Shown one piece after another: positions 1-64,000 of a DNA stretch of 64,000 nt. A program made the position numbers and the translations under genes. The DNA comes from Granulosicoccus sp. GTDB lineage: Bacteria > Pseudomonadota > Gammaproteobacteria > Granulosicoccales > Granulosicoccaceae. The stretch covers positions 105,887-169,886 of the forward strand of contig JBGCEH010000001.1 in the NCBI GenBank assembly GCA_045106195.1. Direction: 5' to 3'. Each line of letters starts with the position of its first letter. Positions within the stretch are counted from its first letter, which is position 1. The notes beneath the pieces are model-generated. The model worked only from the letters and a program-made list of their open reading frames with translations, had not been told where the DNA came from and did not search any database.

Positions 1-1
1 A

Positions 2-238
2 CGCATCTGGAATCTGGAGCGCATGTTTAACCTGAAGGCAGGTCTCGGACGTGCCGACGACACCCTGCCTCCCCGTCTGCTGGAGACCCCGGCACCCAAT
101 GGCGTCGCAAAGGGTCGGGTCGCGGAGATGAACATCATGTTGCCAGAGTACTACCAGCTACGTGGCTGGGACACCGAAGGTCGCCCCACCGGCGAGACTC
201 TGGACAGACTAGGTCTTGGCTCGAACGGCGCTCATTGA
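2..238 (+). CDS. Aldehyde:ferredoxin oxidoreductase (AOR-family, W/Mo-bispterin) C-terminal end, 5'-partial
   Basis: Frame is open from position 2: [27 protein letters not shown]...[27 protein letters not shown] matches the AOR-family C-terminal pattern (ER.FN...G....DD.LP.R; YY..RGWD..G.PT..L..LGL). Confidence 0.88.
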
Positions 239-492
239 GTTTGCATATTGAGATAACCCTCGGCGGGGCGTTAATCAAGTATCTTCCGCAGGGTGAAAGT
301 GGAAACAGCTTCACGCTGTCAACGGACACCCCTCTCAGCCTCGAACAATTGCTGGCTCAGCTGGGAATCGGAGCTGACCAGCGTCTTCTGACTATCCTCA
401 ACGGACAGGTGATTCAGCCCAGCGTCTTTGGGACAACATTGATGTCCAATGGCGATGCGTTGTCTCTGATGCCACCTATCGTGGCCGGCTAG
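235..492 (+). CDS. MoaD/ThiS-family sulfur-carrier-like protein (ends -PPIVAG)
   Basis: 85 aa with a beta-grasp-like pattern (LNGQVI...[10 protein letters not shown]); overlaps the AOR stop by 4 bp; MoaD-like genes commonly follow AOR genes. Confidence 0.82.
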
Positions 493-511
493 TACTCGTG
501 GGCACGAGTAC
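492..511 (+). terminator. Stem-loop directly after the MoaD-like stop
   Basis: GTACTCGT-GGGC-ACGAGTAC is a perfect 8-bp stem; there is no U-tract, so the terminator role is uncertain. Confidence 0.4.
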
Positions 512-624
512 GACGGGAATGCTCGCCCTCCCACGTGGCTGAACTGAACGGCGCGTAACGCGTGATTACTTCCATAATCTGCGATTAGTCCTCATCATCT
601 CAAATGCAAGGGTATTAATTTGCG

Positions 625-652
625 TTGTATTTCTGTCGAAAACTCCTATAAA
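625..652 (+). promoter_or_regulatory. Putative sigma70 promoter for the small ORF at 705
   Basis: TTGTAT (625-630), 16 nt, TATAAA (647-652). Confidence 0.4.
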
Positions 653-704
653 GGGAGATACATCGCAAAGCTCTGCGCAGTCCCCCTGAAATGAGGAGAA
701 CATC

Positions 705-881
705 GTGAATCAGAAATTACAAAATGTGACACGGACTCTACACGAGCTGATCAATGCGCTACCTGCAGTAAAAGCACATTGCACTGCAGAGGTCCTGAAA
801 CGTCATCTGCAACTTATTGCGCACTTCCAGCGCCAATATGATCAACTGATTGCCTCTAATCAACAACCGAATCCAGTTTGA
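705..881 (+). CDS. Unannotated 58-aa small protein
   Basis: GTG start with strong SD GAGGAG at 693-698; MNQKLQNVTRTLHELINALPAVKAHCTAEVLKRHLQLIAHFQRQYDQLIASNQQPNPV; below the 60-aa cutoff of the ORF track. Confidence 0.6.
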   Translation: MNQKLQNVTRTLHELINALPAVKAHCTAEVLKRHLQLIAHFQRQYDQLIASNQQPNPV

Positions 882-935
882 CACATCCAGATACGAATGC
901 TTCTCAAGTGCGCTAAGGCATTGACTTTCAATAGA

Positions 936-993
936 TTTGCAATGTGTCACATTTGAAAGAAGGAACATCCACTTGGCGGCAGTGTCGTATAAT
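936..993 (+). promoter_or_regulatory. Possible CRP-like site plus -10 box upstream of HiPIP
   Basis: TTTGC-N6-TCACA (936-951) and a perfect TATAAT (988-993) with no good -35, which would fit an activator-dependent promoter. Confidence 0.3.
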
Positions 994-1034
994 CGAGCGA
1001 GTAGGAAAAGACCTTTTCACTGGAAGCATAAGAA

Positions 1035-1331
1035 ATGACTGATATTAAACGTCGTAAATTCGTAACGCTGATGGGTGCTAGCGCCACTGTTATCCCGGTA
1101 AGTGCCTTGGTAGCCAGTTTACCGAGCCATGCCGCTGATGCAGTCGATCCTGAGTCAGCTCAGGCGAAAGCACTCCAATATGTTGCCGAGACTACGAATC
1201 CAGAGCAGAATTGCTCGAACTGCACACTGTATTCAGGTGCTGACGGAGATGCCATGGGCCCTTGCCCGCTTTTCCCCGGTGCGGCAGTTCTATCCAATGC
1301 CTGGTGTAGTGCCTGGGTTCCCAAGGCTTGA
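1035..1331 (+). CDS. hip: High-potential iron-sulfur protein (HiPIP), Tat-exported
   Basis: Twin-arginine KRRKF leader ending AHA-like (PSHAA); A.AL.Y motif; Cys pattern CSNC...GPCPLFPG...WCSAW. Confidence 0.93.
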   Translation: MTDIKRRKFVTLMGASATVIPVSALVASLPSHAADAVDPESAQAKALQYVAETTNPEQNCSNCTLYSGADGDAMGPCPLFPGAAVLSNAWCSAWVPKA

Positions 1332-1351
1332 TCTAGAAGCCTTGTTTAACG

Positions 1352-1373
1352 ACGCACCCGCTTGCGGGTGCGT
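1352..1373. terminator. Intrinsic terminator between convergent HiPIP and rhodanese genes
   Basis: ACGCACCCGC-TT-GCGGGTGCGT 10-bp inverted repeat followed by a T-rich run on +; a second hairpin CAAGGCTT/AAGCCTTG lies at 1322-1344. Confidence 0.7.
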
Positions 1374-1398
1374 ACTGTACTTGTTTCTGCAGCCCAAA

Positions 1399-1818
1399 TC
1401 ATGGGTTAAACTCGTCTACCGGGCGCCTCTCTTTCAGCCATTCGCTGATGCCTAATGTTACGTTGTGAACTTTCGAGTAGCCAAGGCGCTTATCCAGTAG
1501 TCCTGCAATTTTTGCAGACCTGACGCCATGAGCGCAGATCAGCACTAGAGGCTGATCAGGTTTCACAATGGTATCCAGCTGAGCGAGCCATGCTTTTGCG
1601 TCGTACCTGCCTTTGGCGTCAAAAAACGTCATGGGGTGACTGCCAGGAATCATTCCTGTTCTTTCCCACTCGTCCTGTCGGCGCACATCGATAACGGCCA
1701 CCCCCTCTGCACGCAACTGCTCCAATGCAACGTTGTCGATTTCAATAATATCGGCTGATGCGGCGCGCCCGATCAGGCAGATAGTGAGGGCCAACAGAAA
1801 TATTACGGATCTGATCAT
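1399..1818 (-). CDS. Exported single-domain rhodanese (PspE-like sulfurtransferase)
   Basis: IDVRRQDEW..TGMIPGS and active-site loop ICAHGVRS; signal-peptide-like N-terminus from ATG 1818 (ORF track starts at 1863). Confidence 0.85.
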   Translation of the reverse strand: MIRSVIFLLALTICLIGRAASADIIEIDNVALEQLRAEGVAVIDVRRQDEWERTGMIPGSHPMTFFDAKGRYDAKAWLAQLDTIVKPDQPLVLICAHGVRSAKIAGLLDKRLGYSKVHNVTLGISEWLKERRPVDEFNP

Positions 1819-1883
1819 CACTGAATGGTTCAAGCTTCGTTGAAGCGTTACTATACCGTTCATCGACCGCTTGAGGCCTGCCC

Positions 1884-2846
1884 ATGGCTACCAGTCTTCT
1901 AACATTGCTCGACGACGTCGCATCCATTCTTGACGATGTTGCCGCGATGACAAAGATCGCGACGAGGAAGACCGCCGGTGTACTGGGCGATGATCTGGCA
2001 CTCAATGCGCAACAAGTCACCGGCGTAAAGGCTGACCGTGAATTACCGGTGGTCTGGGCAGTGGCCAAGGGCTCTGCTTTCAACAAGGTTATTCTGGTGC
2101 CTGTCGCCCTTTTCATCAGTTGGTTAGCGCCATGGCTTATCACACCGCTGCTGATGATTGGTGGACTCTATCTATGTTTTGAAGGTGTCGAGAAGCTCAG
2201 CCACAAATTTCTTCATCCCGAAGATGCAGCGCAATCCAGGCAGAAATTACTGGAAGCCGTTGCCAACGAAGAAGTGGATCTGGTGTCGCTTGAGAAGACC
2301 AAAATCAAGGGCGCAATACGAACCGACTTCGTACTTTCTGCAGAAATCATCGTGATATCACTGGGAACGGTCGCGGCAAGCACGTTCAGCGTCCGTGTGG
2401 CCACGCTCATTGCCATATCGATGATAATGACTGTTGGCGTTTACGGACTGGTTGCAGCGATCGTTAAACTCGACGACGCCGGTTTATACTTGAGCCAACC
2501 TAAGGATGGCAGCACGCCTAACCCTGTCAGTGCCGCAATAGGCCAGGGAATTCTGTGGTTTGCCCCATTATTAATGAAATTTCTGTCCGTAGTGGGTACC
2601 GCAGCCATGTTCATCGTAGGCGGTGGCATACTCACACATGGATTTCACTGGCTATCAGAGCAGATAGCGAGAGCTGCAAGTGGCGTTTCAGCTCTACCGG
2701 TATTCAGCGATATCAAAGGTATCGGCACCGTGGCAGAACAACTGACCGCTACACTGCTGAATACAAGCGTTGGTGTGCTGGCAGGCATTGCTGCGCTAAT
2801 CGTATATATGGGAGTCCAGAAGATGCGCGGAAGCCCCATTCACTAG
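1884..2846 (+). CDS. yedI: DUF808 family inner-membrane protein (YedI-like)
   Basis: N-terminus LLTLLDDVASILDDVAAMTK...AGVLGDDLALNAQQV and GAIRTDFVLSAEI are characteristic of the family. Confidence 0.9.
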   Translation: MATSLLTLLDDVASILDDVAAMTKIATRKTAGVLGDDLALNAQQVTGVKADRELPVVWAVAKGSAFNKVILVPVALFISWLAPWLITPLLMIGGLYLCFEGVEKLSHKFLHPEDAAQSRQKLLEAVANEEVDLVSLEKTKIKGAIRTDFVLSAEIIVISLGTVAASTFSVRVATLIAISMIMTVGVYGLVAAIVKLDDAGLYLSQPKDGSTPNPVSAAIGQGILWFAPLLMKFLSVVGTAAMFIVGGGILTHGFHWLSEQIARAASGVSALPVFSDIKGIGTVAEQLTATLLNTSVGVLAGIAALIVYMGVQKMRGSPIH

Positions 2847-2869
2847 CACTTAGCACTAGCACCACTACT

Positions 2870-3955
2870 CTAGCCATCGCGCATCTCGTTCTCTCCTGCA
2901 CCGGCTTCGATAAGCCCAATACTCAATGCACGCTGTTCCCATTGCTTTCGAGCCAGCGCCTGCATGTCAGTGGCATTGTCCTGCTCATCAACAATCTCTA
3001 GTCCCAATAGGGTTTCGATGACATCTTCCATAGTGACGATGCCTGCCGTACCACCAAATTCGTCCAGGACAATCGCTATGTGTTCGCGCTTCGAGGTGAA
3101 GTGATTGAACAGATCCGGTATGGGAAAATCCTCTTTAACAGCCAGCACATCGAGACGTATCGACGATAAAGCCTGATCCCCATTGCCCTCAACAATCTGT
3201 CGTAATACATGATCCTTGAGCACGTAGCCCGTTATATGGTCCGTGGACGTTTCGAATATGGGTATTCGCGAAAACCGCAGATTGGGATGCGTGTCGTGAA
3301 ACTCACGGATAGTCTCGTTCTGATCGCTGGCAATCATAACAGTGCGCGGTGTCATGACGTTTTTGGCAAAAATGGTATTGAAGCGCAACAGGTTACGAAG
3401 GATGTTTGACTCACCCTCGTCGAACACTCCTTGCTGAGAACCAAGCTCAGCCATAGCGCCAAAATCGGCACGACTGAATACCGATGCGTCCTTGTCCTTC
3501 TTGAGTGCCTTGGTGATGATCTGGCTGACAAACACCAAAGGCGCCAGCACCCACATAACAAACTTCAGAGAGCGCACAGTAAAGCCTGCAAGCTCCTGCC
3601 AGTAATTGGCACCAATGGTCTTGGGTATGATTTCGGACAGTATGAGGATGGCGAGAGTCATCAGCACCGGTACCACAGCCGTACCAATGAACGAGGCTCC
3701 CCAGATCTTGGTGGCCTGCGCACCAACCCCTATTGCACCCACCGTGTGAGCGATGGTGTTAAGGGTGAGAATGGCCGCCAGTGGCCTGTCTATATTGTCC
3801 TTGAAAATCTGGAGGGTGTCGCCCAATTCCCCACCTTCCTGAACTTTCATCTGCGTAAACGAGGGCGTGATGCTCAGCAGCACGGCCTCCCAGACGGAAC
3901 ACAAAAAAGAAAAAATAATGGAGACCAGTAAAAATACGATCAACAGGGTATACAT
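2870..3955 (-). CDS. CNNM/DUF21 + CBS-domain membrane protein (CorB/HlyC-like)
   Basis: SFLCSVWEAVLLS, ILTLNTIAHTVGA, LILSEIIPKTIG, VMTPR, FSRIPI, DEFGGTAGIVTMEDVIE. Confidence 0.9.
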   Translation of the reverse strand: MYTLLIVFLLVSIIFSFLCSVWEAVLLSITPSFTQMKVQEGGELGDTLQIFKDNIDRPLAAILTLNTIAHTVGAIGVGAQATKIWGASFIGTAVVPVLMTLAILILSEIIPKTIGANYWQELAGFTVRSLKFVMWVLAPLVFVSQIITKALKKDKDASVFSRADFGAMAELGSQQGVFDEGESNILRNLLRFNTIFAKNVMTPRTVMIASDQNETIREFHDTHPNLRFSRIPIFETSTDHITGYVLKDHVLRQIVEGNGDQALSSIRLDVLAVKEDFPIPDLFNHFTSKREHIAIVLDEFGGTAGIVTMEDVIETLLGLEIVDEQDNATDMQALARKQWEQRALSIGLIEAGAGENEMRDG

Positions 3956-4072
3956 GCAGAGTTCAAACCTTCTCTATCCGACGCAACGCGCTTTAGTCCC
4001 TGATGGTACCCGAACTCCATGTACACTGCGCACGCCCCCTGCATTGACATCCCCCGGAGCCCAATCTCGATC

Positions 4073-5434
4073 ATGACACCTGATGCAAGCGACTTCTGGT
4101 TCCTGCCCCTTGGTGGCTGTGGCGAAATCGGAATGAACATGAACCTTTATGGCCACGACGATCAATGGCTAATGGTGGATTGCGGTGTCACCTTCAGAGA
4201 CGCTGACGGTACCAATCGCAGCGGCTTTGACGTCCAGATGCCAGATCCTGCGTTTATCGAGGAACAAAAAACCAAGCTGCAGGGCGTGCTCCTCACTCAT
4301 GCACATGAAGACCATATCGGTGCAGTAGCCCCACTTTGGCGACGATTGCGCTGCCCCGTTTATGCGACTCCCTTCACAGCAGAAATGCTGCGGCGAAAGC
4401 TTGCAGAGCATGGCCTTGTTGGCAAGGTACCGGTACATCTCGTGGAACCTCTGGATCGGTTTAACATCGGCGCTTTCGACGTGGAATGGATTCCCAATAC
4501 ACATTCGATTCCCAGCCCTTGTGGACTGGCTATCCGCACACCTGCGGGTAGTGTTTTCCACACGGCTGACTGGAAACTGGATCCGAACCCTGTGGTGGGT
4601 CATGACTTCAGCGAGGATGTCTATCGAAAACTGGGACAGGACGGCATGCAGGCCATGGTGTGCGACTCGACCTGTGCCGATCAACCCGGGCACTCACTCT
4701 CTGAAGGTGCTTTGTATAACGGCCTTCACCATCACGTCAGCCAGTCCACCGGGCGTGTCATCGTCGCCTGCTTTGGCAGCAACATCGCACGCTTGCATAC
4801 GCTAACCAAAGTAGCGTCAGCCACCGGACGTCATCTGGGCCTCTTGGGCCGCTCATTGATCAACACCGCTGCGGCTGCGCGGGCTTCAGGGCTATGGCCC
4901 GATGGCACACCACTTGTACAAACAGACCATCTGGGATATCTGCCTCGGGAGACTCTGCTACTGGTGGCAACGGGCAGCCAGGGAGAACCCCGCACAGCGC
5001 TGAACCGGCTCAGTCACGATAACTTTCGCGACCTGGAACTGGATGCAGGGGATACGGTGATCTTCAGCGCTCGCGCCATTCCCGGCAACGAGGATCAAAT
5101 CAACAATCTGGTTGCCCGTCTCCGGGCAAAGGGTGTGATCATCATCAATCCGGAGTCTTCAGATTTGCCGATTCATGCGTCAGGCCATCCGGGGGCCGAA
5201 GAGCTGCGCAAGCTGTACGACTGGGTAAATCCGCAGCTGCTGATTCCGGTTCACGGCGAATCTGCTCATCTCGATGCACAAACAGAGCTTGCCAGAAACA
5301 GTGGTATTAAACGGCAATTGAACGGCCGCAACGGAGATCTTTTCACGATCGCTCCGACGACATCAATCAGGCGAAAAGCGGTGCCAGTGGGTCGACTGGG
5401 CGTTGGGAGAAAAGCGCTGGAAAAAATTAGCTGA
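4073..5434 (+). CDS. rnj: Ribonuclease J (beta-CASP metallo-beta-lactamase), lacking the C-terminal domain
   Basis: PLGGCGEIGMNM, THAHEDHIGA, THSIP, HTADWK, FGSNIARL, TGSQGEPR, SARAIPGNE, HASGH, PVHGE; start placed at ATG 4073 (track 4019). Confidence 0.88.
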   Translation: MTPDASDFWFLPLGGCGEIGMNMNLYGHDDQWLMVDCGVTFRDADGTNRSGFDVQMPDPAFIEEQKTKLQGVLLTHAHEDHIGAVAPLWRRLRCPVYATPFTAEMLRRKLAEHGLVGKVPVHLVEPLDRFNIGAFDVEWIPNTHSIPSPCGLAIRTPAGSVFHTADWKLDPNPVVGHDFSEDVYRKLGQDGMQAMVCDSTCADQPGHSLSEGALYNGLHHHVSQSTGRVIVACFGSNIARLHTLTKVASATGRHLGLLGRSLINTAAAARASGLWPDGTPLVQTDHLGYLPRETLLLVATGSQGEPRTALNRLSHDNFRDLELDAGDTVIFSARAIPGNEDQINNLVARLRAKGVIIINPESSDLPIHASGHPGAEELRKLYDWVNPQLLIPVHGESAHLDAQTELARNSGIKRQLNGRNGDLFTIAPTTSIRRKAVPVGRLGVGRKALEKIS

Positions 5435-5456
5435 ATAGAGCAGACCAGGAGCTCAG

Positions 5457-6248
5457 TTAAGCATGTTCAAGTCTGGATTCGACACGTGATAGTCGGTAAC
5501 CCACACGCCGTACCCTTTTCAATTCCCAACCCCGATCTCGAGACAGGCCCAGCTTCTTGCGTACTCTACAGGCTGCCGTATCTATTCGACGCGTATCCAT
5601 GTCAGGTGGCAAGGACCATACGGACGTCATCAGCTCCGAGTTCTTGACAACCATTTCCAGCCGTGAAAAAAGATGGCAAGCAAACTCAAACTCCTTAGGG
5701 CTGAGATCTATGAGTTCTCCAGCGCGCGTGACCTTGCGTTTTTGCACATCGAAATGGACATCACCCTCAGCAAACGAGCGCAGGAATACTGTGCGATGTT
5801 GACGCAATCCTGCCTCCAGACGAGCCTGAAGTATGGAGTCAGGTTCTTCTATGTTAAAAAAATGACGCGCTCCTCCATCAAGAAATCTGACGGAGGTCTC
5901 CTCTCTCGCGCAATCGGACAACACGATAATCCGCGACACTTTTACACCATCCGGCAAAGCAAACTCACTATCAGGCCGGTTAACACGATGACAGAACACT
6001 AGAGCAAAGGCCTGAACGTCTGACACTTGCTCACGATTGCAAATGAACAGTCGGGAGATACCGATACCGGCAATACCGGCAAAGCTGATCAACCTTGCAA
6101 CACGCGCACCGTCAATCGTATTATCTGCGACGATACCAACGGCGTTATTCGCGGTTTCTGAATTGTGGGGAGGACTAGCATGCAGCCCCGCAATGCTATC
6201 TTGAACTTCTGTAATCTGCGCGCCACTTCGTGACAACACTGCGACCAT
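5457..6248 (-). CDS. OmpR-family winged-helix regulator with degenerate receiver domain
   Basis: C-terminal LSPKEFE...ELMTSVWS...DTRRIDTAACRVRKKL...VRRVGYRL; the receiver lacks the phospho-Asp and the KP motif; start may be ATG 6248 or TTG 6299. Confidence 0.8.
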   Translation of the reverse strand: MVAVLSRSGAQITEVQDSIAGLHASPPHNSETANNAVGIVADNTIDGARVARLISFAGIAGIGISRLFICNREQVSDVQAFALVFCHRVNRPDSEFALPDGVKVSRIIVLSDCAREETSVRFLDGGARHFFNIEEPDSILQARLEAGLRQHRTVFLRSFAEGDVHFDVQKRKVTRAGELIDLSPKEFEFACHLFSRLEMVVKNSELMTSVWSLPPDMDTRRIDTAACRVRKKLGLSRDRGWELKRVRRVGYRLSRVESRLEHA

Positions 6249-6327
6249 GCAACACTCCAAAACATAAGTTGTTGCGCGTGTGACTGTACAACAGAGCAAA
6301 GGCCCTATCAGAAACTTGCACTGGGTA

Positions 6328-6357
6328 ATTGTAAAAAGCTACTTTACTCTTCTGCAA
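6328..6357 (-). promoter_or_regulatory. Putative sigma70 promoter of the atypical response regulator
   Basis: Minus strand TTGCAG (6357-6352), 18 nt, TACAAT (6333-6328). Confidence 0.4.
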
Positions 6358-7178
6358 ACAGTCTGCACATAACTTATGGCAGACGACAAGTACAACCGGT
6401 CTGGATATTCGAAGGAAATTTTACGTCCCTTGATAATCTTGCTTACGTATGCAGTATACACCGTACTACCGTGTTGTCGAGTGCACGTGACTGTCTTTTA
6501 CAATTCCACTAAGGTCTGACTTATCCGCGTTTCCAAGAACATCGCATGGTGCCCACGGCAGGCTTTTCATACACAAAAGCTTAAAAAAACATCGTAACTA
6601 CAAGAGGTTTATCAATTTTTTCACTTGCGTACCTTCTCGTTGCCTTGCTGCTGATCATGTCACCTACCAGTTAACACACAATCATTTAAAGCAAGCCCCG
6701 GAATAGAACTTCGACGCCGGAAATACCCGGGATCAGATCGCGCTAGCTCTACGTACAGAGAAACAAGAGCAAAAAAAGTATCATTTTTTACATGCGAAGT
6801 ATTAAAAGATCTCGCCCGCCAAGAGTAAAAAGTCACAAGGCTCACTTTTAAAATTCAGTAGCACGAAATTTAGCTATTAGTCATAGTGTTTAGCTAAAGG
6901 CATATATCCTTCTAGCTATAAAGGATAGTTTTTACCGCATGTACTTTGCGAACCCAAATTTAAGCCGAACCCGGATGCCCTATTACACTGGTCCATCACT
7001 GCTCTACTCGGGTGTTCGACACCGCTCTACTATTGGATGTAAGTTGAGTAGTTCATCAATGCTTGCATCTATATAGTCCAACGCAGCGCAGCTTTGAATA
7101 ACCATCTGCCGTCTCACTACTCTCCGGATGACCACCACTCTAGGGGTGGCCACCCACCATAGCTCAGGGTTGTTCGTC

Positions 7179-10085
7179 TTAATTACCGTCCGAGAAAACT
7201 ATCTTGAGATCATTTCCGGCGGCACCGGGCTCAGATTTCAGCCAGAACCCGTTCATAGGCTGGAGACTCTCACGCTTGTCCAAGGCCACGTAAGAGCCGC
7301 TTGAGGGTTCGTAACGAGTGAGTATGGAAAGATCATTCATATCCATACTCAATGGCAACTGCGCAATATACCCTGCAGCAACGGCCTCATCAGTCGTGCA
7401 ACCACTCACGCAATCTGTTGAATCACCAGCTGAACGCAGTCGAACCCCGGCCGTATCTACCGTTGTTGGAAACGGTGCGCCCACCATGACAAAGGGGAAT
7501 GTTTGTGGCAAGGGACTTAATGGGACCTCAACACAACCATCGTCGGATACACAGGCGTCTGTCACAACTAAAGTGACGGGGGGTAATGTTCGTGGAATCT
7601 CTATTGTAACTTCCGCAGATTCTATTTGTATCATCCAGAAACCCTGCCCGGGCAGCAACGTGCCATTAAGTCCCGGATCTTCATACAACTCCTGGCTTCC
7701 ATCGTACGTAAAGATGCGCCAAGAGAATCCATAATTATCGGCATTCAGAACGTCCCCAAACAGGCTTTCAATGGTTAGGCTTTGTGCATCTGCTGGTATT
7801 ACCAATTGCTCCCATTGGCGATTCGCCAAATCGTAGGAGTATCCAGCATCAGAAACCGGCTCAGGATCCGGACTGGAAATAGCCTCGAAGTTGCTGAACT
7901 CGATTTCTGCGTTGGTCTCGCCAACACTGTAAAGAGCAACTTTAATACGTGGATTTCTATTTTTTACCGGGATTTGCAAGGGGCCCGTATTCCCAGTGGC
8001 AAAGCTGTCAATAGAATCGCTTAACACCCAGAATACCTTGTTATCAAGCATGACCGCTGCATAATCGCCATCGCCCAGCTGAGTGAATTCGTAGTCGAAA
8101 GAAATAAACTCCTGATCATCTTCAAGCTCAATATCTGCGCTCAGAAAAGGCGAAGACTGTTCAGTACAAGTGAAACGTGTCTGACTGTTGGCAATGCAGC
8201 CTCGCTCAGCGATATTGTTAAATACAAGCCGGGTTATGACTCGATCTTGTTCTTGTCCATTAAACTCGGGAAACCTTTCCGGATTCTGATTTAATGACCA
8301 AAACCAACCGACATCACAAGGATTCAACGATGCATCAACGAAATCAGGTTTGTTAAAAATTCCGCCATCCGAGCAGAACTCAGAGAGAGTAAGAGTATTC
8401 GGAGTCATAGACCAGCGATACCATTGCTGCACTGCAGAGTGGTTGTTCCCTGTTCCTTCATTTGCGAATAACAGACTACTGATATCATTGGGCCGCACAA
8501 GTGCAGGATGATTGTAGATTCTCGGACCTGTTGCCTTGTCTCCGGTGGACTGACCATTTAACGAGTAGAAGTTGTCAAGGCGAAAATTGATAGCACTGTC
8601 GTCAAGCGGCAGAACGGCTGCGAAAAAAGCACTGTTGAAACCAAGCTCGTTTTCATCATCCTCATCTATCCCCAATATTGCACTCACACGATCAGGGCGC
8701 TCCAACGCGGTAAATTGCATGGTTTCAACATTTGGAGCTTCAGCTCTTAAAGAGGCTGCTGCATAGGAATTGACTATGGCACCTAAAGAATGACCGACGA
8801 AATGCACAGATTGGTCATAGTCACTACCCAATCTGTCGACCAGTAATTTTCGCAGTGCGATGCCCGCATTAAAAGTTTTTTCGCGGGCTGCAAGATAATC
8901 GGACTCCCGCGGCACGAGACCTGATTGAAAAGCATCAGGCCAGACATACTGAATCACATTAGCGACACCAAGCCCTAACGACTCATTTATCAACGCACCA
9001 GCCTGTCCGGGCCCGAAACCCGACCATAGTTGGTCGCTCGTCTGATCGGAACTTTGGAGTCCATGAGTCAGAACTATAGTTGGCAGATTTGGATTGAGCA
9101 CACCGCGACTCTCTGGAGTTTCCGGCTGACTGACCACCGGTAACCCTTCTGAATTTCCTGATATCACAAAATACGCAAAGAAGATGTTGTCATCATCCGT
9201 AGGATTAATGGTCGAAATAGCAATCGAAGTAGTACCGTCTCCCACCACGGTGGCCAGGTTGTATAATTCATCATCAGTGCGGAGACCGTTTGGACTGGGG
9301 GTCGCAAAAGGATCCGGGTTTTCCAGGGAATCACCGATGCCCCCAACAGTTATCAAGGCCCCATCAGCACTTTCACCATCGTCTTCACCGCCTGCCGATG
9401 TTGTGAGGCGCACGCCATTAACGTCTATCTCGCTGAGCATAGGGGTGCCTGATGTCCCCTGAAAACCAAAAGATATTCCCAAACCCATCGTCAGATCGTC
9501 CTCAGATACCTGCAGGGGACGAGGTAGTGACAAATTAAACGTATCACCGCGCGTAGACTGTCCGCCTATGTACATCAAAATGGATTGTTCAGGTAACGAC
9601 GAGTCTTCGAAAATGACGAACAAAGTGACTCCGTCAATAAATGTGGTGTTGTTTTCAGTCACTCTAAAATCGATCAGCCCCGCCGGACTAGCATCTACGA
9701 CCGGTCTTACAATATCAGTAACATCTGCATACACGTTGTTGAAAAAATCTAGTCTACCAGCACCGGCGTCGTTAAAAAAAATGTCGTCCCATACAATTTC
9801 CCGTCCATCAAGCTGAACATCTCCATCTTCGATAATGTAATCAAAATTGCTTTGAGCCATTAGGTAGGCTCGCAAAACCGTCGCGTCACCACGTTTGTCC
9901 AAACTGACGAAACCTTCCACGTCATTAGTTCCCACTGCATCTGCAGATGCGTAAATATTGCCGAAAAATTCTTCGGTCAATTGAAGTTGGGCTGATGCGA
10001 GAGGAGGTAAAAAAAGAAGAAAAGTAAATGCAACGAATTTGCATTTTTTATGGAACCGAATGGCTTCTCTGCGAAAGGCTTTCAT
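7179..10085 (-). CDS. Large exported multidomain protein with central alpha/beta-hydrolase (lipase-like) domain
   Basis: Signal peptide (...FLLFLPPLASA); acidic beta-rich N-domain; PTIVLTHG and VHFVGHSLG (8781-8795) lipase motifs; C-terminal domain with two related L.P..GFW motifs; start ATG 10085 preferred (track 10136). Confidence 0.8.
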   Translation of the reverse strand: MKAFRREAIRFHKKCKFVAFTFLLFLPPLASAQLQLTEEFFGNIYASADAVGTNDVEGFVSLDKRGDATVLRAYLMAQSNFDYIIEDGDVQLDGREIVWDDIFFNDAGAGRLDFFNNVYADVTDIVRPVVDASPAGLIDFRVTENNTTFIDGVTLFVIFEDSSLPEQSILMYIGGQSTRGDTFNLSLPRPLQVSEDDLTMGLGISFGFQGTSGTPMLSEIDVNGVRLTTSAGGEDDGESADGALITVGGIGDSLENPDPFATPSPNGLRTDDELYNLATVVGDGTTSIAISTINPTDDDNIFFAYFVISGNSEGLPVVSQPETPESRGVLNPNLPTIVLTHGLQSSDQTSDQLWSGFGPGQAGALINESLGLGVANVIQYVWPDAFQSGLVPRESDYLAAREKTFNAGIALRKLLVDRLGSDYDQSVHFVGHSLGAIVNSYAAASLRAEAPNVETMQFTALERPDRVSAILGIDEDDENELGFNSAFFAAVLPLDDSAINFRLDNFYSLNGQSTGDKATGPRIYNHPALVRPNDISSLLFANEGTGNNHSAVQQWYRWSMTPNTLTLSEFCSDGGIFNKPDFVDASLNPCDVGWFWSLNQNPERFPEFNGQEQDRVITRLVFNNIAERGCIANSQTRFTCTEQSSPFLSADIELEDDQEFISFDYEFTQLGDGDYAAVMLDNKVFWVLSDSIDSFATGNTGPLQIPVKNRNPRIKVALYSVGETNAEIEFSNFEAISSPDPEPVSDAGYSYDLANRQWEQLVIPADAQSLTIESLFGDVLNADNYGFSWRIFTYDGSQELYEDPGLNGTLLPGQGFWMIQIESAEVTIEIPRTLPPVTLVVTDACVSDDGCVEVPLSPLPQTFPFVMVGAPFPTTVDTAGVRLRSAGDSTDCVSGCTTDEAVAAGYIAQLPLSMDMNDLSILTRYEPSSGSYVALDKRESLQPMNGFWLKSEPGAAGNDLKIVFSDGN

Positions 10086-10156
10086 CGATGCACTATCTCC
10101 ATGTAGGCAATTTGTGAACCAGTAACTTATCACCATTCTGTTAACTATGCCTCATA

Positions 10157-10192
10157 AGAATAACATCTAGAATAATATCTAGAATAATATCT
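10157..10192. repeat. Three tandem 12-bp repeats AGAATAA(C/T)ATCT
   Basis: AGAATAACATCT, AGAATAATATCT, AGAATAATATCT read directly from the sequence. Confidence 0.9.
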
Positions 10193-10521
10193 GTAAAAAC
10201 ATAAATATATTGCCTTTGTCCATTCATTGCGAGCAGTGAGTGAAGAACATTTACAACTCGACTAGCTAATAGTTCAGGAATACAAACACCCTCTATTTGA
10301 TACGCTTTGAGCAAACAAAGAAAACACCAAAAGCACCTGAGTAATGTTAATGAGCAGAATCATTACGTGTTGCGCCGCTGTGATCATGCTACGCGGAGGT
10401 TCCGGTGGTTCAGAAACAAGCGACATACCAGCCGTATCAGAGACGTCTGCCAACCCCGTTGTTGCATCGACCAAAGCCGCATAAGCTTTCCGCAGCTACT
10501 ATCAATTAGTCTAGCTCTGGA

Positions 10522-11229
10522 CTAATCCAGCCCTGGCACCATATGTCCTGTTAATTTATACAGCGTTTCGATCTTTTGCCTGAGCTCGGCATTTTCAAGT
10601 TCAAGCGCCTGCACGGTGTCTTTCAATAAATCAAAATCGTCTGCGGAACATATTGTTGCTCTGCTTGTAGCTGATGCGCTCGCAGCGCTCGTAACGAACA
10701 CCGGCGTGCCGCTGAACAAATGCGCAATACGTTCACCACGCTGCCCTGGCGCACCAAGATGCATTGCATAAGGGACATCACGCTCGCACAGACGATCAAC
10801 GTAATGATTGAGCTCGTCTTTGTCACTGAACTGTGCCATCCGTTGAGTACGGGTATTTAGCTCGTTCAAGGTTTGCGGGCCACGTAACATCATGACGCAC
10901 AAGAGCGCTTGATGCTTTTTGTTGAGCCCCAGTTGCGGAACGAATTGCTGAGTATATTTATCGGTTCGCGAGCCAAACTCCCTGCGTACATAGTTCTTTT
11001 CTTCCAGCTCTCTCAGGCAGTGCAGGACTTCACCCTGATGATAGTTGGTCACAGGGTCACGACTGGATTTCTGATTACAGGCGGTTAGGATGCTGTTTAG
11101 TGTCAACGGGTACTGGTCTGGCGTCGTCAGCTGTTTTTCCATCAACGCGCCTAATACCCGTAACTCAATGGCGAGAAGCTGCGGTGGTTTGACAGTGTCT
11201 TCGTTGGCTGGGAAATCGGAATCTTGCAT
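10522..11229 (-). CDS. yceH: YceH / DUF480 family protein
   Basis: ELRVLGALMEKQLTTPDQYPLTLNSILTACNQKSSRDPV, LMLRGPQT, C-terminal coiled coil. Confidence 0.92.
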   Translation of the reverse strand: MQDSDFPANEDTVKPPQLLAIELRVLGALMEKQLTTPDQYPLTLNSILTACNQKSSRDPVTNYHQGEVLHCLRELEEKNYVRREFGSRTDKYTQQFVPQLGLNKKHQALLCVMMLRGPQTLNELNTRTQRMAQFSDKDELNHYVDRLCERDVPYAMHLGAPGQRGERIAHLFSGTPVFVTSAASASATSRATICSADDFDLLKDTVQALELENAELRQKIETLYKLTGHMVPGLD

Positions 11230-11471
11230 GGCAGGAGCACAGGCTGGAAAGGTACTAACTCCAGATTATAGCAACAGCGCCGGTATCTCAATGCGCCAAA
11301 CTGGAGATGATTTCGAGGCGAGCTTTTGGATTCAGGGATTTCGAAAACTACCGACTAACGGTTCTGGCCCGCTGTGGGTGGGATGGTATTATCGACAGGG
11401 TCTGATGAGTGCTCATTCCCCGTTAATTGAGTAGAGCCCTCCCGCACTGGTGGAGCAGAACCGGGTAAAAA

Positions 11472-11548
11472 TGGTGGCTACACCTAGATTCGAACTAGGG
11501 ACCCCAACATTATGAGTGTTGTGCTCTAACCAACTGAGCTATGTAGCC
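11472..11548 (-). tRNA. tRNA-Met (CAT), elongator type, CCA encoded
   Basis: GGCTACATAGCTCAGTTGGTTAGAGCACAACACTCATAATGTTGGGGTCCCTAGTTCGAATCTAGGTGTAGCCACCA, 77 nt, closely resembles E. coli metT/metU. Confidence 0.96.
11473..11483. repeat. 11-bp direct repeat copy 1 (GGTGGCTACAC), tRNA-Met 3' acceptor end
   Basis: Identical to 22468-22478. Confidence 0.85.
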
Positions 11549-11565
11549 ATCGTACCGAGCGCGAC

Positions 11566-11594
11566 ATTATGCCCTCCATGTTATTCAGTGTCAA
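11566..11594 (-). promoter_or_regulatory. sigma70 promoter of tRNA-Met with GC-rich discriminator
   Basis: Minus strand TTGACA (11594-11589), 17 nt, CATAAT (11571-11566), then GTCGCGC; the -35 box lies inside the last LysR codons. Confidence 0.8.
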
Positions 11595-12519
11595 GCTTAT
11601 GCTGTCGTTCGTGCGAGCACTCGGTATCACGCGTCAGCTGGTCAATCAGCTGGGCCAGAAACCGGGCGGCGGCCACCGGCAAGGTCCTGCCCTTTTGCTG
11701 GAGCACCACCAGAGACCCATCGGCCAGCTCGCGAGTACCGATCCTGACAGCAACAATGCCGTCTGGCATTGAACCGCTGGCCGTGGCGACAGATATCTGA
11801 AACCCGATTATCTGATGATCCTCAAGGCCTTTAAGCAGGAAGTCATGGCTGTCAGACTCAACCGCAACCCACAATTTTACGGATTGTCTGATGGCCGCTT
11901 TCTCAATCAATGCCCTGAGACCTGAACGACGACTGGGGACAGCCAGTGGATATTGTGAACAATCGCTGAGCGTCACGGTGCCCTTCCTTGCCAACGGATG
12001 CTCGCTGGACATGACCGCGTACACTGCTTGAGGCACTTTCATAACCACCGATACCTCTGCCGTCACATCAGGTTCGAATACCACGGCAATATCTGCTGAA
12101 AAATCCAGCAAGCGATCAGAGGCTTCATCACGACCGCACACGCCAACACTGAAATCGACATAGGGGTGCTCAGCACGATAACCTGATACAAGTCCGGGTA
12201 GAAAACTCTGCATCAAGGCTTGACCACACGCTACTGAAACAAGCCCCCTGCGCTCTCCATGTAGATCCGCTATCTGTGATTTGACACGTTCCATATCAGA
12301 CATTTGCTGACGGACATGATGAATGAATATCTCACCGGCAACACTGAGCCTGACACCTTTACCCGTACGTTCGAAGATAGGTGTGCCCAGATCTTCTTCA
12401 ACAGCCAATATGCGACGGTTAAGTGCTGTCGATGTAATGGCGAGCGATTGCGCAGCACGACGGATAGATCCAGTACGCGCCACGGCATCGATATAAACCA
12501 GTTGTTGCAGATGTCTCAT
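11581..12519 (-). CDS. LysR-family transcriptional regulator, divergent from the nitrate operon
   Basis: HTH GSIRRAAQSLAITSTALNRRILAVEEDLGTPIFER...L; substrate-binding domain. Confidence 0.93.
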   Translation of the reverse strand: MRHLQQLVYIDAVARTGSIRRAAQSLAITSTALNRRILAVEEDLGTPIFERTGKGVRLSVAGEIFIHHVRQQMSDMERVKSQIADLHGERRGLVSVACGQALMQSFLPGLVSGYRAEHPYVDFSVGVCGRDEASDRLLDFSADIAVVFEPDVTAEVSVVMKVPQAVYAVMSSEHPLARKGTVTLSDCSQYPLAVPSRRSGLRALIEKAAIRQSVKLWVAVESDSHDFLLKGLEDHQIIGFQISVATASGSMPDGIVAVRIGTRELADGSLVVLQQKGRTLPVAAARFLAQLIDQLTRDTECSHERQHKLDTE

Positions 12520-12680
12520 CGTTCAGAAGCTAGTGATGAATAAGCACAAGTCAGGGACGTAAACCTTATCAGAGCACAGCGATGCAAAAAACGCATACAC
12601 CCGCTGCAAAATCAACAGAAGCACAACACGGAGGCACTCTTTACCATCCTGCATGTCTTCATTGTAGAGAGTATACGTCT

Positions 12681-14084
12681 ATGTTCTGTCGAAAAAGTTT
12701 GGTTAAAAACAAACAGCACGCCCCCCTGTGGTGCGCAGGAGTGATTTTCGCCACGTTTTCGTGCATAGCGTCCTTCAATGCTACAGCAGATACACAAATG
12801 CTGGATCTTGAGAAGGATGAACTCAAATTCGGATTCATCAAACTAACCGACATGGCACCTCTCGCTATAGCCTATGAAAACGGCTACTTCGAAGACGAGG
12901 GCTTATACGTCACACTCGAACCACAAGCCAACTGGAAGGTCCTGCTTGATCGCGTCATTACCGGTGAGCTTGATGGTGCACACATGCTGGCTGGTCAACC
13001 ACTGGCTGCCACGATCGGTTATGGCACCAAGGCGCATATCGTTACGCCATTTTCCATGGATCTCAACGGTAATGGTATTACCGTCAGTAATGACGTCTGG
13101 GCTGCCATGAAAGAACATGTTGAAATGGACAGTGAAGGCAAGCCTGTTCATCCTATCAAGGCAAGTTCGCTAAAACCTGTGGTTGACAGCTTCAAAGAAG
13201 AAGGAAAGCCCTTTAACATGGGCATGGTCTTCCCGGTATCCACACACAACTATGAGCTTCGCTACTGGTTAGCCTCCGGCGGCATCCATCCCGGTTTCTA
13301 CTCAGGTGCCGATGTGTCAGGCCAGATCGATGCCGATGCCTTCTTATCTGTAACTCCTCCACCTCAAATGCCTGCAACGCTTGAGGCTGGCACCATTCAC
13401 GGATATTGCGTCGGCGAACCATGGAACCAGCAAGCGGTTGCCAAAGGCATCGGTGTACCTGTGATCACCGACTACCAGATCTGGAAAAACAACCCGGAAA
13501 AAGTGTTTGGTTTAACAAAAGAATTCACAGATGAGAATCCGAACACTACCATTGCCCTGACCAAAGCGCTCATTAGAGCAGCGCAGTGGCTTGACGAGAA
13601 CGACAACGCCAACCGTCCCGAAGCTGTAGAAATTCTTTCACGCGCAGAGTACGTCGGTGCTGACGCTGATGTTATTGGCGCTTCAATGACTGGTACTTTC
13701 GAATTTGAAAAAGGTGATGTACGTGAAATACCGGATTTCAACGTGTTCTTCCGTTATTACGCGACCTACCCGTACTACTCTGATGCTATTTGGTACCTCA
13801 CGCAAATGCGGCGCTGGGGACAGATAGAAGAAAACAAGAGTGATGAGTGGTATGCAGAGACTGCAAAATCAGTTTACTTGTCCGACGTGTATCTAGAAGC
13901 TGCCATCCTGCTTGTTGAAGAAGGGTTTGTGCAAAAAGCAGATTTCCCCTGGGACACCGACGGATTTCGTGAACCCACTGATGAGTTCATCGACGGCCTG
14001 ACCTACGACGGACGTTCACCAAACGCCTACCTTGAATCATTTGACATCGGTCTGAAGCAGAACAGTCCGAATCCTGGCAGCTAA
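12681..14084 (+). CDS. nrtA: Nitrate/nitrite ABC transporter substrate-binding protein (NrtA/CmpA family)
   Basis: [68 protein letters not shown]; start ATG 12681 (track 12582). Confidence 0.93.
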
Positions 14085-14090
14085 TCAGCC

Positions 14091-15164
14091 ATGTCTCATA
14101 CCAATACCATCAAAGCCTCGATACCTTCGAGCCCATCCAGACTTCGCCGGGTAATCAACCGTAGTGAATTCACGCTAGATGCCATAGGTCTTGGTTTTTT
14201 CCTGCCATTGTTACGTATCAGTGCAGGTGACAATATCAAGGAGCAACTGGGGGAGTTGAAGCATCGCCTGCTTATTCCAATGCTCGGTATAAGCGTATTC
14301 CTGCTTGCCTGGGCAGTGCTAGCCCCCAAGGTCAACACATCACTCGGCGCCATACCCGGACCGGCCCAGGTATGGCATCAGGCAGGTGTACTGATCGATG
14401 ACCATAAGCGCGAACGGGCCAAGGAAGTGAAATTCCACGAGCGTCTGGCAGAACGCAATGAGAAACTTCGTGCCAACGGTCAGGAAGACAAGATCAAGGA
14501 CCGCTCCTACACCGGCAAGCCGACCTACTTTGACCAGATTGGCACATCGTTGCTTACCGTTGCGCTGGGCTTCTTCATAGCCACAATCATCGCTGTACCC
14601 GTTGGTATCGCATCGGGGCTTTCCAAGACCGTTAATGGCGCTCTCAACCCACTGGTTCAATTGTTCAAACCGGTATCTCCGCTGGCATGGCTACCAATCG
14701 TCACCATGGTCGTGTCTGCATTGTATGTTGATACTTCTGACTGGCTACCCAAGTCCCTTGTCGTATCAGCGGTCACGGTCACTCTTTGCTCCCTTTGGCC
14801 GACAATGATCAACACCACACTTGGCGTTGCCAGTGTCGACAAGGATCTGATGAATGTAGGTAAGGTCTTGCAACTGCCTACCAGTAAAACCATCACAAAG
14901 GTGGTGATGCCATCTGCCATGCCACTGATTTTCACCGGATTGCGACTGTCATTGGGTGTTGGCTGGATGGTACTGATAGCTGCTGAAATGCTTGCGCAGA
15001 ACCCCGGTCTTGGAAAATTTGTATGGGATGAATTCCAGAATGGCTCGTCTGATTCTCTCGCAAGAATAATGGTCGCCGTGCTAACCATAGGACTGATCGG
15101 GTTCATGCTTGATCGAATCATGTTTACTTTGCAGCAGGCGTTTACGTTCGATGCAAATCGCTGA
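14091..15164 (+). CDS. nrtB: Nitrate ABC transporter permease
   Basis: LNPLVQLFKPVSPLAWLPI, GLRLSLGVGWMVLIAAEML, GLGKFVWDEFQNG. Confidence 0.93.
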   Translation: MSHTNTIKASIPSSPSRLRRVINRSEFTLDAIGLGFFLPLLRISAGDNIKEQLGELKHRLLIPMLGISVFLLAWAVLAPKVNTSLGAIPGPAQVWHQAGVLIDDHKRERAKEVKFHERLAERNEKLRANGQEDKIKDRSYTGKPTYFDQIGTSLLTVALGFFIATIIAVPVGIASGLSKTVNGALNPLVQLFKPVSPLAWLPIVTMVVSALYVDTSDWLPKSLVVSAVTVTLCSLWPTMINTTLGVASVDKDLMNVGKVLQLPTSKTITKVVMPSAMPLIFTGLRLSLGVGWMVLIAAEMLAQNPGLGKFVWDEFQNGSSDSLARIMVAVLTIGLIGFMLDRIMFTLQQAFTFDANR

Positions 15165-15182
15165 TACCGGAACACGAGACTC

Positions 15183-16958
15183 ATGATTAGCAAAACACCA
15201 ATGATAGAGCTTTCGGACGTCTCTAAAAGCTATAACAGCCAGTCCCTTGCGGATACGGCGGCCATCGTTCTTAAAGACATCAACCTCAAGGTCATGGAGG
15301 GTGAGTTCGTAGCTATCGTCGGCTTTTCCGGTGCCGGCAAGACCACACTTATCTCTCTACTTGCAGGATTGATAAAAGCCGACAGAGGTGGCGTCATCTA
15401 TCGCGGTAAAGAGGTCAACGGCCCGGGTCCCGAACGCGGAGTTGTATTTCAGTCGTATTCATTGATGCCATGGCTATCGGTCGAAGGCAACATCAGCCTC
15501 GCCGTCGACCACGTTGCAAGGACCATGTCTAGAAGCGATCGTCGCAAACGGGTCGACCACTACATAGAAATGGTGGGCCTTGGTCATGCACGAGACAGAC
15601 GACCCGCCGAGCTATCAGGTGGAATGCGTCAACGCGTAGCCCTGGCCAGAGCACTGGCGATGCAACCGGATGTGCTGCTGCTGGACGAACCGTTATCCGC
15701 ACTGGACGCCCTGACTCGCGCCAGACTTCAAGATGAACTGGTAGCAATATCACAGCAAGAAAAGAAAACCATCATTCTAATAACCAACGATGTTGACGAG
15801 GCGTTGTTGCTGGCTGATCGAATCATTGCTTTGACACCCGCACCTGCTGCCACACTTGGCAAGGTCTTTGACGTCACGATTCCCCAGCCTCGAGACAGGG
15901 CAGCGATGAATCACAACGATCAGTTCATTGCCCTGAGGGCTGATTTAACCCGTCACTTGCTGGCGCTGAGCAGGACCCGGTCACAGCATCAGGCCAGCGA
16001 TTTACCAGCTCCTAACGTCGTACCTATTCGTAAAGCCGTTAATGCACCGCCCACATTGCCTGAATCCGAAAATACAACAGGCATCCAGAGCCGGTATTTG
16101 CAATTTAGTGAACTGAGCAAAATCTACCCGACACCGAAAGGTGAAATCGCCGTTGTCAAAGGTTTTGAACTCAGCATGGATAAAGGTGAGTTCGTCACGT
16201 TAATCGGTCACTCAGGCTGTGGAAAATCAACTGTTCTTTCAATGGCAGCCGGATTGAACCCGGTTAGTGAGGGTAGCGTCGTGCTCGATGGTACGCATGT
16301 ACTCGGAGCTGGCCCAGAACGAGCCGTGGTATTTCAGTCACCATCGTTGATGCCCTGGATGAGTGCGATCGATAACGTAATGCTGGGTGTCGATCAGGTA
16401 TACGCCAATGCGAGTAGAACTGAACGCCGCGATGTTGCCGAGTACTACCTATCGCGCGTAGGCCTGGGTGACGTTATGCAGCGATCGGCTAAAGACTTGT
16501 CAAATGGTATGCAACAACGTGTCGGCATCGCCAGAGCATTCGCATTATCTCCCAAGCTGCTTCTGCTTGATGAGCCATTCGGTATGCTTGATAGTCTGAC
16601 GCGCTGGGAGCTTCAGGATGTGTTAATGGACGTCTGGACCCGAACACGCGTTACCACCGTCTGCGTCACTCATGATGTCGACGAAGCCATATTACTGGCT
16701 GACAGGGTAGTCATGATGAGCAACGGTCCCGAAGCCAAGGTAGGCAATATCATGAGCGTGGACCTTCCACGACCACGGTCACGTGATGAGCTGACAGCAC
16801 ATGCCGACTACTACGCCTACCGCGAAGAGTTACTGGAATTTCTTGAAGCCTATGAAGGTGGTGCAAACCCCTCCAGCGAGGTTCTGGAAAAAATTGCACG
16901 AAAGCGAAAACAACGAACCGGCAAAAGCGTTCAGCCCGTCGAGCGAGCACACGCATGA
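15183..16958 (+). CDS. Nitrate ABC transporter ATPase with two fused NBDs (NrtC/D)
   Basis: Walker [10 protein letters not shown] and GHSGCGKST; signatures LSGGM and LSNGM; Walker B LLLDEP twice. Confidence 0.92.
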
Positions 16959-19432
16959 ACAAAGAGAAACTACTGATCGTTGGGAACGGCATGGCCCCCG
17001 GTCGTATGCTGGAGCATTTACTGGACAACGATGCATCACGTTATGATATTGCAGTGCTCAACGCAGAGCCGCGCGTCAATTATAACCGTCTGATGCTCTC
17101 CCCTGTCTTGTCGGGTGACAAGCAATACAAAGATATCATCACCCATGACGATGACTGGTACGCCACACACAACATCGCTCTGCACAAAAGCACTCGAGCG
17201 GAACAGATTGATACCAGTTCGCGAATTGTCAAGGCGAATACAGACGGCGTTGTATGCGATTACCACTACGACAAACTTGTCATAGCTACAGGCTCCAATC
17301 CCATTCGCATCCCTATACCTGGACACACACTCGATGGCGTCATGGTATACCGCGACCTCGATGACGTCGAACATATGTTGAAAGTAGCCAGCACAGGCGG
17401 AAAGGCAGTTGTCATCGGTGGCGGCCTGCTTGGCCTGGAAGCTGCTGCCGGATTAAAGGAACAAGGTATGGACGTCTGTGTCGTCCATCTTGCTGAGCAC
17501 TTGATGGAAAAGCAGCTGGATAGTACTGCCAGTCATTTGCTACAAGTCGAATTCGAAAGACGGGGCATTAAGGTTCGTACATCAACATCCACCACAGAAA
17601 TACTGGGAGAAAATCAAGTACAAGGTGTGCGATTCAGTAATGATGAATCGATTGATTGCGATCTGGTTGTTATGGCTGTGGGTATTCGTCCATCAACATC
17701 GCTGGCTAACGAGGCAGGCCTTGTATGCGCACATGGCATTGTGGTCAACGACGAAATGCGCACCAGTAACGAGGCAGTTTTTGCACTGGGTGAGTGTGTT
17801 GAACATCGAGGCACGTGCTACGGTCTTGTCGCACCGCTCTACGAGATGGCCCGCACACTGGCTAATACATTGCTTGGCGAAAACAAGCCTTTTGAAGGGG
17901 CAGTAATGGCAACCCAACTCAAGGTCAACGGTGTCAAACTCTATTCCGCCGGTCAGTTCAGTGATCTCCCTGACAAGCCTGATCCAGCAGAAGCCATAGA
18001 AGAAATCGTTTTGCGCGATGCTGCCGCAGGTGTCTACAAAAGGCTCTTGCTGAAAGACCAGACGATTAGCGGGGTCGTTATGTATGGTGATACCGAAGAT
18101 GGCACGTGGTTTTTCGACCTGCTGAAGCGTAAGGTGGATATCAGCACCATGCGCGACACACTGATATTCGGACAAGCCTATCAGGGAGGTGACGCGCTGG
18201 ACCCCATGGAGGCCGTTGCAGCCTTACCCGATGAGGCAGAGATATGCGGTTGCAACGGCATTTGTAAAGGAACGATTACCACAGCGATTACCACCCACGG
18301 GCTGACAACGCTTGACCAGGTAAGATCGCATACCAAGGCATCCTCATCCTGTGGCACATGTACCTCATTGGTAGAGAAACTCATGGTGCTGAGCCTGGGT
18401 GATGGCTATCAACCCGCCGCAGTGCCGCCAGTATGTCCCTGTACCGACCTTGGCCATGATGAAGTCCGTCGGCGTATCCGCTTACAAAGCCTTAAAAGCA
18501 TACCCGCAGTCATGCAAGCACTGGAATGGAACAGCTCCGGAGGCTGTGCAAAGTGTCGCCCTGCCCTCAACTATTATCTGGTCTGCGAGTGGCCCTCGCA
18601 GTATGCCGATGACTACCAGTCACGATTCATCAACGAACGAGTACATGCCAACATTCAAAAAAACGGCACTTATTCAGTCGTTCCACGGATGTGGGGAGGC
18701 ATGACCTCATCAGCAGAGCTGCGCGCCATTGCCGATGTTGTTGATAAATTTGACATCCCTGCTGTCAAAGTCACAGGCGGGCAACGTATTGATCTACTCG
18801 GTATCGAAAAGGTGGATCTACCAGCGGTCTGGTCCGATCTGGGTGATGCTGGCTTCGTTTCAGGTCATGCCTATGCAAAGGGTTTACGGACAGTAAAGAC
18901 CTGTGTGGGCAAAGAATGGTGTCGCTTTGGCACTCAGGATTCCACCGCGCTTGGTATCAGACTCGAGCATTATCTATGGGGCTCTTGGACACCCGCAAAG
19001 GTCAAGCTTGCGGTATCGGGCTGTCCACGAAACTGCGCGGAGGCCACTTGTAAGGACATTGGTGTTATCTGTGTTGATTCCGGCTTTGACATTCATTTTG
19101 CAGGTGCCGCAGGGCTGGACATAAAAGGTACTGTCGTGCTCGGTCACGTTACCACCGAGGATCAAGTACTCGATCACGTTACTGCCCTTCTGCAAATGTA
19201 CCGGGAACAAGGGCATTACCTTGAACGAATCTACAAATGGGCCGCGCGCATCGGTGTTGATGAAATCCGCAAACAGATCATGGACGACGCCGACATGCGG
19301 CGCCATTACCATGATCGTTTCAAGGCATCGCAAGCCGTTGCTCAAGTAGACCCATGGGCCGAACGCGTGGCAGGACATGACGCGCACGAATTCAAGCCGC
19401 TGCAGCCGAGAAAACTGGAGATCGTCGCATGA
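16955..19432 (+). CDS. nirB: NAD(P)H-dependent assimilatory nitrite reductase, large subunit
   Basis: [18 protein letters not shown]-like CGCN/CGTC, siroheme/4Fe-4S motifs [10 protein letters not shown] and GCPRNCAE. Confidence 0.96.
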
Positions 19433-19755
19433 CAGAACAAACCATTGAATGGCTGGATATAGGGCGTCGCAACGACATTCCACTTCAGGGTTCCCGACGT
19501 ATATTTATGGGTGAACGGATTGTGGCTGTATTTCGCACGGCAAGCGATGACTTCTACGCGCTGGAAGACAAATGTCCACATGCAGGAGGCCCACTGAGCG
19601 AGGGAATCGTGCATGGCGATTGTGTGACCTGCCCACTGCACAACTGGGTAATATCACTCCAGAGTGGAACCGCTCAAGGCGCTGATCAAGGTAATGTCAG
19701 GCGCTACAAGGTCAAACATGATGGCGAGCGATTGCTACTGTCCCCTCATGGCTGA
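19429..19755 (+). CDS. nirD: Nitrite reductase small (Rieske) subunit
   Basis: CPHAGGPLSEG...VTCPLHNW; 4-bp overlap with nirB. Confidence 0.95.
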   Translation: MTEQTIEWLDIGRRNDIPLQGSRRIFMGERIVAVFRTASDDFYALEDKCPHAGGPLSEGIVHGDCVTCPLHNWVISLQSGTAQGADQGNVRRYKVKHDGERLLLSPHG

Positions 19756-22483
19756 TTCGATATTCACCCTACAGACAACGTCGACTACCTGCCCTTATTG
19801 CGGAGTGGGCTGTGGAGTACTGGCAAGCATTGGCGACACGGGCGGTGTCAATATCAGTGGCGACCCACAGCACCCTGCCAATGCAGGAAAACTTTGCTCC
19901 AAGGGAATGGCACTAGGCGCAACGTTCGAGGATGAGCATCGTCTTTTGCACCCGGTGGTAGAAGGCAATACAGTCACCTGGGACACAGCAAGCAAACACA
20001 TCGCACAAACATTTAGCGACACCATAGATCGCTACGGCCCGGAGTCTGTCGGCTTCTATGTCAGCGGTCAACTGCTAAGCGAGGACTACTACGTTGTCAA
20101 CAAGTTTGTCAAAGGCTGGCTGGGCACCGCCAACATCGACACCAATTCACGGCTATGTATGGCGTCCAGCGTAGCCGGACACAAACGCGCTTTCGGATCA
20201 GACACCGTTCCAGGTTGTTACGAGGATCTGGACAATGCAGACCTTGTGGTGCTGGTAGGCAGTAACCTGGCCTGGTGCCACCCCGTTATTTATCAACGGA
20301 TCATGGCAACCAGGGCAAAGCGTCCGGAACTGAAGATCATCGTTATCGACCCAAGACGCAGCATTACCGCTGACAATGCCGATCTGCATCTGGGAATCAA
20401 GCCCGATGGCGATACACTGTTGTTCAATGCGCTACTGAAATACCTGCAACTGCAAGATAAATTCGACCAACACTATATCGACGAGCATGTATCAGGATTG
20501 AACGAAGCCATGGCAAAAGCCAGTCAATCGCTCACCAATGATCTTGCACAACGACTGGGTGTGCAAAAGAACGATCTTGAGCAGTTTTTCTCCATGGTCG
20601 CCAACACCCAGAAAACAGTCACTATCTACAGCCAGGGTGTTAACCAGTCAAGCAGTGGCACCGATAAGGTCAACGCCATCATCAACACTCATCTGGCGAC
20701 CGGTCGCATTGGCAAGCCGGGCATGGGCCCCTTCTCTATCACGGGTCAGCCAAACGCCATGGGTGGGCGAGAAGTGGGTGGCCTTGCAACCATGCTGGCG
20801 GCCCATCGAGACCTGGACAACGAAGATCATCGGTCACAGGTACAACGCTTCTGGCAATCACCCCATATCGCCAAAAAACCCGGACTGACTGCTGTTGATA
20901 TGTTCAAGGCCATTGAAAGCGGTCAGATCAAAGCGATCTGGATCATGGCAACAAACCCTGTCGACAGCTTGCCTGAAGCAAACAAGGTTGCTCAAGCACT
21001 GGCCTCCTGCCCGTTTGTCGTGGTCTCCGAGGTGACACACAGAAGCGATACCTTACGCTTTGCCAACGTGGCATTGCCCGCACAAGCCTTCGGTGAAAAA
21101 GATGGCACAGTAACCAATTCTGAACGCAGAATCAGCCGTCAACGGCGGTTCAAGACGCCAGCAGGCCAGGCAATGCCCGATTGGTGGGCGGTCGCACGCG
21201 TAGCACAGTACATGGGATTCTCTGAGGCTTTCGATTATCTCAGTCCAGCCCGGATATTCACCGAGCACGCGCGCCTGTCCATGTTTGAAAACGATGGCCG
21301 CATAGACTTCGATATCGGAGCCTGCGCCGCTCTAACAGACAACGAATACAATGCGCTACAACCGTTTCAATGGCCAAGAAGCAACGCGCAAGCTCCTCCG
21401 TTGTCGACAGACGCCCAAGGCAAAGCGCATCCAATCCGCTTTTTCGCCAAGGGAAACTACTACACACCCGATGGCCGGGCCCGTATGGTCGCAGTGAACT
21501 CAGCCTTGCCGGGCAACGACCGACTCAGCGACCTGTACCCCCTTGTTCTAAACACGGGACGTATCAGAGATCAGTGGCATACGATGACACGCACCGGTTA
21601 CATTCCCAGATTGATGGGTCACAGGGCTGAACCGTTCGTTGAACTCAACCCGAGCGATGCAATTATCCATGGCATTGACGATGCCGACATCGTCCGCATT
21701 AAAAGCCCCATAGGCGACACCCTTGCCCGTGCCATGCTCAGCGACCGCCAATCACCAGGCCAGCTCTTCACCTCTATACACTGGTCAGATCAGTTTGCTA
21801 GCAAGGCACGGGTTGACTCGTTGATTGAACCACTGACCGATCCCTGCTCACGCCAGCCAGCATCAAAAAACCAGGCCGTTAGCATCCAGCGTTTTACAGC
21901 CAACAGCTATGCATTTCTGCTAACGCGTAATGAACCCGAACTACGCAGTTTGACCGATATTGAGTATTGGGCCAGCTCACCTATCAATGCCGGTTGGCGA
22001 ACCGAACTTGCAAGCTCGCTCACCGTGCCGGATCTCATCGATCAATTATTACATTGCATCTACGCAGGTGACGACAATCGTGGACTACAGCAAATAGATT
22101 ACCGCAATAAACAATCTCGTCGATTCGCCTGGTTCAACAGGCACAAGAAATTACACGCCATGCTGTTCCTCGCCCCACAGGCCGTAGAACTGTCTCGTAG
22201 CTGGGCTGCAGATTGTTTTAATGAGCACTTTAAGCACAATGACAAGCGCACTCAACTCATGGCCGGCAGAGCCGCGAGCGATCAACCAGACAAAGGCGCA
22301 ATAGTATGCAGCTGCTTTAATGTCGGCGACAAGGAAATAGCCAGAGCTATCAAGTCAGGTGGCTGCACAACAGCAGACGCCGTCGGTCAGAAACTCGCAG
22401 CGGGTACTAACTGTGGCTCATGTCGCAATGAAATTGACGTCCTGATAAATCGATACGTCAACAAACCGGTGGCTACACATTAA
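19748..22483 (+). CDS. nasA: Assimilatory nitrate reductase catalytic subunit (Mo-bisMGD)
   Basis: [11 protein letters not shown]...[51 protein letters not shown]-terminal CSCF...CGSC; start ATG 19748 (track 19664). Confidence 0.95.
22468..22478. repeat. 11-bp direct repeat copy 2 (GGTGGCTACAC) spanning the ychF last codon and stop
   Basis: Identical to 11473-11483. Confidence 0.85.
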
Positions 22484-23564
22484 ACCGGAAGTGCACGACA
22501 TCACCTTCTTTCATGATGTATTCCTTACCTTCCAGACGCCATTTACCCGCATCCTTCGCGCCATTCTCACCCTTGAACTGCACATAATCGTCGTACCCCA
22601 CAACTTCAGCGCGTATAAAACCTTTTTCAAAATCGGTATGAATACGTCCCGCACCTTGTGGTGCTGTTGAGCCCGAGCGCACCGTCCAGGCGCGTACCTC
22701 TTTCTCACCGGCAGTAAAAAACGTTTGCAAACCCAACAGGTCGTAACCCGCTCGGATAACACGGTTAAGACCAGGCTCGTCGATATTCATCTCGTTCAGA
22801 AATTCCTGCTTGTCGGCATCATCAAGTTGCACGATTTCAGCCTCTATCGCGGCACAAACTGCCACAACATTGGCACCTTCCTTTTCAGCCATGGCAGTCA
22901 AGGTATCCAGCATGGGGTTATTTTCAAAGCCACCTTCATCCACGTTAGCGATGTACATGGTGGGCTTCACCGTCAGCAAGTGATAGTGCCGGAGCCAGCT
23001 CTTTTCCTGATCGCCAAGATCCAGAGTACGCACCGCCACGCCTTCTGCAAGCGCCTCAGCAACACGCTTCAGGAACGCCTGCTCGGCAATGGCTTCCTTG
23101 TTGGAGGACTTCGCGGTCTTCTTGATCTTTAACAAGGCCTTGTCGATAGCCTCCATATCTGCCAGCAACAGCTCTGTATTAATGGTCTCTACATCGTCAA
23201 GCGGATCGACCTTGCCCGCCACGTGAATAACATCATCGTCGGCAAAACAGCGTACTACATGAGCAATTGCATCCGTCTCGCGAATGTTCGCCAAAAACTG
23301 GTTTCCCAATCCTTCACCTTTAGACGCACCAGCAACCAGCCCCGCAATATCCACGAATTCCATGGTGGTAGGCAGAATACGTTGCGGAGAAACTATCTCG
23401 GCGAGCGCGTTAAGGCGTAAATCCGGTACGGGCACAATGCCGACATTGGGCTCAATGGTGCAAAACGGGTAGTTCTCTGCCGCAATTTCTGCTTCGGTCA
23501 GGGCATTGAACAACGTGGACTTGCCAACGTTTGGCAGTCCGACAATCGCGCATTTAAATCCCAT
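22473..23564 (-). CDS. ychF: Redox-regulated ATPase YchF
   Basis: [12 protein letters not shown]-like [49 protein letters not shown]-terminal [10 protein letters not shown]. Confidence 0.98.
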
Positions 23565-23600
23565 CGTTAAAATCCTGATCCAGAATACTTCATGAGGTAA

Positions 23601-24194
23601 TTACGGTTTATGACTATGCAATGCTTTGGTCGCAACATTGATATCGCCGTCGATGATGGTCATGCTCTCGCGCAATGCCAGCTCGATGGCTTCCTCAATC
23701 AGCCGTTGATCGTCAGCTGAGGCTCGCTTGAGCACGTAACCAGACACAGCACTTTTATGCCCCGGATGCCCGATACCGATTCGCAATCGCCAGAAATTAC
23801 CATTGCCCAGCCTGGCAACGGAATCTCGCAAACCATTGTGCCCACCATGACCACCTGCGTTTTTAAGGCGTATGTGTCCTGGGGGAATATCAAGTTCATC
23901 GTGCGCCACCAGAATCCGGTTTGACTCGACCTTGAAAAATCGCGCGACAGCAGCCAGACCCTGTCCGCTATTGTTCATGTAGTTCATGGGCTTGACCAGC
24001 AACAGCTTCCGACCATTAACCTGGGCACTGGCAACCTGGCTAAAGAAGCGTTTATCGCTGCTAAAGCTTGCACCCAGATGATCAGCTAGCTGATCGATGT
24101 ACCAGAATCCTGCATTGTGCCGGGTGTTGGCATACTCAGGCCCCGGATTCCCGAAACCTGCGATCAGGCCAAATTCTATTTGCTCGCCCGGCAT
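23601..24194 (-). CDS. pth: Peptidyl-tRNA hydrolase
   Basis: GFGNPGPEYANTRHNAGF, YMNNSG, HDELD, GHGGHNGL. Confidence 0.97.
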   Translation of the reverse strand: MPGEQIEFGLIAGFGNPGPEYANTRHNAGFWYIDQLADHLGASFSSDKRFFSQVASAQVNGRKLLLVKPMNYMNNSGQGLAAVARFFKVESNRILVAHDELDIPPGHIRLKNAGGHGGHNGLRDSVARLGNGNFWRLRIGIGHPGHKSAVSGYVLKRASADDQRLIEEAIELALRESMTIIDGDINVATKALHSHKP

Positions 24195-24211
24195 GAATGT
24201 GCGCCTTTAAC

Positions 24212-24256
24212 GATGCAGGACTGACGCGCCAGAACGCACGCTGTCAGTCCCGCATC
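24212..24256. other. Long stem-loop between rplY and pth
   Basis: GATGC-A-GGACTGAC ... GTCAGTCC-C-GCATC, 13 bp with one mismatch; no U-tract. Confidence 0.55.
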
Positions 24257-24267
24257 ATCGAACCCAC

Positions 24268-24933
24268 TTACTTGTCGTTGTCGGACGCGTCATCAGATGC
24301 AGTCGGTACATCTGGCGCAGGCGCGTCATCATCTGATGGCTCAGCTTCAACTCGTGGTGCATTCACCGCTGCTACCTGCCGGTCGCTATCGTCGCCAGCT
24401 TCGTGCAGGTCAACCAGACGAACGCCTTCGGGCAAAGTCAATTGGGACAAAGTAACTGAATCACCAACCTCGAGGCTAGTCATATCGACTTCGATGCTCT
24501 CGGGGATATCACGTGGTCGACAGGCAACCAGCACTTCATTTTCATTGTGCGTGATAATACCGCCAGCTTTCGCTCCGACACAGATATCTTCGTTCATGTA
24601 GTGAAGCGGTACGCTGACCTGCAGCTCGGCACCTGCAACAACGCGCATGAAATCAAGATGCAGGATCTGTTGCTTGAAAGGGTGACGCTGAACATCCTTC
24701 AGGATTGAACGTGCCGGCTCTCCCCCGTCCACACTGACCTGAAGCAGCTGTGAATAGAATGCTTCATTCTGGAGATGCTTGAACACCTCATTGGCCTTGA
24801 GCTGGATAGCCTGTGGCTCTTTGTTGTCACCATAAATGATGCCGGGTACTAAATTGTCACGACGCAGGCGGCGGCTCGCACCTTTCCCAAAAACGCTGCG
24901 CGACGTGGCATTGACGGTTATATCGTCAGACAT
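24268..24933 (-). CDS. rplY: 50S ribosomal protein L25 / general stress protein Ctc (long form)
   Basis: GKGASRRLRR...VPGIIYG, DVQRHPFK...HLDF, VPLH. Confidence 0.97.
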   Translation of the reverse strand: MSDDITVNATSRSVFGKGASRRLRRDNLVPGIIYGDNKEPQAIQLKANEVFKHLQNEAFYSQLLQVSVDGGEPARSILKDVQRHPFKQQILHLDFMRVVAGAELQVSVPLHYMNEDICVGAKAGGIITHNENEVLVACRPRDIPESIEVDMTSLEVGDSVTLSQLTLPEGVRLVDLHEAGDDSDRQVAAVNAPRVEAEPSDDDAPAPDVPTASDDASDNDK

Positions 24934-24951
24934 GTCGGTATTCTCCGTAAG

Positions 24952-25017
24952 GCGGTGCTACCGGAATTGGTGCACCGTGAACTGCCCGCGACCAGGCAGA
25001 GCCGGCGAAGTATAGCA
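24952..25017 (-). promoter_or_regulatory. Internal rplY promoter (extended -10) and structured 5' leader
   Basis: Minus strand TG-C-TATACT (25017-25009), then hairpins CTGCCTG-GTCG-CGGGCAG (24999-24982) and CGGTGC...GCACCG (24976-24952). Confidence 0.55.
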
Positions 25018-25045
25018 GATAGACGCGTGCTGGAATGCGAAACAC

Positions 25046-25999
25046 CTAGTCCATATAGACAGAACTAACTGATTCATCTTCATGAATGCGACGTATGGTT
25101 TCGCCCAGAAGATCGGCAACCGATAGCTGACGAATACAATCGCAGGCTTTTGCAGCTTCCGAGAGCGGAATGGTGTCGGTGACGACCAGTTCGTCCAGCA
25201 CCGAATCATTAAGATTGGCAATCGCATTCCCGGACAGTACAGGGTGAGTCGCCAAAGCCACCACTTTTCGGGCACCATGCTCTTTAAGCGCTTCAGCGGC
25301 CTTGCATAGAGTACCGGCGGTATCGACCATATCGTCAATAATGACGCAGGTACGATCTGCAACCTCGCCAATTATGTGCATGACCTGCGCCTGATTGGCC
25401 TGCGGACGACGCTTGTCGATAATGGCAAGATCGGCGTCATCAAGCTGCTTGGCCACCGCACGGGCTCGAACCACACCACCCACATCGGGCGACACAACTA
25501 CAAGATTGTCGTATTTACTCCGCCAGATATCGAGCAGGAGTAACGGTGATGCATAGACATTATCGACCGGGATATCAAAAAAACCTTGTATCTGCTCAGC
25601 GTGAACATCAACAGTCAGCACCCTGTCCACACCCGCCACGCTGAGCATGTTAGCAACCAGTTTAGCGGTGATTGGCACTCTGGCAGAACGAACCCGTCTG
25701 TCTTGCCGAGCATACCCATAGTACGGAACGACCGCAGTGATACGCTCAGCCGACGATCGATGCAAGGCATCAACCATAACCAGTAAGTCCATCAGATTGT
25801 CGTTGGTGGGAGCGCAAACCGGCTGGATGATGAACACATCTCCGCCGCGAACGTTTTCCTGAATTTCAACCGAAGTTTCGCCGTCACTGAATCGTGACAA
25901 CTGCAGTTTGCCTATCGGTTGCTGCAAGTACGCAGCAATATTCTGCGTAAGTCGAGGATTGGCGTTACCGCCAAAGATCAATAAACGGCGCTCACTCAT
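25046..25999 (-). CDS. prs: Ribose-phosphate pyrophosphokinase
   Basis: [40 protein letters not shown]. Confidence 0.98.
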
Positions 26000-26038
26000 G
26001 AGGTTTTAGTCTGGCAGCTATGAAAACGCTGGGATAAA

Positions 26039-26114
26039 TGGCTGGGCCGGGAGGATTCGAACCTCCGAATGCCGGGATCAAAACCCGGTGCCTTAACCGC
26101 TTGGCGACGGCCCA
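26039..26114 (-). tRNA. tRNA-Gln (TTG)
   Basis: TGGGCCGTCGCCAAGCGGTTAAGGCACCGGGTTTTGATCCCGGCATTCGGAGGTTCGAATCCTCCCGGCCCAGCCA; classic position between ispE and prs. Confidence 0.96.
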
Positions 26115-26156
26115 ACTGTGATACGCCTATAATCGAATGCGAATTGTACGCTACAA

Positions 26157-26999
26157 CTAACCAGAAAAATCATACAGAGGCGATGCATTTCTGGCTTTTA
26201 CTACATAACCTGTCAATTGTTCCGGCAGGCGGTCGCATAAAGTCTGCGCATCCTCCTCATTCTCAAACGCAGTAAAGACACAACTACCGGTCCCGCTCAT
26301 CTTTGCACGATAACCGCGATAGTTTGTTCGCAACCACTCAAGAGCCACGCCAATTTCGGGGTGTCGCGCTACTGCAACGGGTTCGAATACGTTAGTACTG
26401 CGTCCATCCATGAAGTCCCTGATTGTGATCGGGCTGGTATTACGTGTCAATTCATGAGCATTGAACAGCGCCTCAGTTGAGGCCTGGCATGCCGGATTGA
26501 CTATCAGATACCATGGCTCAAGTGGCGCTACCGGCGTCAGCTTGTCACCGATGCCTTCGGCCCAACTCGCCTGCCCATAGACGAATACCGGCACATCGGC
26601 ACTGACGGTAACGCCAATCTCTGCAAGCTCCTTTATGCTAAGGCCCAGACGCCAGAATTCATTGAGCGCTACAAGCGTCGTTGCCGCATCAGAGCTTCCA
26701 CCGCCAAGACCACCGCCTGTAGGGATGATTTTCTCGAGCGTTATGTCGGTGCCAGCCCGAGTGCCTGAATGCGCTTGTAGCGCACGCGCCGCGCGAACTA
26801 CCAGATTGTTCTCCGGAGGCACTTCGTTGAAGTTCGATTTTAGATGAACCTCACTATCCTCGCGCACAGAGAAACTTAACACGTCGCACATGTCGACGAA
26901 TTGGTAAACGGTCTGCAAGGTGTGGTAACCGTCGCTGCGGCGTCCTGTCACATGCAGGAATAGGTTAATCTTGGCCGGAGCCAGCCATTTGGTGGTCAA
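26157..26999 (-). CDS. ispE: 4-(cytidine 5'-diphospho)-2-C-methyl-D-erythritol kinase
   Basis: APAKINLFLHV, GGGLGGGSSDAA, ADVPVF, MSGTGSCVF; TTG start. Confidence 0.97.
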   Translation of the reverse strand: MTTKWLAPAKINLFLHVTGRRSDGYHTLQTVYQFVDMCDVLSFSVREDSEVHLKSNFNEVPPENNLVVRAARALQAHSGTRAGTDITLEKIIPTGGGLGGGSSDAATTLVALNEFWRLGLSIKELAEIGVTVSADVPVFVYGQASWAEGIGDKLTPVAPLEPWYLIVNPACQASTEALFNAHELTRNTSPITIRDFMDGRSTNVFEPVAVARHPEIGVALEWLRTNYRGYRAKMSGTGSCVFTAFENEEDAQTLCDRLPEQLTGYVVKARNASPLYDFSG

Positions 27000-27049
27000 C
27001 TTTATCCTTCAACTAGAGCAGTGTTCAAATTCAGTCGCGTAGTGTACCG

Positions 27050-27742
27050 CTACCGACCGGGAATCGCCAGTCTCGTATTCGACGGCTTTTTCACAGGTTC
27101 TATGACAGTCTTATCTCCGCTTACGGGGGAGTGTGCTGTCTGTTGCCAGTTTTTCAAGACCAGCCTGACAGAATACTCGCCACCCGACGCTGTTATCAAG
27201 GCCGGTACATCGACACCATCCAGATCAGCATACCTCAGAAAACGTGCTTGCCAGCGGGTATCCTGACCATCCGTAAAGCGTAAAGAGACAAGCTTTCCTT
27301 GCTCATCAGCAACCACAGATGTTGCATCTCCACGCAACCCGAGTACCCAGCTTTTCAATTGTTCGACCGGTACAGGAACTGCCAGACCCAGTCCGCTTTG
27401 TAACACCTCATCGACCCGAGGACCGCTTGCGATTACCCTGCCTGCCCGGCTCAAAGTAGCAACCCCACCGGTATAGACAAGTTCCATATTACCGATTCCC
27501 ATTGGTCCGGCCAGCCTGACGGTCAAACTCTCAGCAGATTGTCGCCATTGCACTCGCGCCGATACTGACTGGTCATCCGTCCAGATCCCAAGACCTCCAC
27601 TGAAGGCGAAATCGGTCAGCGCCTTGAGCCGTTCATTACGTTCCGCAAATTCAACAGGCTGGCTGGTCGGCTGAGCTGCGCAACCGTACAATACCCATAT
27701 AGCCGCAGCCATTGCGACCCGTAAATAGCACTTGAGGATCAC
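27050..27742 (-). CDS. lolB: Outer-membrane lipoprotein receptor LolB
   Basis: Lipobox LYGC, WRQ...L.L.GPMG, VPVEQLKSWVLG; conserved position upstream of ispE. Confidence 0.9.
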   Translation of the reverse strand: MILKCYLRVAMAAAIWVLYGCAAQPTSQPVEFAERNERLKALTDFAFSGGLGIWTDDQSVSARVQWRQSAESLTVRLAGPMGIGNMELVYTGGVATLSRAGRVIASGPRVDEVLQSGLGLAVPVPVEQLKSWVLGLRGDATSVVADEQGKLVSLRFTDGQDTRWQARFLRYADLDGVDVPALITASGGEYSVRLVLKNWQQTAHSPVSGDKTVIEPVKKPSNTRLAIPGR

Positions 27743-29511
27743 TTGAAAACGGTGTTTTGCACGGTCAGGAGACGCTCGTCATCAGGATGATTTTCCAACG
27801 CAGTTTGTATCAATGACTTCGCTTCACTCTCAGCCCCACTCAGCCACAGTGCCTCACCCAGGTGAGCAGCAATTTCGGGATCAGGAAATTGCTGATAGGC
27901 ACTACGCAACAACGCAATGGCTTCTTCATACTGACCCTGCCGAAAACGCAACCACCCCAGACTATCCATGATTGCCGGATCATCGGGTAACAACGCATTG
28001 GCTTTTACCAGCAACTTCTCTGCAAGTTCCAATTCGATGTTTTCATCGGCATAATGATATCCCAGCGCATTCAACGCATGCGCATTGTCCGGATCAAGCT
28101 CGATCAAACGATTGAGGTCGAGTAACATACGGGCATCGTCACCAACCGAATTAGCGGTGAGCGCCCGCGAATAGAGCAGGTCTTCGTCATCCGGAAAACG
28201 CACCAGCCCCTCGTTCAGCACCAGCAGAGCCTCTGAATCCTGATTTGCATTTTGCAACATACGGCTCTCTGCTGCGACAAGACGTGGCTGCATGACGGGA
28301 TTGGAAACCGATTCTGACAGGCGCTGCAACCGCGACCTGCCCTCCGCCAGGTTGCCTGTCCGTGCAGCAAGCTCTGCCGCTCTTACGCGGGCATTGAACT
28401 GGAGGTCGCTTTGCATCACGGCATCGTAATAGCTGATAGCGGTGTCAAAATTCTGCTGATCATCAGCAATTCTTGCCAGATAGAAGTTCGCCTGGTCGCT
28501 GTGCTCACCGGAAGCCAGCAATTGTTCAAGAAAGCGCTGCGCCTGATCGATGCGACGCGACTCGATGGCCAGTAGACCGATCGTGAGCAGCGTATCCGGA
28601 TCAGAGCCAGAATCATTGTGAATCCGATCCAGTAATGCTCCGATATCATCGTAGCGACCGCTGGCGGCCAGCAGCTGCGCGTAACCGAGTCGCAGTTGGG
28701 CGTCATCCGGATTGGCCTCCAGCGCAGCCTCTAGAGACGCGAACGCCTCATCAGGGCTGCCGGTACCGCTTAAAATCTGGGCACGCAACAATAGCGAGTC
28801 AGTGTCACGGGGTGACAAGCGCACAGCAGCCTCTACGGATTCAAGGGCCGCGTCATTGTCGCCATTGGTGATGAGCGCCCGTGCCAGCCCCAAATGTGCC
28901 TCGCTTTCATTGCCATACTGTTTTACCAGGCTTTGCATGACTGAGACCGACGTTAACGGATCTTCATTGCGTTGAAGCTCGAACTGGATATCACGAAGTG
29001 TCTTGCGGCGGTCATCACTGGTCTTGAGCAAGTCTGAAAACAGCTGTGCAACCTCATCGTTTTTATCCTGACGAAGTAGCGCCTGCCCAAGTATTTGCGG
29101 GGCTTCGGTATTGTCTGGATCCAGATTGATCCAACGCCGTGAAGCTGACTCCGCCTGTGCCCACTGTCTACCGAACATCGCTAGCCTGGTGGCACGTTCC
29201 GAGACACGTGGGTCATTGGTATGTTCCGAGGCGCGCAGGTAACCTTCCAACGCCACATCCAGTTGACCACGCCGTCCGGCAAGCTCGGCGATCATCAGCT
29301 CAAACATGAGCTGTGAGTCCATATCGGATTGCGTGCCATTCCGGGCGGGCGCTGGGGACTCGGATTGAGCCAATGCCTGCTGTGGTGCCAGCGGTATCGA
29401 GCTGCACCCAAGCAAAAGAATCGGCAGAAAGGCCGATAAAGCTTTACGCGCAACCGCTTTCGTGTCAAAACACTCCAACATGAGTACTCCAGACCAATAT
29501 TGTGAATTCAT
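27739..29511 (-). CDS. Tetratricopeptide-repeat lipoprotein
   Basis: Lipobox LLGC, many TPRs, C-terminal ALNALGY...DSLGWLRFRQG...EIAAHLGEALW; conserved neighbour of hemA; start may be 29481. Confidence 0.92.
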   Translation of the reverse strand: MNSQYWSGVLMLECFDTKAVARKALSAFLPILLLGCSSIPLAPQQALAQSESPAPARNGTQSDMDSQLMFELMIAELAGRRGQLDVALEGYLRASEHTNDPRVSERATRLAMFGRQWAQAESASRRWINLDPDNTEAPQILGQALLRQDKNDEVAQLFSDLLKTSDDRRKTLRDIQFELQRNEDPLTSVSVMQSLVKQYGNESEAHLGLARALITNGDNDAALESVEAAVRLSPRDTDSLLLRAQILSGTGSPDEAFASLEAALEANPDDAQLRLGYAQLLAASGRYDDIGALLDRIHNDSGSDPDTLLTIGLLAIESRRIDQAQRFLEQLLASGEHSDQANFYLARIADDQQNFDTAISYYDAVMQSDLQFNARVRAAELAARTGNLAEGRSRLQRLSESVSNPVMQPRLVAAESRMLQNANQDSEALLVLNEGLVRFPDDEDLLYSRALTANSVGDDARMLLDLNRLIELDPDNAHALNALGYHYADENIELELAEKLLVKANALLPDDPAIMDSLGWLRFRQGQYEEAIALLRSAYQQFPDPEIAAHLGEALWLSGAESEAKSLIQTALENHPDDERLLTVQNTVFK

Positions 29512-29576
29512 TTGAACTAGGATACAGACACATCAGTGCAAATCAATGCACGAAGAGTCTGCTAACCCGCCGTTTT

Positions 29577-29585
29577 TGCTAGAAT
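29577..29585 (+). promoter_or_regulatory. Extended -10 promoter placing +1 at or near the hemA ATG
   Basis: TG-C-TAGAAT (29577-29585), 6 nt, ATG at 29592; no SD sequence. Confidence 0.5.
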
Positions 29586-29591
29586 CGCGAT

Positions 29592-30854
29592 ATGCCCATA
29601 CTCGCGCTAGGCCTTAATCATCACACCGCTCCTGTCGATATACGGGAGCGCGCGGCCATTGGTGAAGGCCAACTGGGTGATGCGTTAAAAGCACTGCGTG
29701 ATGTTCGTCCAGTAAAAGAAGCCGCTATAGTGTCGACTTGCAACCGTACCGAGTTCTATTGCGGTATGGATAACCAGGACACCAGCGCCGTTGTTCAATG
29801 GATGCACCGTTACTTCGAGCTTCGAGACAACGGCTTCGAGCCCTACCTGTTTCACCATGCCGATCGCGAGGCGGTTCGCCATCTCATGCGCGTTTGCAGT
29901 GGTCTTGACTCCATGGTGTTGGGCGAGCCACAGATTCTCGGCCAGATAAAACGTGCCTATCGCGACGCCGACGAACATGGCGCGCTGGGCAACGAGCTCT
30001 CACCACTTTTTCAAACCGCATTTTCAGTCGCCAAGAAAGTACGCACTGATACCGCCATCGGCAACAGCCCTGTCTCTGTGGCATTTGCTGCGGTCAGTCT
30101 GTCGCGCCAGATCTTTGCAGATCTCAGCCAACAGAAAGCCTTGCTCATCGGTGCCGGTGAAACCATCCAGCTGGCAGCACGGCATCTCCAGTCAGCGGGT
30201 ATCGGCAGCATCCTGATTGCCAACCGCACACTGGAAAAAGCTGCTGTCCTGGCCCAGGAAATCGGCGGAAAAGCAATTGGCATCAAAGATATACCCGACG
30301 CACTGCCCGATGCCGACATCATTATCAGTTCCACAGGCTCCACGCTGCCCATTCTTGGCAAAGGTACTGTCCAGAAGGCGCTGCGCAAACGCCGCTTCCG
30401 TTCACAGCTGATTGTGGATATCGCCGTTCCACGTGATGTAGAAACAGAGGTCAATGAAATAGACGGCGTCTTCCTGTACACCGTCGATGACCTGCAAGCT
30501 GTGATAGAGGAGAACAGACAATCCAGGCAGGAGGCCGCGTTCGAGGCAGAAGAGATCGTTACCACCCAGGTCGATCTGTTCATGACCAAAATCCAGGCAT
30601 TAGGGGCCAACGACGTCATACGCGCCTATCGGAGCAAAATCGAAACCATCAAGACCAGCGCCCTGGATAAATCATTGAAACAACTGCGGGCTGGCCAGGA
30701 TCCGGAAACCGTTCTGCAACAGCTAGCCCATACATTGAGCAACAAAGTCATGCATGCACCCACGGCAAGCATGCGCGAGGCTGCACAACTTGGCAACCAT
30801 CACATCATAGAAGCCGCACGCACTCTGCTGGACTTGCCACAGAACAAATCATGA
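29592..30854 (+). CDS. hemA: Glutamyl-tRNA reductase
   Basis: [48 protein letters not shown]. Confidence 0.98.
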
Positions 30855-31933
30855 AAGCCTCCATTCAGGCAAAGCTGGAAAGCGTTGCCGAACGTCACGA
30901 AGAAATCGCTGCCCTGCTGGGTGACCCTGACACCATCAATGATCAGAATCGATTTCGCGAGCTATCCAAAGAATATTCGCAGCTCGAACCCATCGTCTCT
31001 GCATTCGCAGCCTACCAGCAGACAGAAAAAGATTTAAACAACGCTCGCGAGATGGCCAACGACAGTGATGCCGACATGCGCGCCATGGCCAATGAAGAGC
31101 TGCCGGAACTGCAAGAGCGCCTTGCGGCTGAAGAGCTGTCACTGCAAACGCTGCTACTACCCCGTGATCCACGCGATGAGAACAACGCGTTTCTTGAAAT
31201 CAGGGCAGGTACCGGCGGTGACGAAGCAGCGATCTTTGCAGGCGATCTACTTCGAATGTACCTTCGTTATGCCGAGATAAACAACTGGCGCAGCGAAATC
31301 ATCAACGAACGCCAGGGCGATCATGGCGGCTACAAGGAAGTTGTATGCCGCCTGTCCGGCGACCGCGTTTTTTCCCGGCTAAAATTCGAGTCCGGGGCAC
31401 ATCGAGTGCAACGTGTTCCGGAAACCGAATCACAAGGCAGAGTCCACACCTCGGCGGCAACGGTTGCCATACTGCCCGAAGTCGATCAGGTTGAAGAGAT
31501 CAATATCAACGCGGCCGATATCCGCGTTGATACCTTTCGCGCATCAGGCGCCGGTGGTCAGCACGTCAACAAGACCGATTCGGCAATTCGCCTTACACAT
31601 ATTCCCACTGGAGTGGTGGTTGAATGCCAGGACGAACGTTCGCAACACAAGAACCGCGCAAAAGCCATGGCATTGCTACAGGCTCGCCTGCTCAACGCCG
31701 AGCAATCCAAACAGCAAGACGCCGAATCAGAATCACGTCGCCTGCAAGTCGGTTCAGGTGATCGCTCGGAACGCATTCGGACTTACAACTTCCCGCAGGG
31801 CCGGCTGACAGATCATCGCATTAACCTGACGCTCTACAAGCTTGACGACATCATGGCTGGATCGCTCGGCGATATCATTGACCCGTTGACCGCTGAACAT
31901 CAGGCGGACTTGCTGGCCGAGTTCGGCGACTGA
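30851..31933 (+). CDS. prfA: Peptide chain release factor 1
   Basis: [30 protein letters not shown] (PxT), [20 protein letters not shown]. Confidence 0.98.
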
Positions 31934-32781
31934 ACACAGTAGGACACTGGCTGGCGCGGGCAACCGAACAACTGCGAACATCAGCCCACACAGACACCCC
32001 GGAGCTCGATGTCCAGCTCCTTGCCTGCCACCATCTGGGTATTTCCCGCAGCCGCCTGTTCGCCTTTCCCGAAAAGCTTATAGCGGACGACGTCATAGTT
32101 GAACTGGACGCATCACTCGCACGACGCATCAATGCCGTACCTATAGCCTACATCACCGGAAGCAGACATTTCTGGTCTAGCGAATTACGCACCGTTCCCG
32201 GCACGCTGGTACCCAGACCCGAGACAGAAATCCTCGTTGAAAAAGCACTCGAACTCGCCGTACAGATTCCCGAAGGCATCATCCTTGATCTGGGCACGGG
32301 TACCGGTGCCATTGCCATCGCTGTCGCTTCTGAATTACCTGAAAAACATATCGTTGCGATAGAACGCAGCTCGCTTGCCTTGCCCGTTGCACAGGAGAAT
32401 ATCAACACACAAGCTTGTCAGAACCTGCATCTCATACAAGGCAGTTGGCTTGATGCCATAGCCGACGACGCAGCGGCCATGATCCTCGCCAACCCGCCCT
32501 ACCTAGCCACCGATGATCCGCATCTTGAGCAATTACACCACGAGCCACACGACGCACTGGTAAGCGGCCCTTCAGGACTTGAAGATCTTGAACACATCGT
32601 CGTTGAGAGCCTCAGAGCCGGAAAACCAGGCGCCCCTCTTATCCTGGAACACGGCTATGAACAGGCTGCCAGTGTGCGACAGCTACTGCTCGACTACAAT
32701 TACACAGGTGTGGGCACTGCGCTGGATCTGGCAGGCCTTGAAAGAATCAGCTTCGGTTTTGTGGCTATCACATCTCTATGA
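31930..32781 (+). CDS. prmC: Release factor glutamine methyltransferase (HemK), probable CTG start
   Basis: Continuous frame from CTG 31930 (CTGA overlap with prfA stop): ...[13 protein letters not shown]...[11 protein letters not shown]...[11 protein letters not shown]...NPPY...LEHG; the ORF track shows only 32380-32781. Confidence 0.93.
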
Positions 32782-32787
32782 CATCTC

Positions 32788-34314
32788 ATGAGCGGTAAAA
32801 ACCCGATACAAGGTGAGCGCAAGCAGGCCGTCTACGCAGCCATCGATCTGGGCTCAAACAGCTTTCACATGATGATTGCCGAACCCGAGGGTAGCTCTAT
32901 CCGCAAGGTTGACAGCCTGCGAATGCCCACTCGCCTTGGCGCCGGGCTCGATGAAAACAAGTGCCTCAAACCTGAAACTCTGAAAGTGGCGCTGGATGCG
33001 CTTGCGAAATATGCAGAGCGTCTGCGTGATGTTCCCAGAAAAAACATCAGCATGGTCGGCACCAATACACTTCGTCGGGCAATGAATCGTGACGAGTTCA
33101 TGCAGAAAGCAAAACAAATCCTTGGTGTGCCCATCCAGATCATATCCGGAAGAGAAGAGGCGCGCCTGATCTACACCGCTGTTTCACATACATTTCCCGA
33201 TAGCAATCGTCAGCGCCTGGTTCTGGACATTGGAGGTGGTAGTACCGAGATGGTCATCGGTAAAGGCTTTGAACCGAAGCTTCTGGAAAGCGTCAACATG
33301 GGCTGCGTCAGTTACACCAGCCAGTTTCTATGCGGTGAACAGGGCATTACCGCTGTCACCATGAAACGCGCAACAGTTGAAGCAGAACTCGAACTGCAGC
33401 CATTGATGGTCGCTTACAAGGAATGCGGATGGGATGAAGTCATAGGCTGCTCGGGAACCATAAAAGCTGCTTCACGCATGCTGGCAGAACTCGGCATCAC
33501 CGACGGTGCCATTACAAAAGACGGACTGAAACGTCTGGTAAAAGAGATCGCCAAAGCCGGCAGCGTAGCAACCATGAATCTGCACAGCGTCAGCGAGAGT
33601 CGTGTTCAGGTAGTCGCTGGCGGTATCGCTGTGTTGCGCGCCATCATGAAAACCTTGAACATCGAGGTCATGCAGGCCAGCCAGGTAGCTCTGCGAGAAG
33701 GTCTTGTGTTCGAGATGCTTGGCAAGGCAGAGCATGTCGATATCCAGAGCCAGACACTGACCAATCTTTCTCAGCGTTATTCAATTGATGAGCGGCAAGC
33801 AAAACGTGTTGAGATTACGGCGACCAAACTTTTCAATCATGTTGCGGATCCTTGGAATCTTGCGACCGATTCAGACCTGCCTCTGTTGCAATGGGCAGCA
33901 CAACTGCATGAGCTAGGCATGGGTGTCGCCCACACCCAGTACCACAAACATGGCGCTTATATCCTGGAAAACTCGGACCTGCTGGGTTTTACACTTGCCG
34001 AGCAAAAAGCGCTGGCTCTGCTAGTACGATTTCACAGACGCAAGATAGACAACACAGCCTTCGATGGTCTACCCGCAGAAGAGCGTGACAGACTATTGCG
34101 CTTGCTTGGCTTGTTGCGTCTGGCGGCTCTGCTACATCGTGGCCGCTATGACGATTCGCTGGATGAGGTCAATGTCCGGATCAATCAAGGACAAATAACC
34201 GTCATCGCCCCACAAGCCTGGCTTGATTCTCATCCACTGACTCATGCCGAGCTACAAGCTGAAGCTGAACGATTCATGCACATTGAAATCCAGCTTAAAG
34301 CCGAGAACAGCTAA
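32788..34314 (+). CDS. ppx: Exopolyphosphatase (Ppx/GppA family)
   Basis: AAIDLGSNSFHM, ISGREEARLIY, DIGGGSTE, LREG, HD-like WAAQLHELG. Confidence 0.95.
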   Translation: MSGKNPIQGERKQAVYAAIDLGSNSFHMMIAEPEGSSIRKVDSLRMPTRLGAGLDENKCLKPETLKVALDALAKYAERLRDVPRKNISMVGTNTLRRAMNRDEFMQKAKQILGVPIQIISGREEARLIYTAVSHTFPDSNRQRLVLDIGGGSTEMVIGKGFEPKLLESVNMGCVSYTSQFLCGEQGITAVTMKRATVEAELELQPLMVAYKECGWDEVIGCSGTIKAASRMLAELGITDGAITKDGLKRLVKEIAKAGSVATMNLHSVSESRVQVVAGGIAVLRAIMKTLNIEVMQASQVALREGLVFEMLGKAEHVDIQSQTLTNLSQRYSIDERQAKRVEITATKLFNHVADPWNLATDSDLPLLQWAAQLHELGMGVAHTQYHKHGAYILENSDLLGFTLAEQKALALLVRFHRRKIDNTAFDGLPAEERDRLLRLLGLLRLAALLHRGRYDDSLDEVNVRINQGQITVIAPQAWLDSHPLTHAELQAEAERFMHIEIQLKAENS

Positions 34315-34320
34315 TCTTGG

Positions 34321-36447
34321 CTAGTGGTGCGTACGACCACCACCATAACGATTAATCAGGAACTGCTGAGCGCTGAAGGGCACATCGTTGTCCGGTTGAA
34401 GTCTTTCGTAACGCCCTTCGGCGTTTAGCTGCCAGGCAAACTTGTTATCCTTCAGATAGATATCAAGACACTCCTCCTTTACACGCCGCAATGCTTCGTC
34501 TTCCAACGGTACAGCAATCTCGACACGATTGAAGAAGTTACGCGGCATCCAGTCGGCACTACTGATATATAGCTGCTCCCGCCCTTTATTATTGAACCAG
34601 AACACCCGTGAATGTTCAAGAAAACGTCCCAGAACAGACACCACCCGAATATTCTCTGACACGCCAGGCAATCCCGGCTTTAACATACAGATCCCACGCA
34701 CTACCAGCTCCACAGTAACGCCTGCTTGTGATGCCTTGTACAAGGCATCAATGACGCCTGGGTCTACCAGTGAATTCATTCGTGCGATAACATGCCCATC
34801 ACCGCCGTCTCTGGCAATTTTTGTCTCATTGCCGATACGCTCCAGTATATATTTATGCAATGTAAACGGGGCTTGAATAAGCTGCTTCAAGTTTAGCGCC
34901 TGCCCCAACCCAGTCAGTTGAGTAAACACACGATTAACATCTTCCGTTATCGATTTACTGTTAGTAAGCATGCTCATATCCGTATAAGCTCGGGCCGTTG
35001 TGGCATGATAATTACCCGTCCCCACATGCACGTAACGCACAAGCTTTTGCTTTTCACGCCGAACCACCAACAGCATTTTGGCGTGCGTTTTGAAACCCAC
35101 AACGCCGTAAACCACTTGTATCCCAGACTCTTGTAAACGAGTGGCGAGCTCAATATTGGCTTCTTCGTCAAAGCGTGCACGTAGCTCGATAACCACAGTG
35201 ACATCCTTGCCCGCCCGTGACGCTTCCATCAAGGAGCTGACAAACACTGATTCATGACCCGTACGATAAAGCGTCTGCTTGATAGCCAACACATCCGGAT
35301 CTGCCGCCGCCTGACGAATGAGTTCAATGACGGGGACATACGATTCATAGGGATGATGAAAGAGCAATGGCCCACGCTGCGCAATATGCTCGAAGATATT
35401 TACGCCAGATTCAAATGCATTGGCAACGTGTGGTGTAAACGATGGGTACTTCAGATCAGGCCGATCTATCTCATCCGGTATGGCAAACAGACGATTAAGA
35501 TTCACAGGCCCATTCACACGGTACACAGACTCATCACGTAACTTGAATTGCCGTTGCAGGTACTTGACGATGCGGTTCGGACAATTGCCTGCCACTTCAA
35601 GCCTGACTGCCTGTCCGAAATTGCGTTGCACCAGTTCTGTCTCCAAAGCACGCCGCAGGTTAGCGACCTCTTCTTCAGAAACATACAGATCGCTGTTGCG
35701 CGTCACCTTGAATTGATAGACACCCACTGGGTCCATACCGCTGAATAGCTGGCTGATCTGCGAATGTATGATGGATGATAGAAACACAAATCCATCACGT
35801 ACCCCACAAATTTCAGATGGCACACGAATAACGCGCGGCAACGATCTGGGGGCACGTACGAGCGCAAACCCCGAGTCACGTCCGAAAGCATCCTGGCCAC
35901 GAAGGTCAATGATAAAACTCAAGCTTTTGTTGGTAATGCGCGGAAACGGATGTGCAGGATCCAGACCCAGAGGGCTTAGCACCGGTGCAATGTCAGAGAT
36001 AAAGAAATCCTTTATCCATTCCCGCATGCTTTCATCCCAGCTTTGACGCGGAAAGAAACGAATATCCTGATCTGCCAACTCAGGCAGCAGCACATCATTC
36101 AGCAATTTATACTGATGTTCAACCAGTGCACGACAATCCTGGTTAATGCCCTCCATCTCCTGCATGGGCGACAGACCATCGATACCAGCGCCCTCCATGC
36201 CACCTTCGATCTTCTGCATGAGCCCGGCTACCCGAATCTCGAAGAACTCATCCAGGTTACTGGAGGAAATGCACAGAAAACGCAGCCTTTCCAGCAACGG
36301 TACCTGCGGATCACTGGCCAGTGCCAGAACACGTTCATCGAATGCCAGAAAGCTCAGCTCGCGATTAGCCAGCGCTAGACCCTGATACTGACGGCGCGAC
36401 CATTGCTCAGGCCCGGTTGCCGACGGCGTTCGTTTCTTGGTATTCAT
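34321..36447 (-). CDS. ppk1: Polyphosphate kinase 1
   Basis: NRELSFLAFDERVL, SSNLDEFFEIRVAGL, HHPYES, IKQTLYRT, ARFDEEANI, KTHAK, LEHSR, SADWMPRN. Confidence 0.97.
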   Translation of the reverse strand: MNTKKRTPSATGPEQWSRRQYQGLALANRELSFLAFDERVLALASDPQVPLLERLRFLCISSSNLDEFFEIRVAGLMQKIEGGMEGAGIDGLSPMQEMEGINQDCRALVEHQYKLLNDVLLPELADQDIRFFPRQSWDESMREWIKDFFISDIAPVLSPLGLDPAHPFPRITNKSLSFIIDLRGQDAFGRDSGFALVRAPRSLPRVIRVPSEICGVRDGFVFLSSIIHSQISQLFSGMDPVGVYQFKVTRNSDLYVSEEEVANLRRALETELVQRNFGQAVRLEVAGNCPNRIVKYLQRQFKLRDESVYRVNGPVNLNRLFAIPDEIDRPDLKYPSFTPHVANAFESGVNIFEHIAQRGPLLFHHPYESYVPVIELIRQAAADPDVLAIKQTLYRTGHESVFVSSLMEASRAGKDVTVVIELRARFDEEANIELATRLQESGIQVVYGVVGFKTHAKMLLVVRREKQKLVRYVHVGTGNYHATTARAYTDMSMLTNSKSITEDVNRVFTQLTGLGQALNLKQLIQAPFTLHKYILERIGNETKIARDGGDGHVIARMNSLVDPGVIDALYKASQAGVTVELVVRGICMLKPGLPGVSENIRVVSVLGRFLEHSRVFWFNNKGREQLYISSADWMPRNFFNRVEIAVPLEDEALRRVKEECLDIYLKDNKFAWQLNAEGRYERLQPDNDVPFSAQQFLINRYGGGRTHH

Positions 36448-36463
36448 TTTCGTTTATTGGCGA

Positions 36464-37084
36464 TCATTGATGAGTCCGTGTTTCTGAACTCCGTATTTTC
36501 GAATGTTGGGATATGTAATCTATTGCAGTCTTGTGCAAGTCCGGGAAGAACGTATCAAACGGTCGGATCAGGGTATCGCGTAATGGCTCAAGCTGCTCCG
36601 TGGTTAACGCCAGAGCACCAAATTTTGTAGAACGGCCAGCAATACGTGACAAGGTAAGCTCGATTGATGACAGGTGGATATTGTTCTGCAAAATGTCTTC
36701 ACGCTGCAACAATCTTGTGAAACGCTTGAGTGGCAATGGAAAATGTTCTTCATGTCTGTTCAATGCCACGATAACCGATTTGGCATGGTGATCCAGCGTT
36801 ACCTCTGACACCTGATCCCAACGCCGCGCAAGATAATGATCAAACATCACATCGACAACGATACCGGCAAGGCGCCTCGGCACGTCAGGTATCTGTGCAC
36901 GAGCTGGAGCCAGCGCTGCATGAGTATCGGTGAAGCGATCCAGATGCCGATGCAGGCGAATTCCGCGCTCAACGCCTTCCGGAAAATGTGAAAGATCACT
37001 GCCGCGAACGAAATCTCCACAAAACTGGCCTGCAACAAGCTCTGAGTCGTTGAAACCGAGTAGGGAATGAGCGAGAAAATTCAC
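36464..37084 (-). CDS. acpH: Acyl carrier protein phosphodiesterase
   Basis: MNFLAH...GQFCGDFVRG...GIRLHRHLDRFTD...DVMFDHYLA; GTG start. Confidence 0.9.
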   Translation of the reverse strand: MNFLAHSLLGFNDSELVAGQFCGDFVRGSDLSHFPEGVERGIRLHRHLDRFTDTHAALAPARAQIPDVPRRLAGIVVDVMFDHYLARRWDQVSEVTLDHHAKSVIVALNRHEEHFPLPLKRFTRLLQREDILQNNIHLSSIELTLSRIAGRSTKFGALALTTEQLEPLRDTLIRPFDTFFPDLHKTAIDYISQHSKIRSSETRTHQ

Positions 37085-37128
37085 ACCTGTAAGTGTATCA
37101 CTGCAGCAGTCACGCTATGCTGTAGCAC

Positions 37129-37878
37129 ATGGATCTGACACCTGACCAACGTTATAGCCGCCACATCAGCCTTGAGCAGATGGGTGAATCCGGCCAGCAG
37201 AAACTCACCGATGCGCATGTGCTGATCGTGGGGCTGGGTGGACTTGGCTCTCCCGCTGCACTTTATCTGGCGGCAGCCGGGATAGGCCGTCTCAGTTTTT
37301 CTGACTTTGACACCGTTGAGACGTCCAATCTGCAGAGACAGATAGCGCATAACACTCACAGAGTCGGTCAACTGAAAACCGATTCGGCCCGTACTGCCTG
37401 TCTGGATATCAATCCAGATTGCCGGATTGACACGATAAACTATGCACTGGATGAAGAAGATCTGGCGACACTGATCCCCACATGCAGTGTTGTGCTTGAT
37501 TGTACAGACAACTTTCCCACCCGATTCGCCATTAACGAAGCCTGCGTCAGGAACAAGGTGCCGTTAGTCAGTGGCGCTGCTATTCGTTTCGACGGTCAAA
37601 TCAGTGTGTACGATTCACGCCAATCTGACTCGCCCTGCTACCAATGCCTGTATGGCAACGGCAGTTCGACGGCTGACACTTGCGCGCAGGCAGGAATCCT
37701 CGGACCGGTGGTCGGGATGGTCGGCTGCGTGCAAGCCATCGAAGCCATCAAACTAATCTGTGGTATGGGCGATAGTCTCGCCGGACGGTTAGTACTGTTT
37801 GACGGACTTTCCATGGAATGGAACGAGATACAACTGAAAAAAAACCCGGCCTGCACTTTGTGCGGACGGGCAATGTAA
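37129..37878 (+). CDS. moeB: Molybdopterin-synthase adenylyltransferase (MoeB/ThiF family)
   Basis: RYSRHI, VGLGGLGSP, SNLQRQI, DCTDNF, CYQC and C..C zinc pairs. Confidence 0.9.
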   Translation: MDLTPDQRYSRHISLEQMGESGQQKLTDAHVLIVGLGGLGSPAALYLAAAGIGRLSFSDFDTVETSNLQRQIAHNTHRVGQLKTDSARTACLDINPDCRIDTINYALDEEDLATLIPTCSVVLDCTDNFPTRFAINEACVRNKVPLVSGAAIRFDGQISVYDSRQSDSPCYQCLYGNGSSTADTCAQAGILGPVVGMVGCVQAIEAIKLICGMGDSLAGRLVLFDGLSMEWNEIQLKKNPACTLCGRAM

Positions 37879-37889
37879 AAGGGCAGCTG

Positions 37890-38408
37890 CTAAGCCATAT
37901 GTAGCCCGCGAATCGGCAAGTTGCGATCCTGAGTTCCAATGATTCCATCAAGCACCACCTCAAGATCCGGCCTCACGCTGGGTGAATTGGAGGTCGCGAT
38001 CACCTGCGTCAGCCCCTCAGGATTGACCAGATATAACCCTGGCTCGGCGTAAGGACCTGTAAGCTCACCGCCCGCCTCATGGTCAGTCAGATAGACTGAG
38101 AGCTGCCGGCACTCTTCAACACTTAAGCTATGAGCAACTGGCAACGTCCAGCCATTTTCATCAATGGTGCGACGCACGATGTGCTCCGGATCCATGGATG
38201 CAAGCATGAGATCAACTTCGCGCTCAGCATATCCAGCTGCGAGCTCATGCAAACGGGCAACATAAGTCTTACAACGTGGGCAATGATCACCGCGATAAAC
38301 GATCAGCACCGTCCACCGGCCTTTGTTATCGCCAATTCGCTCGGTACCACCCGACATCATCTTGAATTCGATTGGTGGGAAAGGATTTGCCGGTTTGATA
38401 ACTGCCAT
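37890..38408 (-). CDS. AhpC/TSA-like redoxin (peroxiredoxin-like, CxxC)
   Basis: YRGDHCPRC, AEPGLYLVNPEG, RPDL...PIRG. Confidence 0.82.
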   Translation of the reverse strand: MAVIKPANPFPPIEFKMMSGGTERIGDNKGRWTVLIVYRGDHCPRCKTYVARLHELAAGYAEREVDLMLASMDPEHIVRRTIDENGWTLPVAHSLSVEECRQLSVYLTDHEAGGELTGPYAEPGLYLVNPEGLTQVIATSNSPSVRPDLEVVLDGIIGTQDRNLPIRGLHMA

Positions 38409-38837
38409 TGAATTGTCCAGATGAGTGATGAAATTTCAGGGTGACTCGGGCTGATGCTATCAGATACAAATAAAGGACAGTCCGGATACCGTGGAAAATA
38501 AACGTGTCATTACTACAACGTCAGTGGATCAATAAAGTGCAACTCTTGCACGCTGGTTTGGATAGACAGAACCTGAACTTAACAGCGTATTTCCAATTCC
38601 TGAATAATTTCGGCACTACAGATGTGGGGTTTATGGGTGTATGCGTTAGGGTGAAACTTCTGTTGCGCCGATACGCTCTGTGTTCAATTATTCACTAAAT
38701 CAATACAAGCCATCACTGGGAACGCGATAAACGAAAAACTTCGTGCGGCGACAGTGTCAGGGTTCCTTTAGGAGATCAGAAGAAATACAATCAGCGGATA
38801 GGACAGCCCCATTCCCGGATTCAACTAAGAGAAAATA

Positions 38838-39626
38838 ATGGCAGCAAAGCGTAAAGCCAGAGAACTTACTGTGACAGCCACACGGCATGTCACGCCTAAC
38901 ATGCTCAGGTTGACTCTACACGGTGAGGATCTGAATGGATTTCCTGACGATGCGGAAGGTGCTTATTTCAAATTGGTTTTTGAGGGTACTGATGCACAAA
39001 GACCTGTAATGCGAACTTACACCGTGGCGAAGTTTCGTAAAGAACTGCAAGAGATCGACGTTGACTTCATGCTTCACAGCAACTCCAATGGCGTCACTGA
39101 CGGTGTTGCAGCACCCTGGGCTATGCAGGCAAAAGTGGGCGATAGCATGTCGATTTTCGGGCCGGGACCCGCAACGTATGTGAACAGTGAGGCAGACTGG
39201 TTTTTGCTCGCTGCCGACATGACGGCTTTGCCAGCGTTGACTGCCAACCTGGCGCTGTTACCGAGTAATGCGACGGGCTACATGGTGGTAGAGATCCTCG
39301 CTGAAGACGACAAGCAGGAACTTCCTGTGCCGAAAAACATGGAAGTCATATGGGTGGTCAACCCCCATGCAGGCTCCAATGACTCACCTTTGTTTGACGC
39401 CATCGGAAAATTACAATGGCTGGATGGTCAGGTAGCCGTGTGGACGGCCTGTGAATTCAAGACGATGAAGAAGATTCGCCAGTACTACCGCGAGCAACGT
39501 TCCGTGCAGAAATCTCATCTTTATGTTTCCAGCTATTGGAAAAAAGGGCTTAAGGAAGAGGAGCATAAAATAGCAAAGAAGGAGGACGGTGGCGGTGCAG
39601 CGGTTCCTCCACCACCTTCAGTTTGA
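38838..39626 (+). CDS. Siderophore-interacting protein (FAD-binding, ViuB/YqjH family)
   Basis: VTPNMLRLTL, MRTYTV, DFMLH, GPG, ADMTALPA, YVSSYWKKG. Confidence 0.92.
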   Translation: MAAKRKARELTVTATRHVTPNMLRLTLHGEDLNGFPDDAEGAYFKLVFEGTDAQRPVMRTYTVAKFRKELQEIDVDFMLHSNSNGVTDGVAAPWAMQAKVGDSMSIFGPGPATYVNSEADWFLLAADMTALPALTANLALLPSNATGYMVVEILAEDDKQELPVPKNMEVIWVVNPHAGSNDSPLFDAIGKLQWLDGQVAVWTACEFKTMKKIRQYYREQRSVQKSHLYVSSYWKKGLKEEEHKIAKKEDGGGAAVPPPPSV

Positions 39627-39648
39627 ACAGGCACGAGGGACTGATAGC

Positions 39649-40266
39649 GTGACATGTTCAGCGTGTGGTGTGGGTAAGAACAAAGGGGATTACTGCAACT
39701 ACTGTGGCACCTTGTACCCTGAGGCATTGAAGGCTGACCAGGCTCAATCTACTGCGCCTGTAAGTTCACTTGCCAGTAAGTATCAGGTTGAACGTACGCA
39801 GGATAGTCTGAGCATCTGGTGGAATTGGCGCAGCTTGCCATTGTTGGCGTTTCTTGCTTTCTCTGTGTTCTGGATGTACATCGCTACCAGTTCAGGCTCG
39901 ATATGGCCCACACTCGTCGGGGTCGTCATGATTGTGTATATCGTCATTCAGTTTGTGAACCGAACCACCATTAATGTGACTAATAATGGACTCAGCATTC
40001 ATCATCGCCCTATTCCTTGTCGTAAGGGGTTTAAATTCCACGTTGGCAATATTCAGCAGATCTACGTTTCAAAAGAACAAAAGCGTTCCAAGAATAGAAT
40101 ATGGCATGCCCCTGCTTTACAACTGGTAACCAGTGACGGAAAACGACACGCTATTTTGAAAGGTCAGTCCGAAACTGAGTTTGCGGATTTCGAAGCGCTA
40201 CGTCGGAAGATTCTGTCAGAACTCGGGATTGAGCCGAGAAGTGCTTTTGGTGAGTTTTCAGAGTAA
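39649..40266 (+). CDS. Hypothetical membrane protein with N-terminal zinc ribbon
   Basis: GTG 39649 with SD GAGGGA; CSAC...CNYCG, two TM helices, PH-like C-terminal region. Confidence 0.72.
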   Translation: MTCSACGVGKNKGDYCNYCGTLYPEALKADQAQSTAPVSSLASKYQVERTQDSLSIWWNWRSLPLLAFLAFSVFWMYIATSSGSIWPTLVGVVMIVYIVIQFVNRTTINVTNNGLSIHHRPIPCRKGFKFHVGNIQQIYVSKEQKRSKNRIWHAPALQLVTSDGKRHAILKGQSETEFADFEALRRKILSELGIEPRSAFGEFSE

Positions 40267-40281
40267 GTTCATTTTGTATCA

Positions 40282-41190
40282 CTAATGCAAAGTTCCCTGA
40301 GACGCAGGTCCGTCATCATTTGTGGTCTCGTTGGTGGTTATACCTTTAAACAATGCAGCAACATCAACCGGGTCATAGGCGTACAACGCATCGCAGAATT
40401 CGCAGGTGATTTCTACACTGCCCTGCTCTTCAACAATGCTGTCTACTTCGCTTTTGCCCAGGCCCGTCAGCATGCCATCGGTGCGCTCACGTGAGCAGCT
40501 GCAATGAAATAGGACAGGTTGTGGATCGAACAATCGAACACGTTCTTGGTGAAAGATTCGATGCAACAGCGTTTCTGCACTATCACGGCACAGTTCCTCG
40601 TCGGTCAGTGTCTCGCACAGAATCCTGGCACGTTGCCAACCATCGGCGTCATGATAGGTACGCTCTTCGACGGGCAGCTTCTGGATCAGGACACCGGCGG
40701 CCGAATGTTCGGATACGGCAAGGTAGAGCTCTGTAGGCAACTGTTCGCTTGTACGGAAATAGGTCTGCAGTGCGGCTGCCAGATTGTCGCCTTCCAAAGG
40801 CACGATGCCCTGGTAGGGTTCAGCCGTACGGTTGGCCTCGATGGTAATGATCATTCGCGCATCAGGACCAAATGCCGTTTGCAGATTTTTGCTGGCGGGT
40901 TCGGTACCCCAGCGCGCAAGACCACGAATATTTCCTTCGTTGGTGACTTGTACCACGAGTAGATGAATAGGTCCTTCACCACGCACTTGCAGGGTCATTT
41001 TGCCATCAAATTTTATGGTACCGGCTAACAACGTGGCTGCGACGAAAGCCTCACCCAGAATCTGCTTGACCACGGGTGGGTAGTTGGTACGGGCTGTAGC
41101 CTCTTTCCAGGTTTCATCCAGCTGCACCAGCTCTCCGCGTGCGTCACACGAATCCACCATGAATTTTTGTTGTACGTCTTGGTTGCGCAC
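40282..41190 (-). CDS. hslO: Hsp33 redox-regulated chaperone
   Basis: RGELVQL, YQGIVPL, YFRTSEQLPT, CSCSRE...CEFC. Confidence 0.96.
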   Translation of the reverse strand: MRNQDVQQKFMVDSCDARGELVQLDETWKEATARTNYPPVVKQILGEAFVAATLLAGTIKFDGKMTLQVRGEGPIHLLVVQVTNEGNIRGLARWGTEPASKNLQTAFGPDARMIITIEANRTAEPYQGIVPLEGDNLAAALQTYFRTSEQLPTELYLAVSEHSAAGVLIQKLPVEERTYHDADGWQRARILCETLTDEELCRDSAETLLHRIFHQERVRLFDPQPVLFHCSCSRERTDGMLTGLGKSEVDSIVEEQGSVEITCEFCDALYAYDPVDVAALFKGITTNETTNDDGPASQGTLH

Positions 41191-41193
41191 GTT

Positions 41194-42150
41194 TTACTCC
41201 AGTCGGCGGTAAAAAAAATCACCTAACAACGGTGTCAGATACATCGGTATCTGGTAACAGGCGATGAACAGCAATAAGGGTTCAGTGAAAGATACTGGCA
41301 ATGCCGTTAAATACAAGGCAACGTTTCGATTACCGTAGATCACTCCGGTACCAATAATACGAGCAGGTTGATGTTTTATCACTCTGGCCGTACTCGCACC
41401 CAGTAGCTGGAATCCTGCATTTATGGTAACGGCTGCCGCAAGCGCGACGAGGAAATCGCGCATCGTTGTGTCCGGGGCATGTAATGCGCTCATAAGGCCG
41501 ATGACCATCAAGGCAAGGGTAATGGCGGATGCGCCGTCCAGTGCTTGCAGGGATAACGAGAACTGGTTTTTTTTTGCAAAGCGCGTACTCAACACACCTG
41601 CGATGGTGGCTGTAAGGATTAACAACAATAGTTTCAGGGACGGCAGTAGCAGACCATTCAGCGGCTGGTCAGAGAACGCTATCATCAGAACCGGCAGGCA
41701 TGTGAGTGGCAACAGAACGGTGCCGGCGATTAACCAGCGCAACGCCAGTGCGCCATCTCCCTTCAACAGGGTCACAAGGCTAGGGCTTCCGGATATGGGA
41801 GACGCAGCCGCTACGAGGGTTGCGGCCAAGCGCCAGATATCGGGCAAACCGATTAGCGTGGCCAGCGAGAATACCGCGAGTGGGAAGACAAGTTGCGCTA
41901 TCAGTACGCGGGTGATGAGGGCCTGCCATTTGTCAGACTGTAAATCGCCGGAGACGCCGACGGCGTCTGATGTCAAAGCCCCGCTGCTCGCCAAACGGAC
42001 GACTGAAAAAAAGAGCAACAGCCAGATGGATGGTCCGATCAGGCCGCTGAGAGGTTCTGCTGCCCATGGCAGTGTGAATCCTCCGACAAGACCCAGCGGC
42101 AGTACCCATCGCGCCTGCCTTCCACAGCACTCAAGGGCATGAAGGAGCAT
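41194..42150 (-). CDS. Polytopic membrane protein, bile acid:sodium symporter (BASS)-like
   Basis: About 9-10 TM segments, AASPISGSP.L..LLKGD and GNRN motifs resembling SBF-like transporters. Confidence 0.7.
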   Translation of the reverse strand: MLLHALECCGRQARWVLPLGLVGGFTLPWAAEPLSGLIGPSIWLLLFFSVVRLASSGALTSDAVGVSGDLQSDKWQALITRVLIAQLVFPLAVFSLATLIGLPDIWRLAATLVAAASPISGSPSLVTLLKGDGALALRWLIAGTVLLPLTCLPVLMIAFSDQPLNGLLLPSLKLLLLILTATIAGVLSTRFAKKNQFSLSLQALDGASAITLALMVIGLMSALHAPDTTMRDFLVALAAAVTINAGFQLLGASTARVIKHQPARIIGTGVIYGNRNVALYLTALPVSFTEPLLLFIACYQIPMYLTPLLGDFFYRRLE

Positions 42151-42175
42151 CAGTTTATCTGACTGGAGTCACTCA

Positions 42176-43612
42176 CTACCCTTTGAGCTTTTCCCTGAGT
42201 ATCTTATTCAACTGCGCCGGATTGGCTTTGCCTTTTGATGCTTTCATGACAGCACCAACGAAGAATGACAGCAATTTTTCCTTGCCGGCACGGTACTCGG
42301 CAAGTTGCGATGGGTTGGCTGCAATTACCTCGTCAATCATGGCCTCGATAGCACCGGTATCGCTGATCTGTTTAAGCCCACGGGCATCAATGATGGCATC
42401 GACGTTGGTTTCTCCGGACCATAGGGCGTCGAATACTTGCTTGCCGAGTTTTCCGGATAGCGTACCGTCATCAACACGGTTTATCAGCATACCCAATTCG
42501 GTAGCGGCAACAGGCATGTCAGACAGCTCAACATCCTCTTTGTTCATTCGCCCGAAAACCTCACCGAGCACCCAGTTTGAGGCAAGTTTAGGCGCGAAAC
42601 CTTGACCTTCCAGCACAGCTTCGAAGTAGTTGGCAGTTAGTTTGTCGGAGCACAATGCCTGTGCATCATCAGGCGGTATGCCCAGATCATCGATAAAGCG
42701 CTGACGGCGCACTGCCGGTAATTCAGGCATGGTCTTTGCCACGGCTTCGATAAAAGCATCATCGATGACCAGTGGCGGCAAGTCAGGGTCAGGGAAGTAG
42801 CGATAGTCATTGGCCTCCTCCTTCGAGCGCATGGAGCGGGTCTCATCCTTGTCCGCATCGTACAAACGGGTTTCCTGAACGATGCTGCCACCATCTTCCA
42901 GAATGTCAATCTGTCGCTCTACTTCGAAATCGATAGCTCTTTCCAGAAAACGGAAGGAGTTGACGTTTTTGATTTCGGTTCGTGTGCCCAGCTTCTCAGA
43001 ACCCACCGGGCGAACAGACACGTTGGCATCACAGCGGAATGAGCCTTCCTGCATGTTGCCATCGCAGATGTCTATGTATTGCACCAGCGAGTGGATGTAA
43101 CGAGCATAGGCTACCGCCTCGGTGGCTGAACGCATGTCGGGCTCGGAGACGATTTCCAGCAGAGGGGTTCCAGCGCGATTCAAATCGATGCCTGTAGAGC
43201 CTTCGAACAGGTCGTGGACAGATTTGCCTGCGTCTTCCTCCAAGTGTGCACGGGTAAGGCCGATGCGCTTTTCAGTGCCATCAGGGAGAGTGACGGTGAT
43301 TGCGCCCTCGCCGACTATCGGATGCGACATCTGGCTGATTTGATAGCCTTTAGGCAGATCGGGATAGAAGTAGTTCTTGCGCGCGAATACGGAGTATTTG
43401 CCGATGTGTGCGTCGGTTGCCAGTGCGAATTTGACTGCCATGCGAACAACGTCTTTGTTGACCACTGGCAATACACCCGGAAGACCCAGGTCCACAGCGC
43501 TTGCCTGTGTATTGGGCTCCGACCCAAAGGCTGTTGAAGCCGTCGAAAATATCTTTGATCGAGTTGCCAGCTGCGCGTGAATTTCAAGCCCGATGACGGT
43601 TTCCCATTCCAT
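42176..43612 (-). CDS. gatB: Asp-tRNA(Asn)/Glu-tRNA(Gln) amidotransferase subunit B
   Basis: [52 protein letters not shown]; start 43612 or 43618 (track 43684). Confidence 0.98.
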
Positions 43613-43622
43613 AGCCATACCC

Positions 43623-45080
43623 TCACTCAATGCCGGCTGGTGACTGCGCATGCCAGTCGGTGATCTGCTGGTATCGATGCGCAATGTTCAAAAGCTGCGC
43701 CTCTTCATAGGCAGGCGCAACCAGTTGCAGACCGATGGGTAGGCCTTCGCTAAATCCGCACGGCACAGATATACCCGGCAGACCGCTGAGATTAGCTGAT
43801 ACGGTAAACAGATCGTTCAGGTACATACTGGTGGGGTCACTGTGTTTTTCTCCGCTTTTGAAGGCGGTGGTAGGCGTTGTCGGACCCGCGATAAGATCAA
43901 CATTCTTGAAGGCTTCAGAGAAATCGTTGCTCACGAGCTGCCGCACTTGTTGAGCTTTCAGATAATAGGCATCGTAGTAGCCGGCAGACAAGGCATAAGC
44001 ACCGATCAGTATCCGGCGCTTGACCTCTTTGCCAAAGCCTTCGCCGCGCGTGCGCGTATAGAGATCTTCCAGATTTTGCGGGTTTTCGCAGCGATAGCCG
44101 AAACGTACACCGTCGAATCGCGATAGGTTGCTGGATGCTTCTGCCGGTGCTATGACATAGTAGGCTGGAATACAGTGTTGCTGGTTAGGCAAGCTGACGG
44201 GTTTTAGCACCGCACCGGCTTTTTCCAGTTCGGCAAGCGCTGACTGGACATGCGTTGCTATTACAGGGTCAAGGCCTTGACCGAAGTACTCATTAGGAAT
44301 GCCGATACGCAGACCGTTGAGATCGTTTTCGAGGGCGACACTGAAATCCGGTACCGCGGCTGTACTGCTGGTGGAATCTCTGACATCGTGTCCAGACATG
44401 GCTTGTAACAATAAAGCACAGTCTTCGGCTGTGCGGGCCATGGGTCCGCCCTGATCAAGACTGGACGCAAAGGCGATCATCCCGTAGCGCGATACTCGGC
44501 CATAGGTTGGCTTGATGCCGGTGATTCCACAGAAGGCCGCAGGTTGCCGGATGGATCCGCCCGTGTCGGTACCAGTGGCGCCAGACGCCAGTTGGGCAGC
44601 GACGAGGGCAGCACTGCCACCGGATGACCCGCCAGGCACCCTGTCGTGTTGCCAGGGATTGGCCACGGGTCCGTAGTAGCTGTTTTCGTTGGAGGATCCC
44701 ATGGCGAATTCATCCATGTTGGCCTTGCCCAGCATAACGACCCCGGCGGAACTCAGCTTGTCGACCACAGTGGCGTTATAAGGCGCTTTAAAATTCTCCA
44801 GAATTCGCGAGCCGCAGGTGGTGGCAATTCCTTTTGTACAGAAAATATCCTTGTGTGCGATGGGAATACCTGTGAGGGGGCCTGCATTTCCAGATGCGCG
44901 GGTATTGTCAGCTTTCACGGCTGCGGCTTTAGCGCCTTCCACATCCACATGCAGATAGGCATTGATTGCGGGGTTAAGGCGTTCAATGCGCTCAAGATAG
45001 TGATTGACCAGCTCCGCACTGCTTATCTCGGAAGTCTGGAGCATGGCGGCCTGCTGGGCCAGTGTCTTTTGCGAAATCAT
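43623..45080 (-). CDS. gatA: Amidotransferase subunit A
   Basis: [42 protein letters not shown]. Confidence 0.98.
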
Positions 45081-45364
45081 TCGATTACTCTCGGCACGAG
45101 GAAATAGCCGTCCCGGGTTTCAGGGGCCGGCGCCTGAAGGATTTCGCGCTGGTCGATCTCGGTGACCTCATCTTCGCGCAGCCACAGGCTTGCACTGGCA
45201 GGATGGGCCATGGGCTCGACGCCTTTAGTGTCGATGGCCTGTAACTGCTCCACCAGAGAAAGAACACTGGAAACGTCAGCCGCCAGCGGTGCCAGATCAT
45301 CGGGCTCTATACCAACGCGCGCCAGATGCGCGATGGCTGCAATATCATCAGGAGTTAATGCCAC
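45077..45364 (-). CDS. gatC: Amidotransferase subunit C
   Basis: [14 protein letters not shown]...[11 protein letters not shown]...LREDEV...FLVPRVIE; GTG 45364. Confidence 0.96.
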
Positions 45365-45465
45365 GGTATGCCTTCGGAGGAAGTAAACGGGCAAACGTAT
45401 CATAAATAGGTTTGCAACTGCCTTGTCAAATGGTCAAAATTACCCGCCTAGTCAGGAATCAACTC

Positions 45466-45684
45466 GTGTCAAGCAACGAATACAGCCAGCGCATCGAAAC
45501 CCTTGAACTCAAACTCATGGATCTCGAGAACACCGTCCAGGAGCTCAATGAGGTCATCCTCCGTCAGTATCGGGACATCGAACGTTTGCAACTGCAGCAG
45601 GAGGAGTTATTGCGCCATTCGACAGGTGGAGCACCATCCGGGGCCGTGCCAACCGCTATTGATGAACTGCCGCCACATTACTAG
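45466..45684 (+). CDS. slyX: SlyX family protein
   Basis: RIETLELKLMDLENTVQELNEVI...PPHY; GTG 45466 with SD AGGA; upstream TTGCAA-17-CAAAAT (45412-45440). Confidence 0.9.
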   Translation: MSSNEYSQRIETLELKLMDLENTVQELNEVILRQYRDIERLQLQQEELLRHSTGGAPSGAVPTAIDELPPHY

Positions 45685-45706
45685 ATTGCCTCGGGCAATA
45701 GCTGGC

Positions 45707-46300
45707 CTAGCGGCCGAGAATAAGGGTCATGCCGTCTATTGCGTATTGCGGTACTTTAAGGTTTTCGGTCGCGTATTGGCCGCTGTAAACGCGCCCGGCA
45801 AGATCGTATCGATCCTTACCGCAACTGTCCATGAATCCACCGCTCCACGGGCGCTCCTGAAAACTCTCACTGCTTGCAGGGACATGCGCAACGGTGCATC
45901 CCTGCCCTGTGCCGAGGGCTATGGCAACAAAGTAGTCAACCGATTCGGATCGAAGCGCATTTTTGGCGAAAGCGGGTTGTTCGGAGCGGGCAGAATCCGG
46001 ATCCATAAGGCGGCTATCACCTGTGCGCAAAGAGACTATATCAGCATCACTTCGTCGATACACCAGCACAGGACGGCCTTCCCACGTCATAAAGTCAATC
46101 TCGCCAGGCTCAATATTGCTGATGTCCACCCGCAGGCTCGGCACACTGGGCACCTCTCCATCCCCAGACATTATGGCCGATACGAAGACGTACGCGACAC
46201 CTGCAAAACCAAGGTACATCATCATCTTGGCAGCCACTCTCAACCTAAGACGTCGTCTGGCGTCTTCGCTTGTTGCGGGTTTTATGTGGGAATTCTGCAC
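45707..46300 (-). CDS. PetA-like Rieske-fold protein lacking all [2Fe-2S] ligands (pseudo-Rieske)
   Basis: RRR leader + TM helix, VDISNIEPG, TWEGRPVLVYRR, DPDS..S.QP....N..RS, box I GTGQGC, WSGGF, box II DSCGKD, RYDLAGRVY, NL.VP.Y; GTG 46300 preferred (track 46363). Confidence 0.85.
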   Translation of the reverse strand: MQNSHIKPATSEDARRRLRLRVAAKMMMYLGFAGVAYVFVSAIMSGDGEVPSVPSLRVDISNIEPGEIDFMTWEGRPVLVYRRSDADIVSLRTGDSRLMDPDSARSEQPAFAKNALRSESVDYFVAIALGTGQGCTVAHVPASSESFQERPWSGGFMDSCGKDRYDLAGRVYSGQYATENLKVPQYAIDGMTLILGR

Positions 46301-46341
46301 AGCGATGGACGGATGAAAACCGGTATGCAGAGTGTACGTTA

Positions 46342-47112
46342 ATGATGGATGTATGGACGCCACCGACGGTTGTTACCTCTGAGCGGATGAACCACGCTCG
46401 GCTGGACCCAGACTATAGAGCAGACAAGGACTGGTTACTGACTCGCGAAGATTCACAGGCGTCGGCCTTGTCATTGGTTCGGCCAGATGGCGTCAGTCTG
46501 ACAATTGATTTCACTGCTGGTAAGGCCAGGTATCGCACCACGCAGAGTGGCATGGGGGCTCAGGCATTGTCGAGGGCGCTAGGGGTCAAGCAATTCAAGA
46601 AAATAAATGGCTATAGTCCCACTATTGTTGACGCTACCGGTGGCCTTGGCCAGGACGCGTGGGCGTTGGCCTCTACAGGCTGCACGCTAATCCTGATTGA
46701 GCAACATGACATTGTTCACGCCTTGCTGGCAGACGGGCTTGAGCGTGCACTGGCGAATGACGAATGCGCAGCTGTTGCAAAGCGTATTACTCTGCTGCAG
46801 GGTGAGGCGACCGAGAAACTGGATGCATTGCCCATGAACAATGTACATGCCATCTACCTTGACCCGATGTACCCGGAAAGACGCAAAAAAGCCAACAGCA
46901 AGAAAGGAATGCAATTTCTACACGCCCTGCTTGGCCCACCCTCTACAAATGACCCTGCACTGCTTCTTGCAGCTTTGGACTCTGGTGTTTCCAGGGTAGT
47001 CGTGAAACGGCCTAAAGGCGCCCCCTTGCTGGCAGGGACCGAGCAGTTCAGAGGTCAGAGAACCGTCATTGAATCGCCGAATACCCGGTATGACGTTTAT
47101 CACAGCAAGTGA
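46342..47112 (+). CDS. rsmJ: 16S rRNA m2G1516 methyltransferase (RsmJ/YhiQ)
   Basis: IDF..G...YR, VDATGGLGQDAWALAS.G, IYLDPMYP, RVVVKRP; start 46342 or 46387. Confidence 0.9.
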   Translation: MMDVWTPPTVVTSERMNHARLDPDYRADKDWLLTREDSQASALSLVRPDGVSLTIDFTAGKARYRTTQSGMGAQALSRALGVKQFKKINGYSPTIVDATGGLGQDAWALASTGCTLILIEQHDIVHALLADGLERALANDECAAVAKRITLLQGEATEKLDALPMNNVHAIYLDPMYPERRKKANSKKGMQFLHALLGPPSTNDPALLLAALDSGVSRVVVKRPKGAPLLAGTEQFRGQRTVIESPNTRYDVYHSK

Positions 47113-47158
47113 TTGCCAGGTGCTTGCGCGACAGAAACAATTCCGGCCACGCAAGCTC

Positions 47159-47644
47159 CTAGTCGCGGAAATTCTGGAACTGCATGGGAAGGCCAAGCTC
47201 GGCTTCCTTGAGTAGTGCCATGACTGCTTGCAAGTCATCACGCTTCTTACCATTTACACGTAGCTGTTCGCCCTGCACTTGTGCTTGAACCTTGATCTTG
47301 GATTCCTTGATTTTGGCCACCGCCTTCTTGGCCGTTTCCTTGTCAATACCTTGCTTGACCGTGACGGCCTGCTTGACGCCCTTGCCACTGTTTTCAACCT
47401 TTCCCGCGTCCAGACAGGCAATGTCTATCTTGCGCGCGGTCAGTTTCTGGTAGAGGATAGGATGAATCTGCTGAATCTGAAAGTCGCTGTCGGCATGCAG
47501 CATGATGATCTTGCCCTCACTGAGTTCGGCCTTGGCTGATGTACCCTTGAAATCGAACCGGGTGCCGATCTCGCGTTGGGTATGATCGACAGCATTGGAC
47601 AGTTCGTGCTGATCTACTTCCGAGACAACGTCGAATGATGGCAT
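47159..47644 (-). CDS. yajQ: YajQ family nucleotide/c-di-GMP-binding protein
   Basis: MPSFDVVSEVD, RFDFKG, KVQAQVQGEQLRVNGKKRDDLQ, LPMQFQNFRD. Confidence 0.97.
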   Translation of the reverse strand: MPSFDVVSEVDQHELSNAVDHTQREIGTRFDFKGTSAKAELSEGKIIMLHADSDFQIQQIHPILYQKLTARKIDIACLDAGKVENSGKGVKQAVTVKQGIDKETAKKAVAKIKESKIKVQAQVQGEQLRVNGKKRDDLQAVMALLKEAELGLPMQFQNFRD

Positions 47645-47725
47645 ACGTCTGCTCCGCTTTTGACTTAAGATCATTGGTAAATATCAGATAGTGGATTATC
47701 CACCAAAAAGGGCCTTGATTGATCA

Positions 47726-48133
47726 ATGACACAATGGATTCTGGTAACGGGCGCCATCTTCGGGGCACTGGCGGTGGCAACGGGCGCATTTGGCGCGCAT
47801 GCATTGCAGGGAGTACTGGATGATCGCGCGCGAGGATGGTACGACACCGCAGTTACTTATCACGCAGGCCACGCACTTGCCATCGTGGCCTGTGGGCTAA
47901 CGGCACTGTATGCCAGTTCGCATGCCGACTCTGGAAACGCTGCCATCTGGTTGAATACATCTGCTATCTGTTTTGTGCTTGGCGTAGTCGTTTTCAGCGG
48001 TTCCTTATATACGATGGCCTTCACCGGCATTACCCGCCTTGGCATGATTACCCCCATTGGCGGCCTTTTCATGATTATTGCCTGGCTAAGCCTGGCAGTT
48101 GGCGCCAGCAAGCTTGGCAACGGAGTAACGTAG
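47726..48133 (+). CDS. DUF423 / YgdD (TMEM256) membrane protein
   Basis: AVATGAFGAHAL, TAVTYHAGHALA, FSGSLY, GMITPIGG. Confidence 0.9.
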   Translation: MTQWILVTGAIFGALAVATGAFGAHALQGVLDDRARGWYDTAVTYHAGHALAIVACGLTALYASSHADSGNAAIWLNTSAICFVLGVVVFSGSLYTMAFTGITRLGMITPIGGLFMIIAWLSLAVGASKLGNGVT

Positions 48134-48135
48134 GT

Positions 48136-48798
48136 ATGAGTAACGAATCAAGTACCGCAGATCTGATTGAGCCACGTCGTGACTACACCGCTGATACCCT
48201 TAGGCGACGCGATCTTTCAGACACCCCCATCAAGCAGTTCACGCAGTGGCTACAGGATGCCCGCGACAGAAAGATACTCGACGCCACGGCAATGACGCTG
48301 TGTACAGCTGATGCAACAGGTCAACCTCATTCACGTGTTGTCCTGCTCAAGAAGTTCGATGACAACGGCTTTGTCTGGTACACCTATCAGCAGAGTGACA
48401 AGGCGCAGCAACTTGCCGAAAACCCCAAGGCATCATTACTGTTCTACTGGTGTGCACTGGAGCGGCAGGTACGCATCGAGGGCACGGTCACCAAGCTGGA
48501 TCCTGCAGAGGCAGATGAGTATTTCTACTCACGGCCCGAAGGTAGTCGATTCAGCGCAGCAGCATCGGTTCAATCACAGCCGGTTGACAACCGCGATGTT
48601 CTGGAGCAGCGCGTTGCCCTGTTGCACGAACAATATCCCGACGGCAACGTTCCACGGCCCAATGCCTGGGGCGGCTATCGTATTGTTCCTCACCGTCTGG
48701 AATTCTGGCAAGGTCGCGCCGATCGTTTACATGACCGCTTTGTTTTCGAACGCGAGAGTGTCGATGACACCTGGTCTGTTGGCAGAATTCAACCGTGA
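48136..48798 (+). CDS. pdxH: Pyridoxamine 5'-phosphate oxidase
   Basis: RRDYT...L, AMTLCTA, RVVLLK, SDKAQQL..NP, RQVRIEG, YFYSRP, EFWQGRADRLHDR; ATG 48136. Confidence 0.97.
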   Translation: MSNESSTADLIEPRRDYTADTLRRRDLSDTPIKQFTQWLQDARDRKILDATAMTLCTADATGQPHSRVVLLKKFDDNGFVWYTYQQSDKAQQLAENPKASLLFYWCALERQVRIEGTVTKLDPAEADEYFYSRPEGSRFSAAASVQSQPVDNRDVLEQRVALLHEQYPDGNVPRPNAWGGYRIVPHRLEFWQGRADRLHDRFVFERESVDDTWSVGRIQP

Positions 48799-48811
48799 TT
48801 ATTCAGATAAC

Positions 48812-49297
48812 ATGAAGAAGCTCAAAATGACGCTCGCTATATTGCTCGCCGTAGTTGTCGTTGCCACAGTGGCGCTGCGACTTGCCGTACCCAAGCTATC
48901 CGGCGCCAGTGCTGCGTCAGGCATTTTAGAGAACAACGGGCAATCCACGTTGGGAGACTGTCCCGATATACCCAACTGTCAAGGCTCGGAATCCAGCAGA
49001 AACTCTCAGAAAGTCGATAGATTGGCACTAAGCAAATCTGCCACGGACGCAATCGACATCCTGAGCACCATAATCTCGTCACAAGCTGGAGCGCAAATCG
49101 TTACGCGAGACGAACGTTATCTGCACGCTACCTTCGTTACCAGAATCATGGGCTACATCGACGATGTCGAGTTTCTAGTAAGCGATGACGGGCAGAGTCT
49201 GCAGGTGCGAAGCGCCTCCAGGCTGGGTAAAAGTGACCTTGGGGCTAACGCTAAACGAATTGCCTTGTTGCGTTCGCTGACAGAGGGGAAAATCTGA
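48812..49297 (+). CDS. DUF1499 family protein
   Basis: Signal anchor, CPDIPNC, YLHATFVTRIMGYIDDVEF, VRSASRLGKSDLGANAKRI. Confidence 0.9.
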   Translation: MKKLKMTLAILLAVVVVATVALRLAVPKLSGASAASGILENNGQSTLGDCPDIPNCQGSESSRNSQKVDRLALSKSATDAIDILSTIISSQAGAQIVTRDERYLHATFVTRIMGYIDDVEFLVSDDGQSLQVRSASRLGKSDLGANAKRIALLRSLTEGKI

Positions 49298-49451
49298 GCG
49301 AAAAATTTACAATTGACTAACCCATATTCTCCTCCCCATATTGCGTTTCTGGCATTGATTTGGCTATCTACATCTCGTGTCGAAACCGAGATAGCCAAAT
49401 CCTCAGGTACCGACAGTTCGATGGTAGAAACGTTAGAGGAAATTTAAGATT

Positions 49452-49994
49452 TTGTTAAACGAAAAAAGTAGTCTTTACAATAAATTTCAGCATGATCAGG
49501 CTGCTCCATTGGAGTCGGAATCACAAAACCACAGCAGCAATTTTCATTCGCTCCAGGCTCGGAACAAAGCACTACTGACAAGTTGCACGAATATTCAGGC
49601 GCAGATGAGTGAAAACGTAGAAAACCGCGCAAAAGCCAAAGGGCGGCTTAGTAAAATCTATCGCTTACTGGCGCAGCGCACTTTTGCTGAAGAGAGAGCG
49701 GCCCCCTATCAGGCACAGTTGCAATCTATCCGGGACGACATTCTGGATCTGGAAAAGGAACACATCGTTCTCCACCAGCAATTCATTAATATCCAGTCTC
49801 AATTCCGGGAGACCGTTAAAAACCAACGACGCGATCTGATGGAGACGATCAACAGAACGCGAGCGAAGGCATCGATGGTTCGAAGTGGAAATATGCTTGT
49901 CTCCAACATGACGGTCGGACAACCGGCAAATAGCGACAGTTCATCCGATGACAGTTCTACGCAGACAGATTACAAGCTCTGCCTAAGGGCATAG
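49452..49994 (+). CDS. Hypothetical coiled-coil protein (no recognisable family)
   Basis: 180-aa ORF with heptad-rich central helix filling an otherwise empty gap; start uncertain. Confidence 0.55.
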   Translation: MLNEKSSLYNKFQHDQAAPLESESQNHSSNFHSLQARNKALLTSCTNIQAQMSENVENRAKAKGRLSKIYRLLAQRTFAEERAAPYQAQLQSIRDDILDLEKEHIVLHQQFINIQSQFRETVKNQRRDLMETINRTRAKASMVRSGNMLVSNMTVGQPANSDSSSDDSSTQTDYKLCLRA

Positions 49995-50064
49995 GCTCTG
50001 CCGAGTTACCATTCTGCGGCAAGCACCACTACTTCGAGCCTCCTTCAAACAACGACACGGCAAC

Positions 50065-51270
50065 TTGGACAATCGCTTGCGATACTCACTGAGTGAATTA
50101 GAGTTAGTCGATACGTCCGGGAGTTCGGCGTACGACAATGTTACCCAATTGGCGGCCATGGTTTTTGGAACGCCAGTGTCACTTATGTCGATCATCGATC
50201 ACGAAAACAACCGCCGGTTTTTCACAAGCCAGGTAGGACTACCCTCCCCGTGGCGAGAAAAACGACAGACACCTCTGAAACACTCGTTTTGTCGGCATGT
50301 CGTAGCAGACAATGCAGTGCTGGTGATAGAAGATGCAACACAAGATGCACGGGACCAGGACAGTCTTGTGATTCCTGATCTAGGTGTAGTCGCTTATCTT
50401 GGTGCGCCTATCCATGACGCCTACGGCAGGCCAGTGGGGGCATTGTGCGTTATCGACAACAAACCGCTTTCTTGGACGGCTCGTGATATCAGTACGTTGA
50501 AGAGTCTGGCTGCCTGTGTGACGGAGGCGATCAAACTCAAGGTTGCCTACCTGGACAAGGAAGCTCTGCTATCTGATCAGACAGAGTTCAACTATTCTAT
50601 CTCTCATGACCTTAAATCGCCTGTTAGTACCGTTCAGCGGTTGCTTGATGAAATGGCCAAAAAGTGGAAATCCGGTGAGATTCAGGGGCCTGACGACCTA
50701 CTGAAAAAAACCTTGCAGACCACCCAGGCAATGCAGGTCATGATTGACGATACTCTGGACTACATACAAGTGAGCATGAGTGAAGATACGGCCAGTACCA
50801 CCGTGCCTTTGGAAACAACACTTGCGACTGTCCAAGAGCAACTATCGGACAAAATCAGTGCGAGTAAAGCGATCATATCTATCAGTAGTCTGCCGGCACT
50901 GGTTGCGGATCCCAACCTTTTAAACACCTTGTTCCGACAACTGATTTCCAATGCGATTAAATTTCGGAACCCGGAGGTGCCACCCGCTATTTCTGTCAGC
51001 TATGAAAGTCATCATACCGATTCATTTCACAAGATAGTGGTTTCTGACAATGGCATTGGCATTGATGCCGAGTATCACGATTTTATTTTTACCTTGTTTG
51101 CGCGGCTGCATACAGGTGATCAGTATTCGGGAACCGGCCTAGGGCTATCTATCTGCCGACGAATCGTCAGTTTCTACGGCGGGCGATTGGAAATTGAATC
51201 CACACCTGGCCATGGAACCCGGATGATCATTCTTCTCCCAACAGAGTGCAGCATTCGTCAGGCGGCCTAG
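50065..51270 (+). CDS. Cytoplasmic GAF-sensor histidine kinase (orphan)
   Basis: GAF (YDNVTQLAAMVFGTPVSL...SFCRHVV...YLGAPI), H-box SHDLKSP, N-box LISNAIKF, DNGIGI, GTGLGLSIC. Confidence 0.92.
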   Translation: MDNRLRYSLSELELVDTSGSSAYDNVTQLAAMVFGTPVSLMSIIDHENNRRFFTSQVGLPSPWREKRQTPLKHSFCRHVVADNAVLVIEDATQDARDQDSLVIPDLGVVAYLGAPIHDAYGRPVGALCVIDNKPLSWTARDISTLKSLAACVTEAIKLKVAYLDKEALLSDQTEFNYSISHDLKSPVSTVQRLLDEMAKKWKSGEIQGPDDLLKKTLQTTQAMQVMIDDTLDYIQVSMSEDTASTTVPLETTLATVQEQLSDKISASKAIISISSLPALVADPNLLNTLFRQLISNAIKFRNPEVPPAISVSYESHHTDSFHKIVVSDNGIGIDAEYHDFIFTLFARLHTGDQYSGTGLGLSICRRIVSFYGGRLEIESTPGHGTRMIILLPTECSIRQAA

Positions 51271-52332
51271 CTACCGCACCGATTGACCGCTTGCCTTGTC
51301 GAACAGATGCAGTGTTTCCGGATTAGCTCCAAGGTGAATATGCATACCGGGTTGCGGGGCATCGCGGCCCGGACCAGAGGCGATGACTTCATGACCGCCG
51401 ACATCCACATAGAGCAGAGTTTCTGAACCCAGGGGTTCGACCACAGTTACAGGGCCTTGCAATATGGCTTGTGATGCGTCCACCGGGAGCAAGTCGCCAG
51501 GACGGATACCGATTATCAACTCATGCGGTGCGCCACTGGAGGCAAGCTGTGTGGAGATTCTGTCTCCATTCCATAACGCGAGACCGTCGCTATCAAGCAG
51601 GCCGGGAAGCATGTTCATACTGGGCGCACCGATAAACTGCGCAACAAATGTATTGACAGGGCTGTGATACACCTCGGCTGGTGTGCCTACCTGTTGAATG
51701 TGCCCTTCTTTCATGATCACAATTCGATCAGCCATCGTCATGGCCTCAACCTGATCGTGAGTAACAAAGATGATGGTAGTGCCTACACGCTGGTGCAGCT
51801 TCTTGATCTCCAATCGCATCTGGGTACGTAGCTGAGCATCCAGATTCGACAGCGGCTCATCAAACAGGAAAACGGCAGGATCCCGGACCAATGCTCGGCC
51901 AATGGCCACACGCTGACGCTGCCCCCCGGATAGCTCATTCGGTTTTCTGTCAAGATAATCGGACATGCCTAGCAGCGTGGCTACCTCTTTCAGCTTTGCG
52001 TCTTTTTCTGCCTTGGACAGTTTTGACGTGCGCAAGCCAAAGCCGATATTTTTTTTCACACTCATGTGAGGATAGATCGCATAGTTCTGGAATACCATGG
52101 CAATATTGCGTTGCTTGGGTTCCAGGTTATTCACTACCCGATCATTGATTTCGATGGTACCGCCAGTCACATCTTCAAGCCCGGCAATCATGCGTAGCGT
52201 AGTGGACTTGCCACAACCAGATGGACCCACAAACACAACGAATTCACCGTCATTCACTTCCAGGTTGATACCGTGAAGTACGTCGGTCTTTCCGTAGCGT
52301 TTCACAAGATCACGTATGGCCAGATTTGCCAT
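51271..52332 (-). CDS. CUT1 carbohydrate ABC transporter ATPase (MalK/UgpC family)
   Basis: GPSGCGKST, AMVFQNYA, LSGGQRQRVA, FLFDEPLSNLDA, VTHDQVEAMTMAD, TOBE tail. Confidence 0.95.
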   Translation of the reverse strand: MANLAIRDLVKRYGKTDVLHGINLEVNDGEFVVFVGPSGCGKSTTLRMIAGLEDVTGGTIEINDRVVNNLEPKQRNIAMVFQNYAIYPHMSVKKNIGFGLRTSKLSKAEKDAKLKEVATLLGMSDYLDRKPNELSGGQRQRVAIGRALVRDPAVFLFDEPLSNLDAQLRTQMRLEIKKLHQRVGTTIIFVTHDQVEAMTMADRIVIMKEGHIQQVGTPAEVYHSPVNTFVAQFIGAPSMNMLPGLLDSDGLALWNGDRISTQLASSGAPHELIIGIRPGDLLPVDASQAILQGPVTVVEPLGSETLLYVDVGGHEVIASGPGRDAPQPGMHIHLGANPETLHLFDKASGQSVR

Positions 52333-52335
52333 CGT

Positions 52336-53826
52336 CTATTGCTCCAGTAGTTCTTTGAACGCGCTGTGCCGTGTTGTCTCAGCTAACGCTATTCTTTCAT
52401 GTCCTGTTGTGATGCTGTTGTCCAGTTGATTAATGCATTTTTCATAGTGCCCGATGGCCTCTTTCATTGCCGTAACTCCGGGGCCACCGAAACGGTCTCG
52501 TACCTCTACAAAATGCTGTAGGGATACGGCTGTCATAAACTCGTGTTCATCAAGTGATGTGCGGTGTCCAATGGCTGCGTCATAGGCGCGTGAAAACGCT
52601 TTATAGCCTGCCTGCAAGGTGATGCCTTGCCGGATAATCTCGTTGGCTGTGGCGGCTGCGATTTCATGTGCCTGTCGGAAGGACAAGTTTTCACGGCGTA
52701 CCAGAGTGTCTGCAAGCTCGGTGATAGTGATACAGGCGCGGTCTGCGTTCAGGCTGACCTGTTCGTTGTTGATGGTGACGGCCCGGAGGAACGAGGTGAA
52801 TAACTTCAACACACGTGCGCCACTGTCGAAAGCGGCATAGCCTGCTGCCTGCACTTCGCCTTCGCTATCGTTCATATCAGTAAATGGCGTGTTATGCATG
52901 GTATTGACTATCATGTCGCAGCGACCGGCGGTGACACTTGCCAGGTGACGCAGATGTTCAATAGGAACCGGATTGCGCTTCTGGGGCATGATCGACGAGA
53001 TTTGCACTAATGAATCGGGTACCTGTAACTGCCCTACTTCGAACGAAGACCAAAACGCCATATCCTGAATCACACGTCCAAGATGTATGAATAACAGTTT
53101 TATAGCGGAGTACAAACCGGTGATGTAATCAACCGAGGCTATGCAACCGTAACTGTTGCGTTTTGGTTCACTGAATCCCAGTAAATTGGCGATTAATTCT
53201 CGGTCAATGGGAAAACCAGACGTTGTGATCGCCGCAGCTCCCATGGGGCATAGATCGAGTAGTTCTCTTGCCGTGCAGAGTCTCTGCATATCCGATATAA
53301 GGACCTCCAGCACGGCTGCAAGGTAGTGCCCAAAAGTATCGGGCTGAGCGGGTTGTCCATGCGTGTAGGCAACGATAAGTGTTTGTCTGTCTGAATGTAT
53401 TCTCTGTTGTAGCACCCGAGCCAATGATAGGGCCAGGTCCAGCAAACTGTCACAACGCACTCGCAAGGCCATCTTGAACACCGTGTGGTCCATGTCATTG
53501 CGCGAGCGTGCGGTATGCAGCATGCCGCTCAGATCAGCCCCCAGTCTATCTTTGAGTTCTGACTCGACAAGGAAAAAATAGTCTTCATATTCTCCGGTGT
53601 ACTGCAACGCATTAACGTCCAGCTCTTCATCGATGGCCTGCAATGCTTTCGCGATTGAAACCGCTTGTGTTGTCTTCAGGATTTCACAATTGTGCAACAT
53701 CATCAGATGAGCCTTGTTAATAGCTGCCATTGATATTGCGTAGTGGGTTTTTACACCGTCAAACAAAGGCGCGAGGACAGTGTCGCGATATACCTGATCA
53801 GGAAATTTTGATGTGTCTGAACTCAT
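52336..53826 (-). CDS. Argininosuccinate-lyase-like fumarate lyase (aspartase/fumarase superfamily) inside the ABC operon
   Basis: Conserved regions HTARSRND, YTHGQPAQP, SSIMPQKRNP; ATG 53826 overlaps the permease stop (ATGA). Confidence 0.88.
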   Translation of the reverse strand: MSSDTSKFPDQVYRDTVLAPLFDGVKTHYAISMAAINKAHLMMLHNCEILKTTQAVSIAKALQAIDEELDVNALQYTGEYEDYFFLVESELKDRLGADLSGMLHTARSRNDMDHTVFKMALRVRCDSLLDLALSLARVLQQRIHSDRQTLIVAYTHGQPAQPDTFGHYLAAVLEVLISDMQRLCTARELLDLCPMGAAAITTSGFPIDRELIANLLGFSEPKRNSYGCIASVDYITGLYSAIKLLFIHLGRVIQDMAFWSSFEVGQLQVPDSLVQISSIMPQKRNPVPIEHLRHLASVTAGRCDMIVNTMHNTPFTDMNDSEGEVQAAGYAAFDSGARVLKLFTSFLRAVTINNEQVSLNADRACITITELADTLVRRENLSFRQAHEIAAATANEIIRQGITLQAGYKAFSRAYDAAIGHRTSLDEHEFMTAVSLQHFVEVRDRFGGPGVTAMKEAIGHYEKCINQLDNSITTGHERIALAETTRHSAFKELLEQ

Positions 53827-54737
53827 CCTTTCAAGCCCGCCATCACAACTCCACGAATAATGAAACGTTGAAACACCAGAAACACCACCAGGGTTGGTAA
53901 TACCGAAATGGCAGCACCTGTCATGATCAGTTCCCATTCAACGGATTGTTCTACGCTGAAGGTAGTCAAGCCAACAGGCAAGGTGTACATATCCTGACTA
54001 TTGGTGACGATGAGCGGCCAGATAAAAGCCGTCCAGTTGCCGAGGAAAACAAAGATAGCCAAAGCGGCAAGCGCAGGCTTCACCAGTGGCATCGCGACGC
54101 TCCACCAGATTTGCAATTCGTTTAGCCCATCGATGCGCGCAGCCTCAATAAAATCGTCAGGTACCGTTTCAAAGAACTGCTTCATCAGGAAAACGCCGAA
54201 CGCTGTCATCAGACCCGGAAACATAATGCCCCAGGTAGTATCCAGCCAACCAAACTGTTGCGACATCAGATACCAGGGAATCACCAGCATCTCAGTAGGA
54301 ATCATGAGCGTGGACAGTATGGCGATAAACACGAGGTAGCGCCCACGAAAGCGGAACTTACACAAGGTATATCCCACCAGTGAATCGAACAACACGTTGG
54401 AGATGGTGGTCAGCGTCGCGATCGTTAACGAATTCCAGAACCAGCGCATGAAGCGCCCGTCACTCATGACATAGGTATAGTTCTCGAACGTTGGCTCTTC
54501 GGGTATGAGGTTGAGGTTGTAGACTTCGAATGGAAACTTAAAGGATGTTGATAGCATATAGGCTAGCGGCATGACCATCAGAACACCACCGGAAAACAAC
54601 AGTATCCAGCGAATAAACTGTGCCCATTGGCGCTTCGGTTTGCCAACGACAACCACCGTGCTCGTGGTTAGCAAGGCTTCTGAACTTGCCTTGATGGCCA
54701 GATTATCCGACTCGTTGGCTGCTTGAGATACCGCCAC
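53823..54737 (-). CDS. Carbohydrate ABC transporter permease (MalG-like)
   Basis: WFWNSL, FRFRGR, LMIPTEMLVIP, EAARIDG, WTAFIWPLI. Confidence 0.94.
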   Translation of the reverse strand: MAVSQAANESDNLAIKASSEALLTTSTVVVVGKPKRQWAQFIRWILLFSGGVLMVMPLAYMLSTSFKFPFEVYNLNLIPEEPTFENYTYVMSDGRFMRWFWNSLTIATLTTISNVLFDSLVGYTLCKFRFRGRYLVFIAILSTLMIPTEMLVIPWYLMSQQFGWLDTTWGIMFPGLMTAFGVFLMKQFFETVPDDFIEAARIDGLNELQIWWSVAMPLVKPALAALAIFVFLGNWTAFIWPLIVTNSQDMYTLPVGLTTFSVEQSVEWELIMTGAAISVLPTLVVFLVFQRFIIRGVVMAGLKG

Positions 54738-55631
54738 CTACGTATCCTTCAGCAATCTGAGCTGGAGCAGGCTTACGATAAGTAGGACAACAAAAAGTAC
54801 TACCGTTTGAGCCGCGGCATAGCCCATATCGAACGAGTTGAACGCCGTATCGTAAATCATCAACACCAATGGCTTGGTGGAATTCAACGGACCACCCGGG
54901 TTATTGGTGGTCATGTTGAACACATGATCAAATATGCGAAGAAAGCCGATTGAAGAGAACACCACAAGAAACACGATAGTGGGTTTTAACAGGGGCAAGG
55001 TAATCTCTCTCAGGATAGTCCAGCTCGATACGCCGTCAATGTAGGCCGCCTCATAGTAGGTCTTGGGTATGGCTCGCAGACCAGCCATGAAAATGATGAC
55101 CTGAAACCCCAGGCCTGCCCAGATGGCAGGTGCAAGGACACTCGGCAAGGCGTTCGTTGTCGAGTTGAGAAAGGCTACTTGCGAGACGCCAAACTGCGCC
55201 AGAAAATTGTTGAACAAACCAATCGGTACCGGTTGGTAGAACCATCGCCAAACCCAGGCCATAGCAACCGCGCTGGTCATGAAGGGCAGGAAATACAAGG
55301 CGCGCAAGGTACCATGCAAAAAACGCACTTTATCCAGGTGAAAGGCAATGAAGAAGGCGAGCACCAGAGAAACAGGCGTGCCAATCAGCAAATAGATAAA
55401 GGTGTTGGAAAATACCTTCCAGAAGACCGGATCCTGAAACAACGTGGTGTAGTTGCTCAGGCCCGACCATGTGCGGGCACCCAGAAGGTTCCATTCCTGA
55501 AAGGACAGGATGATGGCATTGGCGGTTGGATAGAAACGAACCACCACATAGAACACGATGGGCACCGCCAGAAAACCCCACGCCCATAGCGTGTGTTTCT
55601 GACGGATAGACAGATCCGAATAGAAACTCAT
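54738..55631 (-). CDS. Carbohydrate ABC transporter permease (MalF-like)
   Basis: GLSNY..LF.DP.FW, LYFLP, YYEAAYIDG, ITLPLLKP, FDMGYAAA. Confidence 0.94.
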   Translation of the reverse strand: MSFYSDLSIRQKHTLWAWGFLAVPIVFYVVVRFYPTANAIILSFQEWNLLGARTWSGLSNYTTLFQDPVFWKVFSNTFIYLLIGTPVSLVLAFFIAFHLDKVRFLHGTLRALYFLPFMTSAVAMAWVWRWFYQPVPIGLFNNFLAQFGVSQVAFLNSTTNALPSVLAPAIWAGLGFQVIIFMAGLRAIPKTYYEAAYIDGVSSWTILREITLPLLKPTIVFLVVFSSIGFLRIFDHVFNMTTNNPGGPLNSTKPLVLMIYDTAFNSFDMGYAAAQTVVLFVVLLIVSLLQLRLLKDT

Positions 55632-55662
55632 ACCATTCTTGTCGAGTTACCCAAACAACTCA

Positions 55663-56919
55663 CTACTTGTAAAAACCATCCAGGATAGCCTGCTCACCTT
55701 CTGCTGCAACGCTCAGACTCTCTTCTACGGATTGGCCTTCCAGGTTAATGCGACTGACCATATCGGTCATGAGCTGACGTTGGCCACTTTCATCGACAAA
55801 GACCGTCGATTGGGCATAACCCAGACCTTTGACGAATGGACCATACACGGGATCTGCTGTGTTTTCCTCGGTTAATGCGGCGGAGGGTTTCGCAGGGAGC
55901 TCACCCACGGTCTCCAGCCATACTTGCATGGCCTCATCTGAGGTGATGTATTCCATGAATTTCAACGACGCGGCATATTTATCACCTTCTGCCTTGCTGG
56001 TGATGGCGTTGACCCAATAGGAGGAGTAATTGGACTGAGTGCCGTCGGGGCCGGCTGGCAGCTCCGCCACTCCCCACTTCAAACCCCGAGTCTTGTCCAG
56101 CGCTCCGATGCGGAAAGAGCCATCGATGTGCATACCTGCCCTACCCGCCTTGAAGGCGGCTTGTGGCTCGTCCATAAACGTACTTTGCGTAACTTCATGT
56201 GTCTGTTCAAGATCAACATACCATTGCAGTGCTTTTTGCCCTGCCTCTGAATTGTAAGCCACCGTGGTATTGTCATCGCTGTATGGGGTTCCTCCAAACT
56301 GCCGCACTAGCACTTCGCGCCACCAATGATGATCCTGTGCAGTCATACCTGATGTTATGCCCACTTGAGTAATGTTGCCTGCACCATCGCGTTTGGTCAG
56401 CTTTTTCGCTGTCTCGACCAGCTCATCGAGAGTGGCAGGCGGAGACTCGATTCCTGCTTCATCAAACAGGCGCTCGTTGTAGAACAAGGCCAGCGAACGA
56501 ACAGCTGTCGGCAACGCCATGTATTCACCCTCTCGCTTCATGGCCTGGACCATGGGAAAGAACTCTTCATCAATGGATTGTGGGGGAAACTGATCGGCGG
56601 GTAATGGTTGGATAAGCTTTGCATCGACATAGTCATTCAACCACCCATAAAACAACTGGACCACATCGGGCCCTTCGCCCGCCGGTATGGCGGCTGCGAC
56701 TTTGGTTCGATAGTCAGCATAAGGAAATTGATTGGTTTTGACGGTAATACCCGGATTGGCTGCTTGAAAATTCTCGATCAAAGTGTCCATGGCCGTAACA
56801 CGTGCTTCAAAAAAGTACTGCCAGTATTCGATTTCCACTTCGGCACGTGCACCACTGGCTGCAGCCAGAAGTGCTGATAAACCCGTGGTCAGTAGCAGTT
56901 TTCGGTGTTTGATCATCAT
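55663..56919 (-). CDS. Periplasmic solute-binding protein (CUT1 / SBP family 1)
   Basis: Signal peptide ...AAASGARA, FQAANPGITV, GEGPDVV, LFYNERLF, AFKAGRAGMHIDGSF. Confidence 0.93.
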   Translation of the reverse strand: MMIKHRKLLLTTGLSALLAAASGARAEVEIEYWQYFFEARVTAMDTLIENFQAANPGITVKTNQFPYADYRTKVAAAIPAGEGPDVVQLFYGWLNDYVDAKLIQPLPADQFPPQSIDEEFFPMVQAMKREGEYMALPTAVRSLALFYNERLFDEAGIESPPATLDELVETAKKLTKRDGAGNITQVGITSGMTAQDHHWWREVLVRQFGGTPYSDDNTTVAYNSEAGQKALQWYVDLEQTHEVTQSTFMDEPQAAFKAGRAGMHIDGSFRIGALDKTRGLKWGVAELPAGPDGTQSNYSSYWVNAITSKAEGDKYAASLKFMEYITSDEAMQVWLETVGELPAKPSAALTEENTADPVYGPFVKGLGYAQSTVFVDESGQRQLMTDMVSRINLEGQSVEESLSVAAEGEQAILDGFYK

Positions 56920-57129
56920 TTTTCTCCTTGGTGAGACGCTCGCAGGAAAACGGGCGTGGCATGACGCATTTCTATCGGTGCTTCATGTTTAACCGATCCA
57001 AGAGTAAGTTACAAGCTTGTGGAGGCGTACGCCTGTATGCGCATATCTTTTTATTTCGTCAAACTGCACAACGTCTAACTCGCTTGATATGCTCAGATGT
57101 CCCGAGTAGCAGCTGTGCGGAGCGCTGGA

Positions 57130-59541
57130 ATGTCACTGGAGGATCGACAACGGCTGGAAGAGGATTTGCGCTGTCCGCGTATCGTTCAGTTGCACATGGC
57201 GCTGGTGCGTTTACGCTCGTGCATCAAATTCATGAACAGCGGTGCGCACCCTGATGATGAGACGTCGGCCTTGCTGGCAGCGCTTGCCTATCGGGATGGC
57301 TTCGATATTTCCTATGCATGCGCCAATCGTGGTGAAGGAGGTCAGAACGATATCGGTACCGAATCCAGCGCCATGCTGGGAACAGTGCGTACCGCGGAGA
57401 TGGAAGCCGCTGCCAGAGTACTGGACTTGCGGCTCTACTGGCTCTCCACTCATCCACAGGACACTATCTTCGATTTCGGATTTTCCAAAAGTGGGCACGA
57501 GACATTACGCAAGTGGGGGCATGAGCGAACCCTGCAACGCTTTGTAAGCATTGTGCGTCGCGAGCAGCCAGACATCCTGTGTCCGACGTTTCTGGATATA
57601 CCGGGGCAACATGGGCATCACCGGGCGATGACCGCCATGGCTTACGCGGTTATGGAGCGAGCAGCAGACAAGGATTATCGTGTCGACGGATCAAACGATC
57701 CAGCCTGGCAGATCAGCAAACTGTTTCTGCCTGCCTGGGGTGGAGGTGGCAACGCTTATGATGATGAAGAGCCACCTCCTGAAGAAACGCTGCGAGTCTC
57801 TGCCAGTGGGCGGGATCCGGTAACGGGGTGGAGCTGGGAAAATCTGGGCCAACAGTCAAGAAAGTTTCACCTGACGCAGGGAATGGGACGCTGGGTAATG
57901 AGTGGCGATGAGCGTGACTGGCCATTGCATCTGGCCAAAACAGCGCTTGACGTACCGTGTGAACCTACCCGTTCTCTGGAGAGTGGTCTGGCTTATGACT
58001 TTACTCAATGGGCTGAACGTGAAGATAACGGTCAATTAGCAAGTCAGCTGTTAAACGTTCACGAGGCCCTCACGGCAACGGTTATCGGGTTTCCTGACTT
58101 CAGGGCGGTCACTGAAAACGGATTTGCTGCCATAAGTTCGATTAACCAGGCAAGGCAACTGGCGCAATCCACTGCAAATCCGGTTCTGGATAACAGACTA
58201 GCCCGCAAACAGGCGCAAGTTACCAGAGCCATAATGCTTGCCAGCGGTGTCAGGGCAACAGTCTGGACACCGCGTACCCTATGGCGACCCGGTGATGTCA
58301 GTGACATAAACATTGATGTGAATAAGCCGGATGTGCCAGGTGTTCACTACGAAGTAGGGGTCTTGAGTTCGTTCGCACAGCCAGAGAATTCCCCCTGGCA
58401 AATTGAAGGTAGTTCCTTGTCGTTGAGTCAATCCGCATCACTTGAATCACCCTACCCTGATATCTGGCTTGCTGATGAGCCAACAGGGCCTGTCGTGCAA
58501 GTCAAACTTGACTACAAATGTATCAGTACGAGTTACTACCAGCCGCTGGAAGTGCCACCGATTGTTCTGTCATCAGTCAGTGCGCAGCTCACTCCAGATG
58601 TTTTTCTTGTAAACCTGGAGAGGCCACCGGTGGCATTGACTGTCAATGTGAACAAACGTCATCCTGACCATGCCATGGCACTTTTCTCTCTTCCTGAAGG
58701 CTGGTCGCAGGAGGCAGTAGATAATCAGCTGAAGCTGAGCATGGCATCAACTCTGGAAGCCGGGTTATATGAGCTGCCACTTCAACTCGATGACTGTCAA
58801 GCAAACGATGAGCGGCTACTCAACTATTCTCATATAAAGCCCAGAGTGTTCAGCAAGCCTTCCGTTCTGCGTGTGCGTGCAACGGCTATAGCACTACCCG
58901 ATGTTCGTATCGGTTATGTGGGAGGCGGTAACGACAGGGTTGCAGTCTGGCTTCGGGCGATGGGTTTTGACGTTCATGAGATCAGTGACGAAGAGCTTGT
59001 TGATGGTGATGCTCTCGCGCAAGCATTAATTACAATAGACACTCTGGTCGTGGGCGTATTTGCCTATCGGATGCGAAACTCTCTGGCAAGCCTTGCCCCG
59101 ACTATCAACAGCTGGGTTGAATCAGGCGGGCACTTGCTAACGCTTTACCACCGTCCCTGGGACAACTGGCATCCGGATCTAATCCCACCGGCAAGGCTCG
59201 AGATTGGACAACCCTCACTACGGTACCGGGTGACTGATGAAAATGCAGATGTAACGTACTTGCAGGAAGATCATTCCGTACTTCATTTTCCGAATGTCAT
59301 TCAGGACGATGACTGGCAAGGATGGCACAAGGAGCGTGGGCTTTATTTTGCAAAGTCGTGGGACAGTTGCTATGCCCCGATTCTGTCAATGAAAGATCCT
59401 GAGGAGCTACCCCATGAGGGCGCACTGTTAGTAGCTACTATAGGAGAAGGCCAGCACATACATACATCACTAATTCTTCACCACCAAATGGACATGCTTG
59501 TTCCAGGTGCTTTCAGGCTAATGGCAAATCTTCTTGCCTGA
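57130..59541 (+). CDS. Large PIG-L/LmbE-family zinc deacetylase/amidase with GATase-like C-terminal domain
   Basis: GAHPDDE, NRGEGGQN.IG.E, HGHH metal motifs; C-terminal IGYVGGGND...GGHLLTLYHRPWDNW...W.GWHKERGLYF; no signal peptide; ATG 57130 (track 57097). Confidence 0.9.
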   Translation: MSLEDRQRLEEDLRCPRIVQLHMALVRLRSCIKFMNSGAHPDDETSALLAALAYRDGFDISYACANRGEGGQNDIGTESSAMLGTVRTAEMEAAARVLDLRLYWLSTHPQDTIFDFGFSKSGHETLRKWGHERTLQRFVSIVRREQPDILCPTFLDIPGQHGHHRAMTAMAYAVMERAADKDYRVDGSNDPAWQISKLFLPAWGGGGNAYDDEEPPPEETLRVSASGRDPVTGWSWENLGQQSRKFHLTQGMGRWVMSGDERDWPLHLAKTALDVPCEPTRSLESGLAYDFTQWAEREDNGQLASQLLNVHEALTATVIGFPDFRAVTENGFAAISSINQARQLAQSTANPVLDNRLARKQAQVTRAIMLASGVRATVWTPRTLWRPGDVSDINIDVNKPDVPGVHYEVGVLSSFAQPENSPWQIEGSSLSLSQSASLESPYPDIWLADEPTGPVVQVKLDYKCISTSYYQPLEVPPIVLSSVSAQLTPDVFLVNLERPPVALTVNVNKRHPDHAMALFSLPEGWSQEAVDNQLKLSMASTLEAGLYELPLQLDDCQANDERLLNYSHIKPRVFSKPSVLRVRATAIALPDVRIGYVGGGNDRVAVWLRAMGFDVHEISDEELVDGDALAQALITIDTLVVGVFAYRMRNSLASLAPTINSWVESGGHLLTLYHRPWDNWHPDLIPPARLEIGQPSLRYRVTDENADVTYLQEDHSVLHFPNVIQDDDWQGWHKERGLYFAKSWDSCYAPILSMKDPEELPHEGALLVATIGEGQHIHTSLILHHQMDMLVPGAFRLMANLLA

Positions 59542-59754
59542 GCAACGATTCTTAACGAATAGTTACTTGCTTCTGCACCAGAGACGATTCGGCAATTGAG
59601 GCTTGAAACGTTGTTGTTGCACCTTCAATCACGTTCGACTTCCCCTGCATTGCCGTTTTAGCTATCAAGAGCATCGACAAGCGTTTACCGTAGTTCAGGG
59701 TTCAGACCTCGATTGAAAAACAGCAACGGCGCAAATCGTTCGGTGTCAGGATAA

Positions 59755-62118
59755 TCATGCAGGATCACATGCGAGCATGCCGTTCAGGATGCTTATTGTT
59801 CCCGAACACTTGATTCCCTGATGTCCCGATTCTAATATATTGGCTTTAGGCAGCCTTACCACGAAACGAGCACCATCCGTGTAATTGGTATCCACATGTA
59901 TCGACCCCTCATGGATATTCACGATTCGCCGGCAGATTGACAGACCCAGTCCTGACCCCTCAACGTCCTTTTTCTTATTCAACCTCACGGACGGTTTGAA
60001 TACCTGATCAGCGTACTTGACAGGGATTCCAATCCCATTGTCGGACACAGATATTTCTATCCATTGATTGTCAACATCAATACTATCTACTCTTATGACA
60101 GCATGTTTATTATTTGCTGTGTAATTTAGAGCGTTGCAGATCAAATTGAGAAACAAACTGGTAATCAGACTTTTCTCACCGATTACGTGATGGCTGATAT
60201 CAATCAATATGGTCGCGTCATCATGCGCTACCTGCGTCTTTGTTACCTTTTGGATGTCGCTGAAAATTTCTGCCAGATCAGTCGGCGCAAACGCTTGAGC
60301 TGCGTCAGGTACGCTCATGTAATCAAGTATCCCGGCAGTAAAATTCTTCAATATACGGGTTGAGTCTTTCGCGAGATCGTGCCATTCACGCATCGTATCA
60401 GCATCGAATTTGTCTTCTTCCATGACATTCAGCGCCATTTCAATCTGACGCAATGGTGCCTTTATATCGTGTGCGGCTGCACTTGCCGCAAAAGATTTCA
60501 AACGTGAGCTCTCTTCTGCCCGTATCAGTACTGAGACAAGAATATCGAGAAATTCTCTTACAATTTCCCGGGCAATGATCAGTTCTGCATCTGTCCAGGC
60601 CTGAGAAAAATCATTGTGTTCACCAATCCATCCGGCCAAAGAGTTTCGCGACATCAAGGCGGCGGTACCATCGTGTCCCTCGGCATTAAATTTAGCCGTT
60701 ACCTCTTCAGCCCAATCGATATTTTCCGCTAAGGGCCTACGGAACCAGATCATCTGGCAAGTCCGATGAAGAGCGATAGGTTGAAGCAGCACACCGCAAG
60801 CTGAATCTCTATGTTGTTCAGCCTCGGGCCAGTGCCTGTGTAGAGAACAGGTCTGATATTGTTCCCTCTCATCAGCCTCTGCGCGCACCCATTCAATAAG
60901 CTCAGGTATGAACTCCCTGGGAGGGGTGTGTCCCGTTAGATGAATCTCATCACCGTATTGAAAAGCAAATCCATCCGCATCCATAAACTTCATTAGCGAT
61001 GGACCAAACTCGTCAACAACATCCATAAGTTTGCCTTTTTGCCGCAAATCGCTGGCCAGGTTAATTTCCATCTTGCGTAAGTCCAGAACCCTCTTACTGG
61101 CAATGCGCTTTACGTCATGTGCGATTCGATTTGAAAGGGCAAGGCCCAACTCCCGCAGCGAAGTCCACAAGTCAAAAGGCAAAGCTCTGGACTCATCATG
61201 ATGACAAACGATTAAGCCCCAAGGCTTGCCATCGAGAAAAAGACTTATCGAAAACGATGCTTCGACCTCCATGTTCTGCAAATAGCAAGTGTGCATCGAT
61301 GATACCGAACGCAGTAAAGAATAATTGAGGTCCGGAGGAACCTCATTGTTTTGTGAATACTGCAAAATATCATGCGTCTCACCATGCGCACTGAATATTG
61401 CGCAATATGGCACTGAATTGAACAAGGCGCGTGCTTGCCTGGATATATCAGTATCAGGAAAATGCAAACCCAGAAAGCTGGGCATATGCTCTTCACGGGA
61501 TTCAGCGACGACCCTAACCGACCAGTCGGGCAGATATTGATAGATTTTCACACGGGAAAAACCTGTTATATCACGCGTTGCATTACAGGCAATCTGCAGC
61601 GATTCATCAAGAGTCGTTGAACTCAATATACGATCACATTCCCGCGAAATAACGCGCATACCCCGCCTCACATCATGCACATCAAGATGAGAAGCAGGCA
61701 TAAGTTCGATCACCCAGCGGGCCTGGTAACCATGAACAACAACATCGAAGACAGTACTTTTATTCATGATCTGTACATCAAGAACGCTATGGACACCAAT
61801 CTGATCTGGGTCAAGTTCTGAAAGCTCAGCGGTTAGCGCCTCTATCCAGTCTTTATCAAAATCTGACAAAGAGGTATCCAGTATGTCAACGTGACCTATG
61901 CCAAGAATATCAAGCATGTTTCGACTATACGCAACGATACTCAACGCGCTTTGACAAACAATCAACATGGCACCTTCACACTGCACTGCGCCAAGTAAAC
62001 GCACTTGCTCACGATGGCAAGGATTAATTTCTGTCTGAGGAGTCTGGCTGAAAAATGTAGAAAGTGAAGCAACACTCTCTTCAGGTAGCTGTTCTTGAAT
62101 CTTGATAGCTGTTTTCAT
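59755..62118 (-). CDS. Bacteriophytochrome-like PAS-GAF-PHY histidine kinase with atypical motifs
   Basis: NPCHREQV..LGAVQ.EG, RVKIYQY, FLGLHFPDTDISRQARALF, LRSVSSMH..YLQNM, WGLIVCHH, MDADG, H-box AHDIKAP, N/G boxes; ATG 62118 (track 62211). Confidence 0.9.
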   Translation of the reverse strand: MKTAIKIQEQLPEESVASLSTFFSQTPQTEINPCHREQVRLLGAVQCEGAMLIVCQSALSIVAYSRNMLDILGIGHVDILDTSLSDFDKDWIEALTAELSELDPDQIGVHSVLDVQIMNKSTVFDVVVHGYQARWVIELMPASHLDVHDVRRGMRVISRECDRILSSTTLDESLQIACNATRDITGFSRVKIYQYLPDWSVRVVAESREEHMPSFLGLHFPDTDISRQARALFNSVPYCAIFSAHGETHDILQYSQNNEVPPDLNYSLLRSVSSMHTCYLQNMEVEASFSISLFLDGKPWGLIVCHHDESRALPFDLWTSLRELGLALSNRIAHDVKRIASKRVLDLRKMEINLASDLRQKGKLMDVVDEFGPSLMKFMDADGFAFQYGDEIHLTGHTPPREFIPELIEWVRAEADEREQYQTCSLHRHWPEAEQHRDSACGVLLQPIALHRTCQMIWFRRPLAENIDWAEEVTAKFNAEGHDGTAALMSRNSLAGWIGEHNDFSQAWTDAELIIAREIVREFLDILVSVLIRAEESSRLKSFAASAAAHDIKAPLRQIEMALNVMEEDKFDADTMREWHDLAKDSTRILKNFTAGILDYMSVPDAAQAFAPTDLAEIFSDIQKVTKTQVAHDDATILIDISHHVIGEKSLITSLFLNLICNALNYTANNKHAVIRVDSIDVDNQWIEISVSDNGIGIPVKYADQVFKPSVRLNKKKDVEGSGLGLSICRRIVNIHEGSIHVDTNYTDGARFVVRLPKANILESGHQGIKCSGTISILNGMLACDPA

Positions 62119-62667
62119 TTGTAGACTAGTTTTTTCAATATTGGTTTTCAAACAATTCCAAATAACTTGCCTGTAAGACTCGACTCCACAGTCTTGTCTA
62201 TGTTCGAACATCCGAACCGTCCATCGACACCAACAGGAATTTTCATGATGCTTTTTAGCACTGGCAATAGCTGCACAAAAAATACCAAAACCTGTTTATA
62301 TCAGCGCGCGCGTAACCGATATTATCTGTCCATCGTATTCCAGACTGTAACTAGTGTAGTGGAACATACAAAATGTACATTCAGATTTATAACAGTTACA
62401 AGGATATGAAAAAGGCATTAACCCTGCTTTGATTTCACGAAAAAAAAGTATTATGCGAAAACGCCAAAACACAATAGAGAACTCAGGCCAACCGAGTGCC
62501 GTACTCAAATCATGAATTCTGGAAGACGTTTTTGATCGATTTCGTCTATTTAAAAAGTGAATTTCCGGGACGATGCCATCGACTGAGTACAACCAAAACG
62601 ATCATTGATCAAAATTGCTAGCCAACTCACCATTTCATTGCGTAAGAGCCGGGATGCAGAAGGCGAC

Positions 62668-62862
62668 TCAAGGCGTATGAAGGCAGCGTTTGTCGCTCTC
62701 ACTGTTAATCGGAAGCAGAAGCGTAAACGCACTTCCTTCTCCTAAGCGGCTATTCAATCTAATGTTGCCACCATGTTGCCTGGCGGTATCCTTTGCTATA
62801 GAGAGTCCCAGACCTTCAGATTTCGTAACGTGCTTTTTTCTGCAAGCACTTGAAGTAGACAA
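62668..62862 (-). pseudogene. Remnant of a histidine kinase HATPase_c C-terminus
   Basis: [37 protein letters not shown] is a clear G2 box and terminal strand; in-frame TGA immediately upstream; no H-box or N-box found. Confidence 0.75.
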
Positions 62863-62975
62863 TCAGCGTTTTTCTCGAGACAAGCCTTGATAATCTGTTC
62901 CAGAGTAGCTCAGCCACGAGGCAGGATTGCGAATATGTCCATCACCCCACATCGCGCCCAGGCAGATTTTTGGAA

Positions 62976-64000
62976 CTAGTCTGCTTTTCCCTGAACCACA
63001 CGATTCAGAATCATGGCACAGAACAGGATGGCAAACCCTGCAAGAATTCCCTGTCCAACCGAGGAATATTGAAGCGCCTCTAGAACATCTTCACCCAGAC
63101 CCTTTGCACCGATCAAGGATGCCACAACAACCATGGCCAGACTCAACATTATGGTCTGATTCACTCCTGCCAGTATTGAAGGTGCTGCCAGTGGCAGATC
63201 CACTTTAGTCAGCAAATACCACCTTGACGCACCGAAAGCGATAGCGGCTTCACGAATCGACTCGGGTACACCTCGCATACCAAGCACTGTCAGTCGTACC
63301 ACTGGCGTTCCACCGAATATCATGGTCGTGATCACAGCGGCAGGTTTCCCTACACTGAAGAATGCAATAACGGGGATCATGAATACAAATGATGGCATGG
63401 TTTGCATGAAATCCATGATAGGTCTGATGATGGCATAGACTCTGGGACGTCGAGCGCAAAACAAGCCCAGAGGGATTCCAATGCAGATCGATAGCATGGC
63501 AGCCGTTCCCAGTAATGCCAGAGTGGTCATGGCTTTTTCCCAGAAACCGAAAAGCCCCATGTAGGACAGAAACAGACCCGCCGCCACACACGCCCCTACC
63601 CCTGCTGACAACCAGGTGAGCATAATGATGAAACTTGCAACGACCGGCCAAGGTGAGGAGACAAACACAAGCTCAAGATAATCCAGTACGACGCGAATAC
63701 CCAGCGAAATGGATTCGAACACGAAACGACCATTACGCTTGATGAAATCGAACGTTGCCTCTATACCAGTGATGGCACCCAGTCTTATTTGAGGATCAGT
63801 GGGAAACGTGCTGAGCCATAGCAAGGCACCCGGGAATGCGAAGTGAATGGTGCTCACCGCAAATATGATAATGACAAATCCTGCTGCCACTGTGGTGCGT
63901 GCTGTACTGAGTCCTGCCTTGATAGTGCGATCGGAAAGCCATTGAGAAAAGCGTTTTTCCAGTGCGCTATTGGCAACGACACCTTCGACCAACTTGACAA
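62976..64000 (-). CDS. Glycine betaine/proline ABC transporter permease (ProW/OpuAB-like), 5'-partial
   Basis: IGIPLG, LDFMQT-like IMDFMQTMPSFVF, VRLTVLG, EAAIAFGAS, LPLAAPSILAGVNQTIM, GAKGLG; frame is open to the window edge. Confidence 0.92.
   Translation of the reverse strand, partial: VKLVEGVVANSALEKRFSQWLSDRTIKAGLSTARTTVAAGFVIIIFAVSTIHFAFPGALLWLSTFPTDPQIRLGAITGIEATFDFIKRNGRFVFESISLGIRVVLDYLELVFVSSPWPVVASFIIMLTWLSAGVGACVAAGLFLSYMGLFGFWEKAMTTLALLGTAAMLSICIGIPLGLFCARRPRVYAIIRPIMDFMQTMPSFVFMIPVIAFFSVGKPAAVITTMIFGGTPVVRLTVLGMRGVPESIREAAIAFGASRWYLLTKVDLPLAAPSILAGVNQTIMLSLAMVVVASLIGAKGLGEDVLEALQYSSVGQGILAGFAILFCAMILNRVVQGKAD

What the first reader, a model, noticed from the sequence alone, without database searches (positions are those of the whole stretch)
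45707..46300. Pseudo-Rieske protein: PetA scaffold with all four Fe-S ligands removed but the disulfide kept
Seen: collinear similarity to gammaproteobacterial PetA over the whole length (RRR + TM anchor, VDIS.IEPG, W.G.PV...RR, DPDS..S.QP, W.GGF, YDLAGRV, NL.VP.Y). Box I CTHLGC reads GTGQGC (45913-45896) and box II CPCHGS reads DSCGKD (45829-45812). Established: the first Cys and the His of each box bind [2Fe-2S], while the other two Cys form the stabilising disulfide. Exactly the four ligands are gone and exactly the two disulfide Cys remain in an intact ORF, which looks like selection rather than decay. No petB/petC is adjacent. Inference: a cofactor-less Rieske paralogue acting as a bc1 assembly placeholder, a dominant-negative regulator of bc1, or a periplasmic thiol/ligand-binding protein. 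I know of no characterised example.
Basis: partly seen in the sequence, partly recalled or inferred. Interest (0 to 1): 0.8.

Follow-up and report, generated by a model that had tools for sequence, protein, structure and literature searches.

The report
Cluster-less Rieske (PetA) paralogue family
This intact, conserved gene encodes a copy of the respiratory Rieske iron-sulfur protein that has lost all four iron-binding residues but kept its shape, membrane anchor and disulfide; it belongs to a large unnamed family in marine Gammaproteobacteria whose job is unknown.

Summary
Window 45707-46300 (-) encodes a 197-aa protein collinear with beta/gamma-proteobacterial PetA. Box I reads GTGQGC and box II DSCGKD: all four [2Fe-2S] ligands are gone and both disulfide cysteines are kept.

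It is not a decaying pseudogene.
- 97 close homologues, and 23 Granulosicoccaceae genomes in the species scan, show the same loss in the same genomic slot (rsmJ / gene / slyX / gatCAB).
- dN/dS is 0.10-0.17.
- AlphaFold models have pLDDT about 92 and match bc1 Rieske subunits.

A profile search shows the family is much larger: about 100 clusters at 50% identity, with GC 46-75%. Its consensus is G-T-D-x-G-C / D-x-C-R-G-S.
- The two former His positions covary as an Asp/Arg pair.
- A Tat-like RR motif is kept.
- The anchor-plus-neck length equals that of true PetA.
- No Pfam or NCBIfam model exists, and some members are mis-named as functional ISP.

It is never next to cytochrome b/c1.

Function is inferred only. 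I read it as a non-redox, membrane-anchored periplasmic pseudo-subunit, most likely still fitting the bc1 ISP geometry.

I could not establish whether the same genomes carry a canonical petABC, nor whether the gene is expressed. A partial precedent exists: the in-operon "deranged" ISP of Acidocella.

The parts
45707..46300 (-). Pseudo-Rieske CDS: 197 aa, GTG start at 46300, stop codon at 45707-45709
   Evidence: ORF. Start inferred from homologue N-termini. Matches TIGR01416 at E 1e-25, below its cutoff. No Pfam hit. AF2 pLDDT 92.
46226..46258 (-). N-terminal basic motif R15-R-R-L-R-L-R-V-A-A-K25, a Tat-like (R/K)R-L-x-L-R-V-x-x-K
   Evidence: Column counts in 96 family representatives: R16 59 + K 15, R17 78, L20 85, R21 68, K25 90. 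It aligns with the RRxFL of PetA.
46169..46234 (-). Hydrophobic membrane anchor (about residues 23-44), part of the predicted helix 11-44
   Evidence: AF2 secondary structure H11-44. Full-length superposition of the family on the ISP of 8smr.
46136..46168 (-). Neck/tether (about residues 45-55). Its sequence is not conserved but its length is.
   Evidence: pLDDT 68 for residues 41-50. Conservation is 0.21, yet the RR-to-WxG distance has median 55 and IQR 55-56, against 56 and 55-56 in canonical PetA.
45710..46135 (-). Periplasmic Rieske-fold head domain (residues 56-197)
   Evidence: Foldseek: 7yr9_A rmsd 1.9 A, TM(target) 0.90. bc1 ISP chains fill the top 50 hits.
45947..46003 (-). Conserved segment D100-P-D-S...S.QP..A.N..R-S118, shared with long beta/gamma-type PetA
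   Evidence: Conserved in both the pseudo and canonical groups.
45896..45913 (-). Former box I, GTGQGC (canonical CTHLGC). Cys ligand became Gly, His ligand became Gly, and disulfide Cys135 is kept (45896-45898).
   Evidence: Alignments. C135 is invariant.
45812..45829 (-). Former box II, DSCGKD (canonical CPCHGS). Cys ligand became Asp, His ligand became Gly, and disulfide Cys160 is kept (45821-45823).
   Evidence: Alignments. C160 is invariant. The ex-Cys position carries Asp or Glu in nearly all family representatives.
45767..45781 (-). Former Pro loop: GQYAT in place of G-x-P-A-P
   Evidence: The family consensus is x-Q-x-A-x; the canonical consensus is PAP.
46342..47112 (+). Divergently transcribed rsmJ-like SAM methyltransferase, the constant neighbour of the family (start at 46342 or 46387)
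   Evidence: PF04445 in orthologous loci. Adjacent in about 50 loci.
45412..45684 (+). Convergent slyX-like small coiled-coil gene, followed by gatCAB (42176-45403, -)
   Evidence: PF04102 and GatC/Amidase/GatB in orthologous loci. Synteny.

Best explanation
SHOWN:
- The gene is a selectively maintained descendant of the long (beta/gamma-proteobacterial) cytochrome bc1 Rieske subunit PetA.
- It has lost all four [2Fe-2S] ligands.
- It keeps the whole ISP architecture: a basic RR-type N-terminus, one membrane helix, a neck of unchanged length, and a Rieske-fold head with the two loop-bridging cysteines.
- It is one member of a large, unnamed family that is vertically inherited next to rsmJ in Granulosicoccaceae and other marine Gammaproteobacteria.

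INFERRED:
- The protein is inserted N-in with the head in the periplasm, possibly still through Tat.
- The two cysteines form the canonical disulfide there.
- The empty cluster pocket is filled by side chains. In most of the family this is Asp plus an Asp-Arg pair; in the window's clade the pair has been reduced to Gly/Gly.
- It therefore cannot carry electrons and acts as a non-catalytic structural pseudo-subunit.

MOST LIKELY MECHANISM (inference, about one chance in three):
It still fits the ISP slot of a cytochrome b/c1 core, or a respiratory supercomplex built on one. There it would serve as a placeholder, stabiliser or negative modulator. This would explain why anchor-plus-neck length and the PetA-specific head surface are held constant while the redox tip is not.
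For: Homology and fold:
- Sequence matches.
- AF2 pLDDT 92.
- Foldseek top hits are all bc1 ISPs, with the head at rmsd 1.9 A to TtPetA.
- A main-type relative superposes full length on P. aeruginosa ISP 8smr_Z at TM 0.78 and rmsd 3.8 A.

Ligand loss is universal:
- All close homologues.
- 105 of 152 aligned sequences (150 representatives, the window protein and PetA P0102) have 0 ligands and 2 Cys.
- C135 and C160 are invariant.
- 83 of 96 have exactly two Cys.

Selection:
- dN/dS is 0.10-0.17 in unsaturated pairs, like the neighbouring rsmJ at 0.11-0.22.
- The ORF is intact in 23 Granulosicoccaceae genomes and 29 metagenome loci.
- The synteny is constant.

Pocket filling:
- The ex-His columns covary. 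D/R occurs in 51 of 105, against 7 R without D; Fisher p 1e-11, not corrected for phylogeny.
- The ex-Cys columns are G + D/E.

The fold does not need the cluster: Zn-TtPetA shows the site is pre-formed before the cluster goes in (PMC10492824).

ISP geometry is retained:
- RR-to-WxG distance has median 55 and IQR 55-56, against 56 and 55-56 in canonical PetA.
- A regex check gives a mode of 56 against 55.
- This holds although neck sequence conservation is only 0.21.
- PetA-conserved head residues are retained.
- The Tat-like motif is conserved.

Precedent: a ligand-less ISP kept for a proposed structural role (PMC10715153).
Against: - There is no direct evidence of any partner.
- The gene is never adjacent to petB/petC in about 55 loci.
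- PF10399 (ISP N-terminal/TM region) and PF00355 do not detect it.
- The PetA motif at the periplasmic end of the helix (PF..S..P) is not kept.
- All three loops that dock on cytochrome b and c1 are remodelled.
- I could not show that a canonical petABC exists in any genome carrying the gene. The three candidate PetAs I followed belonged to, or grouped with, other taxa, or could not be placed.
- Expression is untested. No RNA run holds the gene, and runs X4/X5 behave like DNA and Hi-C.
- The constant tether length could reflect a different conserved partner.
Confidence: 0.35

Rival explanations
1. A bc1-independent periplasmic module. After duplication the Rieske head, tethered to the inner membrane, was re-used as a binding or scaffold domain for an unrelated envelope or periplasmic partner. 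The ISP-like features are inherited baggage plus constraints from the new partner.
For: - It is never linked to petBC; its constant neighbours are housekeeping genes (rsmJ, yajQ, slyX, mreBCD, gatCAB).
- The TM/N-terminal Pfam model of ISP no longer matches.
- The remodelled tip is itself well conserved in most of the family as GTDxGC and DxCRGS (box conservation 0.58 and 0.64). That would suit a new binding surface.
Against: - The new tip motif is not kept in the window's own clade, where it is G/G instead of D/R. A tip-based function would have to have changed again.
- Tether length is identical to that of ISP.
- No candidate partner is suggested by gene context.
Confidence: 0.33
2. It is still a cofactor or redox protein of a new type. 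The conserved acidic residues (Asp at the ex-Cys position, Asp at the ex-His position) would bind a metal ion, or the Cys pair would work as a redox-active disulfide rather than a structural one.
For: - An acidic residue sits at the ex-Cys box II position in nearly all representatives.
- A Tat-like motif is retained, and Tat export is typical of proteins that fold or take up cofactors in the cytoplasm.
- The Rieske pocket can hold Zn in TtPetA.
Against: - The D/R covariation looks like a salt bridge, not a metal site.
- The window's clade has Gly at both ex-His positions.
- No other Cys or His is conserved.
- The Cys pair occupies exactly the structural-disulfide columns.
Confidence: 0.12
3. 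It is the only ISP of these bacteria: a 'deranged' bc1 as described for Acidocella, with petA moved away from petBC. In that case it is not an extra paralogue.
For: - I found no canonical PetA attributable to Granulosicoccaceae among the hits I could inspect.
- A split petA / petBC arrangement is known in acetous bacteria.
Against:
- G. antarcticus is described as obligately aerobic, and 7 of 8 kelp Granulosicoccus MAGs carry pufLM reaction centres (PMC9238374). By established knowledge of purple-bacterial cyclic electron flow, these need a working bc1.
- The family is old and diverse, which is unlike a recent derangement.
Confidence: 0.08
4. It is a recently inactivated petA pseudogene that happens still to be an open frame.
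For: All four ligands are gone. It scores below the TIGR01416 cutoff.
Against: - The same loss appears in every relative down to 30% identity.
- dN/dS is 0.10-0.17.
- The ORFs are intact and syntenic in more than 50 loci.
- The fold prediction is confident.
Confidence: 0.02

Closest known systems
PetA, the Rieske iron-sulfur subunit of proteobacterial cytochrome bc1 (TIGR01416; long beta/gamma type, e.g. P. aeruginosa 8smr chain C, T. tepidum PetA 7yr9)
   Same: - Length and collinear sequence (32-44% identity).
- RR-type N-terminus, single helix, neck length and Rieske head fold.
- Disulfide cysteines.
- The DPxS..QP..RS segment and the YDLAGRV / NL.VP.Y C-terminus.
   Different: - All four cluster ligands and the Pro loop are replaced.
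- PF00355 and PF10399 do not match.
- It scores below the TIGR01416 cutoff.
- It is a stand-alone gene next to rsmJ rather than in petABC.
'Deranged' ISP of Acidocella and related acidophilic Acetobacteraceae (Degli Esposti et al. 2023, PMC10715153)
   Same: A bc1-type ISP that lacks three or four [2Fe-2S] ligands yet keeps the two disulfide cysteines. A structural, non-catalytic role has been proposed for it.
   Different: - That protein is the operon's own petA, beside a cytochrome b that has also lost haem ligands, in Alphaproteobacteria.
- It is read as degeneration of the whole complex.
- Here the gene is separate from petBC, gammaproteobacterial, ancient and diverse (about 100 clusters at 50% identity).
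- Here it is under purifying selection and has its own conserved replacement motif.
Zn-bound 'immature' TtPetA (PDB 7yr9; PMC10492824)
   Same: It is the best structural match of the head (rmsd 1.9 A). It shows that the Rieske cluster-binding loops are pre-formed without [2Fe-2S].
   Different: It is a normal PetA caught without its cluster, and the ligands are present.
Cluster-less Rieske-fold small subunits such as NirD (Pfam Rieske_2), recalled from my own knowledge
   Same: Rieske folds that often lack ligands and serve as structural subunits of redox enzymes. This is an analogy for how the present protein might work.
   Different: They are soluble cytoplasmic domains with no TM anchor and no disulfide, and they are not PetA-derived. 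No Pfam match was found here.

Membership tests
Cytochrome bc1 Rieske ISP (PetA; TIGR01416 / PF00355 + PF10399) | Box I C-x-H and box II C-x-x-H ligands of the [2Fe-2S] cluster | tested here: not met
   GTGQGC and DSCGKD stand opposite CTHLGC and CPCHGS.
Cytochrome bc1 Rieske ISP (PetA; TIGR01416 / PF00355 + PF10399) | Scores above the curated family cutoffs | tested here: not met
   TIGR01416 gives 90.7 bits against a cutoff of 97.4. There is no Pfam hit even at E 10.
Cytochrome bc1 Rieske ISP (PetA; TIGR01416 / PF00355 + PF10399) | ISP architecture: N-terminal helix, neck and Rieske head, with the loop-bridging disulfide cysteines | tested here: met
   AF2 pLDDT 92. Foldseek hits are bc1 ISPs. 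The Cys columns are invariant. Tether length equals that of PetA.
Cytochrome bc1 Rieske ISP (PetA; TIGR01416 / PF00355 + PF10399) | Twin-arginine (Tat) signal anchor | tested here: inconclusive
   An RR-L-x-L-R motif is present and conserved. Export route cannot be tested in silico here.
Cytochrome bc1 Rieske ISP (PetA; TIGR01416 / PF00355 + PF10399) | Encoded with cytochrome b / c1 (petABC), or shown to assemble with them | tested here: not met
   No cyt b/c1 homologue lies in the window or in about 55 family loci. Physical assembly is not testable with these tools.
'Deranged' ISP of acidophilic Acetobacteraceae (PMC10715153) | Lacks 3-4 cluster ligands and keeps the disulfide cysteine pair | tested here: met
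'Deranged' ISP of acidophilic Acetobacteraceae (PMC10715153) | Is the petA of a petABC operon whose cytochrome b is also degenerate; alphaproteobacterial lineage | tested here: not met
   The gene is stand-alone beside rsmJ in Granulosicoccaceae and other Gammaproteobacteria. It derives from the long beta/gamma ISP type.
Ligand-less PetA-like family defined here (consensus G-T-D-x-G-C ... D-x-C-R-G-S) | Zero cluster ligands, both disulfide Cys, an acidic residue at the ex-Cys box II position, and YDxAGR | tested here: met
   The window has G/G, D/G, C135, C160, D158, D166, G169 and R170.
Ligand-less PetA-like family defined here (consensus G-T-D-x-G-C ... D-x-C-R-G-S) | Asp/Arg pair at the two ex-His positions | tested here: not met
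   The window and its nearest clade have Gly/Gly (GTGQGC / DSCGKD). Other Granulosicoccaceae and most of the family have D/R. The window is therefore a derived sub-variant.
Ligand-less PetA-like family defined here (consensus G-T-D-x-G-C ... D-x-C-R-G-S) | Genomic position adjacent to rsmJ within yajQ..rsmJ..X..slyX..gatCAB | tested here: met
NirD-type cluster-less Rieske domains (Pfam Rieske_2) | Match to the Pfam model; soluble cytoplasmic small subunit | tested here: not met
   No Pfam hit. The protein has a membrane helix and is PetA-like throughout.

The most novel reading that the evidence does not exclude
The family is a dedicated iron-free stand-in for the Rieske subunit. It would be exported by Tat and slot into the cytochrome b/c1 core, or a bc1-oxidase or bc1-reaction-centre supercomplex. 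It would do so when Fe-S supply or redox conditions make the real ISP unavailable or undesirable. This would keep the complex assembled, or switch individual Qo sites off. That would be a natural, selected 'dummy subunit' regulator of complex III in marine bacteria.
Probability: 0.15. Interest if true: 0.85.

Novelty: new variant of a known kind. Interest (0 to 1): 0.6.

Why it matters
The Rieske protein is the textbook mobile redox head of complex III.

A widespread, purifying-selected copy that keeps everything except the cluster would be a natural experiment. It separates what the ISP scaffold does apart from electron transfer: assembly, stabilisation of bc1 or supercomplexes, or gating of Qo sites. 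It would also add a clear bacterial example of a pseudo-subunit derived from a core respiratory protein.

The practical point is immediate. The family has no Pfam or NCBIfam model. Some members pass the TIGR01416 cutoff, and public records name them 'ubiquinol-cytochrome c reductase iron-sulfur subunit'. Metabolic reconstructions of marine Gammaproteobacteria can therefore wrongly score bc1 as present or duplicated.

Tried and rejected
1. Finding the canonical PetA of Granulosicoccaceae, to prove paralogy. None of the three candidates I followed was Granulosicoccaceae.
- P0102: its relatives are named Halieaceae or Pseudomonadales.
- P0328: the best PetA by profile score, but it sits on an unplaceable 66%-GC contig.
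- P0101: shares QPAFAKNA.RS with the window protein, but its named relatives are Legionella species and Ca. Synchoanobacter, in a petA-petB pair inside tol-pal.
- Matching 'longest contig' lengths between PetA hits and pseudo-Rieske contigs gave nothing.

2. Literature.
- Two searches on Granulosicoccus respiration gave only general statements.
- The supplementary tables of PMC9238374 held no bc1 terms.
- Searches for 'pseudo-Rieske', 'cluster-less Rieske' and similar phrases found nothing.

3. Expression. No RNA run holds the gene. X4 and X5 show flat depth and GATC junctions, so they are DNA and Hi-C.

4. A metagenome scan with the 96-sequence alignment failed because no stretch was conserved enough. 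It was repeated with a 20-sequence main-type alignment.

5. A Biopython NJ tree with bootstrap timed out and was replaced by a numpy NJ. All 98 ligand-less sequences fall in one canonical-free split even with the boxes removed. Strict bootstrap support is weak at 15 of 200, so a single origin is likely but not proven.

6. Promoter and terminator scans of the region gave chance-level hits only.

7. Gene context of the distant subtypes gave no recurring functional clue. These were DUF498/DUF429, and a 70-aa coiled-coil ORF + YcgL + DUF1015.

The disulfide distance and the Asp-Arg contact could therefore not be measured, only inferred from column identity and covariation.
Full report
WHAT IS AT THE SITE

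The minus-strand ORF 45707..46363 is 218 codons from its first possible GTG. Every homologue begins about 21 codons later.

Searches with this protein gave the following:
- Pfam finds nothing, even at E = 10.
- NCBIfam finds only TIGR01416, the proteobacterial bc1 Rieske subunit, at E 1e-25 and 90.7 bits. This is just under the 97.4-bit cutoff, and the match covers profile positions 2-172 of 176.
- Against PDB sequences the best matches are P. aeruginosa bc1 ISP (8smr_C, E 3e-25) and Thermochromatium tepidum PetA (7yr9_A, E 4e-23).

The printed alignments show GTGQGC opposite CTHLGC and DSCGKD opposite CPCHGS. Both ligand Cys and both ligand His are replaced (G, G, D, G). The last Cys of box I and the middle Cys of box II remain. 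These are the only two cysteines in the protein.

No PetA, cytochrome b or c1 homologue occurs anywhere in the 64-kb window.

IT IS A LIVING GENE, NOT A WRECK

A homologue search returned 97 proteins at 43-100% identity that carry no Pfam domain. Those that have names come from Granulosicoccus. They are followed, after a gap in score, by ordinary PetAs at 33-40% identity.

All 46 of the close homologues that I aligned lack the four ligands and keep both cysteines.

A scan of one genome per GTDB species found the gene in 23 genomes. All are Granulosicoccus or Granulosicoccaceae, apart from one contig filed under a Halioglobus MAG that looks mis-binned.

In all 23 loci the gene sits in the same slot: yajQ, rsmJ (divergent), the gene, slyX (convergent), gatCAB.

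Nei-Gojobori dN/dS for pairs whose synonymous sites are not saturated:

| Gene | dN/dS |
|---|---|
| this gene | 0.10-0.17 |
| rsmJ | 0.11-0.22 |
| gatC | 0.04-0.15 |
| yajQ | 0.01-0.04 |

An AlphaFold2 model built on the 47-sequence alignment has mean pLDDT 92. The former cluster loops score 96-97. The pseudogene reading is excluded.

I searched a profile of the Granulosicoccaceae sequences against 1.84 billion cluster representatives. It found 120 clusters at E below 1e-30.

Aligning the best 150, together with the window protein and PetA P0102 (152 sequences), gave this breakdown:
- 105 with no ligand and both cysteines;
- 44 canonical PetAs, the first only at rank 66;
- three intermediates.

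The family consensus is G-T-D-x-G-C and D-x-C-R-G-S. There are minor types: GTG[AM]GC/DPCDxS, GTSSGC/DxCDGS and ETxRxC/ExC[YHF]xA.

Across 96 representatives whose mean column identity is 31%, only five columns are invariant. They are the two cysteines plus D166, G169 and R170. Of these 96, 83 have exactly two cysteines.

Contexts fetched for distant members and from JGI metagenomes span GC 46-75%. In most loci long enough to show its neighbours, the gene again lies beside rsmJ. Usually it sits within yajQ..rsmJ..gene..slyX..(mreBCD)..gatCAB. Occasionally rsmJ is downstream and convergent. The gene is therefore old and vertically inherited in a sizeable gammaproteobacterial group.

The few named records say only 'Gammaproteobacteria bacterium'.

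A neighbour-joining tree was built with both boxes and the Pro loop removed. It still places all 98 usable ligand-less sequences on one side of a split that contains no canonical PetA. Strict bootstrap support is weak, at 15 of 200. I treat a single origin as likely, not proven.

Neither Pfam nor NCBIfam has a model for the family.

WHAT REPLACED THE CLUSTER

- The two former Cys-ligand positions are G plus D or E in nearly all members.
- The two former His-ligand positions covary strongly. Asp/Arg occurs in 51 of 105, and Arg without Asp in only 7. When box I is small (G, S, A, N), box II is usually Asp. Fisher p is 1e-11, uncorrected for shared ancestry.

In a real Rieske protein these two histidines touch the same iron. 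The covariation is therefore what a contact pair, that is a salt bridge, would give.

The window's own clade has lost both partners together: GTGQGC/DSCGKD, against GTDLGC/DSCRKA in other Granulosicoccaceae. This fits a pair. It also shows that the tip is not the seat of an indispensable chemical function.

The Pro loop GxPAP has become xQxAx.

The fold can stand without the cluster. This is supported by the Zn-bound TtPetA structure, whose authors conclude that the binding site is formed before [2Fe-2S] goes in (PMC10492824). That structure is also the best structural match of the head, at rmsd 1.9 A and target TM-score 0.90.

WHAT IS RETAINED FROM PetA

Most positions conserved in canonical long-type PetA heads are also conserved in the family: W.GRPV, L.DP.S..S.QP..A.N..RS, FVA, W.GGF, YD.AGRV and NL.VP.Y.

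The N-terminus carries a conserved [RK]R-L-x-L-R-V-x-x-K-L-M. This aligns with the Tat motif RRxFLK of PetA (R16 59 plus K 15, R17 78, L20 85, K25 90, all of 96).

Tether length is the most telling feature:
- The number of residues from the RR motif to the first head motif W.G has median 55 and interquartile range 55-56 in the family.
- In canonical PetA it is 56, with range 55-56.
- An alignment-free regex count gives modes of 56 and 55.
- The neck sequence itself is the least conserved part of the protein, at 0.21.

A second model, for a main-type member, superposes on P. aeruginosa ISP over its full length, at TM 0.78 and rmsd 3.8 A.

Against continued bc1 binding:
- The ISP N-terminal Pfam model no longer matches.
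- The PF..S..P motif at the periplasmic end of the PetA helix is gone.
- The gene is never found beside petB/petC.

HOW IT MOST LIKELY WORKS

Shown: a selected, cluster-less, PetA-derived protein with ISP architecture.

Inferred from established knowledge of ISP topology and biogenesis: N-in insertion, a periplasmic head, disulfide formation in the periplasm, and no electron transfer.

My best single mechanism, held at roughly one in three, is this. The protein is a non-catalytic pseudo-subunit that still fits the ISP position of a cytochrome b/c1 core or a supercomplex. It would act as a placeholder, stabiliser or negative modulator. The argument rests on the unchanged tether length, the retained PetA head surface and Tat-like signal, and the general behaviour of cofactor-less paralogues.

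Nearly as likely is a bc1-independent tethered periplasmic module.

Less likely are a new metal or redox-disulfide function, or that this is the cell's only ISP (a 'deranged' bc1).

GAPS I COULD NOT CLOSE

Whether the same genomes carry a normal petABC is the main gap. The three candidate PetAs I followed belonged to, or grouped with, other taxa, or could not be placed. The capped tools allowed no further attempts.

Indirect support for a working bc1 comes from PMC9238374. G. antarcticus is described there as obligately aerobic, and 7 of 8 kelp Granulosicoccus MAGs carry pufLM reaction centres. This is inference, not a test.

Expression is also untested. The only runs that hold the sequence behave like DNA and Hi-C libraries of a host organism and plant-associated metagenomes.

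COMPARISON WITH WHAT IS KNOWN

It fails membership of functional PetA on the defining ligands, the curated cutoffs and the operon context. It meets the architectural features.

[quoted passage not shown] That one is the operon's own petA in an alphaproteobacterial complex whose cytochrome b is also degenerate. It is read as decay with a possible structural afterlife.

The present family differs in four ways:
- it is separate from petBC;
- it is gammaproteobacterial;
- it is ancient and diverse;
- it is under purifying selection with its own replacement motif.

Text searches for cluster-less or pseudo-Rieske proteins found nothing else. I therefore rate it a new variant of a known kind. It is interesting to bc1 specialists and useful for annotation, but its function is still open.

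VERDICT

- Observation: confirmed.
- Interpretation: partly supported.
- Interest: 0.6.

Noticed in passing
P0272, P0289, P0345, P0270, P0324 (family members; no window coordinates): Ligand-less family members pass the TIGR01416 equivalog cutoff of 97.4 bits, scoring 98.1, 107 and 104.9. Public records such as MCB1755363.1 and MDJ0862694.1, and several JGI entries, name them 'ubiquinol-cytochrome c reductase iron-sulfur subunit'. This is a systematic mis-annotation risk.
   Followed up: partly
L036:4222-5948: A canonical petA plus a short (384-aa) petB, with no petC, is wedged inside a tol-pal cluster (tolA .. petA petB tolB pal ybgF queE). The contig has 49% GC, and the named relatives of its PetA are Legionella species and Ca. 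Synchoanobacter.
   Followed up: partly
P0345, P0330, P0353 (cluster representatives): These are intermediate forms. P0345 keeps both Cys ligands but neither His (CESLRC/CTCGGS) and falls outside the ligand-less clade. P0330 keeps only the second His, and P0353 only the first. Ligand loss may have happened more than once or stepwise.
   Followed up: partly
L009 (JBLHWG010000252.1): A contig filed under a 'Halioglobus sp.' MAG carries the Granulosicoccaceae arrangement. It is only dS 0.45 from Granulosicoccus locus L011, so it is probably a mis-binned contig.
   Followed up: partly
window 59758-62295 (-): A PAS_2-GAF-PHY-HATPase_c protein, that is a bacteriophytochrome-type histidine kinase. 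It is of interest because some Granulosicoccus are reported to be aerobic anoxygenic phototrophs.
   Followed up: no
window 32782-34311 (+) and 34324-36453 (-): A convergent ppx (exopolyphosphatase) / ppk (polyphosphate kinase) pair.
   Followed up: no
L026:6603-8642: Cytochrome b and cytochrome c1 are fused in one 679-aa ORF downstream of a canonical petA, in a Halieaceae-like genome (rplM-rpsI-petA-petBC-sspAB).
   Followed up: no
L007:3618-8350; L004 and L005 between yajQ and rsmJ: Insertions of about 4.5-4.7 kb interrupt the otherwise constant yajQ-rsmJ-gene block in three Granulosicoccus MAGs. Their content was not examined.
   Followed up: no
L030:7770-7982, L031:11-220, L061:2017-2217: In the GTGAGC/DPCDQS subtype, a conserved 70-aa coiled-coil ORF with no Pfam match lies 19 bp upstream of the pseudo-Rieske gene. 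YcgL and DUF1015 follow downstream, which suggests a small operon.
   Followed up: partly
window 41197-42168 (-), 39574-40263 (+), 49437-49991 (+): Three sizeable ORFs have no Pfam match. The first, just downstream of gatB, also has an unannotated 311-aa counterpart in the same position in L001.
   Followed up: no
window 46300-46387: The start of the pseudo-Rieske gene and the likely start of divergent rsmJ are only about 40-85 bp apart. Both promoters must therefore overlap coding sequence. The simple sigma-70 scan found nothing above chance there.
   Followed up: partly

What the first reader, a model, noticed from the sequence alone, without database searches (positions are those of the whole stretch)
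51271..59541. Probable undescribed catabolic system: sugar-type ABC importer + fumarate lyase + divergent PIG-L amidase
Seen: SBP-permease-permease-lyase-ATPase form a tightly coupled operon (abutting, ATGA overlap, 3-bp gap), divergent from an 803-aa PIG-L enzyme; no kinase, glycosidase or regulator is present. Established: CUT1 systems import sugars or sugar conjugates. Aspartase/fumarase-superfamily enzymes of this type eliminate fumarate from N- or O-succinyl substrates (argininosuccinate, adenylosuccinate, EDDS, iminodisuccinate). PIG-L/LmbE enzymes (MshB, Mca, BshB, Bca) hydrolyse N-acyl-glucosamine amides, and BshB acts on GlcNAc-malate. Inference: the substrate is a sugar carrying an aspartyl/malyl (succinyl) group, e.g. 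N-acyl-glucosaminyl-malate (bacillithiol-type) or a sugar-aspartate Amadori/opine-like compound, deacylated and then cleaved to amino sugar plus fumarate.
Basis: partly seen in the sequence, partly recalled or inferred. Interest (0 to 1): 0.72.

Follow-up and report, generated by a model that had tools for sequence, protein, structure and literature searches.

The report
Glucosamine-conjugate importer with fumarate-type lyase
This is a widespread but unstudied gene cluster, mislabelled as an arginine-synthesis gene in public genomes, that most likely lets plant-, alga- and soil-associated bacteria import a glucosamine compound carrying a malate- or aspartate-like group and split it into glucosamine and fumarate.

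Summary
Five genes for a binding protein, two permeases, an ArgH-like lyase and an ATPase form one tightly packed minus-strand operon, divergent from an 803-aa PIG-L protein.

The link is not chance. All 48 related genome loci with enough flank carry the large PIG-L gene opposite the transporter-lyase operon. The same cluster sits on plasmids of Aminobacter, Rhizobium, Agrobacterium and Rhodobacterales.

Most relatives also encode a ROK regulator, a PfkB kinase and a DMT transporter, which the window lacks.

The lyase is not housekeeping ArgH:
- It keeps the catalytic and fumarate-side motifs.
- The loop that binds the arginine half in ArgH is replaced by an invariant acidic loop.
- It shares about 31% identity with a chromosomal ArgH.

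Orthologous transporter-lyase cores elsewhere are followed by sugar kinases plus NagB or NagB-II glucosamine-6-phosphate deaminase. This points to glucosamine as the product.

The substrate is unproven. My favoured candidate is GlcN(Ac)-malate or bacillithiol. The main rival is an N-(glucos-2-yl)aspartate-type compound. I found no paper describing the system.

The parts
55663..56919 (-). Periplasmic solute-binding protein of a CUT1 (sugar-type) ABC importer, 418 aa, with an N-terminal signal peptide
   Evidence: SBP_bac_8 5e-43 and SBP_bac_1 1e-36. Best solved relatives are maltose/acarbose-type binding proteins, only at 7e-26. It is 51-60% identical to the SBPs of all variant clusters.
54738..55631 (-). 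ABC permease 1 (UgpA/MalF-like), 297 aa
   Evidence: BPD_transp_1; UgpA model 1e-29.
53823..54737 (-). ABC permease 2 (UgpE/MalG-like), 304 aa. Its GTG start abuts the permease 1 stop.
   Evidence: BPD_transp_1; junction read.
52336..53826 (-). ArgH-like lyase of the aspartase/fumarase superfamily, 496 aa. It has the family-specific acidic loop MHNTPFTDMNDSEGEVQ (residues 310-326).
   Evidence: Lyase_1 + ASL_C2. TIGR00838 scores 294 bits against a cut-off of 279.5. Motif analysis. ATGA overlap with permease 2.
51271..52332 (-). ABC ATPase of MalK/UgpC type with a TOBE regulatory domain, 353 aa
   Evidence: ABC_tran, OB_MalK and TOBE_2; UgpC subfamily model at 488 bits; 3-bp gap after the lyase.
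56920..57129 (.). Divergent intergenic region between the transporter operon and the PIG-L gene. It presumably holds both promoters.
   Evidence: Sequence read. The consensus promoter/terminator scan found nothing above chance. In relatives a ROK regulator gene lies between this region and the PIG-L gene.
57130..59541 (+). Multidomain cytoplasmic PIG-L/LmbE-family protein, 803 aa. Domains: N-terminal Zn-deacetylase/amidase domain (about 57217-57999), helical linker, two Ig-like/NEW3 beta-sandwiches (about 58252-58884), and a C-terminal GATase1-like alpha/beta domain (about 58897-59538).
   Evidence: PIG-L at 62.5 bits. AlphaFold model with pLDDT 88. Foldseek hits to MshB (2.5e-8), diacetylchitobiose deacetylase and BshB. 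AHPDDE and HGHH motifs are invariant, and the C-terminal domain has many invariant H/D/E/R/W residues. Weak NPCBM_assoc and DUF4350 hits in some homologues.

Best explanation
This is an accessory, horizontally mobile uptake-and-breakdown module for a glucosamine-based conjugate that carries a 1,2-dicarboxyethyl (malyl or aspartyl) group.

Proposed steps:
1. The periplasmic binding protein captures the compound, and the CUT1 ABC transporter imports it.
2. Where the compound is N-acylated, the PIG-L domain of the 803-aa protein removes the acyl group from the sugar 2-amino group. The acyl group could be acetyl or an amino-acyl group such as cysteinyl.
3. The ArgH-like lyase, encoded between the permease and ATPase genes, carries out an anti beta-elimination. 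This releases fumarate and free glucosamine.
4. Glucosamine is phosphorylated. Most relatives use a PfkB kinase, others a ROK or BadF kinase, and this genome presumably uses a kinase encoded elsewhere.
5. GlcN-6-P deaminase converts the product to fructose-6-phosphate.

My preferred concrete substrate is alpha-D-glucosaminyl-(1->2)-L-malate and its N-acyl forms (GlcNAc-malate, bacillithiol). This is the only known natural compound family I can name that combines these parts. In that case the lyase would cleave a C-O bond.

Shown: gene order, domains, conservation of the cluster, conservation of the catalytic motifs, and the link to GlcN-6-P deaminases.

Inferred: every chemical step and the identity of the substrate.

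I put about 0.6 on the general statement (GlcN conjugate giving GlcN + fumarate) and about 0.3-0.35 on the malate/bacillithiol version. The confidence figure below is a blend of the two.
For: (1) Conserved cluster. PIG-L is present in 48/48 close-orthologue loci with enough flank, ROK in 45/48, PfkB in 42/50 and DMT in 26/47. The same nine genes lie on plasmids of Aminobacter and Parasedimentitalea. Even a Bacillus plasmid pairs a 35%-identical lyase with a full-length 31%-identical large PIG-L protein.

(2) Lyase motifs. The lyase keeps R109/N110 (RSRND), T155/H156 (YTH) and S277/K283/N285/E290 (SSIMPQKRNP..E). These are the catalytic and fumarate-side residues of ASL. The ASL residues Y323, K325, Q328 and K331 are replaced by D, N, E and V inside an invariant acidic loop. 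Such a loop suits an ammonium- or hydroxyl-rich leaving group.

(3) Variant clusters. Orthologous cores (SBP 51-60% identical, lyase 50-61%) are followed by different glucosamine genes:
- a ROK kinase plus a NagB-II GlcN-6-P deaminase at 313 bits
- a ROK-family protein (403 aa) plus classical nagB
- in the distant Bacillus version, a MurK/NagK-like kinase at 3.5e-41

(4) PIG-L fold. The closest folds are GlcNAc-glycoside deacetylases: MshB, chitobiose deacetylase and BshB.

(5) C-O precedent. The XcbC model describes an ASL-like protein family annotated as acting on phosphosulfolactate. It scores 162 bits to this lyase, so this clade is not limited to C-N cleavage. That XcbC works by eliminating the phosphate is my own knowledge.

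(6) System precedent. A Lyase_1 enzyme that releases fumarate, encoded in an ABC-transporter locus together with a deacetylase, is known from the 2SL/yxe system (PMC9706529).
Against: - No substrate has been tested.
- The PIG-L domain is no closer to BshB/Bca than to other family members. It gives no significant sequence hit to any solved structure.
- Some orthologous cores lack PIG-L altogether, so deacylation is optional.
- The characterised enzymes closest by sequence (ASL, EDDS lyase) cleave C-N bonds.
- In Paroceanicella a GH9 glycosidase sits in the PIG-L position. This hints at beta-linked glucosamine oligosaccharides rather than an alpha-malyl glycoside.
- No cysteine or sulfur genes are conserved nearby.
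- The function of the strongly conserved C-terminal domain of the PIG-L protein is unexplained.
Confidence: 0.45

Rival explanations
1. The substrate is an N-linked sugar-aspartate, N-(2-deoxy-D-glucos-2-yl)-L-aspartate. This would be a Heyns-type or opine-like compound from plant or algal material. The lyase cleaves the C-N bond as ASL and EDDS lyase do, giving glucosamine plus fumarate. PIG-L serves only related N-acetylated compounds or oligomers.
For: - The closest characterised enzymes by sequence, ASL and EDDS lyase, are C-N lyases.
- Clusters with only regulator, transporter and lyase exist, and they need no deacylase.
- NagB or NagB-II downstream fits glucosamine as the product.
- The carriers are plant-, alga- and soil-associated.
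- More distant relatives of the lyase sit in Opp-type (peptide/opine-type) importers.
Against: - A 2-N-alkylated glucosamine has no 2-N-acyl group, so it does not explain why PIG-L is present in 48/48 close orthologue loci.
- To my knowledge this compound is not an established abundant natural product.
Confidence: 0.25
2. The system takes up chitin- or chitosan-derived oligosaccharides (GlcN/GlcNAc dimers). PIG-L acts as a chitobiose deacetylase, as in archaeal chitin pathways. The lyase has some other role that does not release fumarate.
For: - Weak sequence hits and fold hits to diacetylchitobiose deacetylases.
- A GH9 glycosidase occupies the PIG-L position in Paroceanicella.
- The combination of ROK regulator, CUT1 transporter, kinase and NagB resembles chitosan-oligosaccharide loci (own knowledge, not tested here).
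Against: - It gives no role to the most conserved enzyme of the module. The lyase keeps every dicarboxylate-binding and catalytic motif of fumarate-releasing lyases.
- No glycosidase is conserved in the cluster.
Confidence: 0.1
3. The substrate is an Amadori compound such as fructose-aspartate. The lyase gives fructosamine plus fumarate, followed by a kinase and a deglycase.
For: - PfkB kinases give weak hits to the fructoselysine 6-kinase model, at 48-60 bits.
- CUT1 importers carry mannityl and fructosyl opines in Agrobacterium (own knowledge).
Against: - The SIS partner is NagB-II-like at 313 bits, against 27 bits for the FrlB deglycase model.
- A classical NagB occurs in another variant.
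- PIG-L and a MurK/NagK-like kinase point to 2-amino sugars.
Confidence: 0.05
4. The lyase is an ordinary argininosuccinate lyase for arginine synthesis that happens to lie inside a sugar transporter operon, as RefSeq annotates it.
For: It passes the TIGR00838 argH cut-off, 294 bits against 279.5, and is named argH in RefSeq records.
Against: - The arginine-binding residues Y323, Q328 and K331 are replaced.
- None of its 150 nearest 50%-identity cluster representatives has the canonical ASL loop.
- It shares about 31% identity with a chromosomal ArgH, for example that of Acinetobacter, and there is a sharp identity gap between orthologues (50% or more) and everything else (35% or less).
- It is plasmid-borne and patchy in distribution.
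- It is always embedded in the transporter operon.
Confidence: 0.02

Closest known systems
Argininosuccinate lyase (ArgH / delta-crystallin, EC 4.3.2.1)
   Same: - Same fold and domain pair, Lyase_1 + ASL_C2.
- The catalytic Ser loop (SSIMPQK.NP), the T-H motif, the RSRND motif and the Glu of the charge relay are all conserved.
- Best solved relative: T. thermophilus ASL at 1.3e-55.
   Different: - About 35 residues longer at the C-terminus.
- YTHLQRAQP is replaced by YTHGQPAQP.
- The loop LP..YNKDLQEDKE, which holds Y323/Q328/K331, is replaced by the invariant loop HNTPFTDMNDSEGE. The role of those three residues in binding the arginine half comes from the UniProt/structure literature as I recall it.
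- It is encoded inside an ABC importer operon, often on plasmids.
EDDS lyase of Chelativorans sp. BNC1 (PDB 6G3D)
   Same: An ASL-like protein of about 500 aa with a matching C-terminal extension (aligned up to residue 455). It cleaves an N-substituted aspartate to give fumarate plus an amine.
   Different: It scores only 145 bits, lower than true ASL. The acidic loop region does not align. Its substrate is an aminopolycarboxylate, not a sugar.
S-(2-succino) lyase (2SL) in yxe-type loci (PMC9706529)
   Same: The same system logic: a Lyase_1 enzyme that releases fumarate from an imported conjugate, encoded with an ABC transporter and an N-deacetylase.
   Different: It cleaves a C-S bond in N-acetyl-S-(2-succino)cysteine, with an amino-acid-type transporter and an M20 deacetylase. 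I could not compare sequences because I had no 2SL sequence.
Bacillithiol enzymes BshB and Bca (PIG-L family), and MshB/Mca
   Same: The PIG-L fold with the AHPDD metal motif, acting on 2-N-acyl-glucosaminides. BshB's substrate is GlcNAc-malate, which would fit the lyase chemistry.
   Different: - BshB/Bca are single-domain proteins of about 220-240 aa.
- This protein has 803 aa, with two beta-sandwich domains and a conserved GATase1-like C-terminal domain.
- It gives no significant sequence match to them.
- The carriers are mostly Proteobacteria, which are not known to make bacillithiol.
Chitosan/chitobiose utilisation loci (Streptomyces csnR-K, Vibrio chb, the archaeal Dac pathway)
   Same: A ROK regulator, a CUT1 importer, a sugar kinase, a GlcN-6-P deaminase and (in archaea) a PIG-L deacetylase, all feeding glucosamine into glycolysis (own knowledge; partners seen).
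   Different: Those loci contain a glycosidase and no fumarate-type lyase. Here the lyase is the invariant enzyme and glycosidases are absent, apart from one GH9.

Membership tests
Argininosuccinate lyase (ArgH) | Lyase_1 fold with ASL C-terminal domain, and the catalytic Ser/His/Lys motifs | tested here: met
   Pfam Lyase_1 9e-40 and ASL_C2 2e-9. S277, H156, K283, N285 and E290 align to S283, H162, K289, N291 and E296 of duck delta-2 crystallin.
Argininosuccinate lyase (ArgH) | Residues that hold the arginine half of the substrate (Y323, Q328, K331 in the YNKDLQEDK loop) | tested here: not met
   They are replaced by D317, E322 and V325 within an invariant family-specific loop. None of the 150 nearest cluster representatives has the canonical loop.
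Argininosuccinate lyase (ArgH) | Score above the curated equivalog cut-off | tested here: inconclusive
   TIGR00838 gives 294.4 bits against a cut-off of 279.5, a bare pass. Three other ArgH equivalog models fail by a wide margin (320/883, 197/657, 57/388), as does the ArgH subfamily model (239/625).
Argininosuccinate lyase (ArgH) | Housekeeping role: universal, chromosomal, and the only copy in the genome | tested here: not met
   - Always embedded in the ABC operon.
- On plasmids in 27 records with 50% or more identity.
- Patchy taxonomic distribution.
- Presence of a second, canonical argH in this particular genome could not be checked.
Argininosuccinate lyase (ArgH) | Cleaves argininosuccinate to arginine + fumarate | not testable with these tools
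   Needs an enzyme assay or argH complementation.
CUT1 (carbohydrate uptake 1) ABC importer | An SBP of family 1/8, two BPD_transp_1 permeases, and a MalK/UgpC-type ATPase with a TOBE domain | tested here: met
   Signal peptide seen in the SBP translation.
PIG-L / LmbE zinc deacetylase-amidase family | Pfam PIG-L domain, the AHPDD metal/base motif, a second His motif, and the Rossmann-like fold of MshB/BshB | tested here: met
   - 62.5 bits against a cut-off of 28.2.
- A39-H40-P41-D42-D43 and H161..H163-H164 are invariant in 38 homologues.
- Foldseek hits to MshB (2.5e-8), chitobiose deacetylase (6e-7) and BshB (5e-6).
PIG-L / LmbE zinc deacetylase-amidase family | Hydrolyses the 2-N-acyl group of a glucosaminide | not testable with these tools
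   Needs an assay. The context with GlcN kinases and deaminases in relatives is consistent with it.
Bacillithiol enzymes BshB/Bca | Single-domain protein of about 220-240 aa with specific sequence similarity to BshB/Bca | tested here: not met
   This is an 803-aa multidomain protein. It gives no PDB sequence hit at E<0.01. The only NCBIfam hit is Mca at 25.6 bits, far below the cut-off of 277.
EDDS lyase | Close sequence relationship, including the amine-side pocket | tested here: not met
   145 bits, lower than true ASLs. The loop region is not alignable.
S-(2-succino) lyase (2SL) / yxe system | Sequence orthology to 2SL, with yxe-type acetyltransferase and amino-acid ABC genes | not tested
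   I had no 2SL sequence. The yxe partner genes are absent from the cluster. Only the system logic is shared.

The most novel reading that the evidence does not exclude
The cluster is the first catabolic or scavenging pathway for bacillithiol-type compounds (bacillithiol, GlcNAc-malate, GlcN-malate). Bacteria that do not make bacillithiol would use it. Its key step would be a new enzyme activity: an ArgH-like lyase that breaks a glycosidic C-O bond by eliminating fumarate and releasing glucosamine. It would also show that low-molecular-weight thiols of Firmicutes and Bacteroidota are traded as nutrients on plant, algal and soil surfaces.
Probability: 0.3. Interest if true: 0.8.

Novelty: new variant of a known kind. 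Interest (0 to 1): 0.6.

Why it matters
- Misannotation. A discrete and widespread orthologous group is annotated in RefSeq as argH, with a GO term for arginine biosynthesis. It covers Granulosicoccus, many Rhodobacterales and Hyphomicrobiales, and plasmids of Rhizobium, Agrobacterium and Aminobacter. The label is almost certainly wrong and distorts metabolic reconstructions.
- A large uncharacterised clade. The lyase belongs to a mostly uncharacterised clade of ArgH-like proteins of about 500 aa that are repeatedly embedded in ABC importers of different classes. Solving one member would open the whole clade.
- An unrecognised nutrient. The substrate is probably a nutrient exchanged on plant, algal and soil surfaces that has not been recognised. 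If it is bacillithiol or GlcN-malate, this would answer how that abundant thiol is degraded, and would add a new way of cleaving a glycoside.
- Ready for testing. The predicted chemistry can be tested directly with a simple A240 fumarate assay.

Tried and rejected
- Literature. Four full-text searches on combinations of argininosuccinate lyase, PIG-L/LmbE, ROK, sugar ABC, GlcN-Mal and bacillithiol catabolism found nothing describing this system. A search for ASL active-site residue lists was also unhelpful.
- C-terminal domain of the PIG-L protein. Folding it alone gave a poor model (pLDDT 63), and its Foldseek search gave no significant match. The whole-protein search was dominated by the PIG-L and Ig-like domains. 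Only weak DUF4350 and DMFA2_C hits suggest a GATase1-like domain.
- EDDS lyase. Two PDB searches aimed at showing whether it shares the acidic loop found that the loop does not align.
- Locus L061. Its apparent 35%-identity lyase is a fragmented gene in a long-read metagenome-assembled genome and is not informative.
- Promoter/terminator scan: at chance level.
- RNA data: no clear RNA run holds the locus.
- Kinase. The PfkB kinase of relatives is not close to any characterised kinase.
- Canonical argH. I could not check for a second, canonical argH in the window's own genome. The only direct case of two lyase homologues in one record is a 5.5-Mb Bacillus record carrying a distant variant.

Full report
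**1. The observation**

The region holds six intact genes. Five lie on the minus strand:
- SBP, 55663-56919
- permease 1, 54738-55631
- permease 2, 53823-54737
- lyase, 52336-53826
- ATPase, 51271-52332

A PIG-L protein lies divergently on the plus strand at 57130-59541. That gives 803 aa; the longest ORF starts at 57097.

I read the junctions from the sequence:
- The permease 1 stop is followed at once by the GTG start of permease 2.
- The permease 2 stop and the lyase start share ATGA.
- Three bases separate the lyase stop from the ATPase start.

The transporter is of CUT1 type, with a MalK/UgpC ATPase at 488 bits. The lyase has Lyase_1 + ASL_C2. The PIG-L domain scores 62.5 bits against a cut-off of 28.2.

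The window cluster has no regulator, kinase or glycosidase. Its flanks are a GAF histidine kinase (50065-51270) and a bacteriophytochrome kinase (59755-62211). Further out lie housekeeping genes: gatA/gatB, Hsp33 and a PNP oxidase.

**2. Is the association real?**

The lyase has thousands of homologues. The closest are Granulosicoccus proteins at 70-79% identity. Next come many Rhodobacterales and Hyphomicrobiales at 62-70%. So the window is very likely from a Granulosicoccus-like gammaproteobacterium. The exact sequence occurs in plant- or host-associated metagenomes.

A scan of one genome per species returned 58 loci. I mapped reference proteins onto them and clustered all ORFs. This gives one conserved layout:

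DMT(EamA) <- PIG-L <- ROK | SBP -> permease -> permease -> (VOC protein in 5 loci) -> lyase -> ATPase -> PfkB kinase

Counting only loci with enough flank:

| Gene | Present |
|---|---|
| PIG-L | 48/48 |
| ROK | 45/48 |
| PfkB | 42/50 |
| DMT | 26/47 |

No other gene family recurs within 10 kb. The window and its two closest relatives (L004, L005) are a reduced form without ROK, DMT and PfkB.

The same cluster lies on plasmids or chromids of several genera. These include Aminobacter, Parasedimentitalea, Loktanella, Roseinatronobacter, Qingshengfaniella, Rhizobium, Neorhizobium, Agrobacterium pusense and Thalassospira. In every case it is annotated 'argH', 'PIG-L family deacetylase', 'ROK', 'PfkB' and 'DMT'.

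**3. The lyase is not ArgH**

It barely passes the argH equivalog model, 294 bits against 279.5, and fails the other ArgH models.

I aligned it to solved ASLs and checked conservation across 55 orthologues. Everything needed to bind a succinyl moiety and eliminate fumarate is retained:
- RSRND (R109, N110)
- YTH (T155, H156)
- the serine loop SSIMPQKRNP (S277, K283, N285)
- E290

The ASL loop LP.(T/A)YNKDLQEDKE is replaced by the invariant MHNTPFTDMNDSEGEVQ. So Y323->D, K325->N, Q328->E and K331->V. As I recall the UniProt and structural literature, Y323, Q328 and K331 hold the arginine half of argininosuccinate. An acidic loop suits a cationic or polyhydroxylated leaving group.

Further points:
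- None of the 150 nearest 50%-identity cluster representatives has the canonical ASL loop. Most are proteins of about 500 aa with related P(F/Y)GD(I/V)ND-type loops.
- In the plasmid collection there is a clean gap between orthologues (50-64% identity) and everything else (35% or less).
- A chromosomal ArgH, for example that of Acinetobacter, is about 31% identical.
- EDDS lyase shares the longer C-terminus but not the loop.

**4. The wider clade sits in importers**

More distant relatives of about 500 aa are also encoded inside ABC importer operons:

| Relative | Identity | Context |
|---|---|---|
| P0243 | 47% | GntR regulator and a CUT1 system |
| P0244 | 44% | CUT1, same gene order |
| P0246 | 47% | CUT1 + Amidohydro_2 hydrolase + ROK + MFS |
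| P0250 | 39% | Opp-type system |
| Bacillus sp. F19 plasmid | 35% | AfuA-like ABC system |

The Bacillus plasmid is notable. It also has two ROK regulators, a creatininase-family hydrolase, a MurK/NagK-like BadF kinase (3.5e-41 to MurK) and a full-length homologue of the large PIG-L protein at 31% identity. So the lyase/PIG-L pairing is older than the Proteobacteria-Firmicutes split, or has crossed it.

**5. What comes out of the pathway**

Some plasmids carry orthologous transporter-lyase cores (SBP 51-60% identical, permeases 58-71%, lyase 50-61%) with different accessory genes:
- Roseomonas: ROK regulator, core, ROK sugar kinase, and a SIS protein that matches NagB-II glucosamine-6-phosphate deaminase. 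It scores 313 bits to NagB-II, 220 bits to the solved Shewanella enzyme, and only 27 bits to the FrlB deglycase model.
- Paroceanicella: ROK regulator, core, a ROK-family protein and classical nagB, with a GH9 glycosidase in the position PIG-L usually occupies.
- Shinella and Bosea: only a LacI-type regulator, the transporter and the lyase.
- Terrarubrum: an MBL-fold hydrolase and a DMT transporter.

Two unrelated GlcN-6-P deaminases and three unrelated kinase families (PfkB, ROK, BadF) have been recruited next to the same core. This is the strongest evidence that the pathway ends in glucosamine -> GlcN-6-P -> fructose-6-P.

The lyase is the one invariant enzyme. The hydrolase partner varies and is optional.

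**6. The PIG-L protein**

An AlphaFold model built from 38 homologues is confident, with pLDDT 88. It shows these parts:
- an N-terminal PIG-L domain
- a helical linker
- two Ig-like/NEW3 beta-sandwiches
- a C-terminal alpha/beta domain

The PIG-L domain matches MshB, diacetylchitobiose deacetylases, BshB and teicoplanin deacetylase by fold. It matches none of them significantly by sequence. The metal/base motif AHPDDE and an HGHH motif are invariant.

The C-terminal domain has about 40 invariant residues, many of them His, Asp, Glu, Arg or Trp, so it probably binds or processes something. I could not identify it. There are only weak DUF4350 and DMFA2_C (GATase1-like) hits and no structural match. 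The protein has no signal peptide, so it acts in the cytoplasm.

**7. Most likely mechanism**

Proposed steps:
1. The importer takes up a glucosamine conjugate that carries a 1,2-dicarboxyethyl group.
2. Where present, PIG-L removes a 2-N-acyl group.
3. The lyase eliminates fumarate and frees glucosamine.
4. A kinase and a deaminase feed the product into glycolysis.

The DMT transporter is co-transcribed with PIG-L in most relatives. It may export the released acyl or amino-acid part, but that is speculation.

For the substrate I favour GlcN-alpha(1->2)-L-malate and its N-acyl forms (GlcNAc-malate, bacillithiol):
- They are the only known natural compounds I can name that combine exactly these parts.
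- BshB and Bca are PIG-L enzymes that act on them.
- The XcbC model (ASL-like, annotated as acting on phosphosulfolactate) scores 162 bits to this lyase. That XcbC works by eliminating the phosphate, a C-O cleavage, is my own knowledge.

The main rival is an N-linked N-(glucos-2-yl)aspartate of Heyns or opine type. It fits the C-N chemistry of the closest characterised enzymes and the lyase-only clusters. It leaves the PIG-L association unexplained.

Less likely readings are chitooligosaccharide uptake, Amadori compounds and true ArgH, for the reasons given in the rival explanations.

I put about 0.6 on 'GlcN conjugate -> GlcN + fumarate' and about 0.3-0.35 on the malate/bacillithiol version.

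**8. Comparison with known systems, and novelty**

By fold and catalytic motifs the lyase is an ASL-clade member. It fails the ArgH membership test on substrate-binding residues and on genomic role.

By system logic the closest precedent is the 2SL/yxe pathway. There a Lyase_1 enzyme in an ABC-transporter locus with a deacetylase releases fumarate from N-acetyl-S-(2-succino)cysteine (PMC9706529).

The downstream half resembles chitosan and GlcNAc utilisation loci.

I found no paper on this cluster. I rate it a new variant of a known kind: an importer-coupled catabolic operon with a fumarate-releasing lyase, with a probably new substrate and possibly a new bond-cleavage type.

**9. Verdict**

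The architecture, the co-occurrence and the 'amino sugar + fumarate' idea hold. The substrate is unproven and PIG-L is accessory rather than essential.
- Interest 0.6. This is a clean, testable enzyme-discovery target that is widely misannotated, with a realistic chance of revealing an unknown nutrient or the first bacillithiol breakdown route.

Noticed in passing
window 59755-62211 (-) and 50065-51270 (+): The cluster is bracketed by two sensor kinases. One is a bacteriophytochrome-type histidine kinase (PAS_2-GAF-PHY-HATPase, 818 aa). The other is a GAF-HisKA-HATPase kinase (401 aa) that converges on the ABC ATPase gene with no gap between the two stop codons (51270/51271). In relatives a ROK regulator occupies the regulatory position, so control of the cluster in this genome is open.
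   Followed up: partly
L056-type RefSeq records, e.g. L070 10977-12491 and L071 9998-11482: RefSeq/PGAP names this lyase 'argH, argininosuccinate lyase' with the GO term 'arginine biosynthetic process via ornithine', and names the ATPase 'UgpC sn-glycerol-3-phosphate transporter'. Both labels are probably wrong for this orthologous group and recur in the annotated plasmid records checked here.
   Followed up: yes
P0241-P0390; loci L062, L064, L065, L068, L072: A large and diverse clade of ArgH-like proteins of about 500 aa carries P(F/Y)GD(I/V)ND-type loops instead of the ASL YNKDLQEDK loop. Every member I looked up lies inside an ABC importer operon (CUT1, Opp-type or AfuA-like). This looks like a general, uncharacterised class of importer-coupled lyases.
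   Followed up: partly
L072 (Bacillus sp. F19 plasmid) 1831-14418: A Firmicute version of the system: two ROK regulators, an AfuA/PhnS-like ABC importer, a creatininase-family hydrolase, an ArgH-like lyase, a MurK/NagK-like kinase and an 837-aa PIG-L/NEW3 protein, next to conjugation and recombinase genes.
   Followed up: partly
L001 9555-10004; also L015, L042, L044, L047: In five loci a small VOC/glyoxalase-family protein (149 aa) is inserted between permease 2 and the lyase. Its role is unknown. The VOC family includes thiol-dependent enzymes.
   Followed up: no
window 58897-59538 (C-terminal domain of the PIG-L protein): This domain of about 215 aa is more conserved than the PIG-L domain itself (73% mean column identity, about 70 invariant positions out of 219). 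It has no confident match in Pfam or the PDB. It is likely a second functional site of unknown activity.
   Followed up: partly
L076 (Paroceanicella profunda plasmid) 1204-3573: A GH9 glycoside hydrolase occupies the position downstream of the ROK regulator where the PIG-L gene normally sits. GH9 includes exo-beta-glucosaminidases (own knowledge), which hints that some versions handle beta-linked glucosamine oligomers.
   Followed up: no
window 38838-39626, 34321-36447, 42176-45080, 40282-41190: Housekeeping genes upstream of the cluster: a siderophore-interacting protein, polyphosphate kinase, gatB/gatA and Hsp33. These suggest the cluster is chromosomal in this organism, although it is plasmid-borne in many Alphaproteobacteria.
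   Followed up: no
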